In this document: positions 1 to 64,000 of the stretch, in pieces
Layout of the letters: each line of letters begins with the position of its first letter
Position numbering within the stretch: position 1 is the first letter of the stretch
Assembly (NCBI GenBank): GCA_016235545.1
Contig: JACRKB010000128.1
Coordinates: 580 to 64,579 of the forward strand
Source: Verrucomicrobiota bacterium
Lineage (GTDB): Bacteria > Verrucomicrobiota > Verrucomicrobiia > Limisphaerales > SXTU01
Length of the DNA stretch: 64,000 nucleotides
Reading direction: 5' to 3'
Program-made: the position numbers and the translations under genes
The notes under the pieces: generated by a model
Told to the model about the DNA's origin: nothing
The model's database searches: none
What the model saw: the letters and a program-made list of their open reading frames with translations, nothing else

Positions 1-843
1 AGGTTGCCGCCAGTCTAGTGCGCCCCACATGTAGATATGTGAATTTAGCCCAACATTTGTTCCTGGGGCGGAGGGCGGATTGGGAGTGTTGATTCTGCAA
101 TGATTTTCACTGAGTCAAGAGCCGACCAACCGCCTGCTGGCGGACCCTTTCGCGCAAGAAACAAATGAGGCTTGCGGCGTGAGGGGCGTTTTGGTGCATT
201 GAGCGGCGAACCGGAAGGGAAGCTGTAGGCCGGCTTGCCATGCTGTTCCGTAGAACCCGTTCAGGAGCTTGGCCCCGCGTGAGCCGACCCTATCCCTAGT
301 GGCGTCCGTGGCCGCGAGGCTGCGGTAACGACCCTGCTTACGAGATTGCTCACTTGCGTTTGGACCATGCGGCCCGCTTCCGGTTCCACAATTTAATCCG
401 CTACTTTGGCCGCGTGGAATTTTGCCGAAACCACGACCGGCCTTTTTGTGTTGCCGCAACGACTGGCCTCCGAAATCGGGCCTTGTAAAAACGCCCACAA
501 AAACAGGCTTTCTTACGCAGCCTTGTTTCTTACGAGATAGGGGCGACACTACATCGGCGTGCTCAGCTTGCTTTGGAGGGGCTGATGCGAGGGGGCCCTT
601 GCGGGGGTAGGGTCAGTTTCACACGAACTTCGAAATAGAAAATGGGTCGTAATGTGGAAGAGGCTGTCGGCAATGGGATTGATGCTTAACTCGACTTCCG
701 CTAGTGGACAGCTTATTCGACTAATTTGCGGAGTGAACGCGTGGATATGCTGGGGGGATATCCCGCTGCCTATCCTCAAAAGGGGGTGTAGTGTGAGCGT
801 CACACCGAGCACCACTATGCGTAGCATCCGTAGCATTGCGGCT

Positions 844-1460
844 ATGACATCTACGGAGGATGAACAGATTCTCAAGGTCGATACCAAAGGGCGGATCAGG
901 ACACAGTAGGCCCGCCGGGAGCAGTTGCTGGAGGAGTTCGAGCGCAGCAGCCTCTCGGTCGCCAAGTTCGCCGCCTTGACGGGCCTCAAATACCAGACCA
1001 TCGCCGGCTGGGTGCAGCGGCGGCGCAAGGAGCGGGGCGCCGCTGCGCCGGTGGTTGCGCCTGCGCTTGGACAACTGCGCTGGTTGGAAGCGGTGGTGGA
1101 CTAGGCCACCGGTGCGGAACCCAACGGAGTATGTGCAGTTGCCCGGCGGCGCTCGGCTGGAGGTGAACACGTCTGGGCAGGCGGTGCTGGCGGCGGAACT
1201 GTTGCGGGCGCTGGCCCAACCTTCCAGCACCTGATGAGTTTTGCTGGCAGCCTACGGGTGTTTGTGGCGCTGGAGGCCTGCGACATGCGCAAGGGGGCTA
1301 ACGGCCTGCACGCGCAGGTGACCGAGCGGCTGGGCAAGGACCCCAAGACGGGCGCGTTGTTTGTGTTCACCAACCGGCGGCGCACGCGGCTCAAGATCCT
1401 CTGCTGGGACCGCACTGTGCTATGCTCGCCTCCGCTGCGCCTCCCGCGAAAGGGGGGGCA
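844..1460 (+). mobile_element. IS66-family insertion sequence relic: disrupted orf1 plus truncated orf2/TnpB, no orf3 transposase
   Basis: Frame-1 translation MTSTEDEQILKVDTKGRIRTQ(TAG 907-909)ARREQLLEEFERSSLSVAKFAALTGLKYQTIAGWVQRRRKE looks like IS66 orf1. Its C-terminal part (VQLPGGARLEV...) is in another frame from ~1133. A TGATG overlap at 1232-1236 leads into MSFAGSLRVFVALEACDMRKGANGLHAQV...LFVFTNRRRTRLKILCWD, the IS66 Orf2/TnpB N-terminus. Similarity fades by ~1455. Confidence 0.7.
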
Positions 1461-1577
1461 GCGGGCAGGAGAAAGCACATTTGCAGAAAGCAATTTACAC
1501 CGGCCAACTTGCCTTGTATCTCCGCAGCGCCCGACATTAATCACTAACCACTTCGCAACCCGCGCCGACTACGCCTG

Positions 1578-2201
1578 ATGAGCCCCACATCTTCCCTTAC
1601 ACCGACCGCCGTCGTCTTCGACCTCGGCAAGGTGCTGCTGGAATTCGACTACGGTATCGTGGCGCGGCGGCTGGCGGCGCACAGCGGGCGGGACGCGGAG
1701 CAGATTCGCGGGCTGCTGGACCAGTCGTCGTTGCTGTTCCGCTTCGAGAGCGGCGGGATGACGAACGACGAGTTTTTCCGCGAGGTCTCCGCGGTGAGCG
1801 GCTACACGGGTGGCTTCGATGAGTTTGCGGACATCTTCGGCGACATCTTCACGGCGATTCACTCGATGATCGAGCTGCACGCGCAGCTCCACGCGCGCGG
1901 CGTGCCGACGTTCATCTTCTCGAACACGAACGACCTCGCGGTGCGCCATATCCGCGTGAACTTCCCGTTCTTCTCCGGCTTCACGGATTACATCTACTCG
2001 CACGAGGCGGGCATGATGAAGCCGGACCACCGGATTTATGAAATCGTCGAGCACCGCACAGGCCGCACGGGTGCGATGCTGCTCTACATTGACGACCGGC
2101 TGGAGAACGTGGAAGCGGGAGCGTCGCGAGGCTGGCGCGTGGTGCATCACCAGACGCCGGAGCAGACCATCGCGGCGGTGCGTGCGATGGGTTTGCTGTG
2201 A
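1578..2201 (+). CDS. HAD-superfamily hydrolase (subfamily IA-like)
   Basis: 207-aa ORF with ATG at 1578. It has the N-terminal motif VVFDLGKVLLEFD (DxD-type nucleophile region) and a C-terminal LLYIDDR motif typical of HAD phosphatases. Confidence 0.85.
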   Translation: MSPTSSLTPTAVVFDLGKVLLEFDYGIVARRLAAHSGRDAEQIRGLLDQSSLLFRFESGGMTNDEFFREVSAVSGYTGGFDEFADIFGDIFTAIHSMIELHAQLHARGVPTFIFSNTNDLAVRHIRVNFPFFSGFTDYIYSHEAGMMKPDHRIYEIVEHRTGRTGAMLLYIDDRLENVEAGASRGWRVVHHQTPEQTIAAVRAMGLL

Positions 2202-2266
2202 AGAAGCCGACGCACGAAGTTCGCGCAACTTGAGCGGCGGCATGGTGTTTGTCTGTCCACGCAGCC

Positions 2267-3337
2267 ATGAACGAGCCACTTGACTCCCGCCCGCAACGAA
2301 CGGTCAACCGCCTGCGGCTTCTGGTTTTGATCCCCGCCGCGCTCGCGGGCGTCGGGGTTGTGTTTCTGGCCGTTCAACTCGCGCAGCACTTCCGTGCAAT
2401 GAAGGAACCACCGGCGCGGGATTATCCGCCGAACCCGGCAACGATGCCGGGTGTTCCCGGGCGACCAACCGCTCCGTTGTCGGTGCGTCTGACTGCCCCC
2501 GTTCGAAGTGCCGCCGCACAGGCGAAGTCCCGCGCCGATGCCGTCGCTCCCGTGCCGGGCAGCGCAGCACCGCCACTCGGTGCGCGGGTCGTTGCAGCCG
2601 ATTCACCACCGGGGCTGATCCCTCCCGCCCGAGGTGCGCTCGCGGTGATTGGGCTGCCAGCACGCGACATCGTGGGGCGCGTGTTCCTGCGCGGAGCACC
2701 TCCCGCCGAGAAGGCGATTCCGATGGATCCATCGTGTGGCAAACTGCATGCGGGCAACGCCCAGCCATTCACGCGGCTCTACGTTGTCGGCACAAACGGT
2801 AGCTTGGCGGATGTGTTCATTGTGTTGAAGGACTTCCCCGCCGGGCTTCAGGAAGTGCCGGGCAACCCCGTCGAAATCCGCCAGCGCGGCTGCGAATATC
2901 TGCCTTACGTGAGCGCTGTGCGCGTCGGTCAAATCATTCGCGTGTTCAACGACGATCCGTTGATGCACAACGTCCATCCCACACCAATCGTTGTTGGCAA
3001 CCGGGAGGGGAATCGTGCGCAAATGGCGGGGGGCGCGCCGCTGGACTTCAGCTTCCCCAAGCCCGAGTTCTTCCTCCGCTTCAGGTGCGACGTGCATCCG
3101 TGGATGTTCGCCTACGTTAGCGTGGTGGAGCATCCGTTCTTCGCCGTGAGCGCGGCTGACGGGCATTTCGCCCTGCCCGAGCCGCCTGCTGGGGAATACA
3201 CGTTGAAGTTCATCCATCGCAAAGCGGGCGAGAAGCTCGTGCCGGTGAGCGTGCGGCCCGGCAAGCGCACCGTGGTAGCCGTCACGCTCGATCTCGCCGA
3301 CCCGTTCAAGCACGAGGCGGTGGTGACAATGGAGTGA
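2267..3337 (+). CDS. Membrane-anchored protein with cupredoxin-like / CarboxypepD_reg-like C-terminal region
   Basis: The track start at 2249 is TTG; the first ATG is 2267 (MNEPL). The protein has an N-terminal TM helix, a Pro/Ala-rich linker and the C-terminal sequence RCDVHPWMFAYVSVVEHPFFAVSAADGHFALPEPPAGEYTLKF, which resembles a widespread soil-bacterial family. Function unknown. Confidence 0.6.
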   Translation: MNEPLDSRPQRTVNRLRLLVLIPAALAGVGVVFLAVQLAQHFRAMKEPPARDYPPNPATMPGVPGRPTAPLSVRLTAPVRSAAAQAKSRADAVAPVPGSAAPPLGARVVAADSPPGLIPPARGALAVIGLPARDIVGRVFLRGAPPAEKAIPMDPSCGKLHAGNAQPFTRLYVVGTNGSLADVFIVLKDFPAGLQEVPGNPVEIRQRGCEYLPYVSAVRVGQIIRVFNDDPLMHNVHPTPIVVGNREGNRAQMAGGAPLDFSFPKPEFFLRFRCDVHPWMFAYVSVVEHPFFAVSAADGHFALPEPPAGEYTLKFIHRKAGEKLVPVSVRPGKRTVVAVTLDLADPFKHEAVVTME

Positions 3338-3396
3338 CCGCTCAGAGGACGGCGGTCACAGACCGCCGCTACAGAACGGCTGCATGTCGCCGGCAC

Positions 3397-3431
3397 AAAG
3401 AAAAACTCCGGCCCGCATTGGCGGACCGGAG
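3397..3431 (-). terminator. Rho-independent terminator downstream of the cytochrome c gene
   Basis: Stems ctccggcccgc (3406-3416) and gcggaccggag (3421-3431) pair with one mismatch. On the minus strand they are followed by a U-run (complement of aaagaaaaa, 3397-3405). Confidence 0.6.
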
Positions 3432-3460
3432 TTACGTGAAGGTGAGTTGCGGGACCGTGC

Positions 3461-3856
3461 TTACTTCGCGCCCTGATCAATCCACGCGCGGATGAGGCCG
3501 ATCTGCTCGCTGGTCAGCGGCTTGCCCTTGCCTTCGGGCGGCATGGCGTCGTCTTCTACGAGACGGGCGACGGCCTTGACGAGTGAGCTGTCGGCGCTCT
3601 TGCCGGGCGTGATGGACTTGCCATTCTCGCTGGCCTTCAGCGCGTTGGCGAGTGTGTCGAGGCGCAGCTTGCCTTTCTGCTTCTTCTCGCCGTGGCACTC
3701 GAAGCAGGACTTCTCAAAGATGGGCTTGATGTCCTTGTCAAACGTGAGGCCGGTCTTTTTGGAGGCCGGGGGGAGTTCATTCTTGGCGGCGGCCGTGGCG
3801 GTGATGGCGAGCGCAAGGCCCGTGCAAAGACTGAGTGCGATAGTGAATTGTTTCAT
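3461..3856 (-). CDS. Secreted c-type cytochrome domain protein (Planctomycete-type PSCyt-like)
   Basis: 131 aa with a signal peptide (MKQFTIALSLCTGLALAITATAAA), the heme motif CFECHG followed by KKQKGKLRLDT, and a C-terminal MPP...LT..Q...IR.WI motif typical of PSCyt domains. Confidence 0.8.
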   Translation of the reverse strand: MKQFTIALSLCTGLALAITATAAAKNELPPASKKTGLTFDKDIKPIFEKSCFECHGEKKQKGKLRLDTLANALKASENGKSITPGKSADSSLVKAVARLVEDDAMPPEGKGKPLTSEQIGLIRAWIDQGAK

Positions 3857-3934
3857 AATTTGTGTGCAGTTGGCGGCGGGTGTCTAGCCGGAGGGAGGAC
3901 AGTTTGCACGCGAAAAATCTCGCAGTGAGCACGC

Positions 3935-4345
3935 TCAGTTTGGAGAGAGCAGCGCCGTCCGCACCGACTTCAGCAGCGTCGCCACGGGAAACGGCTTGGA
4001 GACGCACAGGTCGGGGTGAAACTCGTTCTCGCCCTGCATCAGGTCGGAGGCCATGCCGCTGAGGAGGATTGTCTTGAGTCCCTGAATTTCTGACTTCCCG
4101 CGCGCGAGCAGTTGCAGTCCGTTCAAGCCGGGCATCTTGAAGTCAGCGAGGAGCATGTCGGGCTTCACGGGCGAATTGGCCAAGGCCTCCGCCGCCATCT
4201 GCGAGTCATGAAAAACACGGGTGCGGTAGCCTTCCAGTTGAAGCAGTTCGGCCACGATGTCGGCTGACACAGGCTCGTCATCCACGACGAAAATCATTGG
4301 CGCTCCGTGCGCGGCAGCGAGAGGGGAATCGGTGGCGGCGCTCAT
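3935..4345 (-). CDS. Single-domain response regulator (CheY-like receiver)
   Basis: 136 aa with receiver signatures MIFVVDDEP, LLADFKMPGLNG and a conserved Lys region (CVSKPF). There is no output domain. The start could instead be the internal MIFVV. Confidence 0.85.
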   Translation of the reverse strand: MSAATDSPLAAAHGAPMIFVVDDEPVSADIVAELLQLEGYRTRVFHDSQMAAEALANSPVKPDMLLADFKMPGLNGLQLLARGKSEIQGLKTILLSGMASDLMQGENEFHPDLCVSKPFPVATLLKSVRTALLSPN

Positions 4346-4545
4346 GCGTTTGCAAATCTACAGTGGCAACCGTAGAGGAAGTTCCATGCCAGCCGCGGGT
4401 TTGCGAAGAGCACGCGGCCGACGGGCAGGTTTTGCTTTCCATCATCTTGTTCGGCAGATACAACCACGCCCGAATGCACGCGCGACCGGGACCGCTCCCA
4501 GCGGAGCAGGCGCCCGATGTCGCGGCATAGCTGTCGAACCATCAC

Positions 4546-5829
4546 ATGAAAATCGGCATCATCGGACTGGGCTACGTCGGCCTCCCTCTCTCCTTGCAAT
4601 TCGCGCGCTCCGGCGTGGATGTCACCGGCTTGGATGTGGACGAACGGAAGATCGTCGCGCTCACGGCGGGCAAGAGCTACATTGAGCACATCCCGGCGGC
4701 GGCGATTCAGGAGCAGGTGAGCGCCGGCCGCTTCCGCGCGACGACGGACTTCTCCGCCATCAAGAAGCTCGACGCCGTCATCATCTGCGTTCCCACCCCG
4801 CTCAACAAGAACCGCGAGCCGGACATCAGCTACATCATCAAGTCTGGCGAGGCGATCCTGCCGCACGTCCACAAGGGCTTGCTCGTCGTCCTGGAATCCA
4901 CCACCTACCCCGGCACGACCGATGAGGATCTCCGCGCCGTGCTCGAACGCAGCGGCCTGAAGGCCGGCGTGGACTTCAACCTCGCCTTCTCTCCCGAGCG
5001 CGAAGACCCCGGCAACCCGAACAGCATCGTCGCGCAGATTCCCAAAGTGGTCGGTGGCCTGACGCCGGCGTGCTTGAAACGGGCCATTGAGGTCTATGGC
5101 AAGGCCATCAAGACAATCGTGCCCGTCAGCTCCTGCCGCGCGGCGGAGGCGACGAAGCTGCTCGAGAACATTTTCCGGGGCGTGAACATCGCGCTGGTCA
5201 ACGAGCTGAAGCAGGTTTACGCCGCGATGGGCATCGATGTTTGGGAGGTCATCAACGCGGCGAAGACCAAGCCGTTCGGCTACATGGCCTTCTACCCCGG
5301 CCCCGGTCTCGGCGGGCATTGCATCCCGATTGACCCGTTCTACCTGACGTGGAAGGCGCGCGAGTATGGGCAAAACACGAAGTTCATCGAACTGGCCGGC
5401 GAGGTGAACACCGCCATGCCGATGTATGTCGTCCACCGCACGCAGGAGGCCCTCAACGCGAAGAAGAAATCCATCAACGGCAGCAAGATTCTCATCATGG
5501 GCCTGGCCTACAAGGCCAACGTGGACGACGACCGCGAGTCTCCCAGCTACACGTTGCTCGACCTGTTCAAGGCGCGCGGCGCGAAGATGTCCTACTACGA
5601 CCCCCACGTCCCCGTCGTCCGCCCAAGCCGCGAGCACGGCCACTGGGCCGGCACGAAGTCCGTGCCGTGGACCAAGAAGAGCATCAGCAGCTACGACGCG
5701 GTGGTGATTTCCACGAACCACAAGAAGGCCAGCAACCAGGAACTCGCAGACTGGGCGCAAGTCATCGTGGACACCCGCAACGCGATGGCGGATGTGAAGG
5801 TCGCGGCCGGGAAGGTCTGGAAGTCTTGA
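4546..5829 (+). CDS. UDP-N-acetyl-hexosamine 6-dehydrogenase (WbpA / WbpO / TviB family nucleotide-sugar dehydrogenase)
   Basis: 427 aa with the Rossmann motif MKIGIIGLGYVGLPL and the family-typical FSPEREDPGN and GGHCIPIDP (catalytic Cys). It sits next to a WbpP/TviC-like epimerase. Confidence 0.85.
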   Translation: MKIGIIGLGYVGLPLSLQFARSGVDVTGLDVDERKIVALTAGKSYIEHIPAAAIQEQVSAGRFRATTDFSAIKKLDAVIICVPTPLNKNREPDISYIIKSGEAILPHVHKGLLVVLESTTYPGTTDEDLRAVLERSGLKAGVDFNLAFSPEREDPGNPNSIVAQIPKVVGGLTPACLKRAIEVYGKAIKTIVPVSSCRAAEATKLLENIFRGVNIALVNELKQVYAAMGIDVWEVINAAKTKPFGYMAFYPGPGLGGHCIPIDPFYLTWKAREYGQNTKFIELAGEVNTAMPMYVVHRTQEALNAKKKSINGSKILIMGLAYKANVDDDRESPSYTLLDLFKARGAKMSYYDPHVPVVRPSREHGHWAGTKSVPWTKKSISSYDAVVISTNHKKASNQELADWAQVIVDTRNAMADVKVAAGKVWKS

Positions 5830-5836
5830 GGCCCTT

Positions 5837-5894
5837 GCGCATTACGTGTTATCGACTGCCTCGATTGCGTAACGAGTAATGCGTAATCCGTAAC
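5837..5894. repeat. cgtaa-type heptamer repeat tract just upstream of the epimerase start codon
   Basis: Four consecutive 7-mers (gcgtaac gagtaat gcgtaat ccgtaac) occupy 5867-5894. An inverted copy, gcgcattacg, lies at 5837-5846. The tract ends 5 nt before the ATG at 5900. Confidence 0.6.
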
Positions 5895-5899
5895 CCGCC

Positions 5900-6928
5900 A
5901 TGTCCGCCTACGAAACCCTCCGCGCCGACCTGAAGAAATCCCCCCGCACCTGGCTCGTCACCGGGGCCGCCGGCTTCATCGGCTCCAACCTCGTCGAGCA
6001 TCTGCTCAAGCTCGACCAGCGCGTCGTGGGCCTCGACAACTTCGCCACCGGGCACCGCAAGAACCTCAACCAGCTCAAGGACCTCGTCACCGCCAGCCAG
6101 TGGGAGCGCTTCCGCTTCCTCGATGCCGACCTGCGCGTCGGCCACCTCTGCCACGAGGCGTGCGCCGGCGTGGATTACGTGCTGCACCAGGGCGCGCTGG
6201 GCTCCGTGCCGCGCTCCGTCGCCGACCCCGTGACCAGCAACGAGGCCAACGTCCTCGGCTTCTTGAACATCATGCTCGCCGCGCGCGACGCGCAGGTGAA
6301 GCGCCTCGTCTATGCCTCCAGCAGCAGCGTCTATGGCGACCACCCGGACCTGCCCAAGGTCGAGGACAAGGTCGGCAACGTCCTCTCGCCCTACGCCGCG
6401 ACCAAAAAGTTCAACGAGATTTACGCCGACGTCTTCGCGCGCACCTACGGCTTCAAGGCCATCGGCCTGCGCTACTTCAACGTCTTCGGCCCGCGTCAGG
6501 ACCCCGACGGAGCCTACGCGGCCGTCATGCCCAAGTGGGTCGCCTCGCTGCTGAAGAAGGAACCCGTCTTCATCAACGGCGACGGCGAGACCAGCCGCGA
6601 CTTCTGCTTCGTGGAAAATGTCGTGCAGGCAAATCTCCTCGCCGCCACCACGCAGAACGACGACGCGTTGAACCAAGCCTACAACATCGCCGTGGGAGAC
6701 CGCACCACGCTCAACGACCTCTACCGCGCCATCCACGACGGCCTGCGCCGGCGCAACCCGTCGCTGCCCGAGCAGAAGCCCACCTACCGTGAGTTCCGCG
6801 TGGGCGACGTTCGCCACTCGCTCGCGAACGTGGACAAGGCCCGCCGCCTCCTCGGCTACGCGCCCACGCACACGATGCCGCAGGGCCTCGAACTCGCGCT
6901 GGACTGGTATGTGGCGAATGTGCGGTGA
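5900..6928 (+). CDS. NAD-dependent UDP-HexNAc(A) C4-epimerase (WbpP / TviC-like SDR)
   Basis: 342 aa with [29 protein letters not shown] and the catalytic YAATK. This is the typical extended-SDR epimerase partner of WbpO/TviB-type dehydrogenases. Confidence 0.85.
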
Positions 6929-7006
6929 CCGGCGGAACGCGCCCCGATGCCAAGTTCGATGAACGCCGCGTCGCAGCTCCAGCAGCCAGTGCTCCGCCGG
7001 ACAGGA

Positions 7007-7407
7007 GGGCTGAAAGCCCGCCATTCGCCAGCCTGGGGTGAAGCCCCAGGTTCAGAGTTTCCAAAAGTTCGGAGCGCTGAAAGCGCGGAACTTGATTCTG
7101 CAAATGCAACCGTTTGTGCCGGGCTTGCAGCCCTTGGCCCGCTGGCTGTCCGGGACCTGGGGCTTCGCTCACTGCGTTCGCTCCACCCCAGGCTGGCGAA
7201 TTGCGGGCTTTTAGCCCTTGTCTTGCGCACGAACGCCCCTCTCATTGGCACCCGGCTTCAGCCGGGTGATGGCACGGGAGATGGCAGCGGAAACCGTTTC
7301 GACGGTTTTCGCCACGCTGGCACACGCCGCAACGGGAAGCCGTTGAAACGGCTTCCTCCGTTGCTCCGCCCGGCCACCGGGCTGAAGCCCGGTGCTAATG
7401 AGAGGAG
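7007..7407. repeat. Composite nested palindromic intergenic element (two large inverted-repeat pairs plus inner hairpins)
   Basis: IR pair 1 is 7007-7040 (gggctgaaagcccgccattcgccagcctggggtg) against 7184-7217, with 2 mismatches. IR pair 2 is 7236-7268 (cccctctcattggcacccggcttcagccgggtg) against 7375-7407. Inner hairpins lie at ~7288-7313 and ~7334-7356. Confidence 0.75.
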
Positions 7408-7452
7408 CGCCAGACTTGAATCTCCTTCCGCTTCGTTCAGCCTTCTGCCCGC

Positions 7453-8334
7453 ATGACCGCCCCTGAACCGCACGTCAACGAACTCGCCGATTACGAGCGC
7501 GTCATCCGGCCCAAGAAGGGCCTCGTGGCCGTGGACTTCGACGAGCTGTGGCGCTACCGCGAGCTGTTCTGGTTCCTGGCCTGGCGCGACATCCTCGTGC
7601 GCTACAAGCAGGCCGCGCTCGGCGTCGCGTGGGCGGTGCTCAAGCCATTCCTTACGATGGTCGTGTTCACGATCGTCTTCGGAAAGCTCGCGGGCTTCTC
7701 TGAGAAGAAGGGGATGAACTTCGAGACCTACGCCGTGCTGACGCTGGCCGGGCTGCTCCCGTGGCAGTTCTTCGCCAATGCGATGGGCGAGAGCAGCAAC
7801 TCGCTCGTCGGCTCCTCGAACATGATTTCCAAAATCTATTTCCCGCGCCTCATCATCCCGGCCAGCGCGGTCATCAGCGGCGCGGTGGACTTCGCCATCG
7901 GGCTGGTCATCCTGTTCGGCGTGATGTTGTGGGCGGGCGTGAGCTGGCAACTGCACTTGCTCCTGCTGCCGGTGTTCTTCCTCGTCGCCTTCGCCGCCGC
8001 GTTTGCCATCGGCCTGTGGCTCTCGGCGCTGAACGTGAAGTATCGCGACGTGAAATACATCGTGCCGTTCATCGTGCAGATGGGCCTCTACGCCAGCCCG
8101 GTGGCGTTTCCGTCCAGCCTCGTGCGGGAGAAGTTCGGCGACACGGTGTTCTTTCTCTTCAGCCTGAACCCGATGGTTGGGGTGATTGACGGCTTCCGTT
8201 GGTGTGTGCTGGGCGGGGCGTTTGAGCCGTATTGGCCGGGCTTCGGCGTGAGCATCGGGGTCATCGCCGCGCTGCTGGTCAGCGGCGCGCTCTACTTCCG
8301 CCGCGCGGAGAAGACGTTTGCGGATGTGATTTAA
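7453..8334 (+). CDS. wzm: ABC-2 type polysaccharide/O-antigen export permease (Wzm/TagG/KpsM family)
   Basis: 293 aa with about 6 TM segments and the N-terminal motif LVRYKQAALGVAWAVLKPFLTMVVFTIVFGKL typical of ABC-2 permeases. It is followed by a Wzt-type ATPase. Confidence 0.85.
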   Translation: MTAPEPHVNELADYERVIRPKKGLVAVDFDELWRYRELFWFLAWRDILVRYKQAALGVAWAVLKPFLTMVVFTIVFGKLAGFSEKKGMNFETYAVLTLAGLLPWQFFANAMGESSNSLVGSSNMISKIYFPRLIIPASAVISGAVDFAIGLVILFGVMLWAGVSWQLHLLLLPVFFLVAFAAAFAIGLWLSALNVKYRDVKYIVPFIVQMGLYASPVAFPSSLVREKFGDTVFFLFSLNPMVGVIDGFRWCVLGGAFEPYWPGFGVSIGVIAALLVSGALYFRRAEKTFADVI

Positions 8335-8511
8335 CCACGAATGGACACGAATGGACACGAATGGGGCGTCGGCGTGCTGCGTGTTGCGTGTTGCGTGACT
8401 ACGGCAGGACGCGCTCAAAGTCATTCACGGAACACGAAACACGCAGCACCTCACCGTTCTCCTCAATTCGGCTGGTTTCCCATTCGTGTTCCTTCGTGTC
8501 CATTCGTGGTT
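8333..8511. repeat. Nested palindromic element filling the wzm-wzt intergenic region
   Basis: The outer IR is 8333-8364 (aaccacgaatggacacgaatggacacgaatgg, containing ~3 tandem 10-mers) against 8480-8511 (ccattcgtgttccttcgtgtccattcgtggtt). The inner IR is 8374-8397 (gtgctgcgtgttgcgtgttgcgtg) against 8426-8449. It overlaps the wzm stop codon. Confidence 0.8.
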
Positions 8512-8523
8512 GCCGCCTGACCC

Positions 8524-9726
8524 ATGTCCAAGCCCATCATCAGCGTCCGCAGCATCTCCAAGCAGTATCGGCTCGGCATGGCCAAGTCGCAGGACACTCT
8601 GCGCGACCAGCTTTCGCACTGGGCCAAAAGCCTCGGCAAACCGCACGAGGCCGCCAATGAGTCCTTCTGGGCGCTGCGCGATGTCTCCTTCGATGTCCAG
8701 CCCGGCGAGGTCATCGGCATCATCGGGCGCAACGGCGCGGGCAAGTCCACGCTGCTCAAAGTCCTCAGCCAGATCACCGAGCCGACAGAGGGCGAGATTT
8801 ACCTGCGCGGACGGCTCGCGTCGCTGCTGGAGGTCGGCACCGGCTTTCATCAGGAACTCACGGGCCGCGAGAACATCTTCCTCAACGGCGTCATCCTCGG
8901 CATGACCAAGGCGGAAGTGCGCGCGAAGTTCGACGAGATCGTCGAGTTCGCCGAGGTTGGCAAATTCCTCGACACCCCGGTGAAGCGCTATTCCTCGGGG
9001 ATGTATGTGCGCCTCGCCTTCGCTGTCGCCGCCCATCTGGAGCCGGAGATTCTCGTGGTGGACGAGGTGCTCGCGGTGGGCGACGCCGCGTTCCAGAACA
9101 AGTGCCTGGGCAAGATGCAGGATGTGGCCAAGAATTGCGGGCGCACCGTGCTCTTCGTCAGCCACAACATGGCCGCCGTGCAGGCGCTCTGCGGGCGCAT
9201 CATCCACATGGCTGGCGGCAAGCTCATCGGCGACGGCAGCCCGGAAACGCAGATCAACGCCTACCTCGGCGAGATCAAGAAGCCGCGCACCGACACCGCC
9301 GTGCCGTTGGGAAAAATCATCGAGTGCCGCCAGCTGGAGTTCAACCCGAACCCTGTCGTCAGCGGGCAGCCGTTGGAGTTCACACTCGAACTTGGCACCA
9401 AGCAGCGCACCCAGCTCATCGCCGTGGCCATCCTGATTTACAGCGCCTTCGGCCAGCGCGTGGCCATCCTCGACCTCCGCACGACCGCCGGCCAGTTTCC
9501 CATCGAGCCGGGCCAGCCATTCCGCTGCACGGGCCGCATCAAGAACTTTCCCCTTGTCGAAGGCGACTACCGCGTGGGCCTCTACATGCAATGCTCCGAG
9601 TATGACGGTGACTATCACGACCTTGCCTCGCTGACCGTGAGCGCCGCGACGAAGGAAGGCGAACTCGCCCCCTACGCCGCGCACTTCCGCGGGCTGGTGG
9701 AGCTGGATTGCGAATTGAAGTTCTGA
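8524..9726 (+). CDS. wzt: Polysaccharide ABC exporter ATPase with C-terminal glycan-binding domain (Wzt/TagH family)
   Basis: 400 aa with Walker A GRNGAGKST, the signature YSSGMYVRLAFA and Walker B ILVVDEVLAVGD. About 150 extra C-terminal residues look like the Wzt_C beta-sandwich. Confidence 0.85.
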   Translation: MSKPIISVRSISKQYRLGMAKSQDTLRDQLSHWAKSLGKPHEAANESFWALRDVSFDVQPGEVIGIIGRNGAGKSTLLKVLSQITEPTEGEIYLRGRLASLLEVGTGFHQELTGRENIFLNGVILGMTKAEVRAKFDEIVEFAEVGKFLDTPVKRYSSGMYVRLAFAVAAHLEPEILVVDEVLAVGDAAFQNKCLGKMQDVAKNCGRTVLFVSHNMAAVQALCGRIIHMAGGKLIGDGSPETQINAYLGEIKKPRTDTAVPLGKIIECRQLEFNPNPVVSGQPLEFTLELGTKQRTQLIAVAILIYSAFGQRVAILDLRTTAGQFPIEPGQPFRCTGRIKNFPLVEGDYRVGLYMQCSEYDGDYHDLASLTVSAATKEGELAPYAAHFRGLVELDCELKF

Positions 9727-9776
9727 CCCGGAACTCCGAAGTGGCTGGCAGCCGACTGGCAGGAGCGCGGCTCCGC

Positions 9777-10065
9777 CGACTGTGTGAAATGTTCACGCAC
9801 CCTTCTGACTTCGGCAAAGCAACGAAGTTGCGACTGAAAGTAGCCCACGGCGAGAGCCGTGGGTTTCACGGACGGAGGCGGCGAGCCGCGGCGCGGCGGC
9901 AGAACGGGCGAGCGGACTTGGTGGCAGGCCGAACTTTCTGCCGCACCGTCGGGGCTTGCGATGGTTGCCTGCGCGCACCCACGGCTGACGCCGTGGGCTA
10001 CTCTCTTTCGCAACTCCGTTGCTGCAACCAGCACTTCCGGTGCGGCGGCGGAGTTTTCACACAGT
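9777..10065. repeat. Composite palindromic intergenic element downstream of wzt
   Basis: Outer IR: gactgtgtgaaa (9777-9788) against tttcacacagtc (10054-10065). Inner arms: 9819-9864 (gcaacgaagttgcgactgaaagtagcccacggcgagagccgtgggt) against 9978-10022. Each arm carries its own cccacgg/ccgtggg hairpin. Confidence 0.75.
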
Positions 10066-10186
10066 CTGTGGATTCCTCAGAAACGTGCGCTAGCCAGCGA
10101 AATGGAAATTCAAGCCCACTTCTCGTGCCGGAGCTTTCTGCCGCGTGGCACCGCGCTCCGCGCACGGTCAGTGGCCGCTACCATCC

Positions 10187-11470
10187 TCACCCTCCCAGCT
10201 CAAATCCCGGTATCGTCCCGCTGCCGGAGCTGGAGCCAAACGCGTTCACATCCGCGCCGAGGCGACGAAGGAACTGCACGTAAAGATTCGAGAGCGGCGG
10301 GTTCTTCTTCGGGTCGAACGCAAGGTGCTGGCCGTGCCGGAAGCCGCCGCCGGCCACAACGATGGGCATGTTTTTGTTGTCGTGGCTGCTGGCGTTGCCC
10401 AGGTTGCTGCCGAAGAGGACGATGGTGCGGTCGAGCAGAGTGCCACCCTGTTCGAGCGTGCCCTTGAGCTTGGCGAGCAGCTCTCCGAAGAGCTTCATCT
10501 GCTGGAGCTCCACGAGCTTTAACTCCGCAAGCTTGAGCGGATCCTGCCCGTGGTGCGAGAGATTGTGCCAGTCCTGCGTGACGCCAGCGATGACGGGCAC
10601 GGCGTTGAGGCCGTTCAGCGCGAAGGTGATGAAACGCGTCGAGTCCGTCTGGAGCGCGAGGTGCATCAGGTCAATCATCAGCCGCACGCGCGCGGGCACC
10701 TCGACGGAGCTGGCGATGTCCACCGGCGGCTTGGCGTCCACCTTCGGCTTGGGGCGCCGCGCCCAGTCCTGCGCCTTGACCATGCGCACCTCGACCTCGC
10801 GGACGGAGGTGAAATACTCGTCGAGCTTCTCGCGGTCGGGCTTGCCGAGGCCGCGTTGGAAATCCTTCGCCTCATCGAGCACCGTGTCCATGATGCTCTG
10901 GCCCTGCTTGAGCCGCTGCACCTGGGCGTTCACCTCGTTGACCGTGCCGTTCACGAACATATTGCGAAAGACGCGCGATGGCCGCTCATCCGCTGGAATT
11001 GGCACGCCGCTGCGCGTGAAGGACAAGCCCCGGCTCGACGACGACGCGAGCGTGAGCGAGCCGAACCGCGTGTCCGGCACGAGCTTCTCGATGGCGAACT
11101 GGTCGAGCGAGATGGTGTTCTTGAAATTGTCCGCGCGCGGGTGCGGGGCTGACGTGAGGTAGCACAGCTCGGCGGGATGCCCGCCATCCACCTCGGGATG
11201 CGAGAGGCCGGAGAAAACGGTGAAGTCGCGGCGAAATTCCGCGAGCGGTTCCAGATAAGGTGTCAGCGCGTAGTCCTTTCCCGCCGCCGAGGGAAACAAG
11301 TTCGGCGTGTGCAGCCCCAGCGTGGTGTTGATGCAAATCAGGCGGCGCGGCGGGGCGGCAGCCTGCGCGCGCAACGGCGTCATGGCCTCGAGCAACGGCA
11401 GCGCGAGCGTGACGCCGGCGCCGCGCAGGAAAGTGCGGCGGGAGAATGTGGCTTGGCGGTTGGTGTTCAT
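10187..11470 (-). CDS. DUF1501 domain protein (sulfatase-fold, Tat-signal)
   Basis: The track ORF is over-extended. The internal ATG at 11470 gives MNTNRQATFSRRTFLRGAGVTLALPLLEAM (twin-arginine signal), followed by conserved DUF1501-type blocks (GGHP..., SEFGR-like region, NHDN...). 428 aa. Confidence 0.8.
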   Translation of the reverse strand: MNTNRQATFSRRTFLRGAGVTLALPLLEAMTPLRAQAAAPPRRLICINTTLGLHTPNLFPSAAGKDYALTPYLEPLAEFRRDFTVFSGLSHPEVDGGHPAELCYLTSAPHPRADNFKNTISLDQFAIEKLVPDTRFGSLTLASSSSRGLSFTRSGVPIPADERPSRVFRNMFVNGTVNEVNAQVQRLKQGQSIMDTVLDEAKDFQRGLGKPDREKLDEYFTSVREVEVRMVKAQDWARRPKPKVDAKPPVDIASSVEVPARVRLMIDLMHLALQTDSTRFITFALNGLNAVPVIAGVTQDWHNLSHHGQDPLKLAELKLVELQQMKLFGELLAKLKGTLEQGGTLLDRTIVLFGSNLGNASSHDNKNMPIVVAGGGFRHGQHLAFDPKKNPPLSNLYVQFLRRLGADVNAFGSSSGSGTIPGFELGG

Positions 11471-11618
11471 GACAGGCTCAGGCGACCAGCGGACAATCAG
11501 ACGCGGAGACGGGGAGCGGTTAGTCATGCGCATTCGCGTGCGGCGGCTGCGGGCCGAAGGAACTCGCAAGCTACTTGCCCATGCCCGCCCGCGGGAGGAA
11601 GTCATGTCCAAACATGGC

Positions 11619-11753
11619 GGGCGCATCTTGACACTGCCCCCGGAGCGCCGGTCTCCGACCCGGCGGGTGGTGCAAAGCACCCGGAAACGCGCCGGATCGG
11701 AGATCGGCGCACCGCAATGCCAGTCAAGTCGGGGGCAGTGTCAAGATGCGCCC
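11619..11753. mobile_element. MITE-like 135-bp element with perfect 23-bp terminal inverted repeats and 9-bp target-site duplication
   Basis: The left end GGGCGCATCTTGACACTGCCCCC (11619-11641) is the exact reverse complement of the right end GGGGGCAGTGTCAAGATGCGCCC (11731-11753). Identical AAACATGGC copies flank it at 11610-11618 and 11754-11762. The interior is itself partly palindromic. Confidence 0.75.
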
Positions 11754-12750
11754 AAACATGGCTGGACGCGAGATTTCAACTTGGTCCGACGAGCGGACTG
11801 CGGGTAGGCTCCCTGCGCTCGTGGCTTCGACATTGGACAATCTCCCGCCGCACCGACATCGCGTCTATGGTCTGACTGTCGCGACATGGATTCCCTTTCC
11901 CGAATTGGAACCCGCGCCCGCCGACGCACCGGTGGACGCCGTCTTCCGCCTCGGCGAGGTGCCGACGGAACTGGCATCACCTCAGTTCTCGGGGGCGTGC
12001 TTCCAAACCGCGCCGGACAGCCTCTTGATGTGGGTGACAGAAGGTGCGCACTACCTGGTCAGGGCTGGGCGGGAAATCATCGTCCAACCCAAGCCTGGTG
12101 CTCCTCTGGATGCGGTGCGTGTTCTGTTGCTCTGCTGGCCTATGGGTGCGCTTTTGCTGCAACGAAGACTGCTGCCCCTCCACGCCAGTGTAATAGCCGC
12201 GCCGCGTGGGGCGGTTGCGTTCTTGGGAGCGTCCCGGGCCGGCAAGTCCACGCTCGCGGCTCATTTTCGAAAGGCCGGCTTTCGGGTGCTCTCCGACGAC
12301 ATCGCCGTGGTTCACTTTGCTCCCGATGGCCGGCCTTGGATTGCACCCGGGTATCCCCAATTCAAGTTATGGCCTGAGGTGGCAGAAAAACTCGGGGAGG
12401 ACGCCAGACGAATGCCGAATCTCTGGCCGAGCCAGCCCAAACGGTCGCTTTCGTTTCGGAGCGAGTTTCACTCCACAAGCCTCCCAATCGCCCGGCTCTA
12501 CGTCCTGGAACCCGTGGCTACAGATGAAGTTCAGTTGAGCCGGCTAGCTCCTTTCGAGAGCATCCGTTGCCTGGCCGAGCACACGTATCGCGCTCAATTT
12601 GTCCCGGGGTTGGGCTTGCAGAGCAGCCATTTCCAGTCCATCGCACGCTTAGCGGACGCAGTGCCCCTCACACGCGTCAGGCGTCCTGCACAAGGATTCC
12701 AACCGGAGAAGCTCACTTCAGTGCTGGCAGCAGACTTTGGGATGCCCTGA
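11746..12750 (+). CDS. HPr-kinase-like serine/threonine kinase of lasso-peptide clusters (precursor C-terminal kinase type)
   Basis: P-loop LHASVIAAPRGAVAFLGASRAGKSTLAAHF followed by VLSDDIAVV resembles the HprK C-terminal domain. It lies immediately upstream of B1/B2 genes. The ATG at 11746 is inside the MITE end, so the native start is probably ATG 11758 (MAGRE...). Confidence 0.75.
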   Translation: MRPNMAGREISTWSDERTAGRLPALVASTLDNLPPHRHRVYGLTVATWIPFPELEPAPADAPVDAVFRLGEVPTELASPQFSGACFQTAPDSLLMWVTEGAHYLVRAGREIIVQPKPGAPLDAVRVLLLCWPMGALLLQRRLLPLHASVIAAPRGAVAFLGASRAGKSTLAAHFRKAGFRVLSDDIAVVHFAPDGRPWIAPGYPQFKLWPEVAEKLGEDARRMPNLWPSQPKRSLSFRSEFHSTSLPIARLYVLEPVATDEVQLSRLAPFESIRCLAEHTYRAQFVPGLGLQSSHFQSIARLADAVPLTRVRRPAQGFQPEKLTSVLAADFGMP

Positions 12751-12861
12751 AAGTCTGAGGTAAGTTCAATCTTTCACTGCTCTTGGCCTTGTGTTTTAGT
12801 GTGCCCAGTCAGCTCAATCTGGGGCCAAGGCAGCCATGCCCTGCTCCAAGCCAGCAAAACC

Positions 12862-13167
12862 ATGCCACAGACGTTTTTGAACTTGGACTCGCGGGTCGCC
12901 CGGTCGACGGACTTGATCAGCAGTTCGGTGAGCGGCCAGACAGCCTTGATGAGCATCGCCAACGGGGCTTACTACGGGCTGGACCCAGTGGGCAGCCGCA
13001 TTTGGGAACTGATTGCAGAGCGTCGTCGGGTCGGGGCGATCTGCGAACAACTACTTGCAGAATTCGCCGTTGACCGGGCCAAGTGCGAAACTCAGGTGCT
13101 TGCATTCCTCCACCGACTGGCCAATGACGGGCTTCTGAGTGTGAGCCATGAGCAGCCGCGTGCTTAA
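12862..13167 (+). CDS. Lasso peptide biosynthesis PqqD-family chaperone (B1 / RiPP recognition element)
   Basis: Taking ATG 12862 gives 101 aa. The sequence LMSIANGAYYGLDPVGSRIWELIAERRRVGAICEQLLAEFAVDRAKCETQVLAFLHRLANDGLL is a typical PqqD/RRE pattern. Its 3' end overlaps the B2 start by 20 nt. Confidence 0.8.
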   Translation: MPQTFLNLDSRVARSTDLISSSVSGQTALMSIANGAYYGLDPVGSRIWELIAERRRVGAICEQLLAEFAVDRAKCETQVLAFLHRLANDGLLSVSHEQPRA

Positions 13168-13591
13168 GCTTGGGCGATGCAACTGGAGCGACCAAGCGCT
13201 GCTGATGGAGGCGGTGGCTTGGCTCTGCGGTGCCCGGCTCCTGCTCCTGCTCCTGCCATTTCGCTGGCTGGCCCCAAGGCTGGGCCAGGCGATGAGCGAA
13301 AGTCCGGCCCAGATAACCGAGCCTGAGCGCAAACTCGCCCTGCGGGTTTCATGGGCCGTCCAAGCAGTCGCCAGGAATCTCCCCCTCGGTTTTGTGTGTC
13401 TGCCCCAGGCGATCGCGGCCAAGTGGATGCTACAGCGGCGGCAACTCGCCACCACGCTCTACCTCGGAGTGGGCCGACCGGAGGATGCGGCACTCACCGC
13501 TCACGCTTGGTTGCGTGCCGGGGACAACATTCTCACCGGACGGGAAGCGAGCCTCCAGCACACAACCATCGCGTGGTTCGGCGACAAGTGA
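13148..13591 (+). CDS. Lasso peptide biosynthesis B2 protein (transglutaminase-like leader peptidase)
   Basis: 147 aa. The sequence FVCLPQAIAAKWMLQRRQLATTLYLGVGR...LTAHAWLRAGDNILTG matches the McjB-C / Transglut_core3 pattern, with a catalytic Cys and the His of AHAW. Confidence 0.85.
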   Translation: MSSRVLKLGRCNWSDQALLMEAVAWLCGARLLLLLLPFRWLAPRLGQAMSESPAQITEPERKLALRVSWAVQAVARNLPLGFVCLPQAIAAKWMLQRRQLATTLYLGVGRPEDAALTAHAWLRAGDNILTGREASLQHTTIAWFGDK

Positions 13592-13739
13592 TGCCATTGT
13601 TCACAAATGCGGTTGGCGGACGGGGGTAGCTGGTGGCGATTCAACCCTTCCCCGCCTCCACAAATAGATAAAAAATGCTTGCGCCAGCCATCGAAATCCA
13701 AGACAACGGAGACCGGTTTTTGAATCAACTAATCAATTT

Positions 13740-13880
13740 ATGAAAAACGACACCGAAACGCAGGACTCACAGCTCGAAAAGAAACAGTGGAACGAGCCGA
13801 CCGTCACCGAACTTTCCATCAACTTTGACACCCTTATCGGCTTAAACGCAGCCGTTGACGGTCTTAACACCAACACCTGA
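13740..13880 (+). CDS. Candidate lasso peptide precursor (46 aa), not in the ORF track
   Basis: ATG 13740 to TGA 13878-13880 translates to MKNDTETQDSQLEKKQWNEPTVTELSINFDTLIGLNAAVDGLNTNT. The leader has a WxxP motif and a Thr at -2 if cleaved after TL. The putative core IGLNAAVDGLNTNT has Asp8. The ORF lies in a locally AT-rich stretch, directly after B2 and directly before a strong terminator. Confidence 0.6.
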   Translation: MKNDTETQDSQLEKKQWNEPTVTELSINFDTLIGLNAAVDGLNTNT

Positions 13881-13904
13881 AGTTCAGGTCGAAAAGCTTC
13901 TTCC

Positions 13905-13942
13905 CGCCACGCTTGGGCTTTTCCAAGCGTGGCGTTTTCTTT
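13905..13942 (+). terminator. Rho-independent terminator after the precursor ORF (possibly bidirectional)
   Basis: A perfect 12-bp stem, cgccacgcttgg (13905-13916) against ccaagcgtggcg (13923-13934), has loop gctttt and is followed by ttttcttt (13935-13942). It sits between the convergent precursor and cyclase genes. Confidence 0.8.
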
Positions 13943-13983
13943 GAGTTGCGAAGCAATGCGCCGCAGAAAATCCTGCTCCCAAA

Positions 13984-15936
13984 TCATCTCGACCAAGGCA
14001 AGGGCCGTTCAATTTCGGGGCTGTCAAAGCGAAGGAGAAACATCCCCACCATCGTCCCGCGGGTGATCAGAGTCACGCACTCCATCGTGTTTTGCGCATT
14101 GATTCCGTATTGGAGTGAGTCAAGCACCCGCCGCAGGTGAGGCACGTCAACTGCCTCGTTCGCCAACGCAGAGCGTTCCATCCGCTCAAAAACCTCCCGT
14201 AACTCGTGAGCGGAAGCTCGAATCCGATAGCCGATATCCATCGCCTGCTTGCCGCGCTTGGGATTGAGGCGAACGGCGTCCGGGAGCAATCCATCCATCG
14301 CGCGCCTGAGCAACCATCGGGTTTGACCCCGGTGATAGAATTGGCTGTTGGGCACCCGCAGACAAAACTCAATCAACTCGGGGTCCATTGTCGGATCGCG
14401 CACGTCCAGGCCATAGGCGGCACCCAGTTCGGCCCAGCCACAGCCCACCGGGTTCTCCGCCAAGTTCATGACCGCCAGGCGTTCTTGATGCGGGTCCGAG
14501 AAGGAGAAGCTGGGGTTGTGTCCCGTGTCCTGCATCCGCTCGCGCAGATTCAATCCACGGGCAAACTCAGTCCGAATCGCCGAGTAGTTCAACCACGGTT
14601 CCTGCCAGTTCCCTTTTCGTTGCCGCCAACTCTCTCTGAGCGGTAGCAGGGCCGGCCGCAGCAGATGCCGACGGAAGACCATCGCGGCGGTGGGCTGCAG
14701 CTTTCTGGCGCGACCCCACAGGCCCCGCCAGCGCCCGTGCAGCAGGTCGGGCCACAAGCTCTCTGGCCAGCCAGTCCAGGAAACGCCGCCGTTGCCGAAC
14801 TGGCCCGTCAACAAAACACCGATCCCCCGTGCCCTCGCTTGTTCGAGCATGTCCACGATCCAAAAATGATTCACCGCCCCGTGCCCGGGTTCATCGCAAA
14901 TCTCCAAAACTCGTGCGAAGCCCGCCAGCGGAGAAATGCGCTCACCTCGGACATACTGCACATCCAGATTTCCGAAGTGAGCGCGGTTGGCCTCCACCAA
15001 CGGCTGCTCGTCGAAGAACAAGCCGGGCAGCTCAAACTCGATCTTGTGTAGCGGCACTGAGCAAAACGCCGCCAGTCGGCGTCCCTCGGCACGAAGCTCC
15101 CGTGCCGCCAGGGCGCAAACCGAACCGGAATCAAGCCCTCCGCTCAACGTGCCGCCCACCGCCCGCCCGCCGCGCATCCGCACCCGCACGGCGCGCGTGA
15201 ACTGTTCCCGGAACGCCTCGACGTATTCATCGTCGGACTTGAGCTCCAATGGAGCCAAAGTCTCGGGAAACCAATACCGCCGCTTCCTCATCTGGCCGCC
15301 CGCGCAAATGGTGAGGGTGTGTCCCGGTTCCAGTCGCACGATGCCTTCATACCCGCACAAATTGCCCCGGCCACTCCACGCTGTCAGCACTTGCGCAACG
15401 CGCAAGAGGTTTGGACGGCGCGGCATTTCTGGCACGGCCAGCAGGGCCTTGACACAGGAGGCGAACGCAAACCACCGCGGATTCGCGTGATAATAGAGGG
15501 AACTCACTCCGCACGGGCATTGGGCCAGGAACAAGCGGCGCTCGCGGGACTCCCAGATGGCGAACGCGAAATCACCGCGGAGGTGGAGCACGCAATCCTC
15601 ACCCCACTTCTGGAAGGCTCGCAGAATCAGCTCACCATCCCGCACGGCGGTGTGATTGTTCCCAGCAAGTGCGAGCTGGGTGGCCAGTTCCTCCCGGTTG
15701 TCCAAGCGAGCGGCCGCCGTGATGATCAGCCCGCCGTCTGAATCACGCAGGGGCAGCTGCTCCTGCAAACTTTCATGCGTGGCGTGCCGCAATAAATGCC
15801 CAAGCCCCACGTTGCCATCGTGCCAGAGGCCGGCACCGTCCGGCCCCCAGTAGGCCATCGCCCCGCGCATCCCTTCGAGGGCGCTGCGATCCACGGGCCT
15901 TCCATCCAGGGAGAAATAGCCGTAAATGCCACTCAT
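13984..15936 (-). CDS. Lasso peptide cyclase (asparagine synthetase-like, C protein)
   Basis: The track ORF is trimmed to ATG 15936 (MSGIYGYFSLDG...), giving 650 aa. It has the AsnB fold with PP-loop TLSGGLDSGSVCALA, but the N-terminal nucleophile Cys is replaced (MSGI instead of MCGI), as expected for lasso cyclases. It is convergent with B1/B2/A. Confidence 0.8.
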   Translation of the reverse strand: MSGIYGYFSLDGRPVDRSALEGMRGAMAYWGPDGAGLWHDGNVGLGHLLRHATHESLQEQLPLRDSDGGLIITAAARLDNREELATQLALAGNNHTAVRDGELILRAFQKWGEDCVLHLRGDFAFAIWESRERRLFLAQCPCGVSSLYYHANPRWFAFASCVKALLAVPEMPRRPNLLRVAQVLTAWSGRGNLCGYEGIVRLEPGHTLTICAGGQMRKRRYWFPETLAPLELKSDDEYVEAFREQFTRAVRVRMRGGRAVGGTLSGGLDSGSVCALAARELRAEGRRLAAFCSVPLHKIEFELPGLFFDEQPLVEANRAHFGNLDVQYVRGERISPLAGFARVLEICDEPGHGAVNHFWIVDMLEQARARGIGVLLTGQFGNGGVSWTGWPESLWPDLLHGRWRGLWGRARKLQPTAAMVFRRHLLRPALLPLRESWRQRKGNWQEPWLNYSAIRTEFARGLNLRERMQDTGHNPSFSFSDPHQERLAVMNLAENPVGCGWAELGAAYGLDVRDPTMDPELIEFCLRVPNSQFYHRGQTRWLLRRAMDGLLPDAVRLNPKRGKQAMDIGYRIRASAHELREVFERMERSALANEAVDVPHLRRVLDSLQYGINAQNTMECVTLITRGTMVGMFLLRFDSPEIERPLPWSR

Positions 15937-16053
15937 ACGATTCGTTTCAACGAAAGGGTCGGCGGCGGTCCTTGGACTCGATACCTGCCTGATCAAACCA
16001 CCGCGCGCGCTTTGTCATAGAGTGCAGCATAGCTAAGGACTACGGCGACAAGT

Positions 16054-17109
16054 TTATGGGGTAGAGCCGCGGGAATTGGAGTTGATCGTCGGCGAAAGCT
16101 GAGGTTCAAGCTGTCGGGCAAATTCCTCGGCAATCACGCGATTCACCCAAGGCCGCAGATGCCCGCCTGAATGCGGATTGTGCAGGGGCAGCTCCGGAAT
16201 CGAGGCGCGCGTGGACTCGACTGCTGGCCACCAGTCTGCGAACGCCACAGAATTGCTGGCCGCCCACGACTTGAGCCAGTCATACGAATGCGAGGGCGCG
16301 GCGGCCCAACCGACCACCAGAGTTGTGTTCGTGGCACGGCACTGCACCTTTAACCGTTCGAATACGCTCCGCTGCTGCTCTGCCACGGAAGGGCCGGAGC
16401 GCACACCGGCAGGCACCGAGGACGTGGGCGGTCGTTTCACCGCCACTCGGAGACGCTTGCCAATCTCCGTCTCTGCCGCCCAGCGCGCGAGCGGCAACGT
16501 CGCGCCCCAGCGCGGGCTGCCATCCACCAGATGCCGGTGTCGGTCGCCGCGCAGGAACATGGCGTCATCGCTTCCGTCGTTCTCCGCACCGAGATAGAGC
16601 ACCACGTCGGGCCGGCCCAGCTTCTCGATGAAGCGGCGCAGGATGAGCAGCGACTGCTCGCCGCCGTTCGCGGCTAGGCCGAGGTTGATCACCGCCACGC
16701 GTCTCTCGTAACGGCCAGCGGCGTCGCGGTTCAGCAAGAGATCGAGTTGAAAGGGATATACCGCGTCCGCCGGCAGGCCCGTGCCCTGCGTGTAGGAATC
16801 TCCGAGCGCGAACAGGCGGGCGCGGTAGCCAGAGAAATCCTCCTGAAAGTTGACTGTGCCCAACCGGTTGACACGCAGCTCCTGCTGGTGGTCGGTGGTC
16901 CGCAGTGCATGAACGCCCGGCTTTGCGCGGACGCCCAGTTCGGCATCGAACTCGTAGGCCCTCGGAAAGCCGACCAAGTGCATGGGCGCAAACAGCCGCA
17001 GCGCTACTTCGCCGGCCACGAGCATCAGCCCACAAGTAGCCGTCGCCAATGCCAGCCGCGCGAGTGGGCGATGTGAGCGAGCTGGATAGTTGATGTGGGT
17101 CGGAGTCAT
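16054..17109 (-). CDS. SGNH/GDSL-type hydrolase family protein with N-terminal TM anchor
   Basis: 351 aa with an N-terminal hydrophobic segment, the block I-like LFALGDSYTQGTG, the block III-like YLGAENDGSDD and a C-terminal HSGGH region. It lies between the nucleotidyltransferase and the cyclase. Confidence 0.6.
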   Translation of the reverse strand: MTPTHINYPARSHRPLARLALATATCGLMLVAGEVALRLFAPMHLVGFPRAYEFDAELGVRAKPGVHALRTTDHQQELRVNRLGTVNFQEDFSGYRARLFALGDSYTQGTGLPADAVYPFQLDLLLNRDAAGRYERRVAVINLGLAANGGEQSLLILRRFIEKLGRPDVVLYLGAENDGSDDAMFLRGDRHRHLVDGSPRWGATLPLARWAAETEIGKRLRVAVKRPPTSSVPAGVRSGPSVAEQQRSVFERLKVQCRATNTTLVVGWAAAPSHSYDWLKSWAASNSVAFADWWPAVESTRASIPELPLHNPHSGGHLRPWVNRVIAEEFARQLEPQLSPTINSNSRGSTP

Positions 17110-17118
17110 CGTCAGACG

Positions 17119-18309
17119 CTAGCCGCGGCGCATGCGCCGGCGCAACCACAGCAGCGGCGCGGCCGGGTAGTAGAGCGCGAACAACCGGTCCGGCAACCGC
17201 AGCATCTTCCAGTTGGCTGGCGACATGAGGCGAGGCCGCAGCACGGCGGCCTTTGCAGACCAGTCGCCACGCAACCGCAGTTGATAGCGGGTCTGCCGCA
17301 GCAGTTCCCGCAGGCCCGGCTGGTCCGCCTCAGCCCGGTTCATGCGCCGCAGTGCAGAGTTGACGAGCCAGCTCACCCGTGACGCATGCACCGTTGGCAC
17401 GTTCACCCGTTCCGGCACCGTGACGCCAAACAGCACTTCCACCAGCCGCGCACCTTGCCAGACGGACGCTTCCACGCCGGACGCCCGAGCCATCCTCATC
17501 ACTTGCGGCCAGTCAACCCCGCCGTGGACCAGCAGCCGTGCCAAGTCCACAAGCCAGAACAGGCGGAACCATTCGTGGCCCGCACCGTGGACGAACAGGT
17601 AGAGCGCCTCCGTCTCCGCCGGCAGCCGCGCCAGTTCGACGCCGCCGAGCGCTTCCCGTGTGCCCGACTTCAGCCACTCATTGAAAGCCTGACGCCCCAG
17701 TCCCTCCAGCCGCCACTCGACCTCGATGCGCACGCCGGTCGCGTCGTTGAAATACTCGAACTCGTGCTTGAGCCGCTGGTATTCGCGGCGCTGCCGGGGC
17801 GTCAGTTCGAAGTCTGGCTGTGAACGGCGGCAGCCGGCGGCGAGCAGAGCCTTGTCGGCGTCGCCGAGGCGGGCGGGTGCGATGAGCAAATCCAAGTCGC
17901 CTGCGTGCCGCACACCGACGCCCCCATAGAGCGCTTGCGCCAGCAGCGGACCCTTCACGCTGAGGAAAGGAATGCCCGCGTTCGCGAACAGCCGGGCGAT
18001 GCGCACCAGCTCCGCAGACCGCACCAGCGCGAGCCGCGCCGTGCGCCGGGCAGTTTCCGTGAGTTGCTCCTGCACAGCCGCAGGCAGCGCCGCGCGCACG
18101 TCTCCGGCGAGGTGATGATGCAGATACGCCCCCACGCGATGCCTCGCGACGACGGCACCAAACGCGGTGGCATCAAGTCCGGCTGGCCAGTGAAAGTCCT
18201 CCGCCCCCGCTGTGCCAAGCGCCAAGCGCAGCAGTTGCACCAGCGCCTTCAACTCCGGCGGCCACGCGGCCACGCGAGGGGACAGTTGGGCTGGCAGCGC
18301 GGCGGTCAT
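17119..18309 (-). CDS. Uncharacterised nucleotidyltransferase (NTP_transf_5 / PF14907-like), lasso-cluster associated
   Basis: 396 aa. The sequence FLSVKGPLLAQALYGGVGVRHAGDLDLLIAP matches the family hallmark (KG..LA...Y......R..gDlDLLv). Its ATG overlaps the stop of the upstream ABC gene (ATGA at 18306-18309). Confidence 0.75.
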   Translation of the reverse strand: MTAALPAQLSPRVAAWPPELKALVQLLRLALGTAGAEDFHWPAGLDATAFGAVVARHRVGAYLHHHLAGDVRAALPAAVQEQLTETARRTARLALVRSAELVRIARLFANAGIPFLSVKGPLLAQALYGGVGVRHAGDLDLLIAPARLGDADKALLAAGCRRSQPDFELTPRQRREYQRLKHEFEYFNDATGVRIEVEWRLEGLGRQAFNEWLKSGTREALGGVELARLPAETEALYLFVHGAGHEWFRLFWLVDLARLLVHGGVDWPQVMRMARASGVEASVWQGARLVEVLFGVTVPERVNVPTVHASRVSWLVNSALRRMNRAEADQPGLRELLRQTRYQLRLRGDWSAKAAVLRPRLMSPANWKMLRLPDRLFALYYPAAPLLWLRRRMRRG

Positions 18310-20087
18310 GGCAAGTCCAGCCCAGCCGACATCAACCGGCGGAAGGCGCCTCCCTCGCGACGGGTCAGTTCACCGGGCGCGCCGCTTTCCACCACGCGCC
18401 CGTGTTCGAGCACGATGACTTGGTCGGCATTCTGAACGGTTGAGAGCCGGTGCGCGATGATGACGAGGGTCAGCTCTCCGTGCAGCCGCTCGATGGCCTG
18501 CTGGATAATCTGCTCGTTCACCGTGTCCAGCGCGCTGGTTGCCTCATCGAGCACCAGCAACGTCGGCTGCCGCAGAAGCGCGCGGGCCAGCGCGAGTCGT
18601 TGCCGCTCACCTCCTGAGAGACGCACGCCGCGGTCGCCCACAATGGTTTCCAAGCCCTGCGGCAGTCGGCTTACAAACTCTTCCGCAGCCGCAGCCCGCA
18701 GCGCGGCGACGAGTTCGGCCTCAGTCGCCTCGGGCCGCGCCCAGAGCAGGTTCGCCCGGATGCTTTCGTGAAACAGAAACGTCTCCTGCGGCACATAGCC
18801 CACGCTCGCGCGCCACGCGTGGACGCGCTCGCCCTCCAGCGCCGCATCGTCCACCAGGACGCGTCCGGCGGAGGGGCGCAACAGGCCCAGCAGCAGGTCG
18901 GCGATGGTGCTCTTGCCCGCGCCCGATGGACCGCAGATGGCGGTCATCTGGCGTGCCGGGATTTTGAGGCTCACACCTGCCAGCACTTCCCGCCCCTCGA
19001 CACCGGGATAGCGGAAGGAAACGGTGTCGAAGCAAACTTCGCCAGCAACCGCGACGCGCGCCATCATCGGCGGGGATGCGGCCTCCTGCGCGGCGATGAA
19101 CTGTTCCCGCAGCTGTTCCGCAGCCGTGAACGATGGAATCATGTGCATCACCCGCTGCCAGTTGCTCTGCAGCGCCGCCAGCCGTGGCAGCAACCGCGCG
19201 AAGATGAAGACAAGCAGCAGCAGCTCGGGCGTGCTCAGGCCCGCGTAGCGCACTGCGGCAAAGAGGAACAAACTCAGCACCACCACCGCGCCCAGTTCGT
19301 AGGCCGCGCGAGTCGTGGCATACACGCGCGTTGCGTCGAGGATGTGCGCGACGATGTCTGCCAGCACACGGCGGAAGTGGGCGAGGTGATGCGCCTCGCG
19401 GCCGTGGCTCTTGGCGACCTTGAGGCCGGCGAGATGCTCCGTGATGGCGGCGGCCATGTCCGCGCGGCGTTCCTGGCCTTCTTTGCCGAGATTGTAGGCG
19501 CGGCGTGTGAGCGGGCGCAGCGCCAGAGCCAGCGCCAGGCCGCTGCCCAGCGCCAGCGCGGTCAACACCGGCGAAAGCGCCAGCGCCAGCGACGCCTGCA
19601 CCAGCGCCACGCCCGCGAGGCCCAACCCCGCGAGCAGTTGCTGCGTGCCGAAGCCGACGCGCTGGATTTCATCCGTGAGCACCTGCGTGATGTCCGACGC
19701 CCGCTGCCGCGTGAAGAACAGCCAGTCCGCCCGGACCATCGCCGCATAAAGCTCTTCGCGCAGCCGGCTCGTGAAAGCGGTCTCAATCCCCGCGTTGAGC
19801 AGATCAAGCGTGTGCCGCAGCGCAATCTGCGCGGCCATGAAGGCGATGAAAATGACCAGCGCCACCGGCAGGGTCAGCGGCAGGCCGACCGCCTGCCACA
19901 CGTCCGCAAGTCCCGTCGCCAGCCCGCTGCTCGCGCGCGGTCCGCCAGTGCCGATGAGTTCCAACACCGGCAGCAGCACCACCAGCCCGGCACCCTCCAG
20001 CACGCCCACCACGACCGTGAGCACGACCGAGAGGCCGACGCGGTTGCCGGCGTGGTTCAGGAAGCAGCGGAGGTAAGTGGCAAGCAT
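18306..20087 (-). CDS. ABC transporter permease/ATPase fusion (lasso peptide exporter, McjD-like D protein)
   Basis: Trimmed to ATG 20087 (MLATYLRCF...), giving 593 aa. It has a 6-TM exporter domain, then Walker A GPSGAGKST, the signature LSGGERQRLALARALL and Walker B LLVLDEATSALD. Confidence 0.85.
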   Translation of the reverse strand: MLATYLRCFLNHAGNRVGLSVVLTVVVGVLEGAGLVVLLPVLELIGTGGPRASSGLATGLADVWQAVGLPLTLPVALVIFIAFMAAQIALRHTLDLLNAGIETAFTSRLREELYAAMVRADWLFFTRQRASDITQVLTDEIQRVGFGTQQLLAGLGLAGVALVQASLALALSPVLTALALGSGLALALALRPLTRRAYNLGKEGQERRADMAAAITEHLAGLKVAKSHGREAHHLAHFRRVLADIVAHILDATRVYATTRAAYELGAVVVLSLFLFAAVRYAGLSTPELLLLVFIFARLLPRLAALQSNWQRVMHMIPSFTAAEQLREQFIAAQEAASPPMMARVAVAGEVCFDTVSFRYPGVEGREVLAGVSLKIPARQMTAICGPSGAGKSTIADLLLGLLRPSAGRVLVDDAALEGERVHAWRASVGYVPQETFLFHESIRANLLWARPEATEAELVAALRAAAAEEFVSRLPQGLETIVGDRGVRLSGGERQRLALARALLRQPTLLVLDEATSALDTVNEQIIQQAIERLHGELTLVIIAHRLSTVQNADQVIVLEHGRVVESGAPGELTRREGGAFRRLMSAGLDLP

Positions 20088-20156
20088 GACAGCGCGTCGG
20101 GCTTGGCTTTGCCCGGTATCCTTGGGCGGCTCAAGCAATTTCTCCGGCGCGGGCCG

Positions 20157-20193
20157 GGAGAAAAGCAAACGGCGCTCCGAGATTCGGAGCGCC
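20157..20193 (-). terminator. Rho-independent terminator ending the long glycan gene array
   Basis: A perfect 10-bp stem, ggcgctccga (20171-20180) against tcggagcgcc (20184-20193), has a 3-nt loop. On the minus strand it is followed by GUUUGCUUUUCUC (complement of 20157-20170). It lies 31 nt after the DUF5989 stop codon. Confidence 0.75.
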
Positions 20194-20223
20194 GCGTGCG
20201 CAGGAAGGAACGTCAATGGCAGA

Positions 20224-20421
20224 TCAGAACAGAGTGTAGATGAACGGGGCCGCAGCCGTGCCACCGAGGATGAGCAGCGCGCCGATGGCCAGCAGCGCCA
20301 GCAGCAGCGGGATGAGCCAGAACTTCTTGTTTTCGCCGAGGAAGGCGATGAACTCCTTCACGAGGCCGGGCTGCGCCTGCTCGCCAGCCTTCTCAAAGTC
20401 GTTTGGTTTCTGGTCGCTCAT
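20224..20421 (-). CDS. DUF5989 family small membrane protein (SxtK-like)
   Basis: Real start is ATG 20421, giving 65 aa: MSDQKPNDFEKAGEQAQPGLVKEFIAFLGENKKFWLIPLLLALLAIGALLILGGTAAAPFIYTLF. The KKFWL...APFIYTLF ending is the family hallmark. Confidence 0.8.
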   Translation of the reverse strand: MSDQKPNDFEKAGEQAQPGLVKEFIAFLGENKKFWLIPLLLALLAIGALLILGGTAAAPFIYTLF

Positions 20422-20444
20422 GTCGTGCCTTTCATCGAGGCCAT

Positions 20445-20885
20445 CTAGAACTGACGGTAGTAACGCTTTGCTTCCGGTGCGGGCGGCGCGTCCACCCAAT
20501 AGGTGCTGGCCTGTCGATCCGGAGTCTTGCGGATGGGCTGCCGCCCGCCAAGCCGTTTCAGGAAGCCGATGCCCGTGACCAGCACGTAGAAAATCAGGCC
20601 CAGCAGGACATTGCCAACGACAATCCCGACGCAGCACGCGAGCGCATACCAGACGATGTAAAACGGCCTGGCGATGGCAGGCACCACGTAGAAGAGCGCG
20701 CCAGCCGCCGCGCCGCCGCCGCCGAGTTTCAGCGCGAAGGAAAGATTCCAGCCCTTGCCCGCGAGGAGGCCGGCCAACAGGAAGGCAACCGCGACACACG
20801 GAAACCCGATGACCAAGCTCCGTGCAAACGTGCGGAGCGCCGCCCTGTCCGGGTTCCAGTTAACTTCTTTGAACGGGTTGACCAT
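20445..20885 (-). CDS. SxtJ-like small membrane protein
   Basis: The track start is TTG; ATG 20885 (MVNPFKEV...) gives 146 aa with 3-4 TM helices. It holds the position between a carbamoyltransferase and DUF5989, as in SxtI-J-K type triads. Confidence 0.65.
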   Translation of the reverse strand: MVNPFKEVNWNPDRAALRTFARSLVIGFPCVAVAFLLAGLLAGKGWNLSFALKLGGGGAAAGALFYVVPAIARPFYIVWYALACCVGIVVGNVLLGLIFYVLVTGIGFLKRLGGRQPIRKTPDRQASTYWVDAPPAPEAKRYYRQF

Positions 20886-20890
20886 GTGGC

Positions 20891-22741
20891 TCAATCCAGC
20901 TTGAAACTCTCAATGTATCTTTTCCGTTGACCTTCGTCCTGCTGCGGCTGCTCGGTGCGGCGGAGCACGCAGTTCTCCAGCACCAGCAAGTCCATATCCG
21001 ACGCCCTGAAGCAGCGGTAAGCGTCCTGCGGCGTGCAGACGATCGGCTCGCCCCGGATGTTGAAGCTCGTGTTGATGATGACGCCGCAGCGGGTCTGGCG
21101 TTTGAACTCCTTCATCAGCCGCCAGTAACGCCCGTGCCGCTCCTCGTCCACGGTTTGAATGCGCGCACTCATGTCCACATGGGTGATGGCCGGCAGCGTC
21201 GAGCGTAGGACGTTCACGCGCTTGCGCAGATCGGGGTCTTTCTGCAACTGCCGCTGCTCGGGCGTGAGCGGCAGCCTATGTTTCTTCTTCACGTCGGCCA
21301 CCATCAGCATGTAGGGCGACTCGCGGTCGTGGTCGAAATACTTGGCCACATCCTCGATGAGCACGCACGGAGCGAAGGGGCGGAAGCTCTCGCGGAATTT
21401 GATGCGCACGTTCATCTGCGACTGCATCGCCGGGCTTCGCGGGTCGCCGATGATGCTGCGCGCGCCGAGTGCGCGTGGGCCGAATTCCATACGTCCGCTG
21501 AACCAGCCGACCACTTTCTCCGAGGCCATTTCCTTCGCGACAGCTTCCAGCAACTCCGGCTCCTGCTCGTAAAACGTGTAGCGAACTTGCTGGCCGTCGA
21601 GGAAAGCGCGGATTTCCTCGTTCGAGAATTTCGGACCGAGCAGCGAGCCTTTGAGCGAGTCTTTCCGCGAAGCCGTGTGCGTGCGCGGCTGGTCGAGCAA
21701 CTGGTGTTGCACAAAGAGCGCCGCGCCCAGCGCACCGCCCGCATCGCCCGACGCGGGCGTGACAAACACGTCCTCGAAGATTCCAGCGCGGAGCAACCTG
21801 CCATTTGCGACGCAATTGAGCGCGACGCCGCCTGCGAGGCAGAGATTCTTGCTGCCGGTAAGCTCCTTCGCATGCCGGGCCATGCGCAGGACAATCTCCT
21901 CCGTGACCTTTTGAATCGAGGCTGCGATGTCCATCTCGCGCTGCGTGATGGCGGACTCGACGCTGCGTGCGGGGCCGCCGAAGAGCGACGCGAACTTGGC
22001 GTTCGTCATTGTCAGCCCCTGGCAGAAGTTGAAGTAGCTCATGTCCATCGCGAGCGAGCCGTCGGGCTTCACGTCCACGAGATGCTTGAGAATGGTGTCC
22101 ACGTATCGCGGCTCACCGTAGGGCGCGAGGCCCATGAGCTTGTATTCTCCCGAGTTGACCTTGAAGCCGCAGAAGTAGGTCACCGCGCTGTAAAGCAGGC
22201 CGAGCGAGTGTGGGAAGTGAAGCGTTTTGAGGAGTTTGATTTTGTTCCCCTGCCCATGCCCGATGGTCGCGGTGTCCCACTCGCCGACTCCGTCGAGCGT
22301 GAGGATGGCCGCGTCTTCGTAGGCCGACGGAAAAAAGGTGCTGGCCGCATGCGACTCGTGGTGGCCTGTGAACGCGATGCGTTTTCTGTAGCGGCCTCCA
22401 AGAGCGTTCCGAATCTCGCGGGGCAGGTGCAGCTTGGTCTTCAGCCACACCGGCATCGCCATCATGAAGGACTGAAGTCCGGCGGGCGCGAATGCGAGGT
22501 AGGTTTCCAGCAGGCGGTCGAACTTGAGCAGCGGCTTGTCGTAGAAGACGACATGGTCGAGCTGCTCTGGCGTGAGGCCGGCCTCGCGCAGGCAGTAATC
22601 CACGGCGTGCTTCGGAAACTCGGAGTCATGCTTGATGCGCGTGAAGCGTTCCTCCTGCGCGGCGGCGACGATGTCCCCATCCACAACGAGCGCGGCGGCG
22701 CTGTCGTGGTAGTAGGCGGAGATGCCGAGAATGCGGGCCAT
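20891..22741 (-). CDS. Carbamoyltransferase (NodU/CmcH family)
   Basis: 616 aa. The sequence MARILGISAYYHDSAAALVVDGDIVAAAQEERFTRIKHD has the typical N-terminal ASKHA-like fold signature, and a C-terminal YrdC-like carbamoyltransferase domain is present. Confidence 0.9.
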   Translation of the reverse strand: MARILGISAYYHDSAAALVVDGDIVAAAQEERFTRIKHDSEFPKHAVDYCLREAGLTPEQLDHVVFYDKPLLKFDRLLETYLAFAPAGLQSFMMAMPVWLKTKLHLPREIRNALGGRYRKRIAFTGHHESHAASTFFPSAYEDAAILTLDGVGEWDTATIGHGQGNKIKLLKTLHFPHSLGLLYSAVTYFCGFKVNSGEYKLMGLAPYGEPRYVDTILKHLVDVKPDGSLAMDMSYFNFCQGLTMTNAKFASLFGGPARSVESAITQREMDIAASIQKVTEEIVLRMARHAKELTGSKNLCLAGGVALNCVANGRLLRAGIFEDVFVTPASGDAGGALGAALFVQHQLLDQPRTHTASRKDSLKGSLLGPKFSNEEIRAFLDGQQVRYTFYEQEPELLEAVAKEMASEKVVGWFSGRMEFGPRALGARSIIGDPRSPAMQSQMNVRIKFRESFRPFAPCVLIEDVAKYFDHDRESPYMLMVADVKKKHRLPLTPEQRQLQKDPDLRKRVNVLRSTLPAITHVDMSARIQTVDEERHGRYWRLMKEFKRQTRCGVIINTSFNIRGEPIVCTPQDAYRCFRASDMDLLVLENCVLRRTEQPQQDEGQRKRYIESFKLD

Positions 22742-22753
22742 ACGACGAAGGGC

Positions 22754-23893
22754 TCAGTGCCTGTTGCCGACCAGCGAGCGGTAGATTTCGTCCATCTGCC
22801 GCAGCGGCTCGGCCCAGGAAAGCTGCGACATCACTTCATTCCGGCGGCTGGTCAAGCGTGCACGCTCCACCGGGTCGAGCATCGTGCGGAGACCATTGGC
22901 GAGCGTCTCCACGCCCAGCGGCACGGCCAGGCCGGCACGCTCGTGGATGGCCGGGGCGATGCCGCAGGTGTCGGTGAGCAGCACTGGCAAGCCGGCGGCC
23001 ACGGCCTCAGCCACCGCGTTGCCGTAGCTTTCGATGAGCGAGGGCATCACAAACAAATCGGCGGCGGCGAGGGCCGAGAGTTTTTCCTCGTCGTAGAGCG
23101 CGCCGGCGAACGCGATGTCGCCCGTGATGCCAAGACGCTGCGCCACGGCTCGGAGCCGCGTTTCGTAATCTGGCTCGGCGGGGCCGACGAGCGCGAGGGT
23201 TGTGTCGGCCGGGCGCACGCGGGCGAAGGCTTCGAGGAATTGCTCCAGGTTCTTCACCGGACTCAGCCGACCGAGGAAGAGGACGACGCGGCGGTCGGCG
23301 GGAATTCCCAGCTTGCGCCGAAAGATGTCGGCGTCGGGAAGGTTTGCGAAACTCTCAACATCAATGCCGTTGCGGCGCAGCACTAGCTTTGGCGGTTGCC
23401 CCAGCGGCTCGAGCTCCTTGAACTCCTGCGGCGAAGTGGCGATGACGAATTGCGCCTGTCGCGCGATGCGATGCGTGAAGGCGTGGTGGTAGAGTCGCTT
23501 CGCCCAGAGGTTCCGCCCGCGCGGCAAATACCCGCCGAGCGGTTCGAGCACGCAGGGTTTCCCCGCCTGAGCGGCGGCGCGGGCAGCGAGCGGGGTAAGT
23601 GAGTTGTAGAGTCCGTAGATGTGAACCACGTCCGCCGCCGCGACTGCCTGCGTGATCAGCCGCCGATCCGTAGGCCATTGGCGCAGGCCGCTGCCCCGCC
23701 AGGGCAGATACTGCACGTGGACACCGTCGTAGTGGGTGGACGCGGAGCGCGCTGAGTCCTCTGAAAAAAAAGTCAGCACGGACACCTCGTGTCCGTGCTG
23801 GCGCAAGCCCTGAGCAAGGGCGTGAATTTTGAGCGGCGGGCCGCCGAACTTCAGCTCCGGGAAATAGACGCCAGTTGCTTTCAGGACGCGCAT
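22754..23893 (-). CDS. Glycosyltransferase family 4 (GT-B, group 1)
   Basis: 379 aa starting MRVLKATGVYFPELKFGGP, with a C-terminal E..G.....EA motif region (PSLIESYGNAVAEAVAAGLPVL). Confidence 0.85.
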   Translation of the reverse strand: MRVLKATGVYFPELKFGGPPLKIHALAQGLRQHGHEVSVLTFFSEDSARSASTHYDGVHVQYLPWRGSGLRQWPTDRRLITQAVAAADVVHIYGLYNSLTPLAARAAAQAGKPCVLEPLGGYLPRGRNLWAKRLYHHAFTHRIARQAQFVIATSPQEFKELEPLGQPPKLVLRRNGIDVESFANLPDADIFRRKLGIPADRRVVLFLGRLSPVKNLEQFLEAFARVRPADTTLALVGPAEPDYETRLRAVAQRLGITGDIAFAGALYDEEKLSALAAADLFVMPSLIESYGNAVAEAVAAGLPVLLTDTCGIAPAIHERAGLAVPLGVETLANGLRTMLDPVERARLTSRRNEVMSQLSWAEPLRQMDEIYRSLVGNRH

Positions 23894-23914
23894 GAGCCTA
23901 CCGGAGCTGGGCGA

Positions 23915-25027
23915 TCAACATTTCGCTTTGGGCCGCCTGGAGGGCACGAGACGGTTCACAATTCCGTGGGTGCGGCGTGTGAAGTTTTCGATGGAGAAGT
24001 AGTCCAGACCCGCCGGCACAGGCCCGCGCTCGCGCGCCAAGGTCTTGCGGATTCCCTCGGCCACCGCCCCCGGCGCGCGCGGATCCACCAGCACGCCGAG
24101 TTCTCCGTTGCGCACGGCCTCGCGGCTGCCGTCCACGGCGCTGGCGAGCACGGGGATGCCACAGGCGAGCGCTTCGAGATAGACGATTCCGAATCCTTCA
24201 CCCCAGCCGGGCATCACGAACGCGTTCGCAAGCCGGTAGTGGTCTGCCTTGGTTTCCTCCGGGATGCGCCCGGCGAAGACGACGCGATCTCGAAGGCCCA
24301 GTTGCGCGGCCTTCACCTCCAACCGCTCGCGGTCCGTGCCGTCGCCGCAGATCAGGTAGCTCAAGTTTGGAATTTCCCGGGCCAATTGCGGCATCGCCTC
24401 CAGCACTTCATCCACCCCTTTGTAGCGTTCGTCCGCCGAAAGGCGCGCAAGCGTCATGATTACGGTGCGGCCCGCGAGGCCATACTGCCGCGCAAGCTGC
24501 GCGGGTGCGGGGCCGGGGCCGTAGCTCGACAGCTCCACCGCGCACGGCAGAACATGGCTCCGGGCTGCGGCCACGCCGGACCAGCCGAGGAATCGTTGCT
24601 GCGTCAGCTCGGTGATGGCCACGGCGGCCTCCACTCTCCGGGCGAGCCGGCCATGCAACCGGCTGGCCGGTGCCTGCCACGCTTCCACGCCATACAGATT
24701 CAGAATGACCGGACCACGCACGCGCCAACGCACCAGGGCGGCTGCGGGCAGGAGGTTGAGGTGGCTGCAAACCAGCAGGTCAAACGGCCCTTGGCGAATC
24801 GCGGTGCCAGCCGCCGCGAGGAGAAACTTCAGTTTGCCGCCAGTGCCGTTGGTCAGATGCCTCAGGCGGGGTGGCAGCGGGCCGGGCGCTTCTGGCAACA
24901 ATCGCGGGAGCGCGACCACTTCCGTGACTTCTGGGTGAGCGCATAACGCGCCGAGCAAATCGCGGTTGAACTTGGCGATGCCGCCCTGGCTGCCGAAGCC
25001 ATCCGTGAGCAGGACGAGAATGCGCAT
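23915..25027 (-). CDS. Glycosyltransferase family 4 (GT-B, group 1)
   Basis: 370 aa starting MRILVLLTDGFGSQGGIAKF, with a C-terminal PGWGEGFGIVYLEALACGIPVL motif. Confidence 0.85.
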   Translation of the reverse strand: MRILVLLTDGFGSQGGIAKFNRDLLGALCAHPEVTEVVALPRLLPEAPGPLPPRLRHLTNGTGGKLKFLLAAAGTAIRQGPFDLLVCSHLNLLPAAALVRWRVRGPVILNLYGVEAWQAPASRLHGRLARRVEAAVAITELTQQRFLGWSGVAAARSHVLPCAVELSSYGPGPAPAQLARQYGLAGRTVIMTLARLSADERYKGVDEVLEAMPQLAREIPNLSYLICGDGTDRERLEVKAAQLGLRDRVVFAGRIPEETKADHYRLANAFVMPGWGEGFGIVYLEALACGIPVLASAVDGSREAVRNGELGVLVDPRAPGAVAEGIRKTLARERGPVPAGLDYFSIENFTRRTHGIVNRLVPSRRPKAKC

Positions 25028-25037
25028 CCGCAGGAGT

Positions 25038-26828
25038 TCAGTTCCGTGCGAACTGAGCGTGGATGAACCTCGCCCAGCCGCGCAGGCCGCGCTCGGCTGG
25101 CGTGCTGCTGCTTCCCTCCAGCAGCCAGTCGCGGACGGGGATGAAGAAGCCGGTCTTGGGACGGTTGAGCACGGCGGCTGGCAGCGCGCGGGCGGGACTG
25201 AGGGCGAGCGATTGCTTGCCGGGCGGGTGCGAGCTGGCGATCAGCGGGGCGAGCGTGCGCCACAGGTTCACATCCACAAGCGGCACGCGCACCTCGATGG
25301 AGTGGGCCATGCTCGCCCAGTCCGCGTCGCGCAGGAGCTGGTTGCGCATATACCAGACGGCTTCGAGCGAGGAAACTTTCTGGCGCGGCGTGGGCAGGGT
25401 GGTGTGCGTTTCGTCGAGCCGGAGCAATGGTTGAAGTTCGTTCCATCCTGCGCGCACCAGGTCAGGATCGAGAAGGGCCGGCAGTTCCCACGGCATGAAC
25501 ATGCCGCGCCGCAACAAGTATGCGCCGCCGGGCGTGCCGCCGTATTCCAAAAGGCCGGCGTATTTCGGAGATGTTCGCTGTCGCAGCACCGGCGCGGCCA
25601 CCGCTCGAAACGCGCGACCGAGCCATTGCGCGTGGCGGAACGGCGCGAGCCAGCGCGCGGCGCGCGGCACATCGCGGAAGCTCGGATAGCCGCCGAGCAA
25701 TTCGTCACCGCCCAACCCGGAGAGCGCGACCTTCAGCCCTGCGCGACGCGCGGCGAGGCTGACGAAGTATGTGTTGACGCCGTCAGTGGAGGGCTGGTCC
25801 ATCGCCCGCAGGAGCGCGGCGCGTTCGCCGTGAAAATCCTCCTTCGTCACCCAGATGGTCTGGTGCTCAGCGACGTAGTGGCGCGCGACTTCTTCGGCCA
25901 GCGGCACCTCGTCATTCGCGGTGCCTCGAAACTCGGTGAAGCCCAGCGTCACGGTGCGCAGCCGTCCGCCTTGCTCGGACGCCAGGCCCGCAAGCGCGGT
26001 CGAGTCCAGCCCGGCAGACAGGAACACGCCGACGGGCACATCGGCGATTAGGTGGTGTCGCACCGTGTCGGCGAACGCAGTGCGCACGAAGTCCGGTGCT
26101 TGTGCCATGCCATCTGAACCCGCGGCCACGCGGAGAATATCACCCACGCTCCCGTGGGTTCCGCCGTCCCGCGTGCCGTCCGCGCCTGCCCACAGCCAGC
26201 CCCCCGCCGGGAGCGAGCGGATGCCGCGATACAGCGAATACGGCTCCGGCACATGGCCCCAGAGAAAAAAGCCGACTTGTCCGGCGGGGTCCGGCGCGGT
26301 GTCCACATGTCCGCCGGCAAGCAGGGACTTCACTTGCGATGCAGCGCGCAACGTCCGCCCATCATCCGCGATGTAAAGCGGCTTGATGCCAAAGGTGTCG
26401 CGCGCGAGCAGCAGGCCTTGGCGCTGCGCATCCCACAGCGCGAAGGCGAACATCCCGCGCAACTCGCGCAGCATTTCACGGCCCCGCTCTGCATAAAGGT
26501 GCAGCAGCACCTCCGTGTCGCTGTGGGAGCGGAAGCGCCGTCCGCGCGCCTCCAGCCCTGCGCGCAGCTCGCGGTGGTTGTAAATCTCGCCGTTGAAGAC
26601 AATCACCAGCCGGCCATCCTCGGAACTCATCGGCTGCGCGCCTGCGGTGGAAAGATCGATGATGGACAGGCGGCGGTGCGCCAGTCCCACGCGCCGGTTG
26701 TCGGAAAACCAAAGGCCCGCGCCGTCCGGTCCGCGCGCCGTCATCTGGTCGCGCATCCGCAGCAGCTCAGATTCATCCACCGGCGGAGCGGCGGAGGAAT
26801 GAGCAAAGCAGGCGGCGATGCCACACAT
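25038..26828 (-). CDS. asnB: Asparagine synthase (glutamine-hydrolysing) family amidotransferase
   Basis: 596 aa. The N-terminus MCGIAACF carries the Ntn Cys2, and the PP-loop is VFLSAGLDSTALAGL. It is embedded among glycan genes, so it is likely a sugar-carboxylate amidotransferase (WbpS-like) rather than a housekeeping AsnB. Confidence 0.85.
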   Translation of the reverse strand: MCGIAACFAHSSAAPPVDESELLRMRDQMTARGPDGAGLWFSDNRRVGLAHRRLSIIDLSTAGAQPMSSEDGRLVIVFNGEIYNHRELRAGLEARGRRFRSHSDTEVLLHLYAERGREMLRELRGMFAFALWDAQRQGLLLARDTFGIKPLYIADDGRTLRAASQVKSLLAGGHVDTAPDPAGQVGFFLWGHVPEPYSLYRGIRSLPAGGWLWAGADGTRDGGTHGSVGDILRVAAGSDGMAQAPDFVRTAFADTVRHHLIADVPVGVFLSAGLDSTALAGLASEQGGRLRTVTLGFTEFRGTANDEVPLAEEVARHYVAEHQTIWVTKEDFHGERAALLRAMDQPSTDGVNTYFVSLAARRAGLKVALSGLGGDELLGGYPSFRDVPRAARWLAPFRHAQWLGRAFRAVAAPVLRQRTSPKYAGLLEYGGTPGGAYLLRRGMFMPWELPALLDPDLVRAGWNELQPLLRLDETHTTLPTPRQKVSSLEAVWYMRNQLLRDADWASMAHSIEVRVPLVDVNLWRTLAPLIASSHPPGKQSLALSPARALPAAVLNRPKTGFFIPVRDWLLEGSSSTPAERGLRGWARFIHAQFARN

Positions 26829-26867
26829 GGGCGGGAAGCGGGAAGGGGAGCGGGCGGGAAGCGCGAT

Positions 26868-28748
26868 TCAAGCGCCGCCGAGGAAGGGCTGGTATTCCGG
26901 CACGGACTCGCGGATGAGCCGCTTCATCTGGTCCGGCTCGACGATGTGCATCTCGCGCTCCAGCTTCGCGAACTGCTCACACACCTGGTCGAGCCGCGCG
27001 GGCGTGCAGACGAAGCGCATGATCTTCGAGTGGTTCGTGGCCTTGAAGTTCTCGCCGTGATGGCTGAGTTCCTCGAAGAGCTTCTCGCCGGGCCGCAGGC
27101 CGGTGAACTCGATTTCAACGTCCTCGTCCGGCCGCAGCCCGTGCAGCTCGATGAGCTGCCGCGCGAGGTCCACGATTTTGATCGGCTTGCCCATGTCGAG
27201 GACGAAGATTTCCCCGCCCTCGGCCTGGCTCGCGCTCTGGAGGACGAGGCCGACCGCCTCGGGAATGGTCATGAAATAGCGCGTCACTTCCGGATGCGTC
27301 ACCTTCACCGGGCCCCCAGCCTCGATCTGGCGGTTGAAGGTCGGAATCACACTGCCGGAGGAGCCGAGCACGTTGCCGAAACGCACGGCCACGAAGCGCG
27401 TGCCGCCGGGCTTCTGCGCGTGCAACGCCTGGAGGAATATTTCAGCCAGGCGTTTGCTCGCGCCCATGACGCTCGTGGGATTGATGGCTTTGTCCGTGGA
27501 GATGAGGAGGAACTGGCCGGTGCCGAACTCCTGCGCCAGCTCGGCGATGAGTTTCGTGCCCAGCGTGTTGTTCTTCACCGCCTCCGCCGGCTGGTGCTCC
27601 ATCATGGGCACATGCTTGTGTGCCGCAGCGTGGAAAATGGCGTTCGGACGGAACCGGGTGAACACCGCCCGCATGCGGGCCGCGTCCAGAATGTCCGCGA
27701 CCACCGGCACAATGATCCCACCATGCCCGGCTGAGGCCAGCTCCTGCTCGATTTGGAAGAGCTGCACCTCGCAGCGTTCCACCAGCAGAAGCCGCTGCGG
27801 ATTGAAGGCGGCGATCTGGCGGCACAACTCGCTGCCGATGCTGCCGCCCGCGCCTGTGACCATCACCACGCGGTCGTGCAGCAACTGACGGATGTTGTCC
27901 GTCTGCAACTCCACGGGATCACGGCCCAGCAGGTCCTCGATCCGCACCGCGCGCAGCTGGCTCACCTTCACACGACCCGTCGCCAGTTCTTCCATCGAGG
28001 GGACGGTCTCGCACTTGATCCGCGCCTGCTGGGCGAGCGCGAGCACCTCGCGTATGCGCCGTGCAGAGGGGGCTGGCAGCGCGATGATCAGCTCGTCCAG
28101 TTGCCATTCAAATTTCTCCTCAAGGAGCAGGTCCGGCCCGCCCACCACGGGGATGTCATGCACTCGCGAGTTCCACTTTGAACTGTCGTCATCGAAGAAC
28201 ACCACGGGGTTCAAGCCCAGCCCGCGGCGCATCAGCAGCTCCTTCGCGAGGTTGGCCCCGACAAAACCAGCGCCCACGATGGCGACTCGTTTCATCCGCC
28301 CGTGCCCATGGCGCTCCGGGTGCGCCACCTTCTCGCGGTAGAGCCGGAAGAACAGGCGAATGCCCGCCAGCCCAACGAACGAAAGGATGAAATCCACCAT
28401 GATGACACCCCGCGTGGGCGTCCACTCGCTGGCCGTGTCCATCGAGCGGACCACGAGCAGGACAACCGCCCCGCCTGCCACCGCCACGAACAGGAGGAAA
28501 AGATCCCGGATGCCGAAGTAGCTGAGCAAGCCGGCGAACTGCCGCGATGCCCACAGCAGCGCCAGCTTCACCGGCACAATCCACGCGATGGACATCCACA
28601 TCGCCGGCTGATACTCGCCCGGCACGGCAAAATCGAAGCGCAACTGCCACGCAAGCCACAACGATCCAATCAACCCGGCGCTGTAAAGGGCCACCAGTAG
28701 CAGAAAACGCAACTGTGCCCGGTATCGCGGCAGAAAATCTTTCCACAT
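26868..28748 (-). CDS. Membrane-bound UDP-HexNAc 4,6-dehydratase (WbpM / CapD / PglF family)
   Basis: 626 aa with 4 N-terminal TM helices, two Rossmann motifs (VAIVGAGFVGANL and VMVTGAGGSIGSELCRQI) and a conserved GASKR region. Confidence 0.9.
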   Translation of the reverse strand: MWKDFLPRYRAQLRFLLLVALYSAGLIGSLWLAWQLRFDFAVPGEYQPAMWMSIAWIVPVKLALLWASRQFAGLLSYFGIRDLFLLFVAVAGGAVVLLVVRSMDTASEWTPTRGVIMVDFILSFVGLAGIRLFFRLYREKVAHPERHGHGRMKRVAIVGAGFVGANLAKELLMRRGLGLNPVVFFDDDSSKWNSRVHDIPVVGGPDLLLEEKFEWQLDELIIALPAPSARRIREVLALAQQARIKCETVPSMEELATGRVKVSQLRAVRIEDLLGRDPVELQTDNIRQLLHDRVVMVTGAGGSIGSELCRQIAAFNPQRLLLVERCEVQLFQIEQELASAGHGGIIVPVVADILDAARMRAVFTRFRPNAIFHAAAHKHVPMMEHQPAEAVKNNTLGTKLIAELAQEFGTGQFLLISTDKAINPTSVMGASKRLAEIFLQALHAQKPGGTRFVAVRFGNVLGSSGSVIPTFNRQIEAGGPVKVTHPEVTRYFMTIPEAVGLVLQSASQAEGGEIFVLDMGKPIKIVDLARQLIELHGLRPDEDVEIEFTGLRPGEKLFEELSHHGENFKATNHSKIMRFVCTPARLDQVCEQFAKLEREMHIVEPDQMKRLIRESVPEYQPFLGGA

Positions 28749-28759
28749 ATCCAGCTACT

Positions 28760-29782
28760 TCATTGTTGTTGCGCCCGCCGGAAAAGCGTTTCCGCCCAGC
28801 CGAAGAACCCCAGCCACAGTGCGACGACCGCCGCTGCCAGCCAGGGCCGCGCCTCCGGTGCCGCGAGCACGTAGCAGACCATCAGGCCGAGGGCGGCTAA
28901 TTGCAACGCCAGCTCCACGCCCGTCACGAACACGTGGGATTTTCCGGCGCGGATCAGCCTCTGGTAGAAATGCTCGCGGTGCGCCTCGGACCACCGCTCA
29001 CCCCGAGCCACACGGCGTGCGAGCGTGATAGCGGTATCGAGCAGGAAGTTGGCGTGGAGCAGCGCCAGCGGCAGGAGCAGCCAGGGCCCGTGCACGCTTG
29101 CCAGCCACACCGCCAGCGCCGCCAGCATCAGCCCCAGCGGCGCGCTGCTCACATCACCCATGAACATCCGCGCGCGCGGGAAATTATGCGGCAGGAAACC
29201 CGCCGACGCGCCCGCCACTGCCCAGCAAAGCAGCACCGGCGGCGAGGCCCACGCCTCCGCCGCCAGCCCCGTGACCACCGCCATGCCCACACCGGTGATT
29301 GCCGCCTGACCGGCGGCCAGCCCATTGATGCCGTCCATGAAGTTGAACGCGTTCGTGTGGCCGACGAGGCAAAACAACACGAGCGCCATGCCCGCTGCCG
29401 CCGGCAGTTGCACGCCCCCGGCAGCTTGAAACGAAAGCACCACGGACGGCCAACCCGCCACCGCCGCGAACAACACAGCCCCGGTGAGCTGACAGCCGAA
29501 GCGCTGCCATGCGGGCTGAGGCCGGAGATCATCCAGAAATGAAATAACGGCAACCCCCAGCCCCGCCCCGAGCCAAGCGGCCAGCAGCGGGCCACCCGGC
29601 ACCGCCGCAGACGCGACGACCCCCAACGCGAGCAGGATGCCCAACCCGCCGCCGCGCGCCACCGGCTCCGAATGGCTGGACCGCGCGTTGGGCTGGTCAA
29701 TGATGTTCCAGCGCACGAGCAGCCGCCGGACGGGAAAGCCCGCGAGCCAGGAAACCAACGCCGCGCTCAAGAAAAGCCACAT
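28760..29782 (-). CDS. Polyprenyl-phosphate HexNAc-1-phosphate transferase (WbpL/WecA, MraY-like family)
   Basis: A polytopic membrane protein with ISFLDDL and NAFNFMDGINGLA motifs. Start taken at ATG 29782 (MWLFLSA...); the track alternative is 29830. Confidence 0.85.
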   Translation of the reverse strand: MWLFLSAALVSWLAGFPVRRLLVRWNIIDQPNARSSHSEPVARGGGLGILLALGVVASAAVPGGPLLAAWLGAGLGVAVISFLDDLRPQPAWQRFGCQLTGAVLFAAVAGWPSVVLSFQAAGGVQLPAAAGMALVLFCLVGHTNAFNFMDGINGLAAGQAAITGVGMAVVTGLAAEAWASPPVLLCWAVAGASAGFLPHNFPRARMFMGDVSSAPLGLMLAALAVWLASVHGPWLLLPLALLHANFLLDTAITLARRVARGERWSEAHREHFYQRLIRAGKSHVFVTGVELALQLAALGLMVCYVLAAPEARPWLAAAVVALWLGFFGWAETLFRRAQQQ

Positions 29783-29796
29783 CGCGGAAAAACCAT

Positions 29797-30816
29797 TCAA
29801 CTTCTGTGCGGCCCGCCCGCGCGATACCACGCCACCATCTCAGCCAGGCCTGCCTCCGTCGTGACCGGGTGGGTGAACCCGGTGCCGACAAGCTTTGCGC
29901 TGGTGAAATGAGTTTCTTCCAAGAGCGCCGCCAGCCGCCGTGAAGTCAGAGGAGATTTCATCCCAGTCATCCGCTCCACCACGTCCCCTGCCACCGCGCC
30001 CGCCCGGAGCAAGGGCACCGGCAGGGACCGGATTCCACTGTCGCGCCCCAGCGCGCGCGCTATCATCGCTGCGATTTCCTGCACAGAAAAACTTTCCCGG
30101 TCCACGAGATAAAACAGCTCCACCCCTGGCTGCATCCGCGCCGCCAGATGCTCGACGGCGGCGACGACATTTCGCACTGCGACGAGCGACTTGATGTTGT
30201 CGTTCCGCCCGGCGAAAAAAAAACGCCCGCGCGCAATGGCGTCCACGACCGCAAACAGGTTGGCCGTGTTGCCCGGGCCATACACGACAGACGGCCGCAG
30301 GATGATCGCCGCGCGACTGGCGTCCGCCGCTGCCCACTCCCGCACGCACTGCTCGGCGGCCAGCTTGGAGCGGCCGTAGTCCGAGTTCGGCAGCTCGCCC
30401 ACCGGGTCAGCTTCAGTCTGGGCTGCTGTCCCGTGAACGGCTGCCGCCGCTTTGATCGAGCTGAAGAAAATGAAGCGCCGGATTCCCGCCGCCGCGCAAT
30501 CTGCCAGCAGTTGCCGCGTGCCTTGAACATTCACCTCATGGAAAGCCGCCAGCGCCAGCGCATCCGGTCGCTCGACGTGATGGACGGTGGCGAGATGGAG
30601 GGCGCACGCATCCGCCCCGGCCCCGTCCAAACGCACGGTCCGGCCCGCCTGCCACTTCTGCCACGCGAATCCGGTGGGGACACGGGACGGTTGCTTGCGA
30701 GACAACAGGCAGCCGCCCGCACCAGTCTCGGCGAGTCGCGCGGTCAGGTGTCCGCCAATGAACCCGCTCGCGCCGGTGACCACCAAGCGCCGGGGCAGAT
30801 TGGATTCAGCGGCCAT
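29797..30816 (-). CDS. NAD-dependent sugar epimerase/reductase (WbpK-like SDR)
   Basis: Trimmed to ATG 30816 (MAAESNLPRRLVVTGASGFIGGHL), giving 339 aa. It has the catalytic YGRSK motif and is adjacent to the WbpL- and WbpM-like genes. Confidence 0.8.
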   Translation of the reverse strand: MAAESNLPRRLVVTGASGFIGGHLTARLAETGAGGCLLSRKQPSRVPTGFAWQKWQAGRTVRLDGAGADACALHLATVHHVERPDALALAAFHEVNVQGTRQLLADCAAAGIRRFIFFSSIKAAAAVHGTAAQTEADPVGELPNSDYGRSKLAAEQCVREWAAADASRAAIILRPSVVYGPGNTANLFAVVDAIARGRFFFAGRNDNIKSLVAVRNVVAAVEHLAARMQPGVELFYLVDRESFSVQEIAAMIARALGRDSGIRSLPVPLLRAGAVAGDVVERMTGMKSPLTSRRLAALLEETHFTSAKLVGTGFTHPVTTEAGLAEMVAWYRAGGPHRS

Positions 30817-32071
30817 TTGCGACGACCCCATCGAAGACCTGCAGATAGCGCGCCGTGGCCAGCGGGCGATCGTAGTGGGCCTCAAACGCATGTCGCGCGT
30901 TCGCCCCCAGCCGAGCGCGCAACTTCGGGTCAGCGGCGGCCTCCCGCAACGCATATGCCAGCCCGGCGGCGTCCCCTTGCTCGATGACCCAGCCCAGCTC
31001 GTGCCGTTTCACCAGCGCGGGCACATCGCCGTCCGGCGCGCCGTAGTAGAGCACTGGTTTGCCGACGGCCATGATGCCGTAAAGTTTGCTCGGGACCAGG
31101 AGCCCCTCGAAGCCACGCGCGACGGTGACGAGGCAGACATCCGCAGTGTTGAGGCTCTGGTTGAGTTCCTCCTCGGAAACATAGTCGTGAAAAGTGCAAC
31201 TGGTCAGCCCGTGTTGTCTGACTTCATCTTCCAACCAAGACCTGCGACGTCCGCCGCCGACGAATTGAAAGCGCAGCCGCGCATCCTCTTTTACCAGTTC
31301 CAGCGCCTCAACGAGCGTGGCGAAGTCATGGCCTTCGCCGAAGTTCCCCGAGTATTGGACGCACACGCGTTCACCTGCCGCGCGCCCCAGCGGGAAGAGG
31401 CGTCGCCCGTCATGCCAGTTGTCAATCGGCACGACGCGTGCGGCGTCGAGTCGCGGATGGGAGGCGAGGAGCCGTGCTTTCATATGCTCGCCCAACACGA
31501 TGATCGCCGCAGCCCGGTGCAGCCAGCACCCGAAAAGCCAGCCAGCCAATCGCGCGGTGACGGAGTCCGCCCGGAGGATTTTCGAGGCGATGGCGATCTC
31601 GGGATACAAATCCTCGGCCACGAACACAAAGGGGACGCGCCGGAATACGCGCATGAGCCACGCGAGCGCCAGCGAGAAGGGCGGGGCGGAAGTCACCACG
31701 AGGCAGTCCGGCGACGGCAGCCACAGCAGCTTCCAGCCAGATGCGACGATGAAGCTGAGGTAGTTGGCAAGCCGCCCGGCGACGGAGTGCCGGTTGAAGC
31801 GCGCCCCGCCGACACGGTGGATGCTGGCCCCGCCGTGCTCGGCCTGCGGAGGGTAGGTTTCGTCCGCATTGTAGCCGCGCGCGCTGGTGACCACAGTCAC
31901 GCGCCAGCCCCCCTTCGACGCGTCCTCCGCCACCGCCGAGACCATCTGGGACACAGCGGAGTTGTCCGGCCAGAAAACTTGGCAGTGAATCAGGAGGTGG
32001 CGCTGGCTCGCGGACACGCGGGAAAAGGGAAACCGAGACGGGAAGGAGTCGCCGAGAGAGGCGATTGCCAA
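30806..32071 (-). CDS. Glycosyltransferase family 4 (WbuB-like)
   Basis: HLLIHCQVFWPDNSAVSQMVSAVAEDASKGGWRVTVVT is the WbuB-type N-terminus. The track start at 32071 is TTG, and GTG 32017 (VSASQRHLLIH) is an equally plausible start. Confidence 0.8.
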   Translation of the reverse strand: MAIASLGDSFPSRFPFSRVSASQRHLLIHCQVFWPDNSAVSQMVSAVAEDASKGGWRVTVVTSARGYNADETYPPQAEHGGASIHRVGGARFNRHSVAGRLANYLSFIVASGWKLLWLPSPDCLVVTSAPPFSLALAWLMRVFRRVPFVFVAEDLYPEIAIASKILRADSVTARLAGWLFGCWLHRAAAIIVLGEHMKARLLASHPRLDAARVVPIDNWHDGRRLFPLGRAAGERVCVQYSGNFGEGHDFATLVEALELVKEDARLRFQFVGGGRRRSWLEDEVRQHGLTSCTFHDYVSEEELNQSLNTADVCLVTVARGFEGLLVPSKLYGIMAVGKPVLYYGAPDGDVPALVKRHELGWVIEQGDAAGLAYALREAAADPKLRARLGANARHAFEAHYDRPLATARYLQVFDGVVANGR

Positions 32072-32084
32072 GGGCTGTCGCGCG

Positions 32085-33623
32085 TCATGCGTGGCCAGCC
32101 GTCTCCTCTCCTGGACTGGCGGCAGAGGGCAGCGGTGCGACAGGCGCGCGCCAAGAGGTCGCGAAATAGCGCAAGATGATCGGCAGGGCTATGAAGCCCT
32201 GAATGGCGAGGAAAAAGAACATTGTCGTTGCTGAGCCAAGGCCGTTCATGAAAAACGCGAAAACGACCACATAGGTCGCCCTTCCCCCATCGCTCAAGGG
32301 GCCGTTGAAAACCATGCCAATGGCACCGAACAGCCACCCAATCAAAAACATCACTCCCATCACCCCCCAGACCCCGAAGTTGGCATAGGCTTCCGTCAGG
32401 AAGCCAATGCCCATCCGAGTGGTGTCACGTTGCGAGTCCACCAGCAGGCCGTAGTCGAGCGCGAACATGACGTTGGCCTCCTGAGCAATGGGTTTGTCAG
32501 GCCAGATCGCGCGTGGAATCCACCCGTAGAACAGGTAGGAATAGCTTGCCCCTTCATAAAAGGGCAACTCCCCTGGGGTTAGTCCCAAAACGTGAGCAAA
32601 GATGTGGATCATGTCAAACCGGTGGACCGTCCGAACAACCGCGTCGTTCAGGCCATCGGATGTGCTCAGGCTCTTCACCACTGCCGAACTCTTGTCCATC
32701 CAGACAGCCAATTGTTCCGTGACCGTGGGGATTTTCTCCGCAAACCAAACCTCGTTCCGGTAGTCGGCTTTGGCCGAGTTCATCACCAGAATGGCTGCCC
32801 AGCCAACCAACAGCCACACTATGGGAACGCGTTGCCGCGCACTCCAGCGGGCGGCCAGCAGAACGAGCATCGGAGTGAACACAGCCTCCAACATGCCCGT
32901 TCCCGCACCAATCATCGCAAAGGCCGCCACCACGCCATAAAGGATCACCTTGAGGTGGGGCGGTGATTTCGCCCCCGGCGAGAAGACCCGAAATGCCAGC
33001 AAGGCGATGCCAGCTCCAGTGACAAACGTGAACAGCGAAAACAGCTGACCGGGGAGCCGCGCGGCCAAGCTGCCAGCGGTGGCCTGGTTGATCATCTGCA
33101 GGCCGCCCGCGACGCCAAAAGCAATGAAGAGGAAAGTGAAAAACCGTCCGGGTTTCATGGGCAGATCTGCCCGGGGCAGCCAACGTGATAACGGCGACTG
33201 CGGGGCCAAGTAGTAGCCTCCGATCATCGCGGTGATTCCCAAGATGGTGATTTCCAGCGCCCGTCGCATCGTCACCCAATCGAGCGGCGAGTAAGTGTTG
33301 AAAACACGGATGGAGTTCTCATGCAGGAACACAGGAATCGCATAGGCGATCGCATAGGCCACGCACAACAGCTCGAACATAGGTGCCCCGCTGCGGGCAC
33401 CGGCCTGCCACAATGCGAGCGGCAGGAGACACAAGGCCAGCAACCCCATTCCGAGCAGATACACATCTTCGGGCACAGGCTCAGCCTGCCAGTATTGAAA
33501 AACTACCGCGCTGGCGGAGATGACCGCCGCGTAGCCGCCGAGAGCCAGCAACGAATACGCCCGACCCGGCACCGGCGGAGTCGCTGTGGTCGCTGACGTC
33601 GAGGAAGAAGAGACAGCACTCAT
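32085..33623 (-). CDS. O-antigen/oligosaccharide repeat-unit polymerase-like membrane protein (Wzy-type)
   Basis: About 12 predicted TM helices with a large loop and no soluble domains. Start set to ATG 33623, which forms an ATGA overlap with the upstream GT stop. The assignment rests on topology and context only. Confidence 0.6.
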   Translation of the reverse strand: MSAVSSSSTSATTATPPVPGRAYSLLALGGYAAVISASAVVFQYWQAEPVPEDVYLLGMGLLALCLLPLALWQAGARSGAPMFELLCVAYAIAYAIPVFLHENSIRVFNTYSPLDWVTMRRALEITILGITAMIGGYYLAPQSPLSRWLPRADLPMKPGRFFTFLFIAFGVAGGLQMINQATAGSLAARLPGQLFSLFTFVTGAGIALLAFRVFSPGAKSPPHLKVILYGVVAAFAMIGAGTGMLEAVFTPMLVLLAARWSARQRVPIVWLLVGWAAILVMNSAKADYRNEVWFAEKIPTVTEQLAVWMDKSSAVVKSLSTSDGLNDAVVRTVHRFDMIHIFAHVLGLTPGELPFYEGASYSYLFYGWIPRAIWPDKPIAQEANVMFALDYGLLVDSQRDTTRMGIGFLTEAYANFGVWGVMGVMFLIGWLFGAIGMVFNGPLSDGGRATYVVVFAFFMNGLGSATTMFFFLAIQGFIALPIILRYFATSWRAPVAPLPSAASPGEETAGHA

Positions 33624-34813
33624 GTGAGGATCCACGTCGGTGACAGGCCGGATGTCAGGGCACGCATCCGGTCCAGCACCGGAGCGAACTGCCGGTCATA
33701 GCAATAACTCTCTTCAAAGACGCGCCGCGCCGCACGTCCCATGGACTCTCGCCGATCCTCATCATTGAGCATTTCGTTGATGCCCTTGGCGATGCTGGCG
33801 GGGTCTCGCTCGTCTGCACAGGCGCCGCAAGCGTTGGTTGAAACGAGTTGTCTTAACTTTTCGTTTGGCGACACCAGCAGCGGCACCCCGGCGGCAAGAT
33901 ACTCCATCACCTTGTTCGACGCCGTGCCGATATGGACATTGTTGACATGGGTCTGCTCATACAGCGCGTGTCCAACATCGGCGTCCGGGGTGAAGTGCAG
34001 TATCTCGTCGTAGTTGACTGGGGGCAACACCACGAACCGGTCGGCGACCCCCCGCTCGCGCGCCAGCTGATGGAGGGATTTGAGATAGGCCTCGTCGGAG
34101 AGGCCCATCACAACGAAGGCCCAACCGGGCCGCTGCCAGAGTGGCATGGACTGGATGGTCGCCTCGATGGCGTGGCCCCGGCCAATCCTGCCCTGGCGAA
34201 ACACCACCTTCTCAAACCGGTGGCCGCGCGCTTGCAATGCCTCGCGCAGCGTGTGCCTCCGCACCAGTGGCGTCAGGATCGGCGCGTTGGCCGCGACCAG
34301 CGGTGCGCGTCGCAACCGAAGATCCTTGGCAATGACCTCGGCCCGTCCCGCGTCCGGGATCACGACCGCATCCGCCGTGCGCGCGAAGCGCCGCTCGAAC
34401 GCATGGACCACTTGGATGCCTGCCGTCATCCAGCCGGGGTCCGCATAATCGTGGCAGTGATATACGAACGGGCGACCGCGGCGCCATGCAGCGATGCGTG
34501 CCGCCACAAACCCATGCATATCATGCCCCCAAAACAAACCGGCATCACTTCGCGCACGTCCCGTAGCCTCGCGGAGGAACGCGAAAAACTGTGACCATGA
34601 GCCTTTGCCGCGATGGTCCAACCGCACAATCCGCGCCTCCGGCGGGTAGCTCACGCCGTGCGGCCCGCCGGTTTCCCGGCAAAACAGCTCCACCGAGAAT
34701 CCGGCCCGGCACAGCAGGCGAATCGCGTTGACGATGGGCGGGTAAAGGTCCGGGTCATTGTAGAAAAAGCCCTGCACCGTCAACCGCTGCTGCTCGTTGG
34801 TCTCCGTCGCCAT
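33620..34813 (-). CDS. Glycosyltransferase family 4 (GT-B)
   Basis: Trimmed to ATG 34813 (MATETNEQQRLTVQGFFYND), giving 397 aa. The C-terminus has HIGTASNKVMEYLAAGVPLL, an E-x7-E-like region. Confidence 0.75.
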   Translation of the reverse strand: MATETNEQQRLTVQGFFYNDPDLYPPIVNAIRLLCRAGFSVELFCRETGGPHGVSYPPEARIVRLDHRGKGSWSQFFAFLREATGRARSDAGLFWGHDMHGFVAARIAAWRRGRPFVYHCHDYADPGWMTAGIQVVHAFERRFARTADAVVIPDAGRAEVIAKDLRLRRAPLVAANAPILTPLVRRHTLREALQARGHRFEKVVFRQGRIGRGHAIEATIQSMPLWQRPGWAFVVMGLSDEAYLKSLHQLARERGVADRFVVLPPVNYDEILHFTPDADVGHALYEQTHVNNVHIGTASNKVMEYLAAGVPLLVSPNEKLRQLVSTNACGACADERDPASIAKGINEMLNDEDRRESMGRAARRVFEESYCYDRQFAPVLDRMRALTSGLSPTWILT

Positions 34814-34884
34814 GATCTGTGCTTCCACTGATTGTTGGTGAAAAACCTGCCCGGCTGGCTGGCCTGAACTCTGAATCCGCCCTC

Positions 34885-36066
34885 TCAACCTGGTGTGGTG
34901 CGGTTGTGGCCGAACCACTTCACGAGCGCCTTTCGGGCGGGGGTCTCCAGCCACTTCAAAACCAGCACGGAGAACGCGATGGCGGCCAGGACGAAAATAA
35001 TTCTCAGCCCACGCCCCATCTCCGGATCTCCGGTGAGCCTCCGCTTGATCGTCTCGAAATAGGGTAGCAGCGACTCATGGGTGATGTAGAGCGCATAGCT
35101 CGCCTCTCCCAGAAGCGTCATCGGAGCGCAGCCCAGAACGCGGTCGGCTGTGCCCAAGGACAGACAATGAATCAGCCACGCAAAGCACAGCGGGAGCATT
35201 ATCCCACGCGCCACTTCTCCGACGCCGTCGGATTTCCACGCGACGGCCAGCACGCAGGCAGCAACCGCCAGCAGCAGGGCAAACGAATTGCCCGCAACCC
35301 ACTGTATGCTAGATGGCCGGCCAGCCTCCGGGCGTAGGTGGAGCAGTGCGATGCCCAAGGTGAACTCTGACAACCGCAGCAACGGGAAGTTGCTGAAAAA
35401 CGCATACCAGACCGGCGCCTCTTCCCCCGTGTGCAGCTTCCCAAACCCAACGGCTATTTGGGTCACAACGCAAAACACCACCGCCACGCAGAGAGCCGTC
35501 CGGCGGGGAGCAGAAAGGATTGGGCCAAGCAGGAAAGGAAAGCTGACGTAGAAGAACATCTCGACGCTCAGACTCCACGCCGGCGCGTTCCAGCTCAGCG
35601 AATCAGGCGGATACCACGACTGAACCAGCAACAGGTTCAGCAGGCCACGTCGGCTAGCATCGCCGGGCAATTCTGTTTCCGTGAAGATTCTCGCCACCAC
35701 GAACGGCAGGACCATGAGGAAGGCGAGGAGATACACAGGGTAGATTCGCGCGAACCGCATCCAGTAAAACTCAGGCAGAGCAACGCTCTTTCCCAACGTG
35801 TCGCGATAATTGTAGGCCAGAATGAAACCGCTCAACACGAAGAAGAGGCTGACGCTGGAGCGCCCGGTGAAAGCCAGGTTCCCAATGAGTTCGGACACGA
35901 GCTGCGTGGCGCTGGCCCCAAATACTGAACTCACCGACTCGCTGCGCACGAGGGCCGCGAAATCCGCGAACATCCACTGCGCCTCGTGGCCCAGGACCAC
36001 ATGGAGGGCGGCCACAAATCTCAGCCCGGTGAGAGCGCCAAGTTTTTCTTTGGGAGTATTGGGCAC
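34885..36066 (-). CDS. Acyltransferase family 3 membrane O-acetyltransferase (OafA/WecH-like)
   Basis: 393 aa with a GTG start. LTGLRFVAALHVVLGHE is the family N-terminal motif. About 10 TM helices. Confidence 0.8.
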   Translation of the reverse strand: MPNTPKEKLGALTGLRFVAALHVVLGHEAQWMFADFAALVRSESVSSVFGASATQLVSELIGNLAFTGRSSVSLFFVLSGFILAYNYRDTLGKSVALPEFYWMRFARIYPVYLLAFLMVLPFVVARIFTETELPGDASRRGLLNLLLVQSWYPPDSLSWNAPAWSLSVEMFFYVSFPFLLGPILSAPRRTALCVAVVFCVVTQIAVGFGKLHTGEEAPVWYAFFSNFPLLRLSEFTLGIALLHLRPEAGRPSSIQWVAGNSFALLLAVAACVLAVAWKSDGVGEVARGIMLPLCFAWLIHCLSLGTADRVLGCAPMTLLGEASYALYITHESLLPYFETIKRRLTGDPEMGRGLRIIFVLAAIAFSVLVLKWLETPARKALVKWFGHNRTTPG

Positions 36067-36102
36067 GAATTGGGTTCGCTGATATCCGCTGAGCGGTGCC
36101 GT

Positions 36103-37332
36103 CTACCGCCAAAGAAGCGGGCTTACCATGAGCTTGACGACCGACGGGACCATCCAGGCCGCCCCGGTCTTCACATCGTAGCTGGGCACGATCAAGGCCG
36201 AGGCCAGCAGCACTATCGCCAGCCCAAACACGAACCGCTGGCCGGCTGCCCGGGCCAGCAGCCCCACCGAAATGATGACCGCCGGAAACGCGTAGGCGAG
36301 GCTGCGAGTGATGTCCACCACTGCCAAGGCCGCCGCCGTTGAAGCCACCACAGCCGCTCCTCCCAGCACCAACAGCGCCCAGCGGCGAGTCGCCCACAAC
36401 CAGGCCGCCGCGAGCCCCACCACCAGCCAGTGCAGCTTGAAGGGTGAGAGGAGGCCGATGGGCAGGCGGTCAAGTCTGGCGGATTGGAAAAATTTCGTCG
36501 CGCTGACATCGCTCTCCGGGCCAAGGGGAAGGTGGAAGCCATGCACCTTCGTGAGCCAAAGTCTCAGCCCCAGCGTCATCGCGACCGCCAGCGGCACCAC
36601 GATGCTGGCGCGGTCCGGCAGCAGCAATTGCCGCCAGCCGTCCGCCAGTCCCTCGCGCAGCTTGATCCACAGGAATGGAAAACTCGCGGCGATGACGGCG
36701 CGTTCATCAATCCAGAACGCGCCGAGCAGACAGGCGAACACCACTCCGGGCACGCGGCACCACATGGCCACCAGCAGGAACACTACAGCCGTGCCATCGA
36801 ACACTCCGAAGAGATCGTGGAAGCAGGCCTGGCCGGGATAGAGGAACGCCGTTCCCAACGTCAGCACCGCAGCGGTGGCCGGGTTCTGCACCAGCTCACG
36901 GAACAACTCGAAGCACAGGACGAAAAACAGGACACCTGCCGCGTATTGCAGGGCGAAGAGGAACAGCATCCGGCCCCGTGGAGTTCCCACCGGCGAAAGT
37001 TTTGCCAGCAGCGGCATCGTGAGGCGGAACACGCGCTTCGACTCGTGCGAAGTGGGTGCCAAGCCCGGCACGGGCGTGAGCGGGTGTGTTGCCTGCTGAT
37101 GGACCACGTCCCAAAGCGGAGGGGTGTCCATCGAGGTCAGCGTCGTAAGATTCGGCGTGGCATACAGGATCGAGCACAGGCTGCAAAATGCCGCCAGCTT
37201 GAGCCGCCACCAGCGGCCCGCCGCCCAGTTGGTGAGCCGTGCCTCCAGCGCGGTCATCAGCCTGTCGAGCCACTGTGTCAGGCTGGCGGCCGCGGAACTG
37301 CCCGGTGTTTGCTCAGGTTGCATCGGTTGCAT
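36103..37332 (-). CDS. Polytopic membrane protein of unknown function (possible second polymerase/ligase-type protein)
   Basis: Start set to ATG 37332, which has a 1-nt TGATG overlap with the upstream gene. 409 aa and at least 10 hydrophobic segments. No recognisable catalytic motif. Confidence 0.5.
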   Translation of the reverse strand: MQPMQPEQTPGSSAAASLTQWLDRLMTALEARLTNWAAGRWWRLKLAAFCSLCSILYATPNLTTLTSMDTPPLWDVVHQQATHPLTPVPGLAPTSHESKRVFRLTMPLLAKLSPVGTPRGRMLFLFALQYAAGVLFFVLCFELFRELVQNPATAAVLTLGTAFLYPGQACFHDLFGVFDGTAVVFLLVAMWCRVPGVVFACLLGAFWIDERAVIAASFPFLWIKLREGLADGWRQLLLPDRASIVVPLAVAMTLGLRLWLTKVHGFHLPLGPESDVSATKFFQSARLDRLPIGLLSPFKLHWLVVGLAAAWLWATRRWALLVLGGAAVVASTAAALAVVDITRSLAYAFPAVIISVGLLARAAGQRFVFGLAIVLLASALIVPSYDVKTGAAWMVPSVVKLMVSPLLWR

Positions 37333-38417
37333 CAGGCCGCTGTTTGGATCTCCGCGAGCGCGCGCTCCAGCCGGTGGAAATAGGCGTAGCCGCTCTGGTG
37401 GCACCGAGCGAGGCCGGCTGCGGCGAGTCGTGCACGGGCGGGTTCATTGCCAATGTAGAACTTCACCTTGTCCACCAGTTCCTCCGGCGTGTCAAAGAAC
37501 TCGGCCTCAACGCCTTCCTGAAAAAACTCGCGGTGTTCATCCGTCCGGTCCGCCAGCAGCAGGCTGCCGGTGGCAGGAATTTCAAACGTGCGCGTGGTGT
37601 GCTGGTCCGGGCACACACGGCGCAGGAAGCCAACGCCAATCTTCGATCCGGTCAGCGCGCGCGCGTAGTCGTCGCCATAGACTTCGTCGCCCTGCAGCGC
37701 GCGGGCGAGTTCCGGCTCACGGCGGAACCGCACCGGCTCGCCACCCGCGAGTTGGCGCAGGATGATGTGGCGGCGAAACGTCCATCGTCCGTCCACCAGA
37801 AAATCCCAGTAGCCGCCCCACACCTTCAACTGCGCGCCGGTAGCAGCCACCGCCGCGAGCAGCTCCTGCCGGCGCGGCTCCCATCCGCCCAGGAAGCCAA
37901 CCTGGCAATTCCAGCGCGGGTCCGGATCAGGCAGGGGTCGGTGCGTCTCATCGCAAAAACCCAACGGCATATAAACCAGCGGGCGACCCAGCGCCGCGTA
38001 GTCGCCCCGTTCGTAGCTTTTGCAGAAGACCAGCACATCGAAACGCCGGATGGCCGCATCCATGAGCCGCGTGCGCTTCCAGTCCAGCGTGAAATATGGG
38101 TCTGGCGTGAAATGCACCAGCCGCGCGCCCGTCCCGCGCAGGACTTCGAGTGTTTCACCGCGCAGATACTCCTGCTTCTCCGCCCACACCAGATCGGGCT
38201 TGAACTCCCGCGCCGCCGCCACGACCCGTGCGTTGATCTCATCAATGATCGAGCCGAAGCCCAGCCGCTTCTGGCATTGCCGACGGAGCCAGGTCGCCCG
38301 CAGCCACGGCTCCACAGTGTGGACGCCGCGGACCTCATGCCCCAGCCGCGCAAACGCGCGCAGACGCATCAGAGAGGTCTGGCCTGGGTCCACCTGCCCG
38401 AGGAAAAGAATCCGCAC
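37332..38417 (-). CDS. CgeB-family / DUF3880-type glycosyltransferase (Glyco_trans_1_2)
   Basis: 361 aa with a GTG start (MRILFLGQV...). The C-terminal GDDYARALTGSKIGVGFLRR...TRTFEIPATGSLLLADRTDEHREFF resembles CgeB-like proteins. Confidence 0.7.
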   Translation of the reverse strand: MRILFLGQVDPGQTSLMRLRAFARLGHEVRGVHTVEPWLRATWLRRQCQKRLGFGSIIDEINARVVAAAREFKPDLVWAEKQEYLRGETLEVLRGTGARLVHFTPDPYFTLDWKRTRLMDAAIRRFDVLVFCKSYERGDYAALGRPLVYMPLGFCDETHRPLPDPDPRWNCQVGFLGGWEPRRQELLAAVAATGAQLKVWGGYWDFLVDGRWTFRRHIILRQLAGGEPVRFRREPELARALQGDEVYGDDYARALTGSKIGVGFLRRVCPDQHTTRTFEIPATGSLLLADRTDEHREFFQEGVEAEFFDTPEELVDKVKFYIGNEPARARLAAAGLARCHQSGYAYFHRLERALAEIQTAA

Positions 38418-38427
38418 AGCAATCTCC

Positions 38428-39546
38428 TCACCCCCCCCGCGCGACCGCCAGAAACACTTCCCTCATCGCCGTGGCATGGCTGGCTGGTGCGCAGTGCTCG
38501 TTCATCCACAGTTTGCCCCGCCGGATGAACTCGGCGCGCTCCTCTGTTCCCAAGGTCAAGGCGCGCTCGATCGCATGTCCCAGATCCTCCGCCGTCTGGC
38601 TCGGGTAGAGGATCCCCCCTTGGGATGCCGCAAGCACTTCGGCGGCGCCCCCTGATCCAGCGAAGGCCACCGGGACGCAGCCCGTGTCCCACGCCTCAAA
38701 GATCACGCGGCCCAGCGGCTCGCGGTGCGACGGCACCACCAGCACCGAGCACTGGCGGAGCGTCGCCAGCGGCTCGCGTTGAAAGCCCAGCCACGCGACG
38801 CTGTCCGTGAGGCCCAGGGCCGCCGTTTTCCGCTGCAACTCCGCCCAGTATTCTTCACCGCTGCCCACCATCGCGCAGCGCGTCGCCAACCCTTGCGCCT
38901 GCCTCCACGCGAGCGCCTCCAGCAGAACGTCCTGTCCTTTAATCGGCACGATGCGGCCAACGCAGGCGATCTGCGGCGAGGAGGCCGGTGGCGACGTGGC
39001 CGGCACCGCGTCCGCCCCAGGCGGCGAGGCATAGGCGTCATAGATCGTGTGCACCGGCAGCCCGCGGAGCGAAGGATGCTTGGCGATCTCCTCCGCAATG
39101 GACTGGCTGATGGCGATGATGCCATGCAGTTCATGGCTTGCCGGCGCCAGCCGGGCCAGATACTCGGCGTCCTCGAAAATCCGCACATGAACGACGATGG
39201 GAATGCGGAACAGCCGGGCGGCAACGCGCGCAATCCGGTAGCAGCCGGCCTGGTTCAGGTAGAGCAGGTCAGGACGATGTGCCGCGCACGCACGAATCAG
39301 CCCCAGCAGTGCGGCAAGCCGCGTGAACCGGGACTTCTCATGCAGCCGCTCGATGAAGGTCTCTAGGACGCGAATCCGCAGCCGTGCCAGCTCCGCCACA
39401 ATAGGCGTCGCCGGTGGACAGCAGACCGCCACGTCCATCCCATCAAGGCTGGCCAGCATGTCGAGCAACACCCGCTCCGAACCCCACAGGTTTCCGGCGG
39501 ATTCAAGGACCAGCAATTTTGCGGAGATGGTTGGGATGGATGCCAC
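38428..39546 (-). CDS. Glycosyltransferase family 4 (GT-B)
   Basis: 372 aa with a GTG start. It has LVLESAGNLWGSERVLLDML at the N-terminus and VVPSHREPLGRVIFEAWDTGCVPV at the C-terminus. Confidence 0.8.
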   Translation of the reverse strand: MASIPTISAKLLVLESAGNLWGSERVLLDMLASLDGMDVAVCCPPATPIVAELARLRIRVLETFIERLHEKSRFTRLAALLGLIRACAAHRPDLLYLNQAGCYRIARVAARLFRIPIVVHVRIFEDAEYLARLAPASHELHGIIAISQSIAEEIAKHPSLRGLPVHTIYDAYASPPGADAVPATSPPASSPQIACVGRIVPIKGQDVLLEALAWRQAQGLATRCAMVGSGEEYWAELQRKTAALGLTDSVAWLGFQREPLATLRQCSVLVVPSHREPLGRVIFEAWDTGCVPVAFAGSGGAAEVLAASQGGILYPSQTAEDLGHAIERALTLGTEERAEFIRRGKLWMNEHCAPASHATAMREVFLAVARGG

Positions 39547-39562
39547 AGAGCCTTACCCGCTG

Positions 39563-42500
39563 TCAGTTACCCGTGACCACGTTGTTGGTGCCCGCGCTCT
39601 CTTCAATCCGGAGCGTCAAGGGCGGGAGGGTGTTGTTCGTGATCGTGTTGTGGTTCGCACCGTTGGCGAGCCGGATGGAATAGGAACTGAACGTGGTCAC
39701 GAGGTTGCCAGCCACCATGTTCCCCAGGGCGCCGGGGCCGACCAGGAGAATGGTGCCCCCGCCGTCGGTGATGGTTTCGTTGAACACATTGTTCGTGATC
39801 ACATTGTTGGAGGTGAGACAAAAAACGGAAGAGCCGGCCAGCGTGACGTGGTTGCCCGTCACGATGGCACCTGCCTGCCCGACGTTGGCCGTGTCGCTGA
39901 GCATGATGCCCACCATTGGCTGGGTGCCCGTGATGAGGTTGCCCTCAATCCGGCCCGTGCCCGTGGAGTCGGCCCAGATAACCGCATCGCTCTGCTGGAC
40001 ATCCGTAAAGATGTTGCCCCGCACGAGGAATTCGGTTGCGTCTCCGTTCACCCGCACTCCGAAGCGACAGCCGGTAAAGGTGTTACTGACAATGACGGTG
40101 CCCCGGACCCCAACCGTAGCACCGAGAAAGATCAGCCCCACGGAATTGACGACGTTGGTGAAGCCCGTGAAGATGTTGTTGCTGATGATGGTGTTGTAGG
40201 CCAGACCGTTGACCGCAAAAGTGTCGGCCCGAAGCCCGTCCGAGATGATCATGTTGCCTTCGACCACCACATCGAGATTTGTCTGACCGGAGCCTCCGGT
40301 GACATCCACGTGGTTGCCGTAGTCGCTTATCTGGCCGGGCCGGCGGAGCGTGTTGCCGACGAAGCGGGAGCCATAGACACCTTGGGCGATCTCCAGACAA
40401 CTGGCCGTGCTGCCATCCACCAGGTTGCTACGCCAGAGATTCCAACCATGTGGCACGACACCTGCCCCGTAGTCCTCGCAGGCGGAGCGGGTGGACGTGT
40501 GCGCGGCATCGATGAAGCCGAAGTTGTTCACGATCTGGTTGTTCTCCACCAGGCCGTTGGTCACCCCCGGCCACAGGCCCACGCCCTGGGCCCAGCCGCG
40601 CACCACGTTGCTGCGGATCACCGGACTGGCCGAACCCGCGCAGAAGATCCCATATCCGTGCCCGCCAGGAGTGCCTTGAGGGACGTTGTTGGTGGCTGAG
40701 TTTTCCACCACGCAGTTCTCAATCAGGAAGCCTGGCACGGAAACACCCACAAGGACGCCGTTGTTCGGGGCGTCCCGGACGACGCAGTTGCGCACTGTCA
40801 CGTCCGCTCCGGCCACGCTGATGATTCCATTCACGCCGATCACCGCGCCGGGCAGAACGCTGTAGGCGGAACGCCGGCCATCCACGGTCATCGCCTCGAT
40901 CAAAACATTGCTGCCACCCACGCGGAACACCTGCCCCACGCCGTCCAGCGGTGCGCGGATAATTGTGCGGCCCGCGCCCTGACCACGGACGACGGTATTG
41001 CGCGGCAGTTCAAATGCTCCGTCATAAACTCCCTCGTCCACGGTCACGGTCCCGCCGGTTTCCGGCAGCAGGGTCAGCGCGTAAGCCAAGTTGGTGGAGG
41101 CAATGGTCAACGTGCCGCCCTCAAGCCGGATTCCCGGCAACTGGCCGAGCACCGTGCCGTTCATGCTCAACGGACCGACAAACATCTGGCAGGTGGACGG
41201 CACGATGGCCACAACAGTGTTGCCGGGACCGGGACCGGCCAGGAGAAACGACGGCATGGCGCGCAAAATCAGATTGTTGGTCGCCGTCGTTGTGGCCGCA
41301 CCGTTGACGAGGTGAAACGCGACCGAATTGGCGTCGTAGCCGATGATGACGTTGTTGACGGCGACATTCCGTTCTGCGGCGGGTGACTCGATGCGGACAA
41401 TGCCGGTGTCCGGGAGGCCCGTTTTTTCCAGCCGATTGCCCTCGATGCGATTGTCGGCTGACAGCACGAGCAGGTGCTGCCCGGGCATCGTCACCGTGTT
41501 GCTGGACACCAGAAGGTTCGTGCCCGTCTCAAGTCGAATGCCGGCGGCGTAGTTCGTGGAGAGAATGATGTTTCCAACGATCTGATGAGCGTCGCCACCG
41601 GCGGCGTTGATGGCCACGGCGTTGGAGGCCATCCGGGGAAAACTATTGCTCTGGATCAGGATTCCGCTGCACAAGCCCGTCGTGGTAATGCCCTGCCCGA
41701 AATCGGTGAACTCGTTTCCTGCCACAACCCCATTGGTCACGCCGGTGGCCAGCACGATGCCCTGCCCCCAGCCTCGCACGAGGTTGTTTCTCAAGACGGG
41801 CCGCACGGCCTCCTGACATCTCACGCCTACCTGTCGCGCGCCCTCCGTCCCCGCTGGGAGGTTGTTCGTCGCCGTGTTGTAAATTTCGCAGTTCTCCACG
41901 AGCGCATCGCTCGTCGCCGGGAGCAGGGACACACCGTGGTTGATCGCGTTGATCAACCGGCAGTTTCGGATGGACACCCGCGCGCCGGACACGGTGATCA
42001 GGCCATTGATGTCGGCAGCCGCCGGCTGGCTGGCTCGCTGGCCGTCCACTTCCACGCCCTCGATCACCACGTCATCGCCTGCAACGGTGACGGCTTCCGT
42101 CCGCAGGCCGGTGCCGTTCCAGATCGGCGCCAAAACCCGCGTTTGATCCGCCCCCGCACCCCGCAGCGTGACGCGGGAAGGAATCGTCAGCCCCCCGGCA
42201 TACGTCCCCGCCCGCACTGTCACCACGCCGCCTTCCGGCGGCATGCTTGCCACTGCCCCATCGATGGTGGTGTGGTCTCCGCTGCCGGAAGCGTCCACGA
42301 CCATGTGCACCAAATTGTTTGAAAGCACTCCGACGCTGCGCAGGCGGTAAAACCGCGATGCGACTGACATCTGAAGGTGCTGCGCCAGGATGTCGTTGGT
42401 GGCGGCAAGCAAGTTCAGGCCACTCGCGGGCACAAACGTCCAGTTCGTTGCCGGAAAAGTCTCGGCGAACTCCAGCCTGAAGAACCGGCTGCCTTCGACC

Positions 42501-42646
42501 GTCCAGCGCAGCGCGGGGCGGCTGTTCGTGTCCACTTGAATGTTCACTTCTTCGCCCCGAGCCGGACTGAGCAGCCATCCGGCCCACAGGCAAAGCCCCA
42601 CGGCCCAGCGCCGCCATGTGTCACACGCGCTTTGCATCGAACACAT
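39563..42646 (-). CDS. Secreted right-handed parallel beta-helix repeat protein (pectate-lyase fold), internally duplicated
   Basis: 1027 aa with an N-terminal signal-like segment and many N-x-[IV]-x-G/N-N repeats (RNCRLINAINHGV, VENCEIYNTATNN, VRNCVVRDAPNNG, IENCVVENSATNN). Two modules of ~175 aa are clearly paralogous. Confidence 0.8.
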   Translation of the reverse strand: MCSMQSACDTWRRWAVGLCLWAGWLLSPARGEEVNIQVDTNSRPALRWTVEGSRFFRLEFAETFPATNWTFVPASGLNLLAATNDILAQHLQMSVASRFYRLRSVGVLSNNLVHMVVDASGSGDHTTIDGAVASMPPEGGVVTVRAGTYAGGLTIPSRVTLRGAGADQTRVLAPIWNGTGLRTEAVTVAGDDVVIEGVEVDGQRASQPAAADINGLITVSGARVSIRNCRLINAINHGVSLLPATSDALVENCEIYNTATNNLPAGTEGARQVGVRCQEAVRPVLRNNLVRGWGQGIVLATGVTNGVVAGNEFTDFGQGITTTGLCSGILIQSNSFPRMASNAVAINAAGGDAHQIVGNIILSTNYAAGIRLETGTNLLVSSNTVTMPGQHLLVLSADNRIEGNRLEKTGLPDTGIVRIESPAAERNVAVNNVIIGYDANSVAFHLVNGAATTTATNNLILRAMPSFLLAGPGPGNTVVAIVPSTCQMFVGPLSMNGTVLGQLPGIRLEGGTLTIASTNLAYALTLLPETGGTVTVDEGVYDGAFELPRNTVVRGQGAGRTIIRAPLDGVGQVFRVGGSNVLIEAMTVDGRRSAYSVLPGAVIGVNGIISVAGADVTVRNCVVRDAPNNGVLVGVSVPGFLIENCVVENSATNNVPQGTPGGHGYGIFCAGSASPVIRSNVVRGWAQGVGLWPGVTNGLVENNQIVNNFGFIDAAHTSTRSACEDYGAGVVPHGWNLWRSNLVDGSTASCLEIAQGVYGSRFVGNTLRRPGQISDYGNHVDVTGGSGQTNLDVVVEGNMIISDGLRADTFAVNGLAYNTIISNNIFTGFTNVVNSVGLIFLGATVGVRGTVIVSNTFTGCRFGVRVNGDATEFLVRGNIFTDVQQSDAVIWADSTGTGRIEGNLITGTQPMVGIMLSDTANVGQAGAIVTGNHVTLAGSSVFCLTSNNVITNNVFNETITDGGGTILLVGPGALGNMVAGNLVTTFSSYSIRLANGANHNTITNNTLPPLTLRIEESAGTNNVVTGN

Positions 42647-42741
42647 TTTCGCGAAACTAGAGGGCTATGCGCGTGCGAAGCGCTGCGCCCGGAGAGCGTC
42701 GGGCGGCGACTGACGCGAATTGCGCGCGCAGCCAGGGGGCG

Positions 42742-43377
42742 TCATTTGCTGGCCTCCACATACAGCGACTCATTGCGCCGATATTCCGAGTCCTTGAGGA
42801 GTGCCGGGTCCACTCCTTGCATGAAAGAGCACTTCGCGATGTCTTTGAAACCAACCTCAGCTAGCAGGATTCGCATGGTGTTGAAATCGTGGATGAACTG
42901 ATGGCCGTGATTGCGGAACAGGCCATTGATCCTCGCCATCGGTGAAACGTAGAACTCCTGGTAGGGCATCTTCACGTTCTCGCCCTGCTTCTGCCTTTGG
43001 TAGAGGTCGAAATACAGCTCCCCGTCCGGAACGACAATTCTGACCCGACCGCCGGGCTTGAGCAGCCGGTAGAACTCAGCCAGGTTTTTCTTCAAATCAT
43101 CGAGGCTGATATGCTCCAGACAGTGTTCCGTGTAGATCCCCTGGAAGCGGTTCTCAGGGAAAGGATACGCTCGCTTCACAATGTCCCAGCACACTTGGAC
43201 ACCAGGCCGCCACTCCCAATCCAGATTCACAAAAACGTTCTGGTTCACGAACGGTCCGCAGCCTACGTCGAGGTAGTCAAGATGCTTGAAGGACTCCGCA
43301 CTGACGAAGCAGGCGCGGCCGCGGATTAGCGCTCCGATGAAGATTTGAACCTTTGTGTAAGAAGTGATTGCTCTCAT
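42742..43377 (-). CDS. Class I SAM-dependent methyltransferase
   Basis: 211 aa with motif I YLDVGCGP and post-I/II LLKPGGRVRIVVPD. An ATGA overlap links it to the upstream gene. Confidence 0.8.
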   Translation of the reverse strand: MRAITSYTKVQIFIGALIRGRACFVSAESFKHLDYLDVGCGPFVNQNVFVNLDWEWRPGVQVCWDIVKRAYPFPENRFQGIYTEHCLEHISLDDLKKNLAEFYRLLKPGGRVRIVVPDGELYFDLYQRQKQGENVKMPYQEFYVSPMARINGLFRNHGHQFIHDFNTMRILLAEVGFKDIAKCSFMQGVDPALLKDSEYRRNESLYVEASK

Positions 43378-45011
43378 GGATTCTTTGAGTTCACCGGACT
43401 GACGAAGCCGGCATCGCCCGAATGGTGAATGACCGCTTCACCAATTATTCCCACCACCTTCCAACCTGATGGCACAGCCGGCGGGGTGCTGACCAAGGCC
43501 ATCGTCGGCTTCGTTTCTGCCGGGTAGGCGACATACACAAACCGCACCGGCTTGGTTTCTCCCGTCCGACGCAGGGCTTCCTCGACTGTGGCGGAGGCGG
43601 ACACTCCGGTCTCGATGCCAAAGCGATATTGCTCGTTGGAGACGAATGCAACTTGGCCGACGGGACTCAGCATCCGCACCAGCTCGGCGCGTGCGCGTTT
43701 GCGCTGCGGCTCGTCCGGCACACGCAGCCGCGTGAAGGATGCAGTGCGCGCCGACTCCGCAAGATTCGCCACGGCGATCACTGCCCCGGCGACCAGCACC
43801 GACGCGCGCAACGCGTGGCGCGCCAGCCCGGTCAGTTCCGCGAGACCCACCTGCGCTGCCAGCCATGCGAACATCAGGAAGAACAGCCCGATCTCCATCC
43901 AGTAACGCGTCTCCACCCAGCCGGTCTTGTCCAGCTTCACCCCGGCGGCGACCGCCGCGATGAAGGTCAAAGAATAAACCACCGCAAAAATCGCCCCTGG
44001 CCCAGCCTCTTCGATTCGTGCGACCAGCCTCCTTAATCGCCCGGCCCGGCCTGCCGGCAACGCCAGCGCTGCGACGATTCCAATCACGGCCAGCCCGAAC
44101 AATCCCAACATCACGACCGCGCGCCCGCTCTCAGTGAAGGCTCCGTGCCGCGGAACGAACAGCCGCCCCAAATCCAGCAGCGATTTCATCACCGCGTCCG
44201 GTGCCGCCAGCCCACCGCTGCCGATCGTGCCGAGCGACAGGTTGCGCAGCAGCCACGGAGCTGCGCCCACGCCGCAGCCCGCCGCCAGCCAGCCGGCGCA
44301 GATGATGCGTCGGCGGAGCGGCCAGTGGCGCAGACACAGCACGCTCGCCACAGCCGCCATCATGAAACCCGGCCCGATGCTTTTCAGATAATACACGCTG
44401 GAGAACAACAGGCCGACCGGGAGGAAAATCGCGTTCGACAGGTTTGCGGTGGTCGCGACGCGATGGAAAAGCACGATTCCGCCAAACGTCACTGCCAGAT
44501 AAAGTCCCTCCGCCATCCACGACTCGATCACCCACCACTGGACCGCGAACAACGCCAAGTAGAGCAACGTGAGGATGATCGAGGCCGCAGCAGAACGCGT
44601 CACCAATCGTGACACCGCGAAGCCGCCCGCCGCCGCCAGCCCCGCGAAGAGCGCAACCAATCCCCGCACCGCAAGCTGGATGTCCACTCCGGCCCACATC
44701 GCGCCGGCCAGAAGCGCAGACATCCCGGGAGGCCAGATGGTGTTGACCTCGAACCTGCCCGCCAGCGGCACCGCACGCCCATCCTCGGCCAATTGCCAGA
44801 CCAGCCAGCCGTGTTGTTGGGACTCCAACAGGCTGCGGGCCGATTCGAGATACGCCACAGAGTCGCCGCTCGGGATGGTCGGCCCGGCGCGCATCCAGAA
44901 CAGGCTCAACGCAAACCCAAGAAGTCCAAACGCCAGCGTCACGAAGCCTGGACGCTGCGCGGCGGCGGCACTGAAGCGGTCCCATGCGGTGACTTCGTTT
45001 GATGCGCTCAT
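43374..45011 (-). CDS. GT-C fold membrane glycosyltransferase (ArnT/PMT family 39/83-like)
   Basis: 545 aa with at least 11 TM helices and an acidic motif in the first loop (PSGDSVAYLESA). It is translationally coupled (ATGA) to an upstream GtrB/ArnC-like GT2. Confidence 0.6.
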   Translation of the reverse strand: MSASNEVTAWDRFSAAAAQRPGFVTLAFGLLGFALSLFWMRAGPTIPSGDSVAYLESARSLLESQQHGWLVWQLAEDGRAVPLAGRFEVNTIWPPGMSALLAGAMWAGVDIQLAVRGLVALFAGLAAAGGFAVSRLVTRSAAASIILTLLYLALFAVQWWVIESWMAEGLYLAVTFGGIVLFHRVATTANLSNAIFLPVGLLFSSVYYLKSIGPGFMMAAVASVLCLRHWPLRRRIICAGWLAAGCGVGAAPWLLRNLSLGTIGSGGLAAPDAVMKSLLDLGRLFVPRHGAFTESGRAVVMLGLFGLAVIGIVAALALPAGRAGRLRRLVARIEEAGPGAIFAVVYSLTFIAAVAAGVKLDKTGWVETRYWMEIGLFFLMFAWLAAQVGLAELTGLARHALRASVLVAGAVIAVANLAESARTASFTRLRVPDEPQRKRARAELVRMLSPVGQVAFVSNEQYRFGIETGVSASATVEEALRRTGETKPVRFVYVAYPAETKPTMALVSTPPAVPSGWKVVGIIGEAVIHHSGDAGFVSPVNSKNP

Positions 45012-45997
45012 CGCGTTGTTCCGCCACAGTCATCACGATTCGGCTCCGGCTCATCGAATCCTGCAGTGCTCGCGATCACCCAGAGCGGACGGCGTTTTGA
45101 TTCCAAGAAAACCTGGCCCAGATACTCGCCGATGATGCCCAGCGCGAGCAGTTGCATGCCGCCGAGGAAGAGAATCAGGCAGACCAGCGTGAGGAAGCCC
45201 ACCACGTCCTGCGGCGCGTGCCCCAAAATCCGAAAACCGAAAAAGTGCCAGAGCAGATAAAAGCCGATCATCGCGAAAGACAGGCTGGCCACCGCGATGC
45301 CCGCCACGCTGATGGCCCGCAGCGGCACCACCGAGAAACCGAGGATGCCGTCGCTGGCGAGCCGGACCAGTTTGGACAGGCTGTATTTGGTCTCCCCGCT
45401 TGCGCGGTCCGGCCGGTCATACTCCAGCGCCTCCTGTCGGAACCCAGCCCAGCTCCGCAGCCCGCGCACGAACCGGCTTTGCTCCGGCATCGCCCGCAGC
45501 ACCTCCACCACGCGCCGGTCCATCACGCAAAAATCCCCGGCGTCCAGCGGCATCTCCATCGCCGCCAGCGAGCGCAGTATCCGGTAAAACAGCCGGTAGC
45601 AGGCCCGTTTCCACAATGCACCCTGCCGCGTGCGCCGCACCGCATACACCACGTCCGCGCCGGCGCGCCACTTCGCCACCATCGCCGCCAGGTGCGCGGG
45701 CGGGTCCTGAAGGTCAGCGTCCATCACGCCCACGCAATCGCCGCGCGCATGGTGGATGCCCGCTGACACGGCCGTTTGATGGCCGAAGTTGCGGCTGAAG
45801 TTGACGATCTTCACACGCTCATCCGTGCGCCGCAGCTCCTTCAACACCTCCGGGGTGCGGTCCCGGCTGCCATCGTTGACGAAGATCAGCTCCACCCGCT
45901 CTGGCAGCTCCCGCAGCATCGCAGCCATCTCGGCATAGAAGGCGGGCAGCACTTCCTGTTCGTTGAACACAGGCACGACGATGGACAGAAGTTTCAT
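45008..45997 (-). CDS. GT2 polyprenyl-phosphate glycosyltransferase (GtrB/ArnC-like)
   Basis: 329 aa. It starts MKLLSIVVPVFNEQEVL, has FVNDGSRDRT and a DADLQDPP motif, and ends in two C-terminal TM helices. Confidence 0.85.
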   Translation of the reverse strand: MKLLSIVVPVFNEQEVLPAFYAEMAAMLRELPERVELIFVNDGSRDRTPEVLKELRRTDERVKIVNFSRNFGHQTAVSAGIHHARGDCVGVMDADLQDPPAHLAAMVAKWRAGADVVYAVRRTRQGALWKRACYRLFYRILRSLAAMEMPLDAGDFCVMDRRVVEVLRAMPEQSRFVRGLRSWAGFRQEALEYDRPDRASGETKYSLSKLVRLASDGILGFSVVPLRAISVAGIAVASLSFAMIGFYLLWHFFGFRILGHAPQDVVGFLTLVCLILFLGGMQLLALGIIGEYLGQVFLESKRRPLWVIASTAGFDEPEPNRDDCGGTTR

Positions 45998-46050
45998 GAC
46001 AATAGTGGCGCAGGCGTCCCGCCTGCCGCTGGGTTGGTGGACCGCTTCCG

Positions 46051-47442
46051 TTACGGTTGGCCCGCTGGGGCCAGCTCTCGTTCAGCAGGCTTGACCGGAC
46101 GCGCGGCGTCAACGACCTGACGCACCAGGTCCGCCATCTGGCGGCCAGTTTCGCGCCGGTGGAACCCACGCAGATACGGCAGGTTTGGCACGGGCGAGAA
46201 GCAACCCTCAATCAATTCCGCGAGTCCTCGCGCGCCCGCCTCCGGTTCATCCGCGTCACACACGATGGCAAGTCCCGATGCGGCCAGGAATTCCCGCTGC
46301 TCACCTTCCGTCACGAACGCGATGATGGGCGTCCGGCTCGCGACGTATTCGAAGGTCTTGCCCGCGATGCAATAGTCCCGCCCGCCGATGACTTTCGCCG
46401 ACGTGGCCAGCAGCGCGTCGCACGACGCCTGAAATTCAAGACAAGCGCGATGCGACATCCGCCCGAGATGCTCCACCACGTCCGTCAGCCCAAACTCCTC
46501 CACCTGCGCTCGCAGCCAAGACGGAGTGTCCCCGACGAAGCGCACTTTGACGCGCGACCGTAGTTCGGGCCGCCCATAGAGCAGCCGGCGAAGCGCGCGA
46601 AAGAAAAAGAACGGGCTGCGATACAGCCAGTCCTCCCGCCGGGGCGCATACTGGAGCCAGCGATGCGGCGAGCGCTGCCACCACGGGCCCAGCAGCGCGG
46701 CGCGCGTCTCAGGCGTGTAGTAGAAACTGCCGACGTAACCGATGACGAACGGCTTTTCACAAGGGGCCGGGCGCGCTGCGGGAGAGTCCGGCAACGACGC
46801 GTCGTAGCCGTTCGCGACCACATGAAACTTCTCCGCTGGCACTCCGGGATGAGCGCGCTGCAAATCCTCCACCAACTGCCGCGTCACGCCAACCACCGCG
46901 CTCGCGGCGTCAAGGCACGCGCGTTCGCGGCGGAGCGTGAGCCGGTAGTGCAGCCAGCTCGGCTGCGGGCTGCAACACCACTGCGACCAATTGTCCCGGA
47001 AATCCAAGATGAGCGGCAGCCCGCTGCGCTGCGCCAGCTCGACAGCGAGCGGGGCCATGCTGAACGGCGGAACGGACACGTAGAGCGCATCGGGTTTTTC
47101 GCGGCGGACCAGCTCCGGCCACGCGGCGAGCAGCGGCTCGCGCCACGCACGACCGAGGCCTTCACCTAGGCTGAAGAACTGATGAAGCCAGTCGCCGATT
47201 CGGGAACCGCCCCGCCGCACCGGCGGACACGGCACGCGCTCGATGCCGGTTGCGGCGGGCAGTTCATCCAGCAACGCGGCTTCCCGCGCCGGGCCAATCA
47301 CCGCCTCAATGGATTCTTTGTCCGGCGTCACCACCACCGGGCGGACGCCGTGCTCCGGCAGATACTTGGCGAACTTCAACGAACGCTGCACTCCCACGCC
47401 GCCCAGCGGGGGAAATTCAAAGGCGAGCATCAGCAGGTTCAT
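46051..47442 (-). CDS. Glycosyltransferase family 4 (GT-B)
   Basis: Trimmed to ATG 47442 (MNLLMLAFEFPPLGGVGVQRSLKFAKYL), giving 463 aa. A 1-nt overlap links it to the wecB stop. The upstream 96 codons of the track ORF are Arg/Gly-rich junk. Confidence 0.8.
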   Translation of the reverse strand: MNLLMLAFEFPPLGGVGVQRSLKFAKYLPEHGVRPVVVTPDKESIEAVIGPAREAALLDELPAATGIERVPCPPVRRGGSRIGDWLHQFFSLGEGLGRAWREPLLAAWPELVRREKPDALYVSVPPFSMAPLAVELAQRSGLPLILDFRDNWSQWCCSPQPSWLHYRLTLRRERACLDAASAVVGVTRQLVEDLQRAHPGVPAEKFHVVANGYDASLPDSPAARPAPCEKPFVIGYVGSFYYTPETRAALLGPWWQRSPHRWLQYAPRREDWLYRSPFFFFRALRRLLYGRPELRSRVKVRFVGDTPSWLRAQVEEFGLTDVVEHLGRMSHRACLEFQASCDALLATSAKVIGGRDYCIAGKTFEYVASRTPIIAFVTEGEQREFLAASGLAIVCDADEPEAGARGLAELIEGCFSPVPNLPYLRGFHRRETGRQMADLVRQVVDAARPVKPAERELAPAGQP

Positions 47443-48521
47443 CAGTGCGGAGCCGCTGCCGCCCCCGCGAGCACGAGCGCGGTGATTTGCTCCGCCGAAT
47501 GACCGTCTCCGTAGCACGGGATTGGGTGTCGGCTCCCGGCGAGGACCCGTTCCACTGCGGCTACGATTCCGTCCGGCTCGGTGCCGGCGAGGACGTTCCA
47601 GCCCGCCTCCACCGTCTCCACCCACTCGGTCTCCGGCCGCAGCGTCGCGCAGGGGACGCCCAGAAAATAGGCCTCCTTCTGCAACCCGCCTGAATCCGTC
47701 AGCACGCACCGGCTGTTCGCGACGACGCACAGCATGTCGAGATACCCCAGCGGGTCGCAGAGAATGACATTGCCCGGCACGACCACGCCCGCAGCCAAAA
47801 GCGGTCGAGTCCGGGGATGCACAGGAAACAGCACGGGCGCACGCAACGCCCCAGCCGCCGCGAGAATTCCCCGCAGCACGTGCGGGTTTTCTGTGTTGTA
47901 AGCGCGGTGGATGGTCAGCACGAAGTAGCCGCCCGCCGACAAACCAAAACGCGCCAACGTCTCCGCCCGGGCCTTCGCCACTGCGCCAAAACGCCGCACT
48001 GCGTCAAACATGATGTCCCCGACCATGTGAACTCCGCGCGTGATGCCCTCCGCCGTAAGATTCGCCACCGCCTGCCCGGTCGGGCAGAACAGCCACGTGC
48101 TGCAATGGTCCACCTGCACGCGGTTGATTTCCTCCGGCATGGTCCGGTTCCACGAGCGCAAGCCTGCCTCGACGTGCGCCACGGGGATTTGCAATTTCGC
48201 CGCCGCCAACGCGCCCGCGAGCGTCGTGTTGGTGTCGCCGAACACGACGACTCGTTCCGCTCGCGAGCTGATGAGGCACGACTCGATGGCCTCCAGCATC
48301 CGCCCGGTCATCTGGCCGTGGCTGCCGGAATGAATGCTCAGGCTGAAGTCAGGCGTCGGCAGGCCCAGCTCACGGAAGAAGACCGCCGACATGTTCTCGT
48401 CGAAGTGCTGGCCCGAATGGACCAGCAGCGGCTCCACGCCCGGCGTGGCACGCAACTGGTCCAGCAGTGGCGCGGCCTTGATGAACTGCGGCCGCGCTCC
48501 AACGACGAGTGCGACCCTCAC
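47442..48521 (-). CDS. wecB: UDP-N-acetylglucosamine (or UDP-GlcNAc3NAcA) 2-epimerase, non-hydrolysing (WecB/WbpI family)
   Basis: GTG 48521 (VRVALVVGARPQFIKAAPL) forms a GTGA overlap with the upstream stop. 359 aa with HSGQHFD, VHVEAGLRS and DSGGLQKEA motifs. Confidence 0.85.
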   Translation of the reverse strand: MRVALVVGARPQFIKAAPLLDQLRATPGVEPLLVHSGQHFDENMSAVFFRELGLPTPDFSLSIHSGSHGQMTGRMLEAIESCLISSRAERVVVFGDTNTTLAGALAAAKLQIPVAHVEAGLRSWNRTMPEEINRVQVDHCSTWLFCPTGQAVANLTAEGITRGVHMVGDIMFDAVRRFGAVAKARAETLARFGLSAGGYFVLTIHRAYNTENPHVLRGILAAAGALRAPVLFPVHPRTRPLLAAGVVVPGNVILCDPLGYLDMLCVVANSRCVLTDSGGLQKEAYFLGVPCATLRPETEWVETVEAGWNVLAGTEPDGIVAAVERVLAGSRHPIPCYGDGHSAEQITALVLAGAAAAPH

Positions 48522-49717
48522 GAGGCCGGCCTCCCGCGCCGCAGCAGGCCATACTTCACCGCTTGATAGGCCCGCAGCCCCGCGCGAAACACGCCGCCGC
48601 GCTGGGTCTTCCAGTAGGACGGAAAGTCGTGGAAGGAGCGTTTCGGCCCGGTCAGAATCTGGGTGAACTCCGCTTCGCTCAGCCCAAACTTCTTCTTCAC
48701 GTAATCCGTGTCGGCCTGTTGAAGTTCCGGGTCGTAGCTCGGCTTTGCCAGCTCCTCCAGTGCGGCGGCGCGCGTGGTCTGGCCGGAGCAAATGAGGCTC
48801 GAAAGGTGGGTCTTGCGCTTGTCGTAGCCCCAACGTTTCGGCAGGAACCAGCCCTGATACCAGCGCGTATAGACGCTCTCGTGGTGCTTGCCCCCGTAGC
48901 TCCGCCAGCCGAGGTCCCGCTCTAGGATTTTCAACGCAGCCGGCTTCGAGAAATCAATGTAGTCCAGCAGCATCAGCCTCTTTTGACGCAGCCGAAAATT
49001 CGTCACGTAGGACAGGAAATCCACGCGGGGGAAAGTCTTCACCCGTCCCGAGCCGTAGCGCTGGTGGATGGCGCGGAGGTAGCCCCAGTCCAGATGCGCG
49101 CGCGACCAGGCCTTGGGCAGATGGGTCTCGGTCTTCAGGTTGTAGCCCCAGATCGTGTTGCGCACGCCCTCGCGCGTCGCCGCGTCGTGGACGCACGCCA
49201 CGATTGCGTGGTCGCTGGGAATCTCGCAGTCCACCACGCCGGAGCGGAGGAACGCGAGCTGGATGTCCTTGAACTCCTCCCAGTCAATCACGTGCGTGTA
49301 GAGGTCAATCCCAAGGTTTTTCAGCGTCACCGAGATGTTGCTCACCGCTATCTCCGAGTCCCACCCGTTGTCCAAGTGAACGGCCAGAGGACGCAGGCCG
49401 AGCTGCTTCACCTTGTAGGCGACATACGTGCTGTCCACCCCGCCACTCACGCCGATCACGCAGTCATACTTCTTTCCCACGCCCTCGCGCTTGATGGTGG
49501 CAACAAGTTCCTCCAGCCGGCGCTGCCCATCCGCGCCGCCAAAGACATGCTCGCGCGTCACGCGGTCGTAGTCATGGCAATGCTGGCAAACGCCCGACGC
49601 ATCAAACGTGATGTCCGGGTCCGTCGTGTCCATCACGCAACGCGTGCAGACACGCAGCTCCGCCGACTGGGCGGTCGCGGTGGCCGGAGCCGGGGCGGGG
49701 GAAAGAGTGGCGCTCAT
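48518..49717 (-). CDS. N-acetyl sugar amidotransferase (WbpG/PseA family, PP-loop ATPase)
   Basis: 399 aa with the zinc-ribbon-like CTRCVMDTTDPDITFDASGVCQHC, then the PP-loop CVIGVSGGVDSTYVAY. Confidence 0.85.
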   Translation of the reverse strand: MSATLSPAPAPATATAQSAELRVCTRCVMDTTDPDITFDASGVCQHCHDYDRVTREHVFGGADGQRRLEELVATIKREGVGKKYDCVIGVSGGVDSTYVAYKVKQLGLRPLAVHLDNGWDSEIAVSNISVTLKNLGIDLYTHVIDWEEFKDIQLAFLRSGVVDCEIPSDHAIVACVHDAATREGVRNTIWGYNLKTETHLPKAWSRAHLDWGYLRAIHQRYGSGRVKTFPRVDFLSYVTNFRLRQKRLMLLDYIDFSKPAALKILERDLGWRSYGGKHHESVYTRWYQGWFLPKRWGYDKRKTHLSSLICSGQTTRAAALEELAKPSYDPELQQADTDYVKKKFGLSEAEFTQILTGPKRSFHDFPSYWKTQRGGVFRAGLRAYQAVKYGLLRRGRPAS

Positions 49718-49728
49718 GGGTGCTTCAG

Positions 49729-50880
49729 TCAGGCCGCCAGAAACTCGCGGAGCAGCGCGATGACCTCATCCTGCTGCGCACGGTTCAGCTCCGGGTAAAT
49801 GGGCACGCTCAACGCCTCGCCTGCTAGCTGCATCGCCACCGGCAAATCACCGGGCTGGCAGCCGCAGTAACGGAAACACTCCTGCGCGTGCATCGGGACC
49901 GGATAGTAAATCTCCGTCCCAACTTTCCGCGCCTCGCACAGCGCGCGCAGCGCATCGCGGCGGCCCGCGCCGATGACCCGCAGGGTGTATTGGTTCCAGA
50001 TGTGGTCGTTCCCCGGCAGCGCGACGGGCAGAAGCAGCTTCGCGCCCGCGCTGGGTTCGTTGACCAGCGCCACGCCGGGCAGGCCGCGCAGTTGCGCCGT
50101 GTAGTAAGCCGCGTTCGCGCGCCGCCGCTCGGTGTAGCTGGCGTAGTGCGGCAGCTTCACCGCCAGCAGCGCGGCTTGCAGCGCGTCGAGCCGGAAGTTT
50201 CCGCCCACGAGCTTGTGATAATACTTCGGCTTCGAGCCGTGCGTGCGGAGCAGGCGCGACTTCTCCGCCAGCGCGTCGTCATTCGTCACGAGCAATCCCG
50301 CGTCGCCGAACGCGCCCAGGTTTTTCGACGGGAAGAAGCTGTAGGTGCCCATGTCCCCGATGGTCCCCAACTGCCGGCCGCGATGCGCCGCGCCCATGGA
50401 TTGCGCGGTGTCCTCGATGACACGCAGGTTGTGCTGGCGCGCGAGCGCGAGCACTTCATCCATCGCAGCGGACTGGCCGAAGAGATGGACGGGAATGATG
50501 GCCTTCGTGCGGGGCGTCACCCGGCGCGCGGCGTCCGCCACGTCGAGGTTGAACGTGACTGGGTCGGCGTCCACGAACACGGGCTTTGCGCCCGCGCGCG
50601 CCACGCAGCCTGCCGTCGCGAAGAACGTGTAGCTCGGGCACAGCACCTCGTCGCCCGGCCCGATGCCTGCGGCCATCAGCGCGAGGAGAATCGCATCGGT
50701 GCCGGAGGAGACGCCGATGGCGTGCTTTGCGCCGGTGAACTTGGCGATGGATTCCTCGAACTGAGTGACCTCCTTGCCGAGGATGAATTGGCCGTGGCGC
50801 AGCACGCGCTCGAAGGCGGCCTTGAGTTCGGTTTCCAGCGCAAGATTTTGCGCGTTGAGGTCGAGCAGGGGGACAGGCAT
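49729..50880 (-). CDS. DegT/DnrJ/EryC1/StrS family PLP aminotransferase (WbpE-like)
   Basis: 383 aa with GKEVTQFEESIAKFTGAKHAIGVSSGTDAI and the PLP-Lys motif FFPSKNLGAFGDAG. Confidence 0.9.
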   Translation of the reverse strand: MPVPLLDLNAQNLALETELKAAFERVLRHGQFILGKEVTQFEESIAKFTGAKHAIGVSSGTDAILLALMAAGIGPGDEVLCPSYTFFATAGCVARAGAKPVFVDADPVTFNLDVADAARRVTPRTKAIIPVHLFGQSAAMDEVLALARQHNLRVIEDTAQSMGAAHRGRQLGTIGDMGTYSFFPSKNLGAFGDAGLLVTNDDALAEKSRLLRTHGSKPKYYHKLVGGNFRLDALQAALLAVKLPHYASYTERRRANAAYYTAQLRGLPGVALVNEPSAGAKLLLPVALPGNDHIWNQYTLRVIGAGRRDALRALCEARKVGTEIYYPVPMHAQECFRYCGCQPGDLPVAMQLAGEALSVPIYPELNRAQQDEVIALLREFLAA

Positions 50881-50905
50881 GGGTTGTTTTGGAGAGGGCC
50901 GGTGT

Positions 50906-51553
50906 TCAGGCCGTTTTGAATTCGTCGTAAATCTTTTTTCCGACCGCCAGCTCCGGTGGCAGCGGCGCTTCCTCGTCGAGGTCGAGACAGCGCAAAGCGC
51001 CGGCGGCAGTCAGTTCATAGCGGTAGCCGGACTCGGGACAGCGCAGCACGCCGTCTGCGCCCGGAGCGAGCCGGTGGCCGTGGCGGCTCATCCAGCCCTG
51101 CTGCCGCGCGGGCACGCCGACCATCAGCGCGTAGTCGGGCACGTCCTTCGTCACGACCGTGCCGGCGGCGATGAAGCAGTAGCGACCCAGCGTGACGCCG
51201 CAGACGATGGTGCAGTTCGCGCCGAGCGTCGCGCCGCGCCGGATGAGCGTGCGCTCGTAAAGGCTGTGGCGGCTCACCTGCGACCGCGGGTTTGTGACGT
51301 TCGTCAGCACGCACGACGGGCCGAGGAAAACATCGTTCTCGATGGTCGTGCCGCCGTAGATGGCGACGTTGTTCTGCACCTTCACGTTGTCGCCCACGAC
51401 CGCGTCCCCGGCCACCATCGTGTTCTGCCCGAAGCCGCATTGGGCGCCAATCTTCGCGCCCGCGCAGACGTGGGCGAAGTGCCAGATTTTCGTGCCCGCC
51501 CCGATGATGCAGGGCTGGTCAACGACGGCGGTGGGGTGGGCGACGTAGTCCAT
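50906..51553 (-). CDS. Hexapeptide-repeat N-acetyltransferase (WbpD/WlbB-like)
   Basis: 215 aa. It starts MDYVAHPTAVVDQPCIIGAGTKIWHFAHV and continues with left-handed beta-helix repeats. Confidence 0.85.
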   Translation of the reverse strand: MDYVAHPTAVVDQPCIIGAGTKIWHFAHVCAGAKIGAQCGFGQNTMVAGDAVVGDNVKVQNNVAIYGGTTIENDVFLGPSCVLTNVTNPRSQVSRHSLYERTLIRRGATLGANCTIVCGVTLGRYCFIAAGTVVTKDVPDYALMVGVPARQQGWMSRHGHRLAPGADGVLRCPESGYRYELTAAGALRCLDLDEEAPLPPELAVGKKIYDEFKTA

Positions 51554-51615
51554 GTTTAGGAAAGGTCCCGTTCACGCGAACTCCGGGCTATGAGCACGGG
51601 GGGCGGGAGAAAACA

Positions 51616-51684
51616 TATTAGGAGAGCAGGAATGCAGGAGATATGCCGGCACCCTCTTCTTCCTGCCTTCCTGCTCTCCTAATA
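51616..51684. repeat. Intergenic palindromic hairpin element
   Basis: The arm tattaggagagcaggaatgcagga (51616-~51640) pairs, with one mismatch, with tcttcctgccttcctgctctcctaata (~51657-51684). It lies between the WbpB-like and WbpD-like genes. Confidence 0.7.
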
Positions 51685-51707
51685 AATTCCCTTGCCGCAT
51701 TCATGGT

Positions 51708-52709
51708 TCAGACGTCGGCGAGCACCGTGGGGCGGCCGTTGAGTTGCAGCGAAGTCTGGCAGGCTTGCAGGACGCGCAGCACGGCGATGCCGCTGGCCGA
51801 GTCGGTCAACGGGCGGGAGCGTGTGCGAATGCAATCGAGGAAGTGCTCGCACTCGGCGCGAAGCGGTTCGCCCGCCGGGAGTGCGACGGCAACGTCCGCG
51901 CCTTTTTGCAGCACCGGCTGGCGGTTGCTGAAATCCACGCGCTGGTCGAAGAGGACGAGCTTGTCCTCCTTCGCCACGTCGTTGAACACGGCCATTTTGC
52001 GGTCTCCCACCACGACGAGCTTCTGCTCCTTGAACGGGTTGAGCCAGCTCACGAAGATGTGCGCGCGGAGGCCGGACCGGAAGTGGAGGCAGGAGACGGT
52101 CACGTCCGCGAGGTTTGGCGTCAGGTAGCTGCCGCCGGTGCATGTGACCTCCAGCGGCAACTCGCCGACGAGCCGGAGGATCACGGCGATGTCGTGCGGC
52201 GCGAAGCTCCACAGGGCATTCTCCTCAGTGCGGATTTTCCCGAAGTTGAGGCGGTTCGAGTAGATGTAATTCACGCGGCCCAGCTCCCCACCCGCCAGCA
52301 GTTCGCGCAGCTTCAGCACTGCTGGATGGAATTCCAGGAGATGCCCGACCATCAAGATGCGGCCCGCCTTTTCCGCCGCCTCGTGCATCCGCAAGCCCTG
52401 CTGGTGATTGAGCGCCATCGGCTTTTCCACCAGCACATCTTTGCCGGCCGCGAGCGCCTGCAGGGCCAGCGGCTCGTGCGTCTCGGCGGGCGTGGCCAGC
52501 ACCACGGCATGGATGTCCGTGCGCTGGAAAACGCTCGCGAAATCATCCATCACTTCCACCTCGGGCGCGAGCTGGCGGGCGCGAGCACGCCCAGCCTCGC
52601 CGGGATCGCACACGGCGCGCAGAACTCCGAGCCCGTGGAAGTTTCGGACGAGATTCTGGCCCCAGTATCCGCAGCCGAGAACGGCGATGTTTGGCGAGTG
52701 TGTGTTCAT
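51708..52709 (-). CDS. Gfo/Idh/MocA family oxidoreductase (WbpB-like UDP-GlcNAcA 3-dehydrogenase)
   Basis: 333 aa with IAVLGCGYWGQNLVRNF (Rossmann) and VLVEKPMAL motifs. It is clustered with WbpD- and WbpE-like genes. Confidence 0.85.
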   Translation of the reverse strand: MNTHSPNIAVLGCGYWGQNLVRNFHGLGVLRAVCDPGEAGRARARQLAPEVEVMDDFASVFQRTDIHAVVLATPAETHEPLALQALAAGKDVLVEKPMALNHQQGLRMHEAAEKAGRILMVGHLLEFHPAVLKLRELLAGGELGRVNYIYSNRLNFGKIRTEENALWSFAPHDIAVILRLVGELPLEVTCTGGSYLTPNLADVTVSCLHFRSGLRAHIFVSWLNPFKEQKLVVVGDRKMAVFNDVAKEDKLVLFDQRVDFSNRQPVLQKGADVAVALPAGEPLRAECEHFLDCIRTRSRPLTDSASGIAVLRVLQACQTSLQLNGRPTVLADV

Positions 52710-52733
52710 AGGCAGTGGGATTGTGCGGGCGAT

Positions 52734-53639
52734 TCAGGCAGCCGGTGGCGCGGCCACTTCGCCAAGGGACTTGAGGAATTCTGCGGCTCGTTCCGCCGGG
52801 ACGACGAGATAGTCCGACCACGCGATTTCACCATGGACGCCAATCTCCTCCAACCTGCGCAGGCCGGCAAAGCCCTCGGTCGGGGTTTTCCCGACACGGA
52901 AAATTTGATAACCCAGCTCGCGAAAAATCCGCTCAATTGCCGTCTGCCGTTCCAGCCGCTGCGTGTTTTCCGGTTTGTAGACGGGAAGAATCTCCATGAG
53001 CACTGGCGGACGCGCTGATTGAAGAACTGGCCTCAGCGTTTCAATGACCTCCTTCTCGCCGCCCTCCACATCAATCTTCACAAAGGCTACGCCTGTGCGC
53101 GCGACGAACGGCTCGATCGCCGCGAACGGCAGGGTGGAAATGAGCCGATGACCAAAGACCTTTTCGTCCGGGCGAAAGTTCGCCACCAAGGACGCCGAGC
53201 TGTCCGTGCCGTCGGCAGTGTAGAAATCGAGTTTCATCAGCGCCGCCTCGGTGTGCAGGCCGACAGGCACCAGCTCGCAGGCGCGAAACCCGTTGGCCGC
53301 GATGAGCTGGCCGAGATACTGGACGCAGGCGGGGTTCGGCTCCAACCCCACCCACGGCGTGTCCGTCCAGCGGCTTCGCAGTTTAAGCAGCGTCTGGCCG
53401 GTGTTCGCGCCCACATCGAGAAACACCCCGCTGCGCGGCGGGGCCAGGCGGTCGAAGATTTCCACCATCCACGACTCGATGATCTCGATGTTCCCCATCC
53501 CGAGCCCCTGCACCACCGGCACACGGAACGAACGACCGCCGACCTGTGTCGTGAGGTTCATGGCGATCCGTTGAGTGATCCCAAACCGGGACAGATCGCG
53601 CAGGAGGCGGCGCACAACTCGAATTCGGAGAGGAGGCAT
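52734..53639 (-). CDS. FkbM family methyltransferase
   Basis: 301 aa with VFLDVGANTGQTLL, and later FVKIDVEGGE, typical of FkbM-type SAM methyltransferases. Confidence 0.8.
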   Translation of the reverse strand: MPPLRIRVVRRLLRDLSRFGITQRIAMNLTTQVGGRSFRVPVVQGLGMGNIEIIESWMVEIFDRLAPPRSGVFLDVGANTGQTLLKLRSRWTDTPWVGLEPNPACVQYLGQLIAANGFRACELVPVGLHTEAALMKLDFYTADGTDSSASLVANFRPDEKVFGHRLISTLPFAAIEPFVARTGVAFVKIDVEGGEKEVIETLRPVLQSARPPVLMEILPVYKPENTQRLERQTAIERIFRELGYQIFRVGKTPTEGFAGLRRLEEIGVHGEIAWSDYLVVPAERAAEFLKSLGEVAAPPAA

Positions 53640-53672
53640 GAGTATGAAAGGGGGCAGATGCAGCAGCGCGAC

Positions 53673-54431
53673 CTAATGTGAAATCGCCTGCAACTCAGCG
53701 GCCGTCGGATAATTGATCAGCACCGCGCGATGCGGTCCGGTGAACACGAACAGGCTCCCAGCCGCCACGCCGGACGCGCCGGCGGTCACCGCCTCGCCGA
53801 GATGCGCCACCGAGCCGGCGCCGCCGCACGCCACCACGGGGACATGCACCGCCTTAGTGACCTCGCGGATCAGCTCGACATCAAAACCCCGCATCGTGCC
53901 GTCGCGGTCCACTGAGTTGAGCAGGATTTCCCCCGCGCCTCGCTCCTCCATCTCGCGAATGTATTCCACGGGGCCGCGGCCGGTGTTCTTCGTGCCGCAG
54001 TGCGTGAAGACGCGCGGACGTCCCAGCCAGTCGTTCTTCACGTCCACGCCCACGATGATGCTCTGGTTGCCAAAGGCATTGGCCAGCTCGGTGATGAGCG
54101 CGGGGGTTTCCGCCGCCGCCGTGTTCAGCGCGACCTTCTCAACGCCGAGGTTGAACAACTGCCGCGAGTGCTCCAGCGAGCGCACGCCGCCGCCGTAGCA
54201 CATGGGCATGAAGCATTCGCTGGCAATGTTCCGCACCCGCTCGAACGACGGGGTGCGGCCCTCCGGGGTGGCGGTGATGTCCAGGAAGATCAGCTCGTCC
54301 ACTTCCTTCTCGTTGAAGATTTTCACCGCGTTGATCGGATCACCGACGTATTTCGGCTCCTTGAAGCGGACCGTCTTGACGAGGCCGTCGCCCTTGAGCA
54401 GCAGGCACGGGATGACGCGGGCGCGAAACAC
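53673..54431 (-). CDS. hisF: HisF-like cyclase subunit of imidazole-glycerol-phosphate-synthase paralog (acetamidino/amidotransfer module)
   Basis: 252 aa with a GTG start. It begins RVIPCLLLKGDGLVKTVRFK and shows (beta/alpha)8 HisF signatures (DELIFLDI, GGGVRS, ACGGAG). It lies next to HisH- and WbpG-like genes. Confidence 0.85.
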   Translation of the reverse strand: MFRARVIPCLLLKGDGLVKTVRFKEPKYVGDPINAVKIFNEKEVDELIFLDITATPEGRTPSFERVRNIASECFMPMCYGGGVRSLEHSRQLFNLGVEKVALNTAAAETPALITELANAFGNQSIIVGVDVKNDWLGRPRVFTHCGTKNTGRGPVEYIREMEERGAGEILLNSVDRDGTMRGFDVELIREVTKAVHVPVVACGGAGSVAHLGEAVTAGASGVAAGSLFVFTGPHRAVLINYPTAAELQAISH

Positions 54432-55046
54432 TCAGAGGGCGAGGAAGTTTTTCAACAGCGCCAGCCCGAACTTGTGGCTCTTCTCCGGGTGGAATTGCGT
54501 GCCCCAGATATTCCCTCGCTGCACGGCGGAGGCGAAGCGGTGGCCATACTGCGTCCACGTCAGCACGTCCGCCGCGTCATCGCAGACGAGGTGGTAGGAA
54601 TGCACGAAGTAGAAGCGTGGTTCGGGCGGAAGGTCGCGCAGCAGCGGGTCAGCCTTCGCAGGCTCGATGTAGTTCCAGCCCATGTGCGGCACCTTGAGCT
54701 GCGAAGGCGGGACGGCGCGCTTGAACCGGATGGTGTTGCCGGCAATCCACCCGAGGCCGGGCAACACGCCCTCCTCGCTGCCGCGTGTGAAGAGCTGCAC
54801 GCCCAGACAGATGCCGAGAATGGGAATCTTCCGTTCCAACACCTGCTGGTTCAGAACTGGAATCAACCCGCGCTCGCGCAGCTTCGTCATGCCGTGATCG
54901 AACGCGCCGACGCCGGGGAGGATGAGCTTGTCCGCTTGCGCGATGACGGCGGGATCCTCGGACACCGTGAAGGCGCCGCCCGCCTTGCGCCCCATGTTGA
55001 CGATGGAGCCGAGGTTGCCCATCCCGTAGTCAATTACGGTGGTCAT
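54432..55046 (-). CDS. hisH: HisH-like glutamine amidotransferase subunit
   Basis: Trimmed to ATG 55046 (MTTVIDYGMGNLGSIVNM), giving 204 aa. It has LILPGVGAF, the catalytic GICLGVQ and the terminal FHPEKS. Confidence 0.9.
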   Translation of the reverse strand: MTTVIDYGMGNLGSIVNMGRKAGGAFTVSEDPAVIAQADKLILPGVGAFDHGMTKLRERGLIPVLNQQVLERKIPILGICLGVQLFTRGSEEGVLPGLGWIAGNTIRFKRAVPPSQLKVPHMGWNYIEPAKADPLLRDLPPEPRFYFVHSYHLVCDDAADVLTWTQYGHRFASAVQRGNIWGTQFHPEKSHKFGLALLKNFLAL

Positions 55047-55060
55047 CTTCGGTGCGTCGG

Positions 55061-55705
55061 TCAGACATTCAGCCGCCGCTGCCGAAAGGCCTCGAACTGG
55101 GCGCTCGGGATGTAGCCGTTGTATTCCACAGCGCTGCGATGGAAGACGCATTTCGAGCGGTTCAATTGCTTGATCAGGCGGGCTGGATTGCCACCAATCA
55201 CGCAGTAGCCTTCGGGGAACGGCTTCGTCACCACGGCGCCAGCCCCGACAATCGTGTAGTCGCCCAACTCCACACCTGGGAGGATCACGGCGTTCATCCC
55301 GATCCAACAATACTTGCCAACCCGCACGGTGCTCGGCTCTGGATGTTTGCGGTTGTCATGCAAGTCGTGGTTGGCCGTGATGATGCCGACGTTTGGCGCG
55401 ATCTGCGTGTAGTCGCCGATGTAGATTTTCCCAATCGCCTGGATGTAGCAGCCGGGCGAGTAGCCGGGGCACGTCTCGATGCCGCAATACACATTGTTCG
55501 CCCCCGCCACAGTGCTGGTGAAGTGACACGGCCAATATACATGACGGTTGAACCCGAGAACCTTTTGGAAGAACCAGGTCCGAAATGTGATTGGCGTCTG
55601 AGTTCCCTGGGTTTCGTGAATCGGACGCAGCGCCGGCACGGTCCGCACAATCCACCAACCGAACGCTACGAGCGCCCGGTAGCAGGGTCGCAGCAGAGCT
55701 TTCAC
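55061..55705 (-). CDS. Hexapeptide-repeat O-acetyltransferase (WbbJ/LacA/NodL-like)
   Basis: Only the C-terminal 214 aa of the 518-aa track ORF look real. GTG 55705 forms a GTGA overlap with the flippase stop. Left-handed beta-helix repeats include IGDYTQIAPNVGIITANHD...VGKYCWIGMNAVILPGVELGDYTIVGAGAVV. Confidence 0.8.
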   Translation of the reverse strand: MKALLRPCYRALVAFGWWIVRTVPALRPIHETQGTQTPITFRTWFFQKVLGFNRHVYWPCHFTSTVAGANNVYCGIETCPGYSPGCYIQAIGKIYIGDYTQIAPNVGIITANHDLHDNRKHPEPSTVRVGKYCWIGMNAVILPGVELGDYTIVGAGAVVTKPFPEGYCVIGGNPARLIKQLNRSKCVFHRSAVEYNGYIPSAQFEAFRQRRLNV

Positions 55706-56985
55706 CTTCCAGCCCCCTGAGCAAAACGGTGCGAGCGCCAGAGGTAGTAGAGGTAGATGCTTCCGAAGTTGAGCGAGAAGCAGAGCAGCGTTATCAGCGC
55801 GTCCCCCGACAGCCAATAGCCAAGCCCCAACGCGGCGGCACTGGAGGCGATGATGTGGAGATGCAGCCACAAATCCTCCTGCTGCCTCCCGGCCAGCAGG
55901 AAGGTGTGGGTAAGCGGACTCACAACGAACTTCAGCAGGAACATCACGCTCATCACCTGTGTGAGGCGGCCCGCCATCCGCCAGGATTCTCCGAACACCC
56001 ATGCGAACAGCTCCGGCGCGGCGAGCATCAGCACCAGAAACGGCCCGGCGCCCAGCAGCGCCAGATGCTTCAACGTCTTTCGGAAAATCTCCCGGCAATT
56101 GCCGTGCTCGGCGTAGTCCCGGCTCGCCTGGCTGCGGAACACCTCGCCCACCGCTCCGCCCACCAGCGTCGTGGGAATCCCAATCACCCGCTGACCCATC
56201 GCATACCAGCCCAGCACCGCCATGCCGAAAAACTTTGGCAGCAGCAGCACGACCAGTTGGTTGGACAAGCTGTTCAACAGCTCGGCCCCCAGCGTGAATT
56301 TTGGGAAGCTGGCGAAGCGCGCCGCCTCCGCCCGGATGGCGCGGAGGCTTGTCTGCGACCGCAGGGCGCGCAGCAAAGCGGACGAGGGCCGCCACAGGAT
56401 CGCGAGCGTGGCGACTTGGACAACGAGAAACCCGCAGACCAGTCCTGCCGCGCCCCAGCCGGCAAAGCCAAGCGCGATATTGGCAGCGGTGCCGGCCAGC
56501 GCCCCGGCCATCCGGCTGTTCGACAGCGCGCCGTAGGCCTGCTGGCGATTCGCCCAAACTGTCAGCACGAGGCCCAGGTTTGTCAGCACCACGGCCAGTG
56601 GCACCAATTGGAGCCAAGGGGCCAGGAGCGGATCCCCCAGCCAGGCGGCGAGCGGATGGCAGGTGAACCAGAGCAGCACGGTCAGCACTGCCGCAACCAC
56701 GGTTGTTATCAGCATGCTCGCTCCGACAAGCGCCGTGGCCGCCGCATCCTCCTTGGGAATCAGGATGGCGAGGTCGTATTTGCCACTGGCAAACAGCGCG
56801 GACAAACCTACCACCGCCCCGAACAGTGCGAAGACTCCGTAATCCTCGGGGCGATAGAGCCGCGTGAGCAACGGAGCAGCAAGGATGGTCAACGCCTGCG
56901 CGGCTGCCGTGCCGGTCGCCAGCGTCAGCACCTGCCGCGTGAAATCCGACCGCTGCCGGAACAGATTGGTCAGGGAGAGAATCAC
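55702..56985 (-). CDS. wzx: Wzx-type oligosaccharide flippase (MOP superfamily polysaccharide biosynthesis protein)
   Basis: 427 aa with a GTG start. The N-terminus LTLATGTAAAQALTILAAPLLTRLYRPEDYGVFALF is typical. About 12 TM helices. Confidence 0.8.
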   Translation of the reverse strand: MILSLTNLFRQRSDFTRQVLTLATGTAAAQALTILAAPLLTRLYRPEDYGVFALFGAVVGLSALFASGKYDLAILIPKEDAAATALVGASMLITTVVAAVLTVLLWFTCHPLAAWLGDPLLAPWLQLVPLAVVLTNLGLVLTVWANRQQAYGALSNSRMAGALAGTAANIALGFAGWGAAGLVCGFLVVQVATLAILWRPSSALLRALRSQTSLRAIRAEAARFASFPKFTLGAELLNSLSNQLVVLLLPKFFGMAVLGWYAMGQRVIGIPTTLVGGAVGEVFRSQASRDYAEHGNCREIFRKTLKHLALLGAGPFLVLMLAAPELFAWVFGESWRMAGRLTQVMSVMFLLKFVVSPLTHTFLLAGRQQEDLWLHLHIIASSAAALGLGYWLSGDALITLLCFSLNFGSIYLYYLWRSHRFAQGAGR

Positions 56986-57016
56986 GACGAAAACAGACTG
57001 GCCGGGTTTGGTGCGG

Positions 57017-57585
57017 TCATCCTTGCGCGGGCGGGCGCAGTTTCCGGTCCAGGTGCCGGCGGACTAGCAGCACCGCCACAGCCACAGCCGCGAGGCCGCT
57101 CACGGCGAGCATCCCTCGCCAGATGTTGCTGTCCTTGAACGCGTGGCCCAGCGAAACAAAGGCGATGGCGTAGGCAAGTTGGACGGGAAACGAGATGGTC
57201 AGGTAGCGGACGAACCGCACTTGAGCGAGGCCGAGCAGGTAGTTCTGCACGAAGAGCGGCACGCCCGGGGTCACGCGCAGGAGGAGAATCCACAGGGTTT
57301 CCTCCGCCTCGGGAATCTGCGGAGCGCTCTTGCCCCGCGCGCGCAGCCATGACTCGATGGGTTGTCTTAGCCATTTCCGAGCGAGCCAGTAGCCGACCGT
57401 CTGGTTGAGGATGAGCGCGAAGGCCGAGAGCATGCCGCCCAGCCCCGCGCCGGCGTGTATGCCCTGGCAATCCAGAGCGGGCTGATCGACACGCCCAGCA
57501 GCGGCAACACCACTTGCGCCCCCACCAGGCCGGGCAGCGGCAGCGCCTCAATGAAGGCGAACAGCTCTTGCAGCATTCCACTCAT
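57017..57585 (-). pseudogene. TVP38/TMEM64 (DedA-related) family membrane protein, frameshifted
   Basis: The N-terminal 72-aa ORF (MSGMLQELFAFIEALPLPGLVGAQVVLPLLGVSISPLWIA...) and the 138-aa ORF (...GIHAGAGLGGMLSAFALILNQTVGYWLARKWL...VTPGVPLFVQNYLLGL) are consecutive parts of one protein in different frames. The shift lies near 57440-57460. Confidence 0.7.
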
Positions 57586-57697
57586 GAGGTTGCGTTGCGC
57601 TAACTGGAGACGGGGCGCGTGTGATGGCCCCGAGGGCGGGGCGGTTCACAATCCACAGGCTGCGCGCGGCTGCTGCGGGCGGGACGCAAGTGCTCCG

Positions 57698-58570
57698 TCA
57701 CTTGGACAGATCGGGCGCAGACCATTGCGCCCGATTTTCAGAAAGTATCTGCTCCAAGGCTAGTGGCCGGTAGCCCAGAGCTGCGCAGGTCGCTGTGTTG
57801 TCGAGGGACAAGTCGGCTGGCCGGATGCGCTCGCTCCTTGTTTCGCCTCGGATCAGGCCGGCGTTGAGGTTGAAGGCGGCGGCAATCTTCCTTGCAAATG
57901 CCTCGCGCGAAAACCCATGGCTGCCACAGGTGTGGAAGACACCTTCGCTCCGCCGGGAAATGATCCGCCGCAGCATCTCAAAGAGTGTGCCGAGATAGGT
58001 GGGGTTGCTCACCAGATCAGAAAACGCGGGGAAGGGCTGCCCCTTTCGCAGGGTGTCGAGCACGAGCGACACGAAGTCACGTGGGTAACCAAAAATGCTC
58101 GATGAGCGGGCGATGGCGTATTTGCGGCTGCTCGCGCTGAGCAGGTGTTCCGCCGCCAGTTTGCTTTTTCCGTATTCGGTCCTGGGCGCGGCAGGGGAGG
58201 TTTCGGAATACGGGCCGGCAGTCCCCTCGAAAACGTAATCGGTGGAGAGATAGACAAAAAAGCAATCCCTCCCTGCAATCGCGTCCACCAGATTCCTCGT
58301 GGTGTCGACATTTGCCTGGCGTGCGAGCGCCGGGGCTTTTTCCAGCGCGAACACATCCTTGTTGCCGGCGAGATGGAGGACCGCGTCGGGCCGTTGCTCG
58401 GCGATCAGCCTGGCGACCGCCGCCGGATCGGCAAGGTCGCAGCCGATGGTCCCGTTCGCTTCCCGCCCGGGGCGATCGACCCGAATCAGCGGCATGGCCG
58501 GGTCTGAAAAACATCTGGCGAGCGCCGAGCCAACCACGCCCGCAGCACCGGTGAGCAGCACTCGCGTCAT
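57698..58570 (-). CDS. RmlD-like NAD(P)-dependent sugar reductase (dTDP-4-dehydrorhamnose reductase family)
   Basis: 290 aa starting MTRVLLTGAAGVVGSAL, with the catalytic YGKSK. An ATGA overlap links it to the upstream GT2. Confidence 0.75.
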   Translation of the reverse strand: MTRVLLTGAAGVVGSALARCFSDPAMPLIRVDRPGREANGTIGCDLADPAAVARLIAEQRPDAVLHLAGNKDVFALEKAPALARQANVDTTRNLVDAIAGRDCFFVYLSTDYVFEGTAGPYSETSPAAPRTEYGKSKLAAEHLLSASSRKYAIARSSSIFGYPRDFVSLVLDTLRKGQPFPAFSDLVSNPTYLGTLFEMLRRIISRRSEGVFHTCGSHGFSREAFARKIAAAFNLNAGLIRGETRSERIRPADLSLDNTATCAALGYRPLALEQILSENRAQWSAPDLSK

Positions 58571-59298
58571 GAGCAGAGCCGGGCGGTGATGACCTTGGCG
58601 ATGAAGCGCAAGTAGCGGACGCTCTCGCGGAAGAGGCGCAGCTTCGTCTCTCCATGGATGCGTTTGCCGTAGATGATCGGAATCTCCGTGACGCTGAAGC
58701 CCGCGCGCTTGGCGTGGATCAGGAACTCGACGAGGAACACGTTGCCCTCGTTTATCAGGCGAGGCTTGATCGCATCGAAGACGCTCTTCTTAAACATCCG
58801 AAAGCTGTGGGACGTGTCTGTTTCGGGAAACCCAGTCGCGAGGCGCGTGAGGAACCGCCCGAGGAAACTGGCGTAGATCGCGAGCCGCGACTTGTCCTTC
58901 ATCATCTGGCCATCGAGGTAGCGTGAGCCGATGACGATGTCGTGCTGGCCCATGAGGGAGAGCATTTTGGGAAAGCATTCGGGATCGTGGCACAAGTCCG
59001 CGTCTATGCAGACGATGTTCGCCTTCGACGCCAGCTCAAATCCCTCAAACCAGGAGCGTGCGAGGCTGGGCCGGCCCTTTCGGAGGTGGACGACGAGCGA
59101 GGGCATCGTCGCGGCGAGGCTGCGCAAGGTTTCGCGCGTGCCGTCCGTGGAGTTGTCGTCTGCCACAACGATCTCGCCGTCAATGTTGTTCGCCTCAAAG
59201 ACCCTCTGGATTTGGGGCAGGAGGATGGCGATGTTTTCCCGCTCGTTGAAGGTCGGGATGACAACCGAGAGTTGCCGCGAGGAAGGAGGGATTGACAT
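58567..59298 (-). CDS. GT2 polyprenol-phosphate glycosyltransferase (Dpm1-like, soluble type)
   Basis: 243 aa with LSVVIPTFNERENIAILL, VADDNSTDGT and CIDADLCHDP motifs. Confidence 0.8.
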   Translation of the reverse strand: MSIPPSSRQLSVVIPTFNERENIAILLPQIQRVFEANNIDGEIVVADDNSTDGTRETLRSLAATMPSLVVHLRKGRPSLARSWFEGFELASKANIVCIDADLCHDPECFPKMLSLMGQHDIVIGSRYLDGQMMKDKSRLAIYASFLGRFLTRLATGFPETDTSHSFRMFKKSVFDAIKPRLINEGNVFLVEFLIHAKRAGFSVTEIPIIYGKRIHGETKLRLFRESVRYLRFIAKVITARLCS

Positions 59299-59330
59299 GG
59301 AGGGTGCCGAGCTTTGTCCCGCGTGGTTGC

Positions 59331-59750
59331 CTATGCCTTGTAGAAATCCGGCCTCTCCTCGTCCATGCGATGCGAGAGCATGTTGAGCCAGGTCGAGTCC
59401 TCGATGGTGGTGAAAGTGTGCACCACGTAGGGCTCAATGATGAAGGCCATGTGCGGCTTGGCGCGGAAATGGTGTTCCTCGTTCGTGACGATGTTCCTCA
59501 CGTCGATCTGGATCTCGCCGCTCAGGATGTAAAAAAGCTCCTTGGTGTAGCGGTGATAATGGTTGCCGCGCTCGACGCCCGCCCGGGTGTGGATGTAGTT
59601 GACCTCGCCCCAAGTGTATTTGTTGATGATGCCCAGGAAGCCGCCACGCTGGTCCTCGTGGATGACGTATTTTTCCAGAAACTCCACGGGGGGTCTGCTG
59701 TTGACGGGGATGGGGCTGCTGGCTGCGGCTTGCTGCTCGGGGGATTTCAT
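59331..59750 (-). CDS. Cupin-fold sugar isomerase/epimerase (WxcM/FdtA-like or RmlC-related)
   Basis: 139 aa. HEDQRGGFLGI...RGNHYHRYTKELFYILSGEIQI is a cupin His cluster typical of nucleotide-sugar ketoisomerases/epimerases. An ATGA overlap links it to rfbB. Confidence 0.65.
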   Translation of the reverse strand: MKSPEQQAAASSPIPVNSRPPVEFLEKYVIHEDQRGGFLGIINKYTWGEVNYIHTRAGVERGNHYHRYTKELFYILSGEIQIDVRNIVTNEEHHFRAKPHMAFIIEPYVVHTFTTIEDSTWLNMLSHRMDEERPDFYKA

Positions 59751-60847
59751 TTCGTCCGGTTCACTTGAGGGGATTTTCGGTTGAGGGGAGCGGGTGTCAA
59801 GCGTGCCTTGCCGCAGGCCGCCGGTTCGGGGAGCGCACTTCCGCCGCCACGCGCGGGCTGCTGCGTCAGATACCGCCGCACGGTTTCACGGATGCCGCTC
59901 TCGAAGCTGTGCATGGGCTGCAAGCCGAGTTCGCGGCGCGCCTTTGCCGTGTCCATTGCGTAGCGGCGGTCGTGGCCGGGGCGGTCGGGCACGAAGGTGG
60001 TGAGCCGTCGCGTGTTGCCACCGAGCTGCGGGGCCAGCTCATCCACGAGGTCGCAGAGGTGTTCCACGAGGCGGAGGTTGGGCCATTCATTGCCGCCGCC
60101 GAGGCAGTAGGTCTCGCCGGCGCGGCCGCGCATCAAGGCTTGCCACAGGGCTTGGGCGTGGTCGGTCACGTGGAGCCAGTCGCGGATGTTTTGGCCGTCG
60201 CCATAGACGGGGATGGGCTGGCGGGCAGCGGCGCGGATGATGACCAGCGGGATGAGCTTCTCCGGGAACTGGCGCGGGCCATAGGTGTTCGAGCCGTGCG
60301 TGGTGACGGTGTCCAGGCCGTAGGTTTGGTGGTAGCTGCGGACGAGCAGGTCGCTGGCGGCTTTGCTCGCGGCGTAGGGCGAGTTCGGCGCGTAGGGCGA
60401 GGTCTCGGTGAAGTGGCCGGCGGGGCCGAGGCTGCCGAAGACTTCATCGGTGCTGACGTGCACGAATCGGGTCTGGGGCCTGGGGTCTGGGGTCTGGGTC
60501 CAAGCCGCGCGGCACGCTTCGAGCAGGTTGAAGGTGCCCACGACGTTTGTTTGGATGAAGTCGCCGGGGGCTTCAATCGAGCGGTCCACATGAGACTCGG
60601 CAGCGAGGTGGAGCACGTGGGTGATGGTGTGGTCGCGGACGACGCGTGCGACGGCGGGTTTGTCGCGGAGGTCCACTTGCTCGAAGTGGTATTTCGGATG
60701 GCTGGCAACGGCGGCGACATTCTCCAAACGTCCGGCGTAGGCGAGGCAGTCGAGGTTGACGACGCGCTCGACTTCGGGCTGGCCGATGGCGTGTTCAAGC
60801 ACATGGGAGCCGATGAAGCCGCAACCGCCGGTGACCAACAGGTTCAT
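59747..60847 (-). CDS. rfbB: dTDP-glucose 4,6-dehydratase
   Basis: ATG 60847 (MNLLVTGGCGFIGSH); the track start is TTG. It has HLAAESHVDRS, the catalytic YAASKAASD, and a ~35-aa C-terminal extension. Confidence 0.9.
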   Translation of the reverse strand: MNLLVTGGCGFIGSHVLEHAIGQPEVERVVNLDCLAYAGRLENVAAVASHPKYHFEQVDLRDKPAVARVVRDHTITHVLHLAAESHVDRSIEAPGDFIQTNVVGTFNLLEACRAAWTQTPDPRPQTRFVHVSTDEVFGSLGPAGHFTETSPYAPNSPYAASKAASDLLVRSYHQTYGLDTVTTHGSNTYGPRQFPEKLIPLVIIRAAARQPIPVYGDGQNIRDWLHVTDHAQALWQALMRGRAGETYCLGGGNEWPNLRLVEHLCDLVDELAPQLGGNTRRLTTFVPDRPGHDRRYAMDTAKARRELGLQPMHSFESGIRETVRRYLTQQPARGGGSALPEPAACGKARLTPAPLNRKSPQVNRTK

Positions 60848-60859
60848 CCACAATCGGGC

Positions 60860-62611
60860 TTAGCTCGTCCGCGTGACCATCCAATCGCCGAGCACCAGCA
60901 CGTCCATCTTCGTGCGGAGGAAGCAGTCGAGCGCTTCTTGCGGGCGGCAGACGACAGGTTCGTTTTCGTTGAATGAGGTGTTGAGCACGATGGGCACGCC
61001 GGTCCGTTCGCGGAAGGCTTCGATGAGGCGGTGGTAGCGCGCGTTCGTGTCACGATGGACGGTTTGCAATCGTCCCGAGCCATCGGCGTGCGTGGTGGCG
61101 GGGATTTGCGCGCGCCTGGCTTCGCGGACTTGGAAGACTTCCATCATGAAGGGCACGTCGTCGTCCTGCTCGAACCACTCGCTGACGTGCTCGCGAAGAA
61201 TGCTCGGGGCGAAGGGGCGGAAGCTCTCGCGGCGCTTTATCTTCAGGTTGAGAATGTCCTTCATGTCGGCGCGGCGCGGGTCGCCGAGGATCGAGCGGTT
61301 GCCGAGGGCGCGCGGGCCCCATTCCATGCGGCCTTGGAACCAGCCGATGACTTTGCCTTCGGTGATGGCCTGGGCGGTGCGGCCGCACAGGGCGGCTTCG
61401 TCTGTGAAGTGCTCGATGGTGCAGCCTTCCGCGGCGATGGCGGCGGCTTTGGACTCAAGCAGCGACTTGACTTCAGCGTTGCTGGAGCTTGGTCCCCAGT
61501 AGCCGTGGTCCATGTGCGGGCGGGATTTCACGTCGCCGAGACGGTTTGCCACGACGAAGGCGGAGCCGATGGCCCCGCCGGCATCGCCCGCAGCGGCGGG
61601 GAGATACATCCGCTTGAACGGGGAGTTGAGATACACCTTGCCGTTGGCGACGGAGTTCATCGCGCAGCCGCCGGCGAAGGCGAGGTTCGGGCACTGGTAT
61701 TTCTTGTGCAACGCGGCCAGCAGTGCGGCGAAAGCCTCCTCATACATGACCTGCGCGGAGCGGGCCAGGTCCTTGTGGCGCTGTTCGAGCGGCTCGCCGG
61801 CCTTGCGCGCGGGGCCGAGGAGTTCCTCCAGCTCGGGGCTGAAGACGGTGCCAATCTCGGGCGAGCAGTTGTCCCATGTGTAATGGACGTTTTCACGGTG
61901 GTGCCGGAAAAACTCCAGGCCGAGGCGGAAGGTGCCATCGCTCTGCACACGGACGATTTGGCGCATCTGCTCCACATAGGTGCGCTGGCCGTAGGGGGCA
62001 AGGCCCATGACTTTGTATTCGTCGCCGTAGTGGGGGAAGCCGATGAGCTGCGTGACGGCCGTGTAGAATAGGCCCAGTGAGTGCGGGAAGAAAACACGCC
62101 CGTCGATCTGGATGTCCCCGCCCCGGCCCATGCCCCACGCTGAGCTGGCGAAATCACCGAAGCCATCCACGGAGAGACACACCGCCTCGTCGAAATTGCC
62201 GACGTGAAAAGCGGAGGCCAGGTGCGCGAGGTGGTGCTCGATGTGATGAAACTTCGCGCGGAGCGGCTCGCCGGCAAAGGCTGCGGCCAGCGAATCCTCG
62301 ACGGACGCGGCGCGGCGGATGTTGCGCACGCGGTTGAGGATGAGTTTTGGGCTGGGCATCCGTCGCAGCGCGTAGGCGATACGGCGGAAGTTGTTCACGC
62401 CCGGATCGCGGTTGAGCGAGATGTGCTCGACATCGGCGAGCTTCAGCCCGCCTTCACTCAGCACGTAGCGGATGGCCTCCGAGGGCATGCCCGACCAGTG
62501 CTTGATGCGGCGGAAGCGTTCCTCCTCCGCGCAGGCGATGAGTTTGCCATCGCGCACGAGACAGGCGGAGGAGTCGCCGTGAAAGGCGTTGAGTCCGAGT
62601 ATGACGGCCAT
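60860..62611 (-). CDS. Carbamoyltransferase (NodU/CmcH family), second copy
   Basis: Trimmed to ATG 62611 (MAVILGLNAFHGDSSACLVRDGKLIACAEEERFRRIKH), giving 583 aa. It is a paralog of 20891-22741. Confidence 0.9.
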   Translation of the reverse strand: MAVILGLNAFHGDSSACLVRDGKLIACAEEERFRRIKHWSGMPSEAIRYVLSEGGLKLADVEHISLNRDPGVNNFRRIAYALRRMPSPKLILNRVRNIRRAASVEDSLAAAFAGEPLRAKFHHIEHHLAHLASAFHVGNFDEAVCLSVDGFGDFASSAWGMGRGGDIQIDGRVFFPHSLGLFYTAVTQLIGFPHYGDEYKVMGLAPYGQRTYVEQMRQIVRVQSDGTFRLGLEFFRHHRENVHYTWDNCSPEIGTVFSPELEELLGPARKAGEPLEQRHKDLARSAQVMYEEAFAALLAALHKKYQCPNLAFAGGCAMNSVANGKVYLNSPFKRMYLPAAAGDAGGAIGSAFVVANRLGDVKSRPHMDHGYWGPSSSNAEVKSLLESKAAAIAAEGCTIEHFTDEAALCGRTAQAITEGKVIGWFQGRMEWGPRALGNRSILGDPRRADMKDILNLKIKRRESFRPFAPSILREHVSEWFEQDDDVPFMMEVFQVREARRAQIPATTHADGSGRLQTVHRDTNARYHRLIEAFRERTGVPIVLNTSFNENEPVVCRPQEALDCFLRTKMDVLVLGDWMVTRTS

Positions 62612-62752
62612 ACAGATGAAATCAGGCCAAGCTGCCGCCCTTGGTCGCGAGCCGGAAAACTCCGGCGCAACCACTCGGGCGCACTGCGTTCAATTGTCTG
62701 TTTCGCGACACGGGGTCGGAAACCACTGCGGCCCGGCGAACCGGGCGGAAAA

Positions 62753-63283
62753 TTACTTGCCGAGGAAGCGGATCAACAGCGGCAGCAGGCCCGCTGCGCG
62801 GCTGTGCCATGTCTCCAGTTGTTTCACGCGCTGGACGACGTGAGCGCGTTCCGAGGCTGGGGCAGCAGCGGCGAGACGTTTGAGCCGCACCAGCCGGCCC
62901 TCGCCGCTCTTGATATGCGGCTCGATCTGCTCCTTCAAAAATCCCGTCGCCAGCGCGCGCAGGCCTGTCTCCGCCTCGTAGTGGTCGCAACGCGATTCGT
63001 GGTCGTCACACGACCGCACCGCGCCCGTGCTGCGGAGGAATTTCAAACCCTGGCTCGCCGAGCCTTTGCTGATGTCCAGCCGCCCGGCGATGTCATCCAA
63101 GCTCAAGGCCGCCGTGGAAATGTAGAGCAGCCCGTAAATCTGGCCGATGGACTTGGGCAGGCCCACCACCTGCGCCAGCCCCACGAAAAGGTCCACTGCC
63201 TCCGCCTCCAACGCATTCAGACCAGCCAGCGTGGGAACGCTGGCAGGGCGGCGGGTCGTGATTTCGGTGGTGTCGAGTGCCAT
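62753..63283 (-). CDS. GbsR/MarR family winged-helix transcriptional regulator
   Basis: ATG 63283 (MALDTTEI...) gives 176 aa. The sequence LPKSIGQIYGLLYISTAALSLDDIAGRLDISKGSASQGLKFLRSTGAV is the GbsR-type HTH. Confidence 0.75.
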   Translation of the reverse strand: MALDTTEITTRRPASVPTLAGLNALEAEAVDLFVGLAQVVGLPKSIGQIYGLLYISTAALSLDDIAGRLDISKGSASQGLKFLRSTGAVRSCDDHESRCDHYEAETGLRALATGFLKEQIEPHIKSGEGRLVRLKRLAAAAPASERAHVVQRVKQLETWHSRAAGLLPLLIRFLGK

Positions 63284-63517
63284 GGACGACGGATTGGCAG
63301 TGAAGCAGAAGAACACGATCAGTTCAATATTTTTTGAACAGAGAGTTCCCTGGCGACCCGGCTCTCAGGGCCGCAGCACGTTCAGTAGTGCGGACGGGCA
63401 GCAGCCGTTCCAACCCGCCCATGCATTTGCTGCCGCTGCGTGCGAGGACGCCCGCGCCCTGCGCTTCTGATTACCGAAGTGCTTTCCGCCTCTTCGCCGT
63501 CGTGCTAAGACGCGCCC

Positions 63518-64000
63518 GTGCGCAGCTACCAAAACTTCATCGGCGGCGAGTGGATCGCCGCTCAATCCGGCCAGACCTTCACCAACCTCAACCCCGCCGA
63601 CACGCGCGAGGCCGTCGCGCACTATCCGCTGGGAGGGCGCGCCGATGCGCTCGCCGCCGTCACAGCCGCTCAGGCCGCGTTCCCCGGCTGGGCCGCGCAG
63701 AGCTCGGTCGCGCGCGGGCGCGTGTTGAGCAAGGCCTCGCAGCTCATCGAGGCGCGCAAGCCCGAGCTGGCCGAGCTGCTCACGCGCGAGGAAGGCAAAA
63801 CTCTCGCCGAGGCCACCGGCGAGGTGCAGCGCACCGCCGACATCTTCCGCTTCTTCGGCGGCCTGAGCTACGTGCTCGGCGGCCAGACCATCCCGCACGA
63901 TTTGCCCAGCCAGTTGCTCTACACCCGACGCGAGCCGCTCGGCGTCGTCGCCCTCATCACACCGTGGAATTTCCCCATCGCCATCCCCGCTTGGAAAATG
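63518..64000 (+). CDS. NAD(P)-dependent aldehyde dehydrogenase, 5' partial (runs off window)
   Basis: GTG 63518 opens a frame that stays open to the window end: VRSYQNFIGGEWIAAQSGQTFTNLNPADTREAV...EPLGVVALITPWNFPIAIPAWKM. The PWNFP motif is diagnostic. It is not in the ORF track because no stop codon falls inside the window. Confidence 0.85.
   Translation, partial: MRSYQNFIGGEWIAAQSGQTFTNLNPADTREAVAHYPLGGRADALAAVTAAQAAFPGWAAQSSVARGRVLSKASQLIEARKPELAELLTREEGKTLAEATGEVQRTADIFRFFGGLSYVLGGQTIPHDLPSQLLYTRREPLGVVALITPWNFPIAIPAWKM

Follow-up and report, generated by a model that had tools for sequence, protein, structure and literature searches.

A 135 bp insertion upstream of a lasso gene cluster in a Limisphaerales genome is a genuine and recently mobile MITE, a non-autonomous copy of a DDE-type transposon. 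Comparison with its relatives makes it likely that this recent arrival occupies the target preferred by its family, 27 bp upstream of a predicted -35 hexamer, and that the promoter and the GTG start codon of the kinase gene downstream were left intact. The element was analysed within the window, the whole 64,000 nucleotide stretch of DNA under study, and across related genomes, which are denoted by G numbers (G000 being the source genome).

The element, its copies and the search for a parent

The features of the element are as follows.

11610 to 11618, no strand: left TSD copy AAACATGGC, identical to 11754 to 11762 and abutting the left TIR
11619 to 11753, forward strand: 135 bp MITE from a TIR family found across the Limisphaerales (subtype A), defined by repeat and copy searches
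11619 to 11642, forward strand: left TIR GGGCGCATCTTGACACTGCCCCCG, with an inward-facing TTGACA at 11628 to 11633
11641 to 11714, no strand: nested inner hairpin, with arms at 11641 to 11668 and 11687 to 11714 that are 86% complementary
11730 to 11753, forward strand: right TIR, the promoter-proximal end of the MITE, assigned from the repeat search and from the adjacency seen in 17/18 subtype A copies
11754 to 11762, no strand: right TSD copy AAACATGGC, in which the ATG at 11758 is coincidental and not the conserved start

The repeat search of the window paired the two arms over 24 of 24 bases, one base more than the perfect 23 bp TIRs reported in the first-pass annotation, and the 9 bp duplication described there was found abutting the arms on both sides of the 135 bp unit. 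The interior is non-coding, with short and spurious ORFs only. Smaller features that had been pointed out are likewise present: a 5-codon ORF that opens in the left TSD copy (ATG GCG GGC GCA TCT TGA, 11614 to 11631) and the TTGACA of the left TIR. The TTGACA of each TIR faces inward and so no outward hybrid promoter is formed. The fold predicted for the whole unit has an energy of -111.8 kcal/mol (z = -10.75 against shuffled sequences). An Rfam scan of 11400 to 11950 returned sub-threshold noise only and no match to the MITE, and a BLAST search with the MITE against a plasmid database gave no match.

Besides this copy, G000 harbours two full ones that are 98% and 97% identical to it and another with 81% identity; the repeat is therefore not a chance occurrence. 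Each of the two near-identical ones is flanked by a 9 bp TSD of its own, TATGTGCTC and GGCGCTTGA. The TIR family, of the type GGGCGCATCTTGACAC, was found in 22 of 41 relatives, with a copy load in related Limisphaerales that ranges from a few to ~170 (at least 15 in G003 and ~170 TIR pairs in G015), and several interior subtypes share one TIR. Perfect 9 bp TSDs flank most of the 66 copies examined. Empty sites were also found: the 144 bp are missing from the orthologous locus of G019, where the kinase is 85% identical and the neighbour is again the DUF1552 gene, and G005, with a kinase 95% identical to that of G015, is empty where G015 is occupied. The element thus combines a short non-coding body, TIRs, a TSD of constant length and differing sequence, dispersed copies and empty orthologous sites, which bears out the earlier view of it as a MITE-like mobile insertion. 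The insertion is recent, as had been proposed, because the TIRs and TSD are perfect and the sister copies are 97–98% identical. The inner hairpin matches separate REPIN-like palindromes of ~72 nt that exist without TIRs, many of the matches being confined to element positions 23 to 97. The likeness to REP/REPIN is limited to this hairpin; mobilization of REP/REPIN by RAYT involves no target duplication, whereas the whole element here has TIRs and a 9 bp TSD.

No TIR pair 0.7–4 kb apart and enclosing a transposase was detected in G000, G001, G003, G011, G013, G015 or G016, and the TIR scans of these seven genomes turned up pairs of MITE size only. Two more widely spaced pairs in G015 proved to be no more than two separate MITEs. 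Transposase loci of the DDE_Tnp_1 (PF01609, 29 loci) and IS256 (PF00872, seven loci) types were inspected in eight genomes and none was bounded by the TIRs. An IS5-like transposase adjoins a solo right TIR in G015 (C22), which was judged a coincidence, as no TIR was present at 18 other copies of that transposase. MAGs often lose insertion sequence copies. The 9 bp TSD is the sole feature that fits an IS903-group or IS4-type parentage.

Start codon and predicted promoter of the lasso kinase

The genes and predicted signals around the insertion are listed below.

10187 to 11470, reverse strand: divergent DUF1552/TAT-signal gene, also the neighbour in G019
11770 to 11829, forward strand: conserved non-coding leader and putative promoter block (GAGATTTCAACTTGGTCC ... 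TAGGCT ... CTCGTGGCTTCG), from an alignment of 16 leaders
11781 to 11786, forward strand: predicted -35 hexamer TTGGTC (relatives have TTGTTC), with the first T placed 28 nt beyond the tip of the MITE
11805 to 11810, forward strand: predicted -10 box TAGGCT, separated from the -35 by an 18 nt spacer and lying 10 nt before the GTG
11821 to 12750, forward strand: putative HprK-like kinase gene, starting at the conserved GTG
12862 to 13167, forward strand: lasso B1, a PqqD-family RRE (NF033536, 4.6e-22; PF05402)
13148 to 13591, forward strand: lasso B2, a transglutaminase-like leader peptidase (NF033537, 3.6e-24; PF13471)
13740 to 13880, forward strand: candidate precursor peptide of 46 codons, an ORF only
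13984 to 15996, reverse strand: asparagine-synthetase-like lasso cyclase, convergent with the operon (NF033535, 4e-121)

The components of a lasso cluster are present, namely B1, B2, the C cyclase and a short precursor, the last as an ORF only, which gave no family match in profile searches. The kinase had no Pfam match, and against TIGR04352 it gave only a local match over the P-loop (E = 7e-8; 31.9 bits compared with a cut-off of 200).

The insertion had originally been placed on the native start codon of this operon. According to that proposal, the kinase's own ATG was duplicated, the operon was cut from its native 5' region and translation now starts at 11758 or 11746. Both ATG codons are present as described, the one at 11746 being part of the MITE's own TIR, and the frame is open from each of them into the kinase; translated homology to G013 and G016 moreover reaches residue 2 of the product starting at 11758. 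However, neither codon is the conserved start. The GTG at 11821 is invariant in all 16 homologues and is the only start conserved in the alignment of 16 kinase leaders. An in-frame stop lies no more than 45 nt upstream of it in 10 of the 16, nine of these having no intervening start codon. No conservation is seen for the ATG of the TSD: G013 reads CCC GGA at that position, and the sole upstream ATG of G016 is that of the TIR itself. Indels of 1–2 nt between the -10 box and the GTG indicate that the stretch upstream of the GTG is non-coding, and the translated homology appears to reflect DNA conservation of the promoter block rather than coding sequence. An insertion into the start codon is accordingly very improbable. 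On the evidence of the aligned leaders, the kinase starts at GTG 11821 and the predicted core promoter and start are left intact by the insertion. What stands of the supposed separation from the native 5' region is that distal upstream DNA has been displaced by 144 bp, while the promoter stays with the ORF.

A conserved promoter of the sigma-70 type appears to precede the GTG, its -35 being predicted from conservation together with the family-wide target rule described below. Of the 16 homologues, 14 have a TAnnnT box 8–10 nt ahead of the conserved GTG, and the kinase mRNA probably has little or no leader. TTGGTC/TAGGCT resembles the Escherichia coli consensus only weakly, and a generic promoter scanner missed the conserved promoter, calling one unrelated weak site instead. 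The leader motif occurs once in G000 and, among 401 genomes of the order, only at lasso loci, with a divergent exception in G343; in this order-wide scan the motif was thus restricted to lasso loci at the level of the genus, that one exception apart.

The MITE is absent from 13 of the 16 homologous kinase leaders. In the three occupied ones (G000, G015 and G016) the TIR tip lies exactly 20 nt ahead of a TTTC and thereby 27 nt ahead of the -35 hexamer. The occupied sites differ, with interiors of subtype A or subtype B, and the G016 element is in the opposite orientation to that of G015. These differences mark them as three independent insertions, which have struck an identical nucleotide position in three species.

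The presence of a TIR-bearing element at this place in three species, its proximity to the promoter and its very strong predicted fold might alternatively be taken to signify that the element is not mobile but a regulatory palindrome specific to the locus, serving the lasso operon as operator or attenuator. The probability of this is negligible. Such a palindrome would be conserved in place and have no copies elsewhere, and the search for copies and empty sites that the first-pass annotation had recommended clearly gave the reverse: near-identical copies, each with its own TSD, lie at unrelated loci, and the sequence is missing from the closest orthologue (G019) as well as from the other unoccupied leaders. 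The three occupied sites, differing in interior or orientation, also argue against it.

A fixed spacing to predicted promoters across the family

The spacing at the lasso kinase was compared with that of 66 copies from six genomes, the outward offset being counted from the element tip and both half-sites of each copy being included. In the first set, a TTG was present at outward position +28 in 23 of 100 half-sites, compared with 2.26% elsewhere (p = 6e-17). A TAnnnT box followed at a spacer of 16–18 nt in 12 of these 23, compared with 0.5% of TTGs genome-wide (p = 6e-22), and a long outward ORF started within ~100 nt in roughly 20 of the 23, a figure that includes a few doubtful automated calls. 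The second G000 copy (C250) is one example of an outward ORF beyond a +28 TTG. The pattern was replicated in an independent set from G015, in which seven of 16 elements were positive and +28 was the only enriched offset; one of the seven had a strict TAnnnT and the others CAnnnT-like boxes. When the sets were pooled, the TTG was at +28 in 30 of 132 half-sites, equivalent to 30 of 66 copies, against a background of ~2% (p ~2e-21). About half of the copies lack a TTG at +28. Offsets neighbouring +28, and those in helical phase with it, were not enriched.

Among subtype A (135 bp) copies beside a promoter, the right end was the promoter-adjacent one in 17 of 18 (p = 1.4e-4). The promoter-proximal end of subtype B differs between G015 and G016, so that the orientation specificity demonstrated is that of subtype A. 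An association between contig strand and promoter adjacency, apparent in G003, was not significant across all genomes.

In ~45% of copies, then, a tip is found at exactly 27 nt from a TTGnnn that resembles a sigma-70 -35 box, being followed 16–18 nt on by a -10 box and then by a gene start, and these hexamers probably belong to functional promoters. At the lasso locus the element would have entered 27 bp upstream of the -35 of the predicted, near-leaderless promoter of the kinase-B1-B2-precursor operon, its TSD spanning about -62 to -54 as counted from the predicted transcription start. The same rule would have produced the separate insertions at the identical nucleotide of the lasso promoter in two other species. 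A protein acting as a ruler might set the distance, and this could be RNA polymerase sitting on the promoter or else a transposase or target selector with affinity for -35-like DNA. For the operon the consequences would be mild: no gene is disrupted, sequence upstream of about -63 has been moved 144 bp further away, and the locus has gained a strong palindrome.

A fixed position could also arise by selection, if insertion were random and only beneficial copies at -63, in the correct orientation, persisted; the benefit might be the site of a bound regulator, an insulating hairpin or a supercoil sink. The orientation bias and the adjacency to promoters would equally be expected of a right end with a cis-regulatory site in it, and half of the copies are away from promoters. 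We consider this unlikely, as the nucleotide-exact +28 recurs at unrelated genes, in several interior subtypes and in two bacterial families (the second represented by G021), and very young copies, with perfect TSDs and TIRs, already keep to the rule. The share of surviving copies near promoters could be inflated by purifying selection on MAG-derived copies; purifying selection cannot account for spacing to the single nucleotide.

A further explanation is that the transposase, like those of the IR-targeting elements IS30 and IS911, recognizes the core of its own TIR (TTGACA) when it meets this in a target, and that the promoter is incidental. The TIR of genus g1 contains CTTGACAC, the target hexamers are TTGACA-like, and in the G000 subtype another TTGAC lies 27 nt inward of the right tip, mirroring the TTG at +28. 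This mirror symmetry was pursued and discarded, since a subterminal TTGAC was present at only two of the 23 promoter-adjacent ends. The TIRs of G021 (GGGCGCATCCGGGCAC) lack TTGACA, yet six of 14 copies in that genome have the +28 TTG, which weakens the explanation, and the hexamers are succeeded by -10 boxes and gene starts, a sign of real promoters. Recognition of the TIR core is consequently rather doubtful. Our preferred interpretation, a family target defined by its distance from the -35, can be taken one step further: the beacon of the parent transposon may be the promoter itself, with the holoenzyme or a selector resembling sigma region 4 directing strand transfer to approximately -62 to -54 in one orientation. 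This last step is put forward as a tentative possibility.

Relation to known systems and possible significance

MITEs of DDE transposons with a 9 bp TSD are known from the IS903 group of IS5 and from the IS4 family, MITEAba12 of Acinetobacter being an example. The present family resembles them in being small and non-coding, in its perfect TIRs, its many dispersed copies and its interior subtypes on one TIR. It differs in that those elements are known to have at most a local sequence or AT preference, whereas here the distance to the -35 is fixed, and in that the cognate insertion sequence was not found in the searches above. We know of no 9 bp TSD MITE with a fixed distance and orientation to a -35 box. 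The Correia/NEMIS elements of Neisseria are also hairpin MITEs bounded by TIRs, are enriched near promoters and can alter the expression of neighbouring genes; unlike the elements described here, they use a TA target with a different TSD, carry their own promoter and IHF sites and are not known to have a ruler-like spacing to a resident -35.

Tn7, through TnsD and attTn7, and the CRISPR-associated transposons insert at a harmless site, in one orientation and at a fixed distance from a determinant, a distance of tens of bp. Fixed distance and orientation are equally found here (the tip 27 nt from the TTG in 30/66 copies; 17/18 for subtype A). Tn7, in contrast, has a 5 bp TSD, the TnsABCD proteins and a single chromosomal site, whereas this family has a 9 bp TSD and a generic promoter element available at thousands of sites; no TnsA, TnsB, TnsC or selector genes were identified with the MITE family. 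IS5 in E. coli inserts recurrently at one precise position before the promoters of glpFK, flhDC and bgl, similar to the repeated insertion at the lasso kinase, but has a 4 bp YTAR target, hot spots set locally by DNA structure and bound regulators, and no known genome-wide spacing rule relative to the -35. Ty3, Ty1 and Tf1 of yeasts and TRE5-A of Dictyostelium likewise find a safe haven by integrating a set distance ahead of transcription units; unlike the MITE family, they are retroelements of eukaryotes and rely on TFIIIB, Pol III or Sap1. Literature searches returned no description of this MITE family, of fixed-distance promoter targeting by bacterial MITEs, or of a bacterial DDE counterpart of Ty3-type tethering, and to our knowledge no bacterial DDE counterpart of integration tethered to the transcription machinery has been described.

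The insertion at the lasso locus is in itself an ordinary MITE event, with probably modest regulatory consequences in a silent-looking cluster. Should the 27 bp ruler and single orientation prove correct, the family would follow a safe-haven strategy for which we found no bacterial precedent, and its copies would chart the promoters of an uncultured phylum independently of any experiment, a chart that suggests sigma-70-like -35 and -10 boxes and very short leaders in the Limisphaerales. A target-selection protein would be implied, possibly useful for promoter-proximal DNA insertion, and if the promoter is indeed the beacon, the parent transposon would be a bacterial DDE counterpart of Ty3-type tethered integration and a natural tool for inserting DNA beside promoters. 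The target rule would also account for repeats that recur at one spot in several species and yet were not inherited in common, and such recurring elements are easily misread as conserved regulatory sites.

The element and its relatives

The 135-bp element at 11619-11753 is, on sequence evidence, a mobile element: a bacterial MITE with 9-bp target-site duplications (TSDs). Its terminal inverted repeats (TIRs) and flanking duplication were as described in the first-pass annotation, except that the arms proved complementary over 24 nt, one base more than noted there, with AAACATGGC at both ends:

11619-11642: left TIR, 24 nt, perfect reverse complement of 11730-11753
11730-11753: right TIR, perfect reverse complement of 11619-11642
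11610-11618 and 11754-11762: TSD AAACATGGC, adjoining both element ends
11641-11668 paired with 11687-11714: inner imperfect hairpin, a second hairpin inside the MITE

The predicted fold of the whole unit was -111.8 kcal/mol (z = -10.75 against shuffled controls). The inner hairpin (window 11641-11714; loci L006, L031-L039) reads CGGAGCGCCGGTCTCCGACCCGGCG ... CGCCGGGTCGGAGACCGGCGCTCCG. In many Limisphaerales genomes this hairpin stands alone, without TIRs, as a ~72-nt palindromic repeat family, and therefore subtype A, the 135-bp interior type, looks like a REPIN-like hairpin enclosed by TIRs. It appears that the MITE either captured such a repeat or arose around one.

The assembly of the window's own genome, G000, consists of 311 contigs, the window being C61:580-64579. 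Two further full-length copies were found in it, with 98% and 97% identity and each with its own duplication (TATGTGCTC on C221, GGCGCTTGA on C250), which bears out the initial MITE reading. One copy of 81% identity is also present in G000, together with elements, some shorter and some longer, that are alike at the termini only. Elements with the termini of the family were located as follows:

C274:11491-11535: 45-bp TIR-to-TIR mini-element
C209:9633-9870 and C199:~22410-22603: elements of ~190-240 bp with GGAGAGGGCTGGGGAGAGGAGG-type repeats inside
C71:15075-15235: 161-bp subtype, TSD matching at 8/9

The family was found in 22 of 41 related genomes, among them G021 from another family of the order; every genome compared was a MAG. 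Interior subtypes of 135, about 160 and 162 bp have one TIR in common. Copy number differed widely: some genomes had a few, G003 had at least 15, and the 7.4-Mb genome of a congener, G015, had ~170 TIR pairs, compared with 3-8 in the window's genome; the G015 expansion is a lineage-specific burst. TIR-pair scans and two Pfam-guided searches, covering this genome and related ones, found no autonomous transposase of the family. In G015 (L096/L193, C22:34266-35676) an IS5-like transposase gene (DUF772 + DDE_Tnp_1) is followed, 270 nt downstream, by a solo exact right TIR. No TIR accompanies 18 other copies of this transposase, and the proximity therefore looks accidental.

Insertion upstream of the predicted lasso promoter

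The features surrounding the MITE are:

start 11470: DUF1552 gene, upstream of the MITE, divergent
11781-11786: predicted -35, TTGGTC in the window, CTTGTTCC in relatives
11805-11810: predicted -10, TAGGCT, after an 18-nt spacer
downstream: HprK-like kinase, weak P-loop match only
downstream: B1, PqqD-type
downstream: B2, transglutaminase-like
13740-13880, downstream: candidate lasso precursor, 46 codons (MKNDTETQDSQLEKKQWNEPTVTELSINFDTLIGLNAAVDGLNTNT), matched by no family model
downstream, convergent: lasso cyclase, asparagine-synthetase-like
downstream, convergent: nucleotidyltransferase

The insertion had been placed exactly on the start codon of the kinase, and this was not supported by comparison of 16 distinct homologous leaders (nine genus genomes, one further MAG and six metagenome contigs). 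The GTG equivalent to 11821 was invariant (16/16), and an in-frame stop lay no more than 45 nt upstream of it in ten leaders, in nine of these with no intervening start codon. Conservation did not extend to the ATG within the TSD, and that at 11746 belongs to the TIR. The distance from the TAGnnT box to GTG differs by 1-2 nt among leaders, so this stretch is not coding. A conserved block common to lasso-kinase operons across the genus (window 11770-11829; L044-L051, L065, L118-L127) of GATTTCAACTTGTTCC, ~18 nt, TAGnTT, 8-10 nt and GTG can be read as a predicted sigma-70-type promoter. Given the invariant GTG, the conserved block and the unconserved ATG, the insertion site is upstream of this predicted promoter. 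The GTG begins 10 nt after TAGGCT, which implies a leaderless or nearly leaderless kinase mRNA. GATTTCAA, directly upstream of the -35 box, equalled the hexamers in conservation and is a possible regulator or UP site. The leader motif occurs once in G000 and, among 401 genomes of the order, was confined to these lasso loci with one divergent exception (G343). Several public MAG records with this verrucomicrobial lasso locus are titled Klebsiella (L060, L062, L066); these labels are probably wrong.

The search for empty sites in relatives identified one in G019, which has the same DUF1552/kinase arrangement and an 85% identical kinase and lacks the 144 bp. Once the MITE and a single TSD copy were taken out, the window and G019 aligned colinearly. 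Three of the 16 leaders were occupied at an identical position: the window and two other species, G015 (L049) and G016 (L046, where the contig ends within the MITE). The G015 and G016 tips lie exactly 20 nt before TTTC(A/G)(A/T)CTTG, which puts 27 nt between them and the -35 hexamer. The window MITE is of subtype A while those of G015 and G016 are of subtype B, another interior type of the same TIR family; the G016 element is inverted relative to that of G015; the G005 site is empty, although its kinase is 95% identical to that of G015; and G019 is empty where the window is occupied. These differences show the three insertions to be, on the sequences compared, independent events.

Spacing of insertions across the family

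Fifty copies with flanks from six genomes gave 100 half-sites, read outward from the tips. In 23 of them the three positions +28 to +30 read TTG, compared with a mean of 2.3 at other offsets (binomial p = 6e-17), and the hexamers were -35-like (TTGACA, TTGACC, TTGCCA, TTGGCA and similar). TAnnnT followed at a 16-18 nt spacer in 12 of the 23, compared with 0.5% of genome TTGs (p = 6e-22), and several of the remainder had CAnnnT. Longer flanks revealed, in roughly 20/23, a long ORF that reads outward and whose start is no more than ~100 nt from the tip, a few automated ORF calls being doubtful; the N-termini were often signal-peptide-like. The peak recurred in 16 further G015 copies analysed independently, of which 7 were positive and in which +28 was the sole offset with at least three counts; pooling both sets gave TTG in 30/132 half-sites (p = 2e-21). 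Eighteen of 37 subtype A copies had the TTG, in 17 of the 18 at the same end, corresponding to 11753 (p = 1.4e-4).

The promoters beside MITE copies are predicted. A clear example is the second G000 copy (C250:14326-14389), with TTGACC, 16 nt, TATCCT, 8 nt and the ATG of a 320-codon ORF. At these MITE-marked promoters (L128-L233 flanks; C250) the -10 box is often (T/C)AnnnT and the start codon often lies just 7-10 nt beyond it, suggesting that 5' leaders in the lineage are commonly short or absent.

Proposed basis of targeting and predicted local consequences

Single-nucleotide spacing and orientation, maintained across unrelated genes, several subtypes and two bacterial families, favour a physical ruler acting during integration over selection afterwards. 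The alternative that the transposase merely recognises its own TIR core, TTGACA, in the target is weakened by G021, whose TIRs lack TTGACA and still obey the +28 rule; in addition, a subterminal TTGAC mirroring the target is limited to the G000 subtype. One candidate ruler reads -35-like DNA and would be either part of the transposase, as a DNA-binding module, or a selector protein; the other is RNA polymerase bound at the promoter. With either one, loss of intragenic insertions through selection would leave genuine promoters enriched.

In geometry the family's insertion resembles Tn7/attTn7, its logic is that of Ty3 and Tf1, and its recurrence is like that of IS5 at glpFK; the defining features of each are nonetheless absent. 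A MITE with a 9-bp TSD is of a known kind; the new aspect is fixed-distance, oriented insertion upstream of predicted -35 boxes. A literature search found no earlier description of the family or of such fixed-distance promoter targeting.

The proposed separation of the operon from its native 5' region holds in part. DNA beyond about -63, including anything common to the divergent DUF1552 promoter, would have been shifted 144 bp away, but neither the core promoter nor the start codon would be disrupted, nor would a possible UP region made up of the TSD copy and 11 nt. The TIR TTGACA hexamers point inward, and no outward-facing promoter from the MITE was seen. The insertion would also have placed a strong palindrome where negative supercoils build up upstream of an active promoter.

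Follow-up and report, generated by a model that had tools for sequence, protein, structure and literature searches.

The 64,000-nucleotide stretch of DNA analyzed here (the window) most probably carries a functional paeninodin-like class II lasso peptide cluster of a Verrucomicrobiota bacterium, tailored by a kinase and a nucleotidyltransferase; we put the probability of this reading at about 0.8. The cluster (11746-20087) consists of two convergent operons, with K, B1, B2, A and a terminator on the plus strand and D, NT, SGNH and C on the minus strand (Table 1). A gene-by-gene check recovered all elements named by an earlier note on this DNA exactly where it had placed them. The precursor (A), B1, B2, C, D and three accessory genes are all real, and the roles proposed for them were backed by comparative data.

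Table 1. Features of the lasso peptide cluster and their positions in the window.
Feature	Position	Strand	Characteristics
K, HprK-like precursor-peptide kinase	11746-12750	+	P-loop GASRAGKST; invariant H146, D184-D185
B1, PqqD-like RiPP recognition element	12799-13167	+	PF05402, 67.6 bits (gathering score 23.4)
B2, transglutaminase-like leader peptidase	13148-13591	+	Cys in CLPQAIA, His/Asp in AHAWLRAGD
AT-rich conserved region before A	13670-13739	+	AAAAATGCTTGC and CCGGTTTTTGAA blocks invariant in window, L001 and L005
A, precursor, 46 codons	13740-13880	+	leader 1-32 MKNDTETQDSQLEKKQWNEPTVTELSINFDTL, predicted core (14 aa) IGLNAAVDGLNTNT
Intrinsic terminator after A	13905-13944	+	12-13 bp stem, then U-run; serves both convergent operons
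C, Asn-synthetase-like lasso cyclase, 650 aa	13984-15936	-	MSGIYG start, PP-loop SGGLDS
SGNH/GDSL hydrolase	16054-17109	-	N-terminal membrane anchor; starts 9 nt past NT stop codon
NT, PF14907 nucleotidyltransferase, PsmN/BsfN/LppN type	17119-18309	-	GDLDLL metal-binding motif
D, MsbA-like ABC exporter, 593 aa	18306-20087	-	TMD + NBD; ABC_membrane + ABC_tran

Gene content, profile matches and host

Gene identities and synteny were read directly from the sequences and their comparison. B1 and B2 overlap by 20 nt, D and NT are joined by a 4-nt ATGA overlap visible in the sequence, and 9 nt separate NT from SGNH. A terminator-like hairpin upstream of D (20195-20169) marks the operon boundary. The cluster had been described as lying within a glycan locus, and it is in fact surrounded by genes for a UDP-glucose dehydrogenase, an ABC-2 permease and ATPase, a carbamoyltransferase and two GT4 proteins. 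The host is an uncultured Verrucomicrobia-like bacterium with Limisphaerales and Verrucomicrobiota MAGs as closest named relatives, which fits the PVC lineage guessed earlier. A literature search for a characterized lasso peptide from the PVC group found none.

HMM support for the cluster is far beyond chance. Among the models that the earlier note had proposed as checks, PF13471 (Transglut_core3) matched B2 with 86.7 bits (gathering score 26), PF00733 (Asn_synthase) matched C with 114.6 bits and PF14907 matched NT with 166.3 bits (gathering score 31.2); PF05402 and PF00733 also cleared their gathering scores. GATase_7 and GATase_6 were further matches of C, and D likewise cleared its Pfam thresholds. 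The exception was K, which was matched by no model of the Pfam-A copy used, the proposed PF07475 included. Its homology to HPr kinase was seen only at profile level (1jb1, E = 1e-6) and through the characterized lasso kinase BsfK (33% identity over 113 aa of the catalytic core, E = 2e-7). Among NCBIfam models, lasso_biosyn_B2 (NF033537; cut-off 33) matched B2 with 85.6 bits. B1 remained slightly under the cut-off of lasso_PqqD_Bac (NF033536; 77.2 bits, cut-off 80), and the best match of C, the lasso isopeptide cyclase NF033535, scored 405.6 bits, under the cut-off of 525. These two scores and the failure of K with PF07475 count against our explanation. The expectation that the system would escape generic annotation was only partly borne out: B1, C and K may get generic names because of the scores below cut-off and the lacking Pfam match, whereas B2 clears the NCBI lasso model and PF13471, PF05402 and PF00733 pass.

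In C the Ntn Cys is replaced by Ser, so that an N-terminal Cys is absent. A second AsnB gene in the window (25038-26828) has an MCGI start, unlike C.

Precursor and tailoring genes

Judged from its conservation, the 46-codon open reading frame is a real precursor gene: it is retained in relatives, and the leader has changed mostly at synonymous positions. Homologues with 80% and 72% identity were found in syntenic clusters. Comparison of leader codons 12-32, the recognition part of the leader, with L001, from one of the closest clusters, revealed six synonymous changes and one non-synonymous change next to a variable core. All ten Verrucomicrobia-type precursor homologues have WxxP with W(-16), T(-2) and D8 and end in Ser or Thr. 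The predicted core IGLNAAVDGLNTNT would form an Ile1-Asp8 ring followed by the six-residue tail GLNTNT. The core size is at the lower limit, a bulky plug residue is absent, and the core ends in Thr instead of Ser. Paeninodin has a core of 23 aa and a ring of nine residues.

The AT-rich region preceding A probably provides this gene with a separate promoter or a 5' UTR; farther upstream, the sequences of the window, L001 and L005 diverge. No Shine-Dalgarno sequence was visible in this region. The strong terminator was placed at 13905-13934 in the gene-by-gene check. Its stem, conserved in L001 and L005, consists of 13 pairs in the scan and 12 pairs in the minimum-free-energy fold (-24.7 kcal/mol, z = -5.45).

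The true start of K is probably GTG 11821, giving 309 aa, because homologues have about 310 aa (more than 441 of that size) and residues 1-28 are disordered in the AF2 model. This model (pLDDT 91) displayed a PEPCK/HprK-like fold. The K family exceeds 10,000 cluster representatives, and the alignment columns G166, K167, S168, D184 and D185 are invariant. In 32 kinase loci of at least 9 kb, C was also present in 26, B1 in 23 and NT, across phyla, in 11. B1 probably starts at ATG 12862, giving 101 aa, and its homologues are called at the same length.

The SGNH protein scored 27.5 with PF13472, under the gathering score of 32.9. GDS (S105), G144, N177 and H313/H317 were invariant across 54 homologues, and the AF2 model (pLDDT 91) contains a helix at residues 14-40. 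Among fold matches of the model, the RiPP SGNH peptidase CgnD ranked first and GDSL esterases came next. The protein pairs with NT and is a candidate for a new accessory enzyme.

Proposed pathway and alternative readings

The product is predicted from the genes; one point against our explanation is that neither this cluster nor any close relative has an observed product. We infer each chemical step, in the following order, and the threaded topology. B1 would bind the 46-aa precursor via the leader motif W17-x-x-P20-x-V22...L25, as the family pattern suggests. K would phosphorylate Thr46, since the target of PadeK and PsmK is the C-terminal Ser of the precursor (PMC6993621, PMC9266682, PMC8498205) and the C-terminal Ser/Thr is the sole hydroxyl residue conserved across the precursor family. 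B2 would cut after Leu32, with Thr at -2, and C would activate Asp8 and link it to the Ile1 amine, yielding an 8-residue macrolactam with the six-residue tail. By analogy with PsmN, which puts one or two hexoses on the phosphate (PMC6993621, PMC9266682, PMC8498205), NT may decorate the phosphate. D would export the product. The substrate of the membrane-anchored SGNH protein might be the group that NT installs or the peptide after export; the leading guess for its chemistry is that it hydrolyzes or transfers an O-acyl ester on the sugar.

The Thr acceptor counts against this explanation, since Ser is the residue modified by the characterized kinases of this type and LppK rejected a Ser-to-Thr substrate (PMC13381572). 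Phosphorylation of Ser3 instead of the C-terminus by BsfK (PMC10368454) also argues against a C-terminal target. A further point against it is that PF14907 enzymes do not yet have a settled biochemical function; LppN was inactive in heterologous expression (PMC13381572).

Threading is uncertain because the six-residue tail lacks a bulky residue; the largest side chains of GLNTNT and its relatives GLMNNT and GGLTMT are Leu, Met and Asn. It is conceivable, albeit not the likelier outcome, that the product is a branched-cyclic peptide or that threading needs a bulky C-terminal phospho-(glycosyl) group as lower plug. Unmodified pseudomycoidin was reported to be unthreaded, and its authors proposed the phospho-hexose as a lock (PMC6993621). 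The canonical cyclase and B proteins argue against an unthreaded product. The same holds for the xanthomonins, lasso peptides that are 14-16 aa long and have small plugs.

It seems unlikely that SGNH is a glycan-modifying or housekeeping esterase present in the operon by chance, although it is missing in both of the closest clusters (L001-L004 and L005), which counts against our explanation. Homologues with 50-58% identity belong to polysaccharide loci or to unrelated ones, together with Wzx, Wzy, GT4, AlgX or PMT_2, the whole cluster including SGNH is embedded in a glycan locus, and the membrane anchor points to the periplasm. However, SGNH lies inside the D-NT-SGNH-C operon, and this arrangement recurs in independent samples. 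Homologues with at least 76% identity directly follow a PF14907 NT in 5/5 close contexts. One of these, L029, shares 74% identity with the window in NT, 83% in SGNH and 59% in K, but only 31% in C, and in its left flank lies PSCyt1, a cytochrome-like gene for which the window showed no counterpart there. By sequence comparison, SGNH thus appears to move together with NT between unrelated lasso clusters.

Cleavage could fall one residue later, since the W-to-Thr spacing is 14 versus the canonical 15 of YxxPxL...T(-2). An aromatic residue at -17, as the YxxPxL rule demands (PMC10368454), would place the cut after Ile33, giving GLNAAVDGLNTNT with a seven-residue Gly1-Asp7 ring and Thr at -3; three of the closest precursors would then begin with Gly1, a common first residue. 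We consider this register improbable: other family members would begin with Gln, Asn or Asp, with Thr at -3 throughout, whereas in the T(-2) register all ten have Asp8, and their first residue is Ala, Ser, Ile, Thr or Asn. In addition, leader spacing varies in this cluster type and is 13 in the paeninodin-like precursor L036.

Although K, RRE, NTP-transferase and exporter modules also make linear phosphopeptides in Bacillota (PMC13381572) and BsfK and LppK phosphorylate Ser3 (PMC10368454, PMC13381572), an LPP-like module or an internal target of K such as T12 is very improbable, given a single precursor, no signal-peptidase-I-like gene in the region, intact B2 and C, Leu, Asn or Val at core position 3 in the precursor family, and an L005 core (IGNGVAADGLMNNT) whose only hydroxyl residue is the C-terminal Thr.

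Comparison with known systems

The pairing of a kinase with a PF14907 nucleotidyltransferase is already known and defines the paeninodin, pseudomycoidin and bsf type (PMC6993621, PMC10368454, PMC13381572). K and NT together with B1, B2, C and D represent this previously described architecture, and the earlier note overstated its novelty. The pseudomycoidin cluster psmCAKB1B2ND of Bacillus pseudomycoides shares precursor, HprK-like kinase, split B1/B2, cyclase, PF14907-type NTP transferase and ABC exporter with the window, as well as a C-terminal hydroxyl residue as acceptor and a first core residue other than Gly (Ala1). It differs in its Bacillota host, colinear instead of convergent genes, a C-terminal Ser instead of Thr and the lack of an SGNH gene (PMC6993621). 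Pseudomycoidin is also the larger peptide, with a 9-residue ring that we read as Ala1 to Glu9 (m/z 2618 versus 1354.7 predicted for the window peptide; PMC6993621).

Paeninodin (padeCAKB1B2D, Paenibacillus dendritiformis) likewise has a split B protein, an ABC exporter and an HprK-like kinase, whose phosphorylation target is the last residue of the linear precursor; the acceptor is Ser, and nucleotidyltransferase and SGNH genes are absent (PMC8498205, PMC5067487). The metagenomic precursor L036 contains a W-x-x-P...T-x leader similar to that of the window. The bsf cluster of Bradymonas sediminis, a Gram-negative host, comprises A, B1, B2, C, D, K and N genes as in the window, but differs in the Ser3 target, leader Ile(-2), canonical Y(-17) spacing and the lack of an SGNH gene, and its product was never detected (PMC10368454). 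The LPP linear phosphopeptide RiPPs of Bacillota share HprK-like kinase, discrete RRE, an uncharacterized NTP transferase and MsbA-like exporter. They use a signal-peptidase-I-like leader peptidase and have neither cyclase nor B2, in contrast to the window (PMC13381572).

CgnD, the SGNH-family leader peptidase of crocagin, is a precedent for an SGNH enzyme acting on a RiPP and the best structural match of the SGNH model (PDB 8a2n, E = 1.4e-6; PMC10885120), but the two proteins share only 14% identity and the TM-score is 0.43-0.49. Unlike in the crocagin case, the window already has B2 as leader peptidase, and its SGNH protein is membrane-anchored and belongs to a wider family found in glycan loci. 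Compared with the phosphorylated paeninodin-like type, the only unusual features are the C-terminal Thr, the 14-residue core and the extra SGNH gene, while the host phylum sets the cluster apart from characterized lasso clusters.

Gene content and genomic context

An ORF map of the 9-23 kb region recovered every gene that the earlier note had named as part of a complete lasso peptide cluster: a kinase (K), a PqqD-type RRE (B1), a leader peptidase (B2) and a precursor (A), convergent with an ABC exporter (D), a nucleotidyltransferase (NT), an SGNH hydrolase and a cyclase (C). The start of D was placed at Met60 of a long ORF because a terminator-like hairpin (20195-20169) lies upstream.

Features of the cluster and its neighbors in the window
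Feature	Coordinates	Strand	Remarks
DUF1552 (HXXSHH) protein	10187-11680	-	twin-arginine-like RRTFLRGAG signal
K, HprK-like kinase	11746-12750	+	334-aa ORF; GASRAGKST
B1, PqqD-like ORF	12799-13167	+	20-nt overlap with B2
B2, leader peptidase	13148-13591	+	147-aa ORF; CLPQAIAAKWML...AHAWL
A, precursor	13740-13880	+	46-codon ORF
Hairpin followed by U-run	13905-13934	+	-24.7 kcal/mol; z = -5.45 vs shuffles
C, Asn-synthetase homologue	13984-15936	-	650 aa; MSGIYG start; PP-loop SGGLDS
SGNH gene	16054-17109	-	351 aa; 9 nt beyond NT
NT, nucleotidyltransferase	17119-18309	-	396 aa; joined to D by an ATGA overlap
D, ABC exporter	start at 20087	-	Met60 of long ORF
DUF5989 protein	20224-20421	-	65 aa
SxtJ-like membrane protein	20445-20894	-	
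Carbamoyltransferase	20891-22741	-	NodU/CmcH type
Second Asn-synthase-family gene	25038-26828	-	596 aa; MCGIAA

B1 scored 67.6 bits against PF05402 (PqqD; gathering score 23.4) and 77.2 bits against the lasso-specific model NF033536, slightly below the cut-off of 80. B2, in which Cys, His and Asp are all present, reached 86.7 bits with PF13471 (Transglut_core3; gathering score 26) and 85.6 bits with the lasso B2 model NF033537 (cut-off 33). C matched PF00733 (Asn_synthase; 114.6 bits) and two GATase domains above the gathering scores and carries Ser in place of the Ntn Cys. Its top NCBIfam match was the lasso isopeptide cyclase NF033535 (E = 4e-121), at 405.6 bits below the strict cut-off of 525. 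Failure of B1, B2 or C against such models, which the earlier note had regarded as fatal to its proposal, was therefore not observed: all three exceed the Pfam gathering scores, and the NCBIfam cut-off is passed by B2 alone. Furthermore, NT matched PF14907 above the gathering score (166.3 bits) and contains a GDLDLL motif, and D exceeded the gathering scores of both ABC_membrane and ABC_tran. A pseudogenised or misassembled cluster was ruled out, as all ORFs are intact and a near-identical D-NT-SGNH-C-A-B2-B1 arrangement occurs in two independent sequencing runs.

The cluster lies in a glycan locus with UDP-glucose dehydrogenase, ABC-2 permease and ATPase, and DUF1552 genes on one flank and DUF5989, SxtJ-like, carbamoyltransferase, two GT4 and MCGI Asn synthase genes on the other; the flanks of L001, one of the kinase-bearing loci compared with the window, are the same. 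The DUF1552 gene is located directly upstream of K. In another such locus, L029, a DUF1552 homologue adjoins a PSCyt1-domain gene, a pairing typical of Planctomycetes and Verrucomicrobia. The DUF5989/SxtJ/carbamoyltransferase trio directly adjoins D, has the same position in L001 and L112, and suggests a carbamoylated glycan or other product. The second Asn-synthase-family gene was ruled out as a cluster member: its true MCGI N-terminus is that of an Ntn-Cys glutamine amidotransferase, and it lies among glycosyltransferases (GT4). It is only 30% identical to the lasso cyclase and is probably part of the glycan locus.

Named relatives of the kinase loci were Limisphaerales, Opitutaceae, Pelagicoccus and 'Verrucomicrobiota bacterium' MAGs; Limisphaerales is part of the PVC group, and the PVC host guessed from the sequence is consistent with these relatives. 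The MAGs containing L005, L008, L014 and L016 are labelled 'Klebsiella pneumoniae' or 'uncultured Klebsiella sp.', and these labels look wrong. Their kinases are 50-81% identical to that of the window, and the lasso gene order of L005 equals the window's.

Precursor family and predicted core peptide

A search of 5.8 billion sequences returned a single other cluster for precursor A, at 80% identity, and a third homologue (72%) was present in L005. In each case the gene lies in a syntenic gene cluster, with B2 on one side and the convergent cyclase on the other. In DNA alignments the A ORF, a block of about 70 nt upstream and the terminator stem were conserved, and the flanks had diverged. Comparison of the window with L001 showed six synonymous changes and one non-synonymous change in leader codons 12-32, and four changes in the core, every one non-synonymous. 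Such conservation of the leader alongside a variable core is typical of RiPPs. Precursor A matched no NCBIfam or Pfam precursor model, and no second precursor or other small ORF with the leader motif was present in the 9-22 kb region of the window.

Mining of the kinase loci yielded more precursors of the Verrucomicrobia type, in L006, L008, L012, L014, L016 (two) and L029. When aligned at WxxP, ten out of ten precursors showed a Thr 14 residues past the Trp, one further residue, an eight-residue stretch with Asp as its last position, and Ser or Thr at the C-terminus. In the window these positions are W17xxP20xV22, T31 at -2 and Asp at core position 8. Under the usual Thr(-2) rule the predicted core is IGLNAAVDGLNTNT, in which Ile1 and Asp8 would close the ring and GLNTNT would form the tail. 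Cleavage one residue later, giving a Gly1-Asp7 ring, follows from the YxxPxL(-17..-12) rule as quoted in PMC10368454. However, other family members would then begin with Gln, Asn or Asp, and the leader spacing is clearly variable in this cluster type, being 13 in L036, a paeninodin-like metagenomic precursor. We consider this later cleavage rather improbable and retain the Ile1-Asp8 ring as the predicted form.

The C-terminal residue is Thr in precursor A and its close relatives and Ser in the more distant Verrucomicrobia-type precursors. In the L005 core, IGNGVAADGLMNNT, the C-terminal Thr is the sole hydroxyl residue, which, among the comparative evidence, argues most strongly for the C-terminus as the kinase target.

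Two other loci contain peptides of a different appearance. L017, a deltaproteobacterial locus with K, B1, B2, C and NT, encodes three small peptides (14613-14928 and 13602-13763), each with a W-x-x-P-[TA]-L leader motif and a very short acidic C-terminal part (...LATWEVPEETQA). They lie outside the Thr(-2)/Asp8 pattern and may follow a different processing logic. The kinase-associated precursor at L042:668-898 (minus strand) has the predicted core LNAIADGDTTS, and the three residues beyond its ring Asp are not enough for a threaded tail.

The HprK-like kinase family

The Pfam check proposed in the earlier note did not identify K, which matched no Pfam model, PF07475 included, even at E <= 0.1 with a shorter start. 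Searches of PDB sequences with K and NT alone also gave nothing useful. A profile of 31 members of the K family, in contrast, matched two HPr kinase structures, 1jb1 and 2qmh, at E = 1e-6; the match spans the H-x-S...GxSGxGKS...DD segment. The invariant residues are G166, K167, S168, D184, D185, H146 and R313, among them those of a P-loop and a DD motif. In the AF2 model of K (pLDDT 91), which matched PEP carboxykinases at E = 1e-7, residues 1-28 are disordered, and this fits a GTG start at 11821. The catalytic domain of HprK shares a structural superfamily with PEPCK. BsfK of Bradymonas sediminis, a lasso precursor kinase characterised by experiment (PMC10368454), was obtained as a protein sequence by translating the codon-optimised bsfK gene printed in that paper. 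It shares 33% identity with K across 113 catalytic-core residues (E = 2e-7).

A word-indexed search returned more than 441 K homologues, nearly all of about 310 aa and several labelled Verrucomicrobiota. Against 1.84 billion representatives the K profile found 44,595 proteins at E <= 1e-3 and 10,336 at E <= 1e-30. Kinase loci were located with a 13-sequence subset because the 31-sequence alignment was too divergent for that purpose. In tblastn searches with the window proteins, the 32 kinase loci that span 9 kb or more contained a cyclase in 26 cases, B1 in 23, B2 in 15 and a PF14907 gene in 11. Kinase relatives from the metagenome scan were all distant (at most 43% identity, with one short partial match at 46%); the scan informed overall statistics and supplied precursors of other subtypes, but was of no use for the family of the window itself. 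In metagenomes the K family is very large (more than 10,000 representatives at a 50% identity level), and almost none of it has been studied.

The SGNH gene and comparison with known systems

The SGNH protein scored 27.5 bits with PF13472, below the gathering score of 32.9. Residues G103, D104, S105, G144, N177, D178 and H313/H317 show little or no variation, and these GDS, G, ND and H blocks correspond to blocks I (GDS), II (G), III (GxND) and V (His), which place the protein in the SGNH/GDSL superfamily. A model of the protein matched best CgnD (E = 1.4e-6, TM 0.43-0.49), followed by GDSL and carbohydrate esterases. CgnD belongs to the SGNH family and serves as leader peptidase in the biosynthesis of the RiPP crocagin (PMC10885120); it was also the sole mention that a full-text search gave for lasso peptides together with SGNH. 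The SGNH gene is the one component of the cluster for which we found no precedent in the literature. A helix (residues 14-40) preceded by basic residues is located at the N-terminus, and the candidate enzyme probably acts outside the cytoplasm.

The gene is absent from the two closest clusters, L001-4 and L005. Where present in the window it is not an assembly artefact, as an identical protein in the same D-NT-SGNH-C context occurs in two other sequencing runs. Homologues of 76-83% identity lie directly 3' of the PF14907 gene in L029, an ERZ1305449 contig, L112 and L116; those of 50-58% identity never adjoin NT and are found in polysaccharide or unrelated loci. L029 is 74% identical to the window in NT, 83% in SGNH, 59% in K, 67% in B2 and only 31% in the cyclase; NT and SGNH therefore appear to travel jointly between different lasso clusters. 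We infer that SGNH is an accessory enzyme tied to the NT step.

In most other NT-SGNH clusters two genes without a Pfam match follow SGNH, encoding 148-178 aa and a hydrophobic, probably multi-pass membrane protein of 281 aa (L029:3904-5282 and 5303-6448; L112:5853-7141; L116:2477-3855). Next comes a methyltransferase-like gene of 381-382 aa in L029 and the ERZ1305449 contig. None of these genes occurs in the window, and they may be further members of an NT-linked tailoring module. Relatives of the window cluster carry sulfotransferase and JmjC hydroxylase genes. A 278-287-aa PF00685 sulfotransferase gene lies between K and B1 in many loci (cited: L006, L008, L010, L014, L015, L016 and L019), and a JmjC/cupin hydroxylase gene of about 400 aa adjoins K in some (cited: L001-L003 and L012). 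The window contains no JmjC hydroxylase, sulfotransferase or methyltransferase gene and neither of the two membrane-protein genes of its relatives. Related Verrucomicrobia clusters thus exchange accessory genes, and the family draws on a combinatorial set of tailoring genes. Sulfotransferase genes in phosphorylated lasso clusters have been noted earlier (PMC8498205).

NT and SGNH might form a two-enzyme module that attaches a new, possibly acylated, phospho-linked decoration to the C-terminal Thr, so that a bulky group and not a side chain plugs a minimal 14-residue lasso. We regard this as distinctly unlikely. If true, lasso peptide chemistry would thereby be described for the first time from the PVC group, and the suspected partner of PF14907 transferases would have been identified.

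In the paeninodin pathway, PadeK phosphorylates the linear precursor at its C-terminal Ser (PMC8498205). PsmK adds one to three phosphates to the C-terminal Ser in pseudomycoidin, PsmN, an uncharacterised NTP transferase, is required for one or two hexoses on that phosphate, and D-to-A mutants of both are inactive (PMC6993621; PMC9266682). The bsf cluster of Bradymonas contains A, B1, B2, C, D, K and N (PMC10368454). A module of K, RRE, NT and an MsbA-like pump also serves a family of linear phosphopeptides (LPP), in which LppK rejects a Ser-to-Thr substrate and LppN was inactive in heterologous expression, a partner protein being suspected by the authors (PMC13381572). Given these precedents, the architecture of the window is of a described kind. 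The finding holds, and the earlier lasso interpretation was essentially right.

With this cluster, the lasso family tailored by kinase and nucleotidyltransferase reaches into Verrucomicrobiota. For Verrucomicrobia, Verrucomicrobiota and Planctomycetes the full-text literature yielded metagenomic BGC counts only and no characterised lasso peptide, and the searchable literature likewise gave none for the PVC group as a whole. The small substrate lets one ask whether a C-terminal Thr is usable by an HprK-like RiPP kinase. Further questions are what PF14907 transferases attach, whether they need a partner, for which the SGNH protein moving with the transferase gene is a candidate, and whether a 14-residue core threads without a bulky tail residue and without C-terminal modification. 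Current understanding is not overturned. Judged from its genes, the window encodes a paeninodin/pseudomycoidin-type lasso cluster and not a new kind of system, its chemistry being predicted throughout. It shares the HprK-like kinase with paeninodin-like clusters but has a C-terminal Thr as candidate acceptor instead of Ser, and its NT is a putative counterpart of PsmN, likened to it via the papers' description of PsmN as an 'uncharacterized nucleotidyltransferase' family member. What sets it apart is its phylum, the C-terminal Thr, the predicted 14-residue core with a plug-less six-residue tail, and the NT-linked SGNH gene.

Follow-up and report, generated by a model that had tools for sequence, protein, structure and literature searches.

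Results

The window, a stretch of 64,000 nucleotides from a contig of a Verrucomicrobiota bacterium, contains a genuine gene cluster for a lasso peptide, of the known type that combines a kinase with a nucleotidyltransferase; it is organized as two convergent operons, K-B1-B2-A on the plus strand and D-N-SGNH-C on the minus strand. All genes named in the original prediction (K, B1, B2, the precursor, C, SGNH and N) were found where they had been placed, and the genes within the proposed span of 11746-18309 are real, but the cluster extends further, to the ABC exporter D (18306..20087, minus strand; the reading frame is open to 20264, and ATG 20087 is its likely start).

The plus-strand operon begins with K (11821..12750), identified by homology as an HPr-kinase-like lasso precursor kinase; its reading frame is open from ATG 11746, but GTG 11821 is the likelier start because the homologs begin about 25 aa later. 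It is followed by B1 (12799..13167), a PqqD-type RiPP recognition element (PF05402, E 1e-18; lasso_PqqD_Bac, E 8e-22), by B2 (13148..13591), a transglutaminase-like leader peptidase of the Transglut_core3/lasso_B2 type (PF13471, E 1e-24; lasso_biosyn_B2, E 4e-24), and by the gene of the 46-aa precursor A (13740..13880; MKNDTETQDSQLEKKQWNEPTVTELSINFDTLIGLNAAVDGLNTNT), which ends in NTNT. An intrinsic terminator graded strong (13905..13934, plus strand; 13-bp stem with 9 G-C pairs, 4-nt loop, T-tract) closes this operon 25 nt 3′ of the precursor stop codon. On the minus strand, D and N (17119..18309) share 4 nt, and the SGNH gene (16054..17109) begins 9 nt beyond the N stop codon. The last gene encodes C (13984..15936), an Asn-synthetase-like lasso macrolactam cyclase (PF00733, GATase_7; lass_lactam_cya, E 4e-121) that is 90% identical to the cyclase of the related cluster L001; its reading frame spans 13984-15996, ATG 15936 being the more likely start.

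The flanks of the cluster are occupied by polysaccharide genes (two GT4 genes, AsnB, CapD-like, Wzm/Wzt and a carbamoyltransferase-SxtJ-DUF5989 trio). The trio (20224..22741, minus strand) consists of a NodU/CmcH-type carbamoyltransferase (20891-22741), an SxtJ-like protein (20445-20894) and DUF5989 (20224-20421), and the same three genes lie upstream of D-N in L001, L090 and L091; it is possible that they form an accessory module of the lasso cluster. Between the DUF5989 gene and D there is a terminator-like hairpin (20169..20195, minus strand; 12-bp stem, 9 G-C pairs), probably marking the border between the upstream glycan operon and D-N-SGNH-C.

The P-loop region of K matches TIGR04352 (E 7e-8), the best PDB matches of its profile are HPr kinase/phosphorylase, and its homologs number at least 441 (PF27840/PF07475). 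H146, G166-K167-S168 and D184-D185 are invariant in 35 homologs, and G161, present in the window, is kept in nearly all of them. In its catalytic core K is 33% identical to BsfK (E 2e-9), and it retains at these positions every residue essential for BsfK activity, as established experimentally (PMC10368454). The Arg of K at the position of BsfK Gly166 should be tolerable, because the BsfK G166A variant is fully active (PMC10368454). The expectation that K is an HprK homolog of the lasso type is borne out, and its catalytic motif is intact.

The precursor leader has a W17xxP20xV22 motif and, in position -2, T31; the predicted core is IGLNAAVDGLNTNT (13836-13877) or, with cleavage one residue further on, GLNAAVDGLNTNT. 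L001 and L091 have orthologous precursors, and throughout the family the leader keeps the same register. A C-terminal Ser or Thr is found in 17 of the 20 precursors adjoining K homologs (eight Thr, nine Ser), and in the core of the closest relative, L001 (IGNGVAADGLMNNT), the C-terminal Thr is the sole hydroxyl residue. Since the terminal hydroxyl residue is conserved and the L001 core offers no other, the comparison of precursors points to Thr46 as the best reading of the phospho-acceptor, as the original prediction had proposed from the NTNT terminus; the predicted phosphorylation of the C-terminal Thr has good support from this comparison. The three further hydroxyl residues assumed nearby are reduced to one, T12 of IGLNAAVDGLNTNT, which may be an alternative acceptor. 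With regard to the kinases themselves, BsfK accepts Thr and targets Ser3 rather than the C-terminus (PMC10368454), whereas the related kinase LppK rejects Thr (PMC13381572), so regiochemistry varies within the family.

N is a nucleotidyltransferase-fold enzyme of the PsmN/BsfN type (PF14907, E 1e-48), in which K119-G120 and D138xD140 are invariant, the latter corresponding to D134/D136 of PsmN. It is likened to PsmN by family, DxD motif and fold. The best folds for its model (pLDDT 92) are ANT(2″)-Ia (5cfs/4xje), LnuA and FKRP, and the top matches, 5cfs and 4xje, are the entries reported for PsmN (PMC6993621). A fusion of N with B2 also exists (P0314). The product of PF14907 enzymes had been taken as unknown, which is out of date: PsmN is needed for the addition of one or two hexoses to the phosphoserine of pseudomycoidin (+162 and +324 Da; Zyubko 2019, PMC6993621), a function shown in vivo only and for one Bacillus homolog, and by analogy the expected product of N is a phospho-hexose rather than a nucleotide. 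Given the hexose product of PsmN, a stable AMP or GMP adduct (+329/+345 Da), as previously suggested, becomes less likely, although a nucleotidylated intermediate may occur (PMC9266682). It could still be argued that N is a true nucleotidyltransferase which places an NMP on phosphothreonine or directly on Thr, the hexose of pseudomycoidin being a host artefact: its fold is that of a nucleotidyltransferase with GS...DxD, aminoglycoside and lincosamide adenylyltransferases are its best matches, and nucleotidylation followed by a host glycosyltransferase was deemed possible by authors and reviewers (PMC6993621, PMC9266682). This explanation is unlikely, considering that hexose-phosphate is the sole experimental product of the family, with no nucleotide adduct seen (PMC6993621), and that FKRP-type phosphotransferases, which use NDP-activated donors and leave no nucleotide behind, are also among the fold matches. 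In the LPP system, deletion of lppN had no effect, and its authors propose that N requires an unidentified partner (PMC13381572).

The one novel element of the cluster is the membrane-anchored, SGNH esterase-like gene adjoining N. Its Pfam score of 27.5 is below the gathering threshold of 32.9, but alignment and structure prediction both bear out the SGNH fold and its motifs: S105 of the GDS motif, N142/G144, N177 and H317 follow an N-terminal transmembrane helix, the Ser/Gly/Asn/His blocks are conserved among the homologs, and block V reads SGGH, not DxxH. According to the positive-inside rule the catalytic domain is predicted to lie outside the cytoplasm, in the periplasm. The model is structurally most similar to CgnD (8a2n, E 4e-6), an SGNH hydrolase of crocagin biosynthesis that cuts off the leader of a RiPP (PMC10885120), which raises the idea of a peptide-directed hydrolase that trims or cleaves the exported peptide or confers self-immunity, without acting on sugars. 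We consider this very unlikely: TM-scores reach only 0.44-0.50 with an rmsd above 9 Å, ordinary esterases of carbohydrates and lipids come next among the matches, the cluster already has a dedicated leader peptidase in B2, and the wider SGNH family is linked to glycan genes.

This last link supports a different explanation, namely that the protein is unrelated to the peptide and serves as an O-acyl esterase or transferase of cell-envelope glycans, alongside the products of the carbamoyltransferase and glycosyltransferase genes nearby, merely being carried in the lasso operon. None of the SGNH homologs of 31-58% identity lies in a lasso cluster (near one of them, in L054, an N-like stretch of 31% identity lies at a distance of 2.3 kb). 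They occur instead in polysaccharide loci, with a Wzx/Wzy/GT locus in L032 and polysaccharide genes within 8 kb in L034 and L035, and in seven loci a carbamoyltransferase lies 8-127 bp from a non-lasso SGNH homolog on the same strand. The polysaccharide flanks of the cluster, with their carbamoyltransferase trio, fit the same picture, as does the absence of the gene from the sister clusters L001 and L091, where the rest of the cluster is unchanged. On the other hand, all eight clade members with at least 73% identity (the window and seven other contigs) have the gene directly 3′ of N in a lasso cluster. In L030, L031, L037, L038, L039 and L090, N and SGNH share a strand and lie 44-146 bp from each other; in two ENA contigs the distance between the called genes is 10 bp, and the 9-nt spacer is identical in the window and L037. 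In L030, which has different flanks (DUF1552/PSCyt1) and no carbamoyltransferase nearby, SGNH still adjoins N. Moreover, the gene lies inside the cluster, flanked by N and C, rather than at its edge, and the hairpin upstream of D parts the glycan operon from D-N-SGNH-C. An envelope function is therefore doubtful, though the least improbable of the alternatives. The earlier remark that such a gene is unusual in lasso clusters holds generally, but it is no stray insertion: in the Verrucomicrobia-type subclade its pairing with N is conserved. The gene is ancestral to the N clade of the window, with a single loss, in the nearest relatives. Since this loss left L001 and L091 otherwise complete, the SGNH step would be accessory.

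Discussion

The closest counterpart is the pseudomycoidin cluster psmCAKB1B2ND of Bacillus pseudomycoides (PMC6993621), which shares the HprK-like kinase, the PF14907-type NTP transferase with the same fold matches, split B1/B2, C, the ABC exporter, a precursor with a C-terminal hydroxyl residue and a short, poorly plugged tail. The differences are the acceptor (Ser there, Thr here), the Verrucomicrobia-type, Gram-negative host, the two convergent operons, the extra SGNH gene coupled to N and the shorter core of 13-14 aa. The paeninodin, ThcoK and SyanK kinases similarly act before cyclisation, (poly)phosphorylating the linear precursor at its C-terminal residue (Zhu 2016, in PMC9266682), but all characterised substrates end in Ser, and N and SGNH are both missing from the paeninodin cluster. 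The Bsf cluster of Bradymonas sediminis (PMC10368454) has the same K, N, B1, B2, C and D set in a Gram-negative host; there, however, the target Ser3 lies inside the ring, BsfA ends in Asp, Ile takes the -2 position of the leader where the window family keeps Thr, and SGNH is missing. Linear polyphosphorylated peptide loci (PMC13381572) share K, N, the recognition element and the exporter, but lack the cyclase, B2 and SGNH. As for membrane-anchored or periplasmic SGNH carbohydrate O-acyl esterases and transferases, which the window protein resembles in having distant relatives in glycan loci, PatB, the OatA C-domain and acetylxylan/rhamnogalacturonan acetylesterases share its fold, Ser/Gly/Asn/His blocks and extracytoplasmic site. 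The similarity is at the level of fold only (TM 0.3-0.5), block V differs, and the gene is set within a RiPP operon with no acyl-donor partner (MBOAT or AT3) in the cluster; acyl transfer may be one possibility for its chemistry.

The following pathway is proposed. B1 would bind the WxxPxV leader, which we regard as likely; B2 would cut the leader off after T(-2)-L(-1), and C would close the isopeptide ring I1-D8 (or G1-D7), so that GLNTNT remains as a short tail. N would then act on the phosphate and, like PsmN, most probably add one or two hexoses to it; family and fold homology suggest this step, for and against which the balance is about equal. D would export the product. Finally, gene linkage and the carbohydrate-esterase character of the family allow the tentative suggestion that SGNH, co-transcribed directly after N, acts after export on the appended sugar-phosphate, where it would take off or transfer an ester-linked group. 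That the modification replaces a plug is a speculation already published for pseudomycoidin (PMC6993621).

Taken jointly with this pathway, the assignment of the whole locus to the class II lasso-peptide clusters of the phosphorylated (paeninodin/pseudomycoidin/Bsf) type, in a Verrucomicrobia-like organism, falls just short of an even chance. The last Thr of the peptide is probably decorated with phosphate and sugar by the enzymes of the cluster.

Organization of the cluster

The window contains a complete class II, split-B lasso cluster, which the ORF listing and profile searches resolve into two convergent operons. On the forward strand, the HprK-related lasso kinase K (ORF 11746-12750, from the ORF listing and a profile search) is followed by B1, a PqqD RRE (12799-13167; PF05402, E 1e-18), by the leader peptidase B2 (13148-13591; PF13471, E 1e-24; NF033537, E 4e-24, above the cutoff) and by the precursor A, a 46-aa ORF (13740-13880; MKNDTETQDSQLEKKQWNEPTVTELSINFDTLIGLNAAVDGLNTNT) recognized from the ORF listing and its leader motif. 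A terminator consisting of a 13-bp stem and a T-tract (13905-13934) is located 25 nt past the stop codon of A. On the reverse strand, the end of the ABC exporter D, which reaches to a probable start ATG at 20087, overlaps by 4 nt with the PF14907 protein N (18309-17119); the gene of a membrane-anchored SGNH-like protein (17109-16054) starts 9 nt past the stop of N and is followed by the lasso macrolactam cyclase C (15936-13984). C matches PF00733 and GATase, and its match to NF033535 (E 4e-121) has a score of 405, which is under the 525 cutoff. A terminator-like hairpin (20195-20169), located between DUF5989 and D, parts the D-N-SGNH-C operon from the upstream carbamoyltransferase-SxtJ-DUF5989 trio and the glycosyltransferase genes. 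The gene descriptions of the original prediction are correct according to the ORF listing and profile searches, and the cluster reaches further than it had described, up to D.

A second gene of the Asn-synthase family is located among the glycosyltransferases (25038-26828, reverse strand). It encodes an AsnB-type amidotransferase of the polysaccharide locus rather than a further lasso cyclase.

Within 10187-22741 the GC3 values fall into two ranges, 0.67-0.76 in K, B1, B2, A, C and SGNH, and 0.81-0.87 in N, D, the carbamoyltransferase trio and the DUF1552 flank. The sequence identities agree with this split: C shares 31-33% identity with the cyclases in the related loci L030 and L031, whereas N and SGNH are 74-83% identical to their counterparts there. 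Therefore, the cluster may be a mosaic of two origins, although GC3 does not decide origin.

The kinase and its acceptor residue

More than 441 homologs of K, with PF27840 and/or PF07475 (Hpr_kinase_C), were found, and as they begin about 25 residues after the first ATG of the ORF, the GTG at 11821 is the likelier start of K. In an alignment of 35 homologs H146, G166-K167-S168 and D184-D185 are invariant, and the best PDB matches of the K profile are HPr kinase/phosphorylases (E 1e-6). For comparison with a characterised enzyme, the bsfK sequence of the Bsf cluster, given in the methods of PMC10368454, was translated and aligned with K by BLASTP, which gave 33% identity (E 2e-9) across 134 aa of the catalytic core. 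All residues with a demonstrated role in BsfK (H148, G163, K169, S170, D186 and D187; PMC10368454) have their counterparts in K, namely H146, G161, K167, S168, D184 and D185. The catalytic motif of HprK-like lasso kinases, H...G..G.GKS...DD, is thus found in K with one sole deviation, Arg164, located where most homologs carry the middle Gly of the P-loop; the motif is GASRAGKS in K and in the two homologs closest to it, against a family consensus of GxSGxGKS. In BsfK the replacement G166A at the equivalent position retains wild-type activity (PMC10368454).

A genome scan with the kinase alignment identified 29 loci, mostly in MAGs of Limisphaerales and other Verrucomicrobiota, and in almost all of them B1, B2 and C are located beside K. 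In these loci, and in others added afterwards, 20 precursors were recognized as small ORFs carrying the leader motif, and 17 of them end in Ser or Thr. Eight have Thr (the window, L001, L002, L008, L010, L028, L030 and L031) and nine have Ser (L004, two in L012, two in L016, L018, two in L020, and L024); the remaining three end in ...LSL, ...TFSD and ...FGG. The precursor of L091, which is outside the 20 counted, has a C-terminal Thr too. In the nearest relative, L001 (K 81% and C 90% identical), the core is IGNGVAADGLMNNT and the C-terminal Thr is its sole hydroxyl residue.

In this family, the characterised kinases act on the linear precursor and modify its C-terminal Ser (PMC9266682). If a C-terminal Ser is strictly demanded, as for kinases of the PadeK/ThcoK/PsmK/BsfK type, the precursor of the window falls outside because it ends in Thr, but it agrees with the relaxed form of the rule, C-terminal Ser/Thr. 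Thr instead of Ser is tolerated by BsfK (PMC10368454) and rejected by LppK, the kinase of the LPP system (PMC13381572). Considering the Ser/Thr trend at the C-terminus, the core of L001 and the literature on family kinases, phosphorylation of Thr46 is the best-supported reading and is likely to be correct. The original prediction had placed three other hydroxyl residues near the acceptor; only T12 is present in the core besides T14.

The precursor carries the leader motif W17xxP20xV22, with T31 at -2 and D40 as the predicted ring residue, and the leader/core register is kept across the 20 related precursors. In those with Ala or Ser at position 1, W is located at -16, T at -2 and D at position 8, followed by Gly. 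The same register applied to the window would make I33 residue 1, with a predicted I1-D8 ring and the tail GLNTNT. With the register given in the literature, Y(-17), residue 1 would be G34 and the ring 7-membered; D40 is position 8 counted from I33 and 7 counted from G34. Among the orthologs, position 1 is Ile in the window and in L001 but Thr in L091, whereas the Gly that follows is fixed. The six-residue tail, which has no bulky side chains, is identical under both starts. A bulky C-terminal group as a substitute for the steric plug has already been proposed for pseudomycoidin (PMC6993621), and this idea would fit the short tails of small residues that are common in the clade of the window.

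Two further observations concern the scanned loci. L009 (10001-15474, Verrucomicrobiota) has two K and two B1 genes in opposite orientation around one C, and appears to be a kinase-lasso cluster in duplicated or tandem form. The MAGs of L001, L004, L010 and L012 are labelled Klebsiella, yet they have Verrucomicrobia-type genes, with DUF1552 and Limisphaerales synteny, and the labels look wrong.

The PF14907 protein

N belongs to PF14907 (E 1e-48, score 166 against a cutoff of 31), as do all 84 of the N homologs found, and K119-G120 and D138xD140 are invariant in the homolog alignment. Of the 29 kinase loci, 12 carry it. A 679-aa protein, P0314, fuses PF14907 to a B2 transglutaminase-like domain and thereby ties N to lasso processing independently. 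A search of PDB sequences with N gave no match; its AlphaFold model (pLDDT 92) has as best PDB neighbours ANT(2'')-Ia (5cfu, 5cfs, 4xje), LnuA and the CDP-ribitol phosphotransferase FKRP. The same ANT entries are the Phyre2 matches of PsmN, the corresponding protein of pseudomycoidin, of which the D134A/D136A mutant is inactive (PMC6993621), and the DxD residues of N are at similar positions. By Pfam, motifs, fold and context, N is placed with the PsmN type.

The product of this family had been regarded as unknown in the original prediction, which is out of date: in pseudomycoidin, the phosphorylated C-terminal Ser gains +162 and +324 Da only if PsmN is present, and because the modified peptide resists phosphatase, the hexose sits on the phosphate (PMC6993621). 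PsmN was studied in vivo only (PMC6993621), and its chemistry may run through a nucleotidylated intermediate on which a host glycosyltransferase then acts (PMC6993621, PMC9266682). Of the other family members, BsfN is uncharacterised (PMC10368454), and LppN was silent in a heterologous host; deletion of lppN had no effect, and the authors suspect an absent partner (PMC13381572).

The SGNH-like protein as a partner of N

The SGNH-like protein scores 27.5 against PF13472, below the cutoff of 32.9. In a 24-sequence alignment S105 (GDS), N142/G144, G174 and H317 are invariant and N177 is present in at least 90% of the sequences; the Asp position of block V is occupied by an invariant Ser314 (SGGH), and H313 and N311 are invariant as well. 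The AlphaFold model (pLDDT 85) consists of an N-terminal helix (15-40) and an SGNH domain, which matches SGNH structures, including CgnD, 4rw0 and acetylesterases, with probability 1.0. The top fold match is CgnD (E 4e-6, TM 0.44-0.50), the SGNH leader protease of the RiPP crocagin (PMC10885120); others are GDSL esterases, acetylxylan and rhamnogalacturonan acetylesterases and the C-terminal domain of OatA. A PDB sequence search returned weak esterase matches only. The charges around the helix are +3/0 before and +1/-3 after it, and from this distribution the catalytic domain is predicted to be located outside the cytoplasm. PatA/PatB and OafB have a polytopic acyltransferase partner alongside, whereas the cluster of the window is without one: neither in the cluster nor in its immediate flanks was an MBOAT/AT3 domain partner found.

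The SGNH gene had been described as an unusual insertion. It is indeed absent from all 29 kinase loci, but it proves to be a conserved partner of N and not a random insertion. All SGNH homologs with at least 73% identity come immediately after N in the same orientation (L030, L031, L037, L038, L039, L090 and two ENA contigs), and L030 is a full cluster, N-SGNH-178aa-281aa-methyltransferase-A-C-B2-B1-K, with a DUF1552 flank. None of about 50 homologs with at most 58% identity is directly downstream of N; only in L054 is there an N-like stretch of 31% identity, 2.3 kb from the SGNH homolog. In L001, C comes 180 bp after N, and the indel relative to the window is exactly the SGNH ORF.

In the identity matrix of N, the window is outside a group that mixes SGNH-plus (L031, L037) and SGNH-minus (L001, L091) loci, and N of L001 is 97% identical to N of L037 across the shared part. 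Between N and C, L001 and L091 have homologous spacers, in which about 25 nt still resemble the N stop and the first codons of SGNH. A global alignment of the L001 spacer with the SGNH gene yielded only noise and was set aside. The 9-nt N-SGNH spacer is identical in the window and L037. A recent random insertion of SGNH was rejected on the N phylogeny, the 7 other N-SGNH contigs and the spacer remnants. From the matrix, the remnants and the identical spacer, the parsimonious history appears to be an ancestral N-SGNH pair from which SGNH was lost once, and as judged from gene distribution the SGNH gene is a conserved yet dispensable accessory of N.

Several related clusters carry additional genes. 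A module of a 148/178-aa TM protein, a 281-aa multi-TM protein without Pfam match and a 381-aa PRMT-like methyltransferase (L030, 3904-6448) occurs with SGNH in L030, L031, L038 and L090 and without it in L004 and L012; the unannotated 281-aa protein comes after SGNH in related clusters. The L030-type 178-aa, 281-aa and methyltransferase genes were sought in the window and none was found. A JmjC_2/Cupin_8 gene (406 aa), located between K and DUF1552 in L091 (15503-16723), L092 and L093, may encode a tailoring hydroxylase; its carriers are the closest SGNH-less relatives, and the window is without it. In ERZ1305449 (ENA, 10217 bp) a sulfotransferase (PF00685) is located beside B1 in the usual place of K, with N-SGNH kept, which suggests that sulfation replaces phosphorylation there.

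Linkage to carbamoyltransferases

A NodU/CmcH carbamoyltransferase, an SxtJ-like protein and DUF5989 (20224-22741, reverse strand) are encoded immediately upstream of D, and the same trio precedes D-N in L001, L090 and L091. Distant SGNH homologs are located in or near polysaccharide loci, and seven metagenomic loci (L045, L046, L050, L051, L053, L055 and L078) have a NodU/CmcH-type carbamoyltransferase gene at a distance of 8-127 bp from a non-lasso homolog, with both genes on the same strand. Such recurrent adjacency suggests a functional SGNH-carbamoyltransferase pair. The linkage can be read in two ways. Both could be envelope-glycan enzymes that are merely interleaved with the lasso genes; however, DUF5989 and D are parted by the hairpin, and L030 has N-SGNH without a carbamoyltransferase, both of which argue against such interleaving. 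Alternatively, a glycan-dressing pair could have been recruited to decorate the sugar attached by N, a view weakened by sister clusters that have lost SGNH and by the lack of an acyl-donor partner. In its full form, with a phosphodiester-linked sugar on the C-terminal Thr that is O-carbamoylated by the NodU-type enzyme and, after export, O-(de)acylated by periplasmic SGNH, the second reading is improbable. If such glycan-like dressing were true, N-SGNH would be the missing 'partner' needed by PF14907 enzymes, and a new RiPP tailoring derived from polysaccharide modification would be at hand, with one step outside the cytoplasm.

Proposed pathway and significance

We propose roles for K, N and SGNH with decreasing confidence. 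K, guided by B1, would probably phosphorylate Thr46 on the linear precursor, after which B2 and C would form the lasso. The addition of hexose(s) to the phosphate by N is an evenly balanced proposal. The product would be exported via D, and outside the cell the membrane-anchored SGNH might, more doubtfully, edit an ester of the appended group.

To our knowledge, phosphorylated and phospho-glycosylated lasso peptides are few and come from Bacillota and Proteobacteria only. The K + N architecture and chemistry is already known. In the literature searched, no earlier description of a lasso cluster with SGNH, of one with a carbamoyltransferase or of a Verrucomicrobia kinase-lasso was found. Against that literature three aspects are new: a Verrucomicrobia-type clade whose precursors end in Thr, the N-SGNH pair, which is conserved and has natural SGNH-minus sisters, and the recurring SGNH-carbamoyltransferase linkage.

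The main value of the cluster family is the handle it gives on the function of PF14907 enzymes. It offers natural Thr-terminated substrates and a tightly coupled N-SGNH pair, with the SGNH-minus sisters L001 and L091 as ready-made natural controls. A comparison of SGNH-plus and SGNH-minus products would probe what the PF14907 enzyme puts on the phosphate, and it would also bear on a possible post-export esterase step in lasso biosynthesis.
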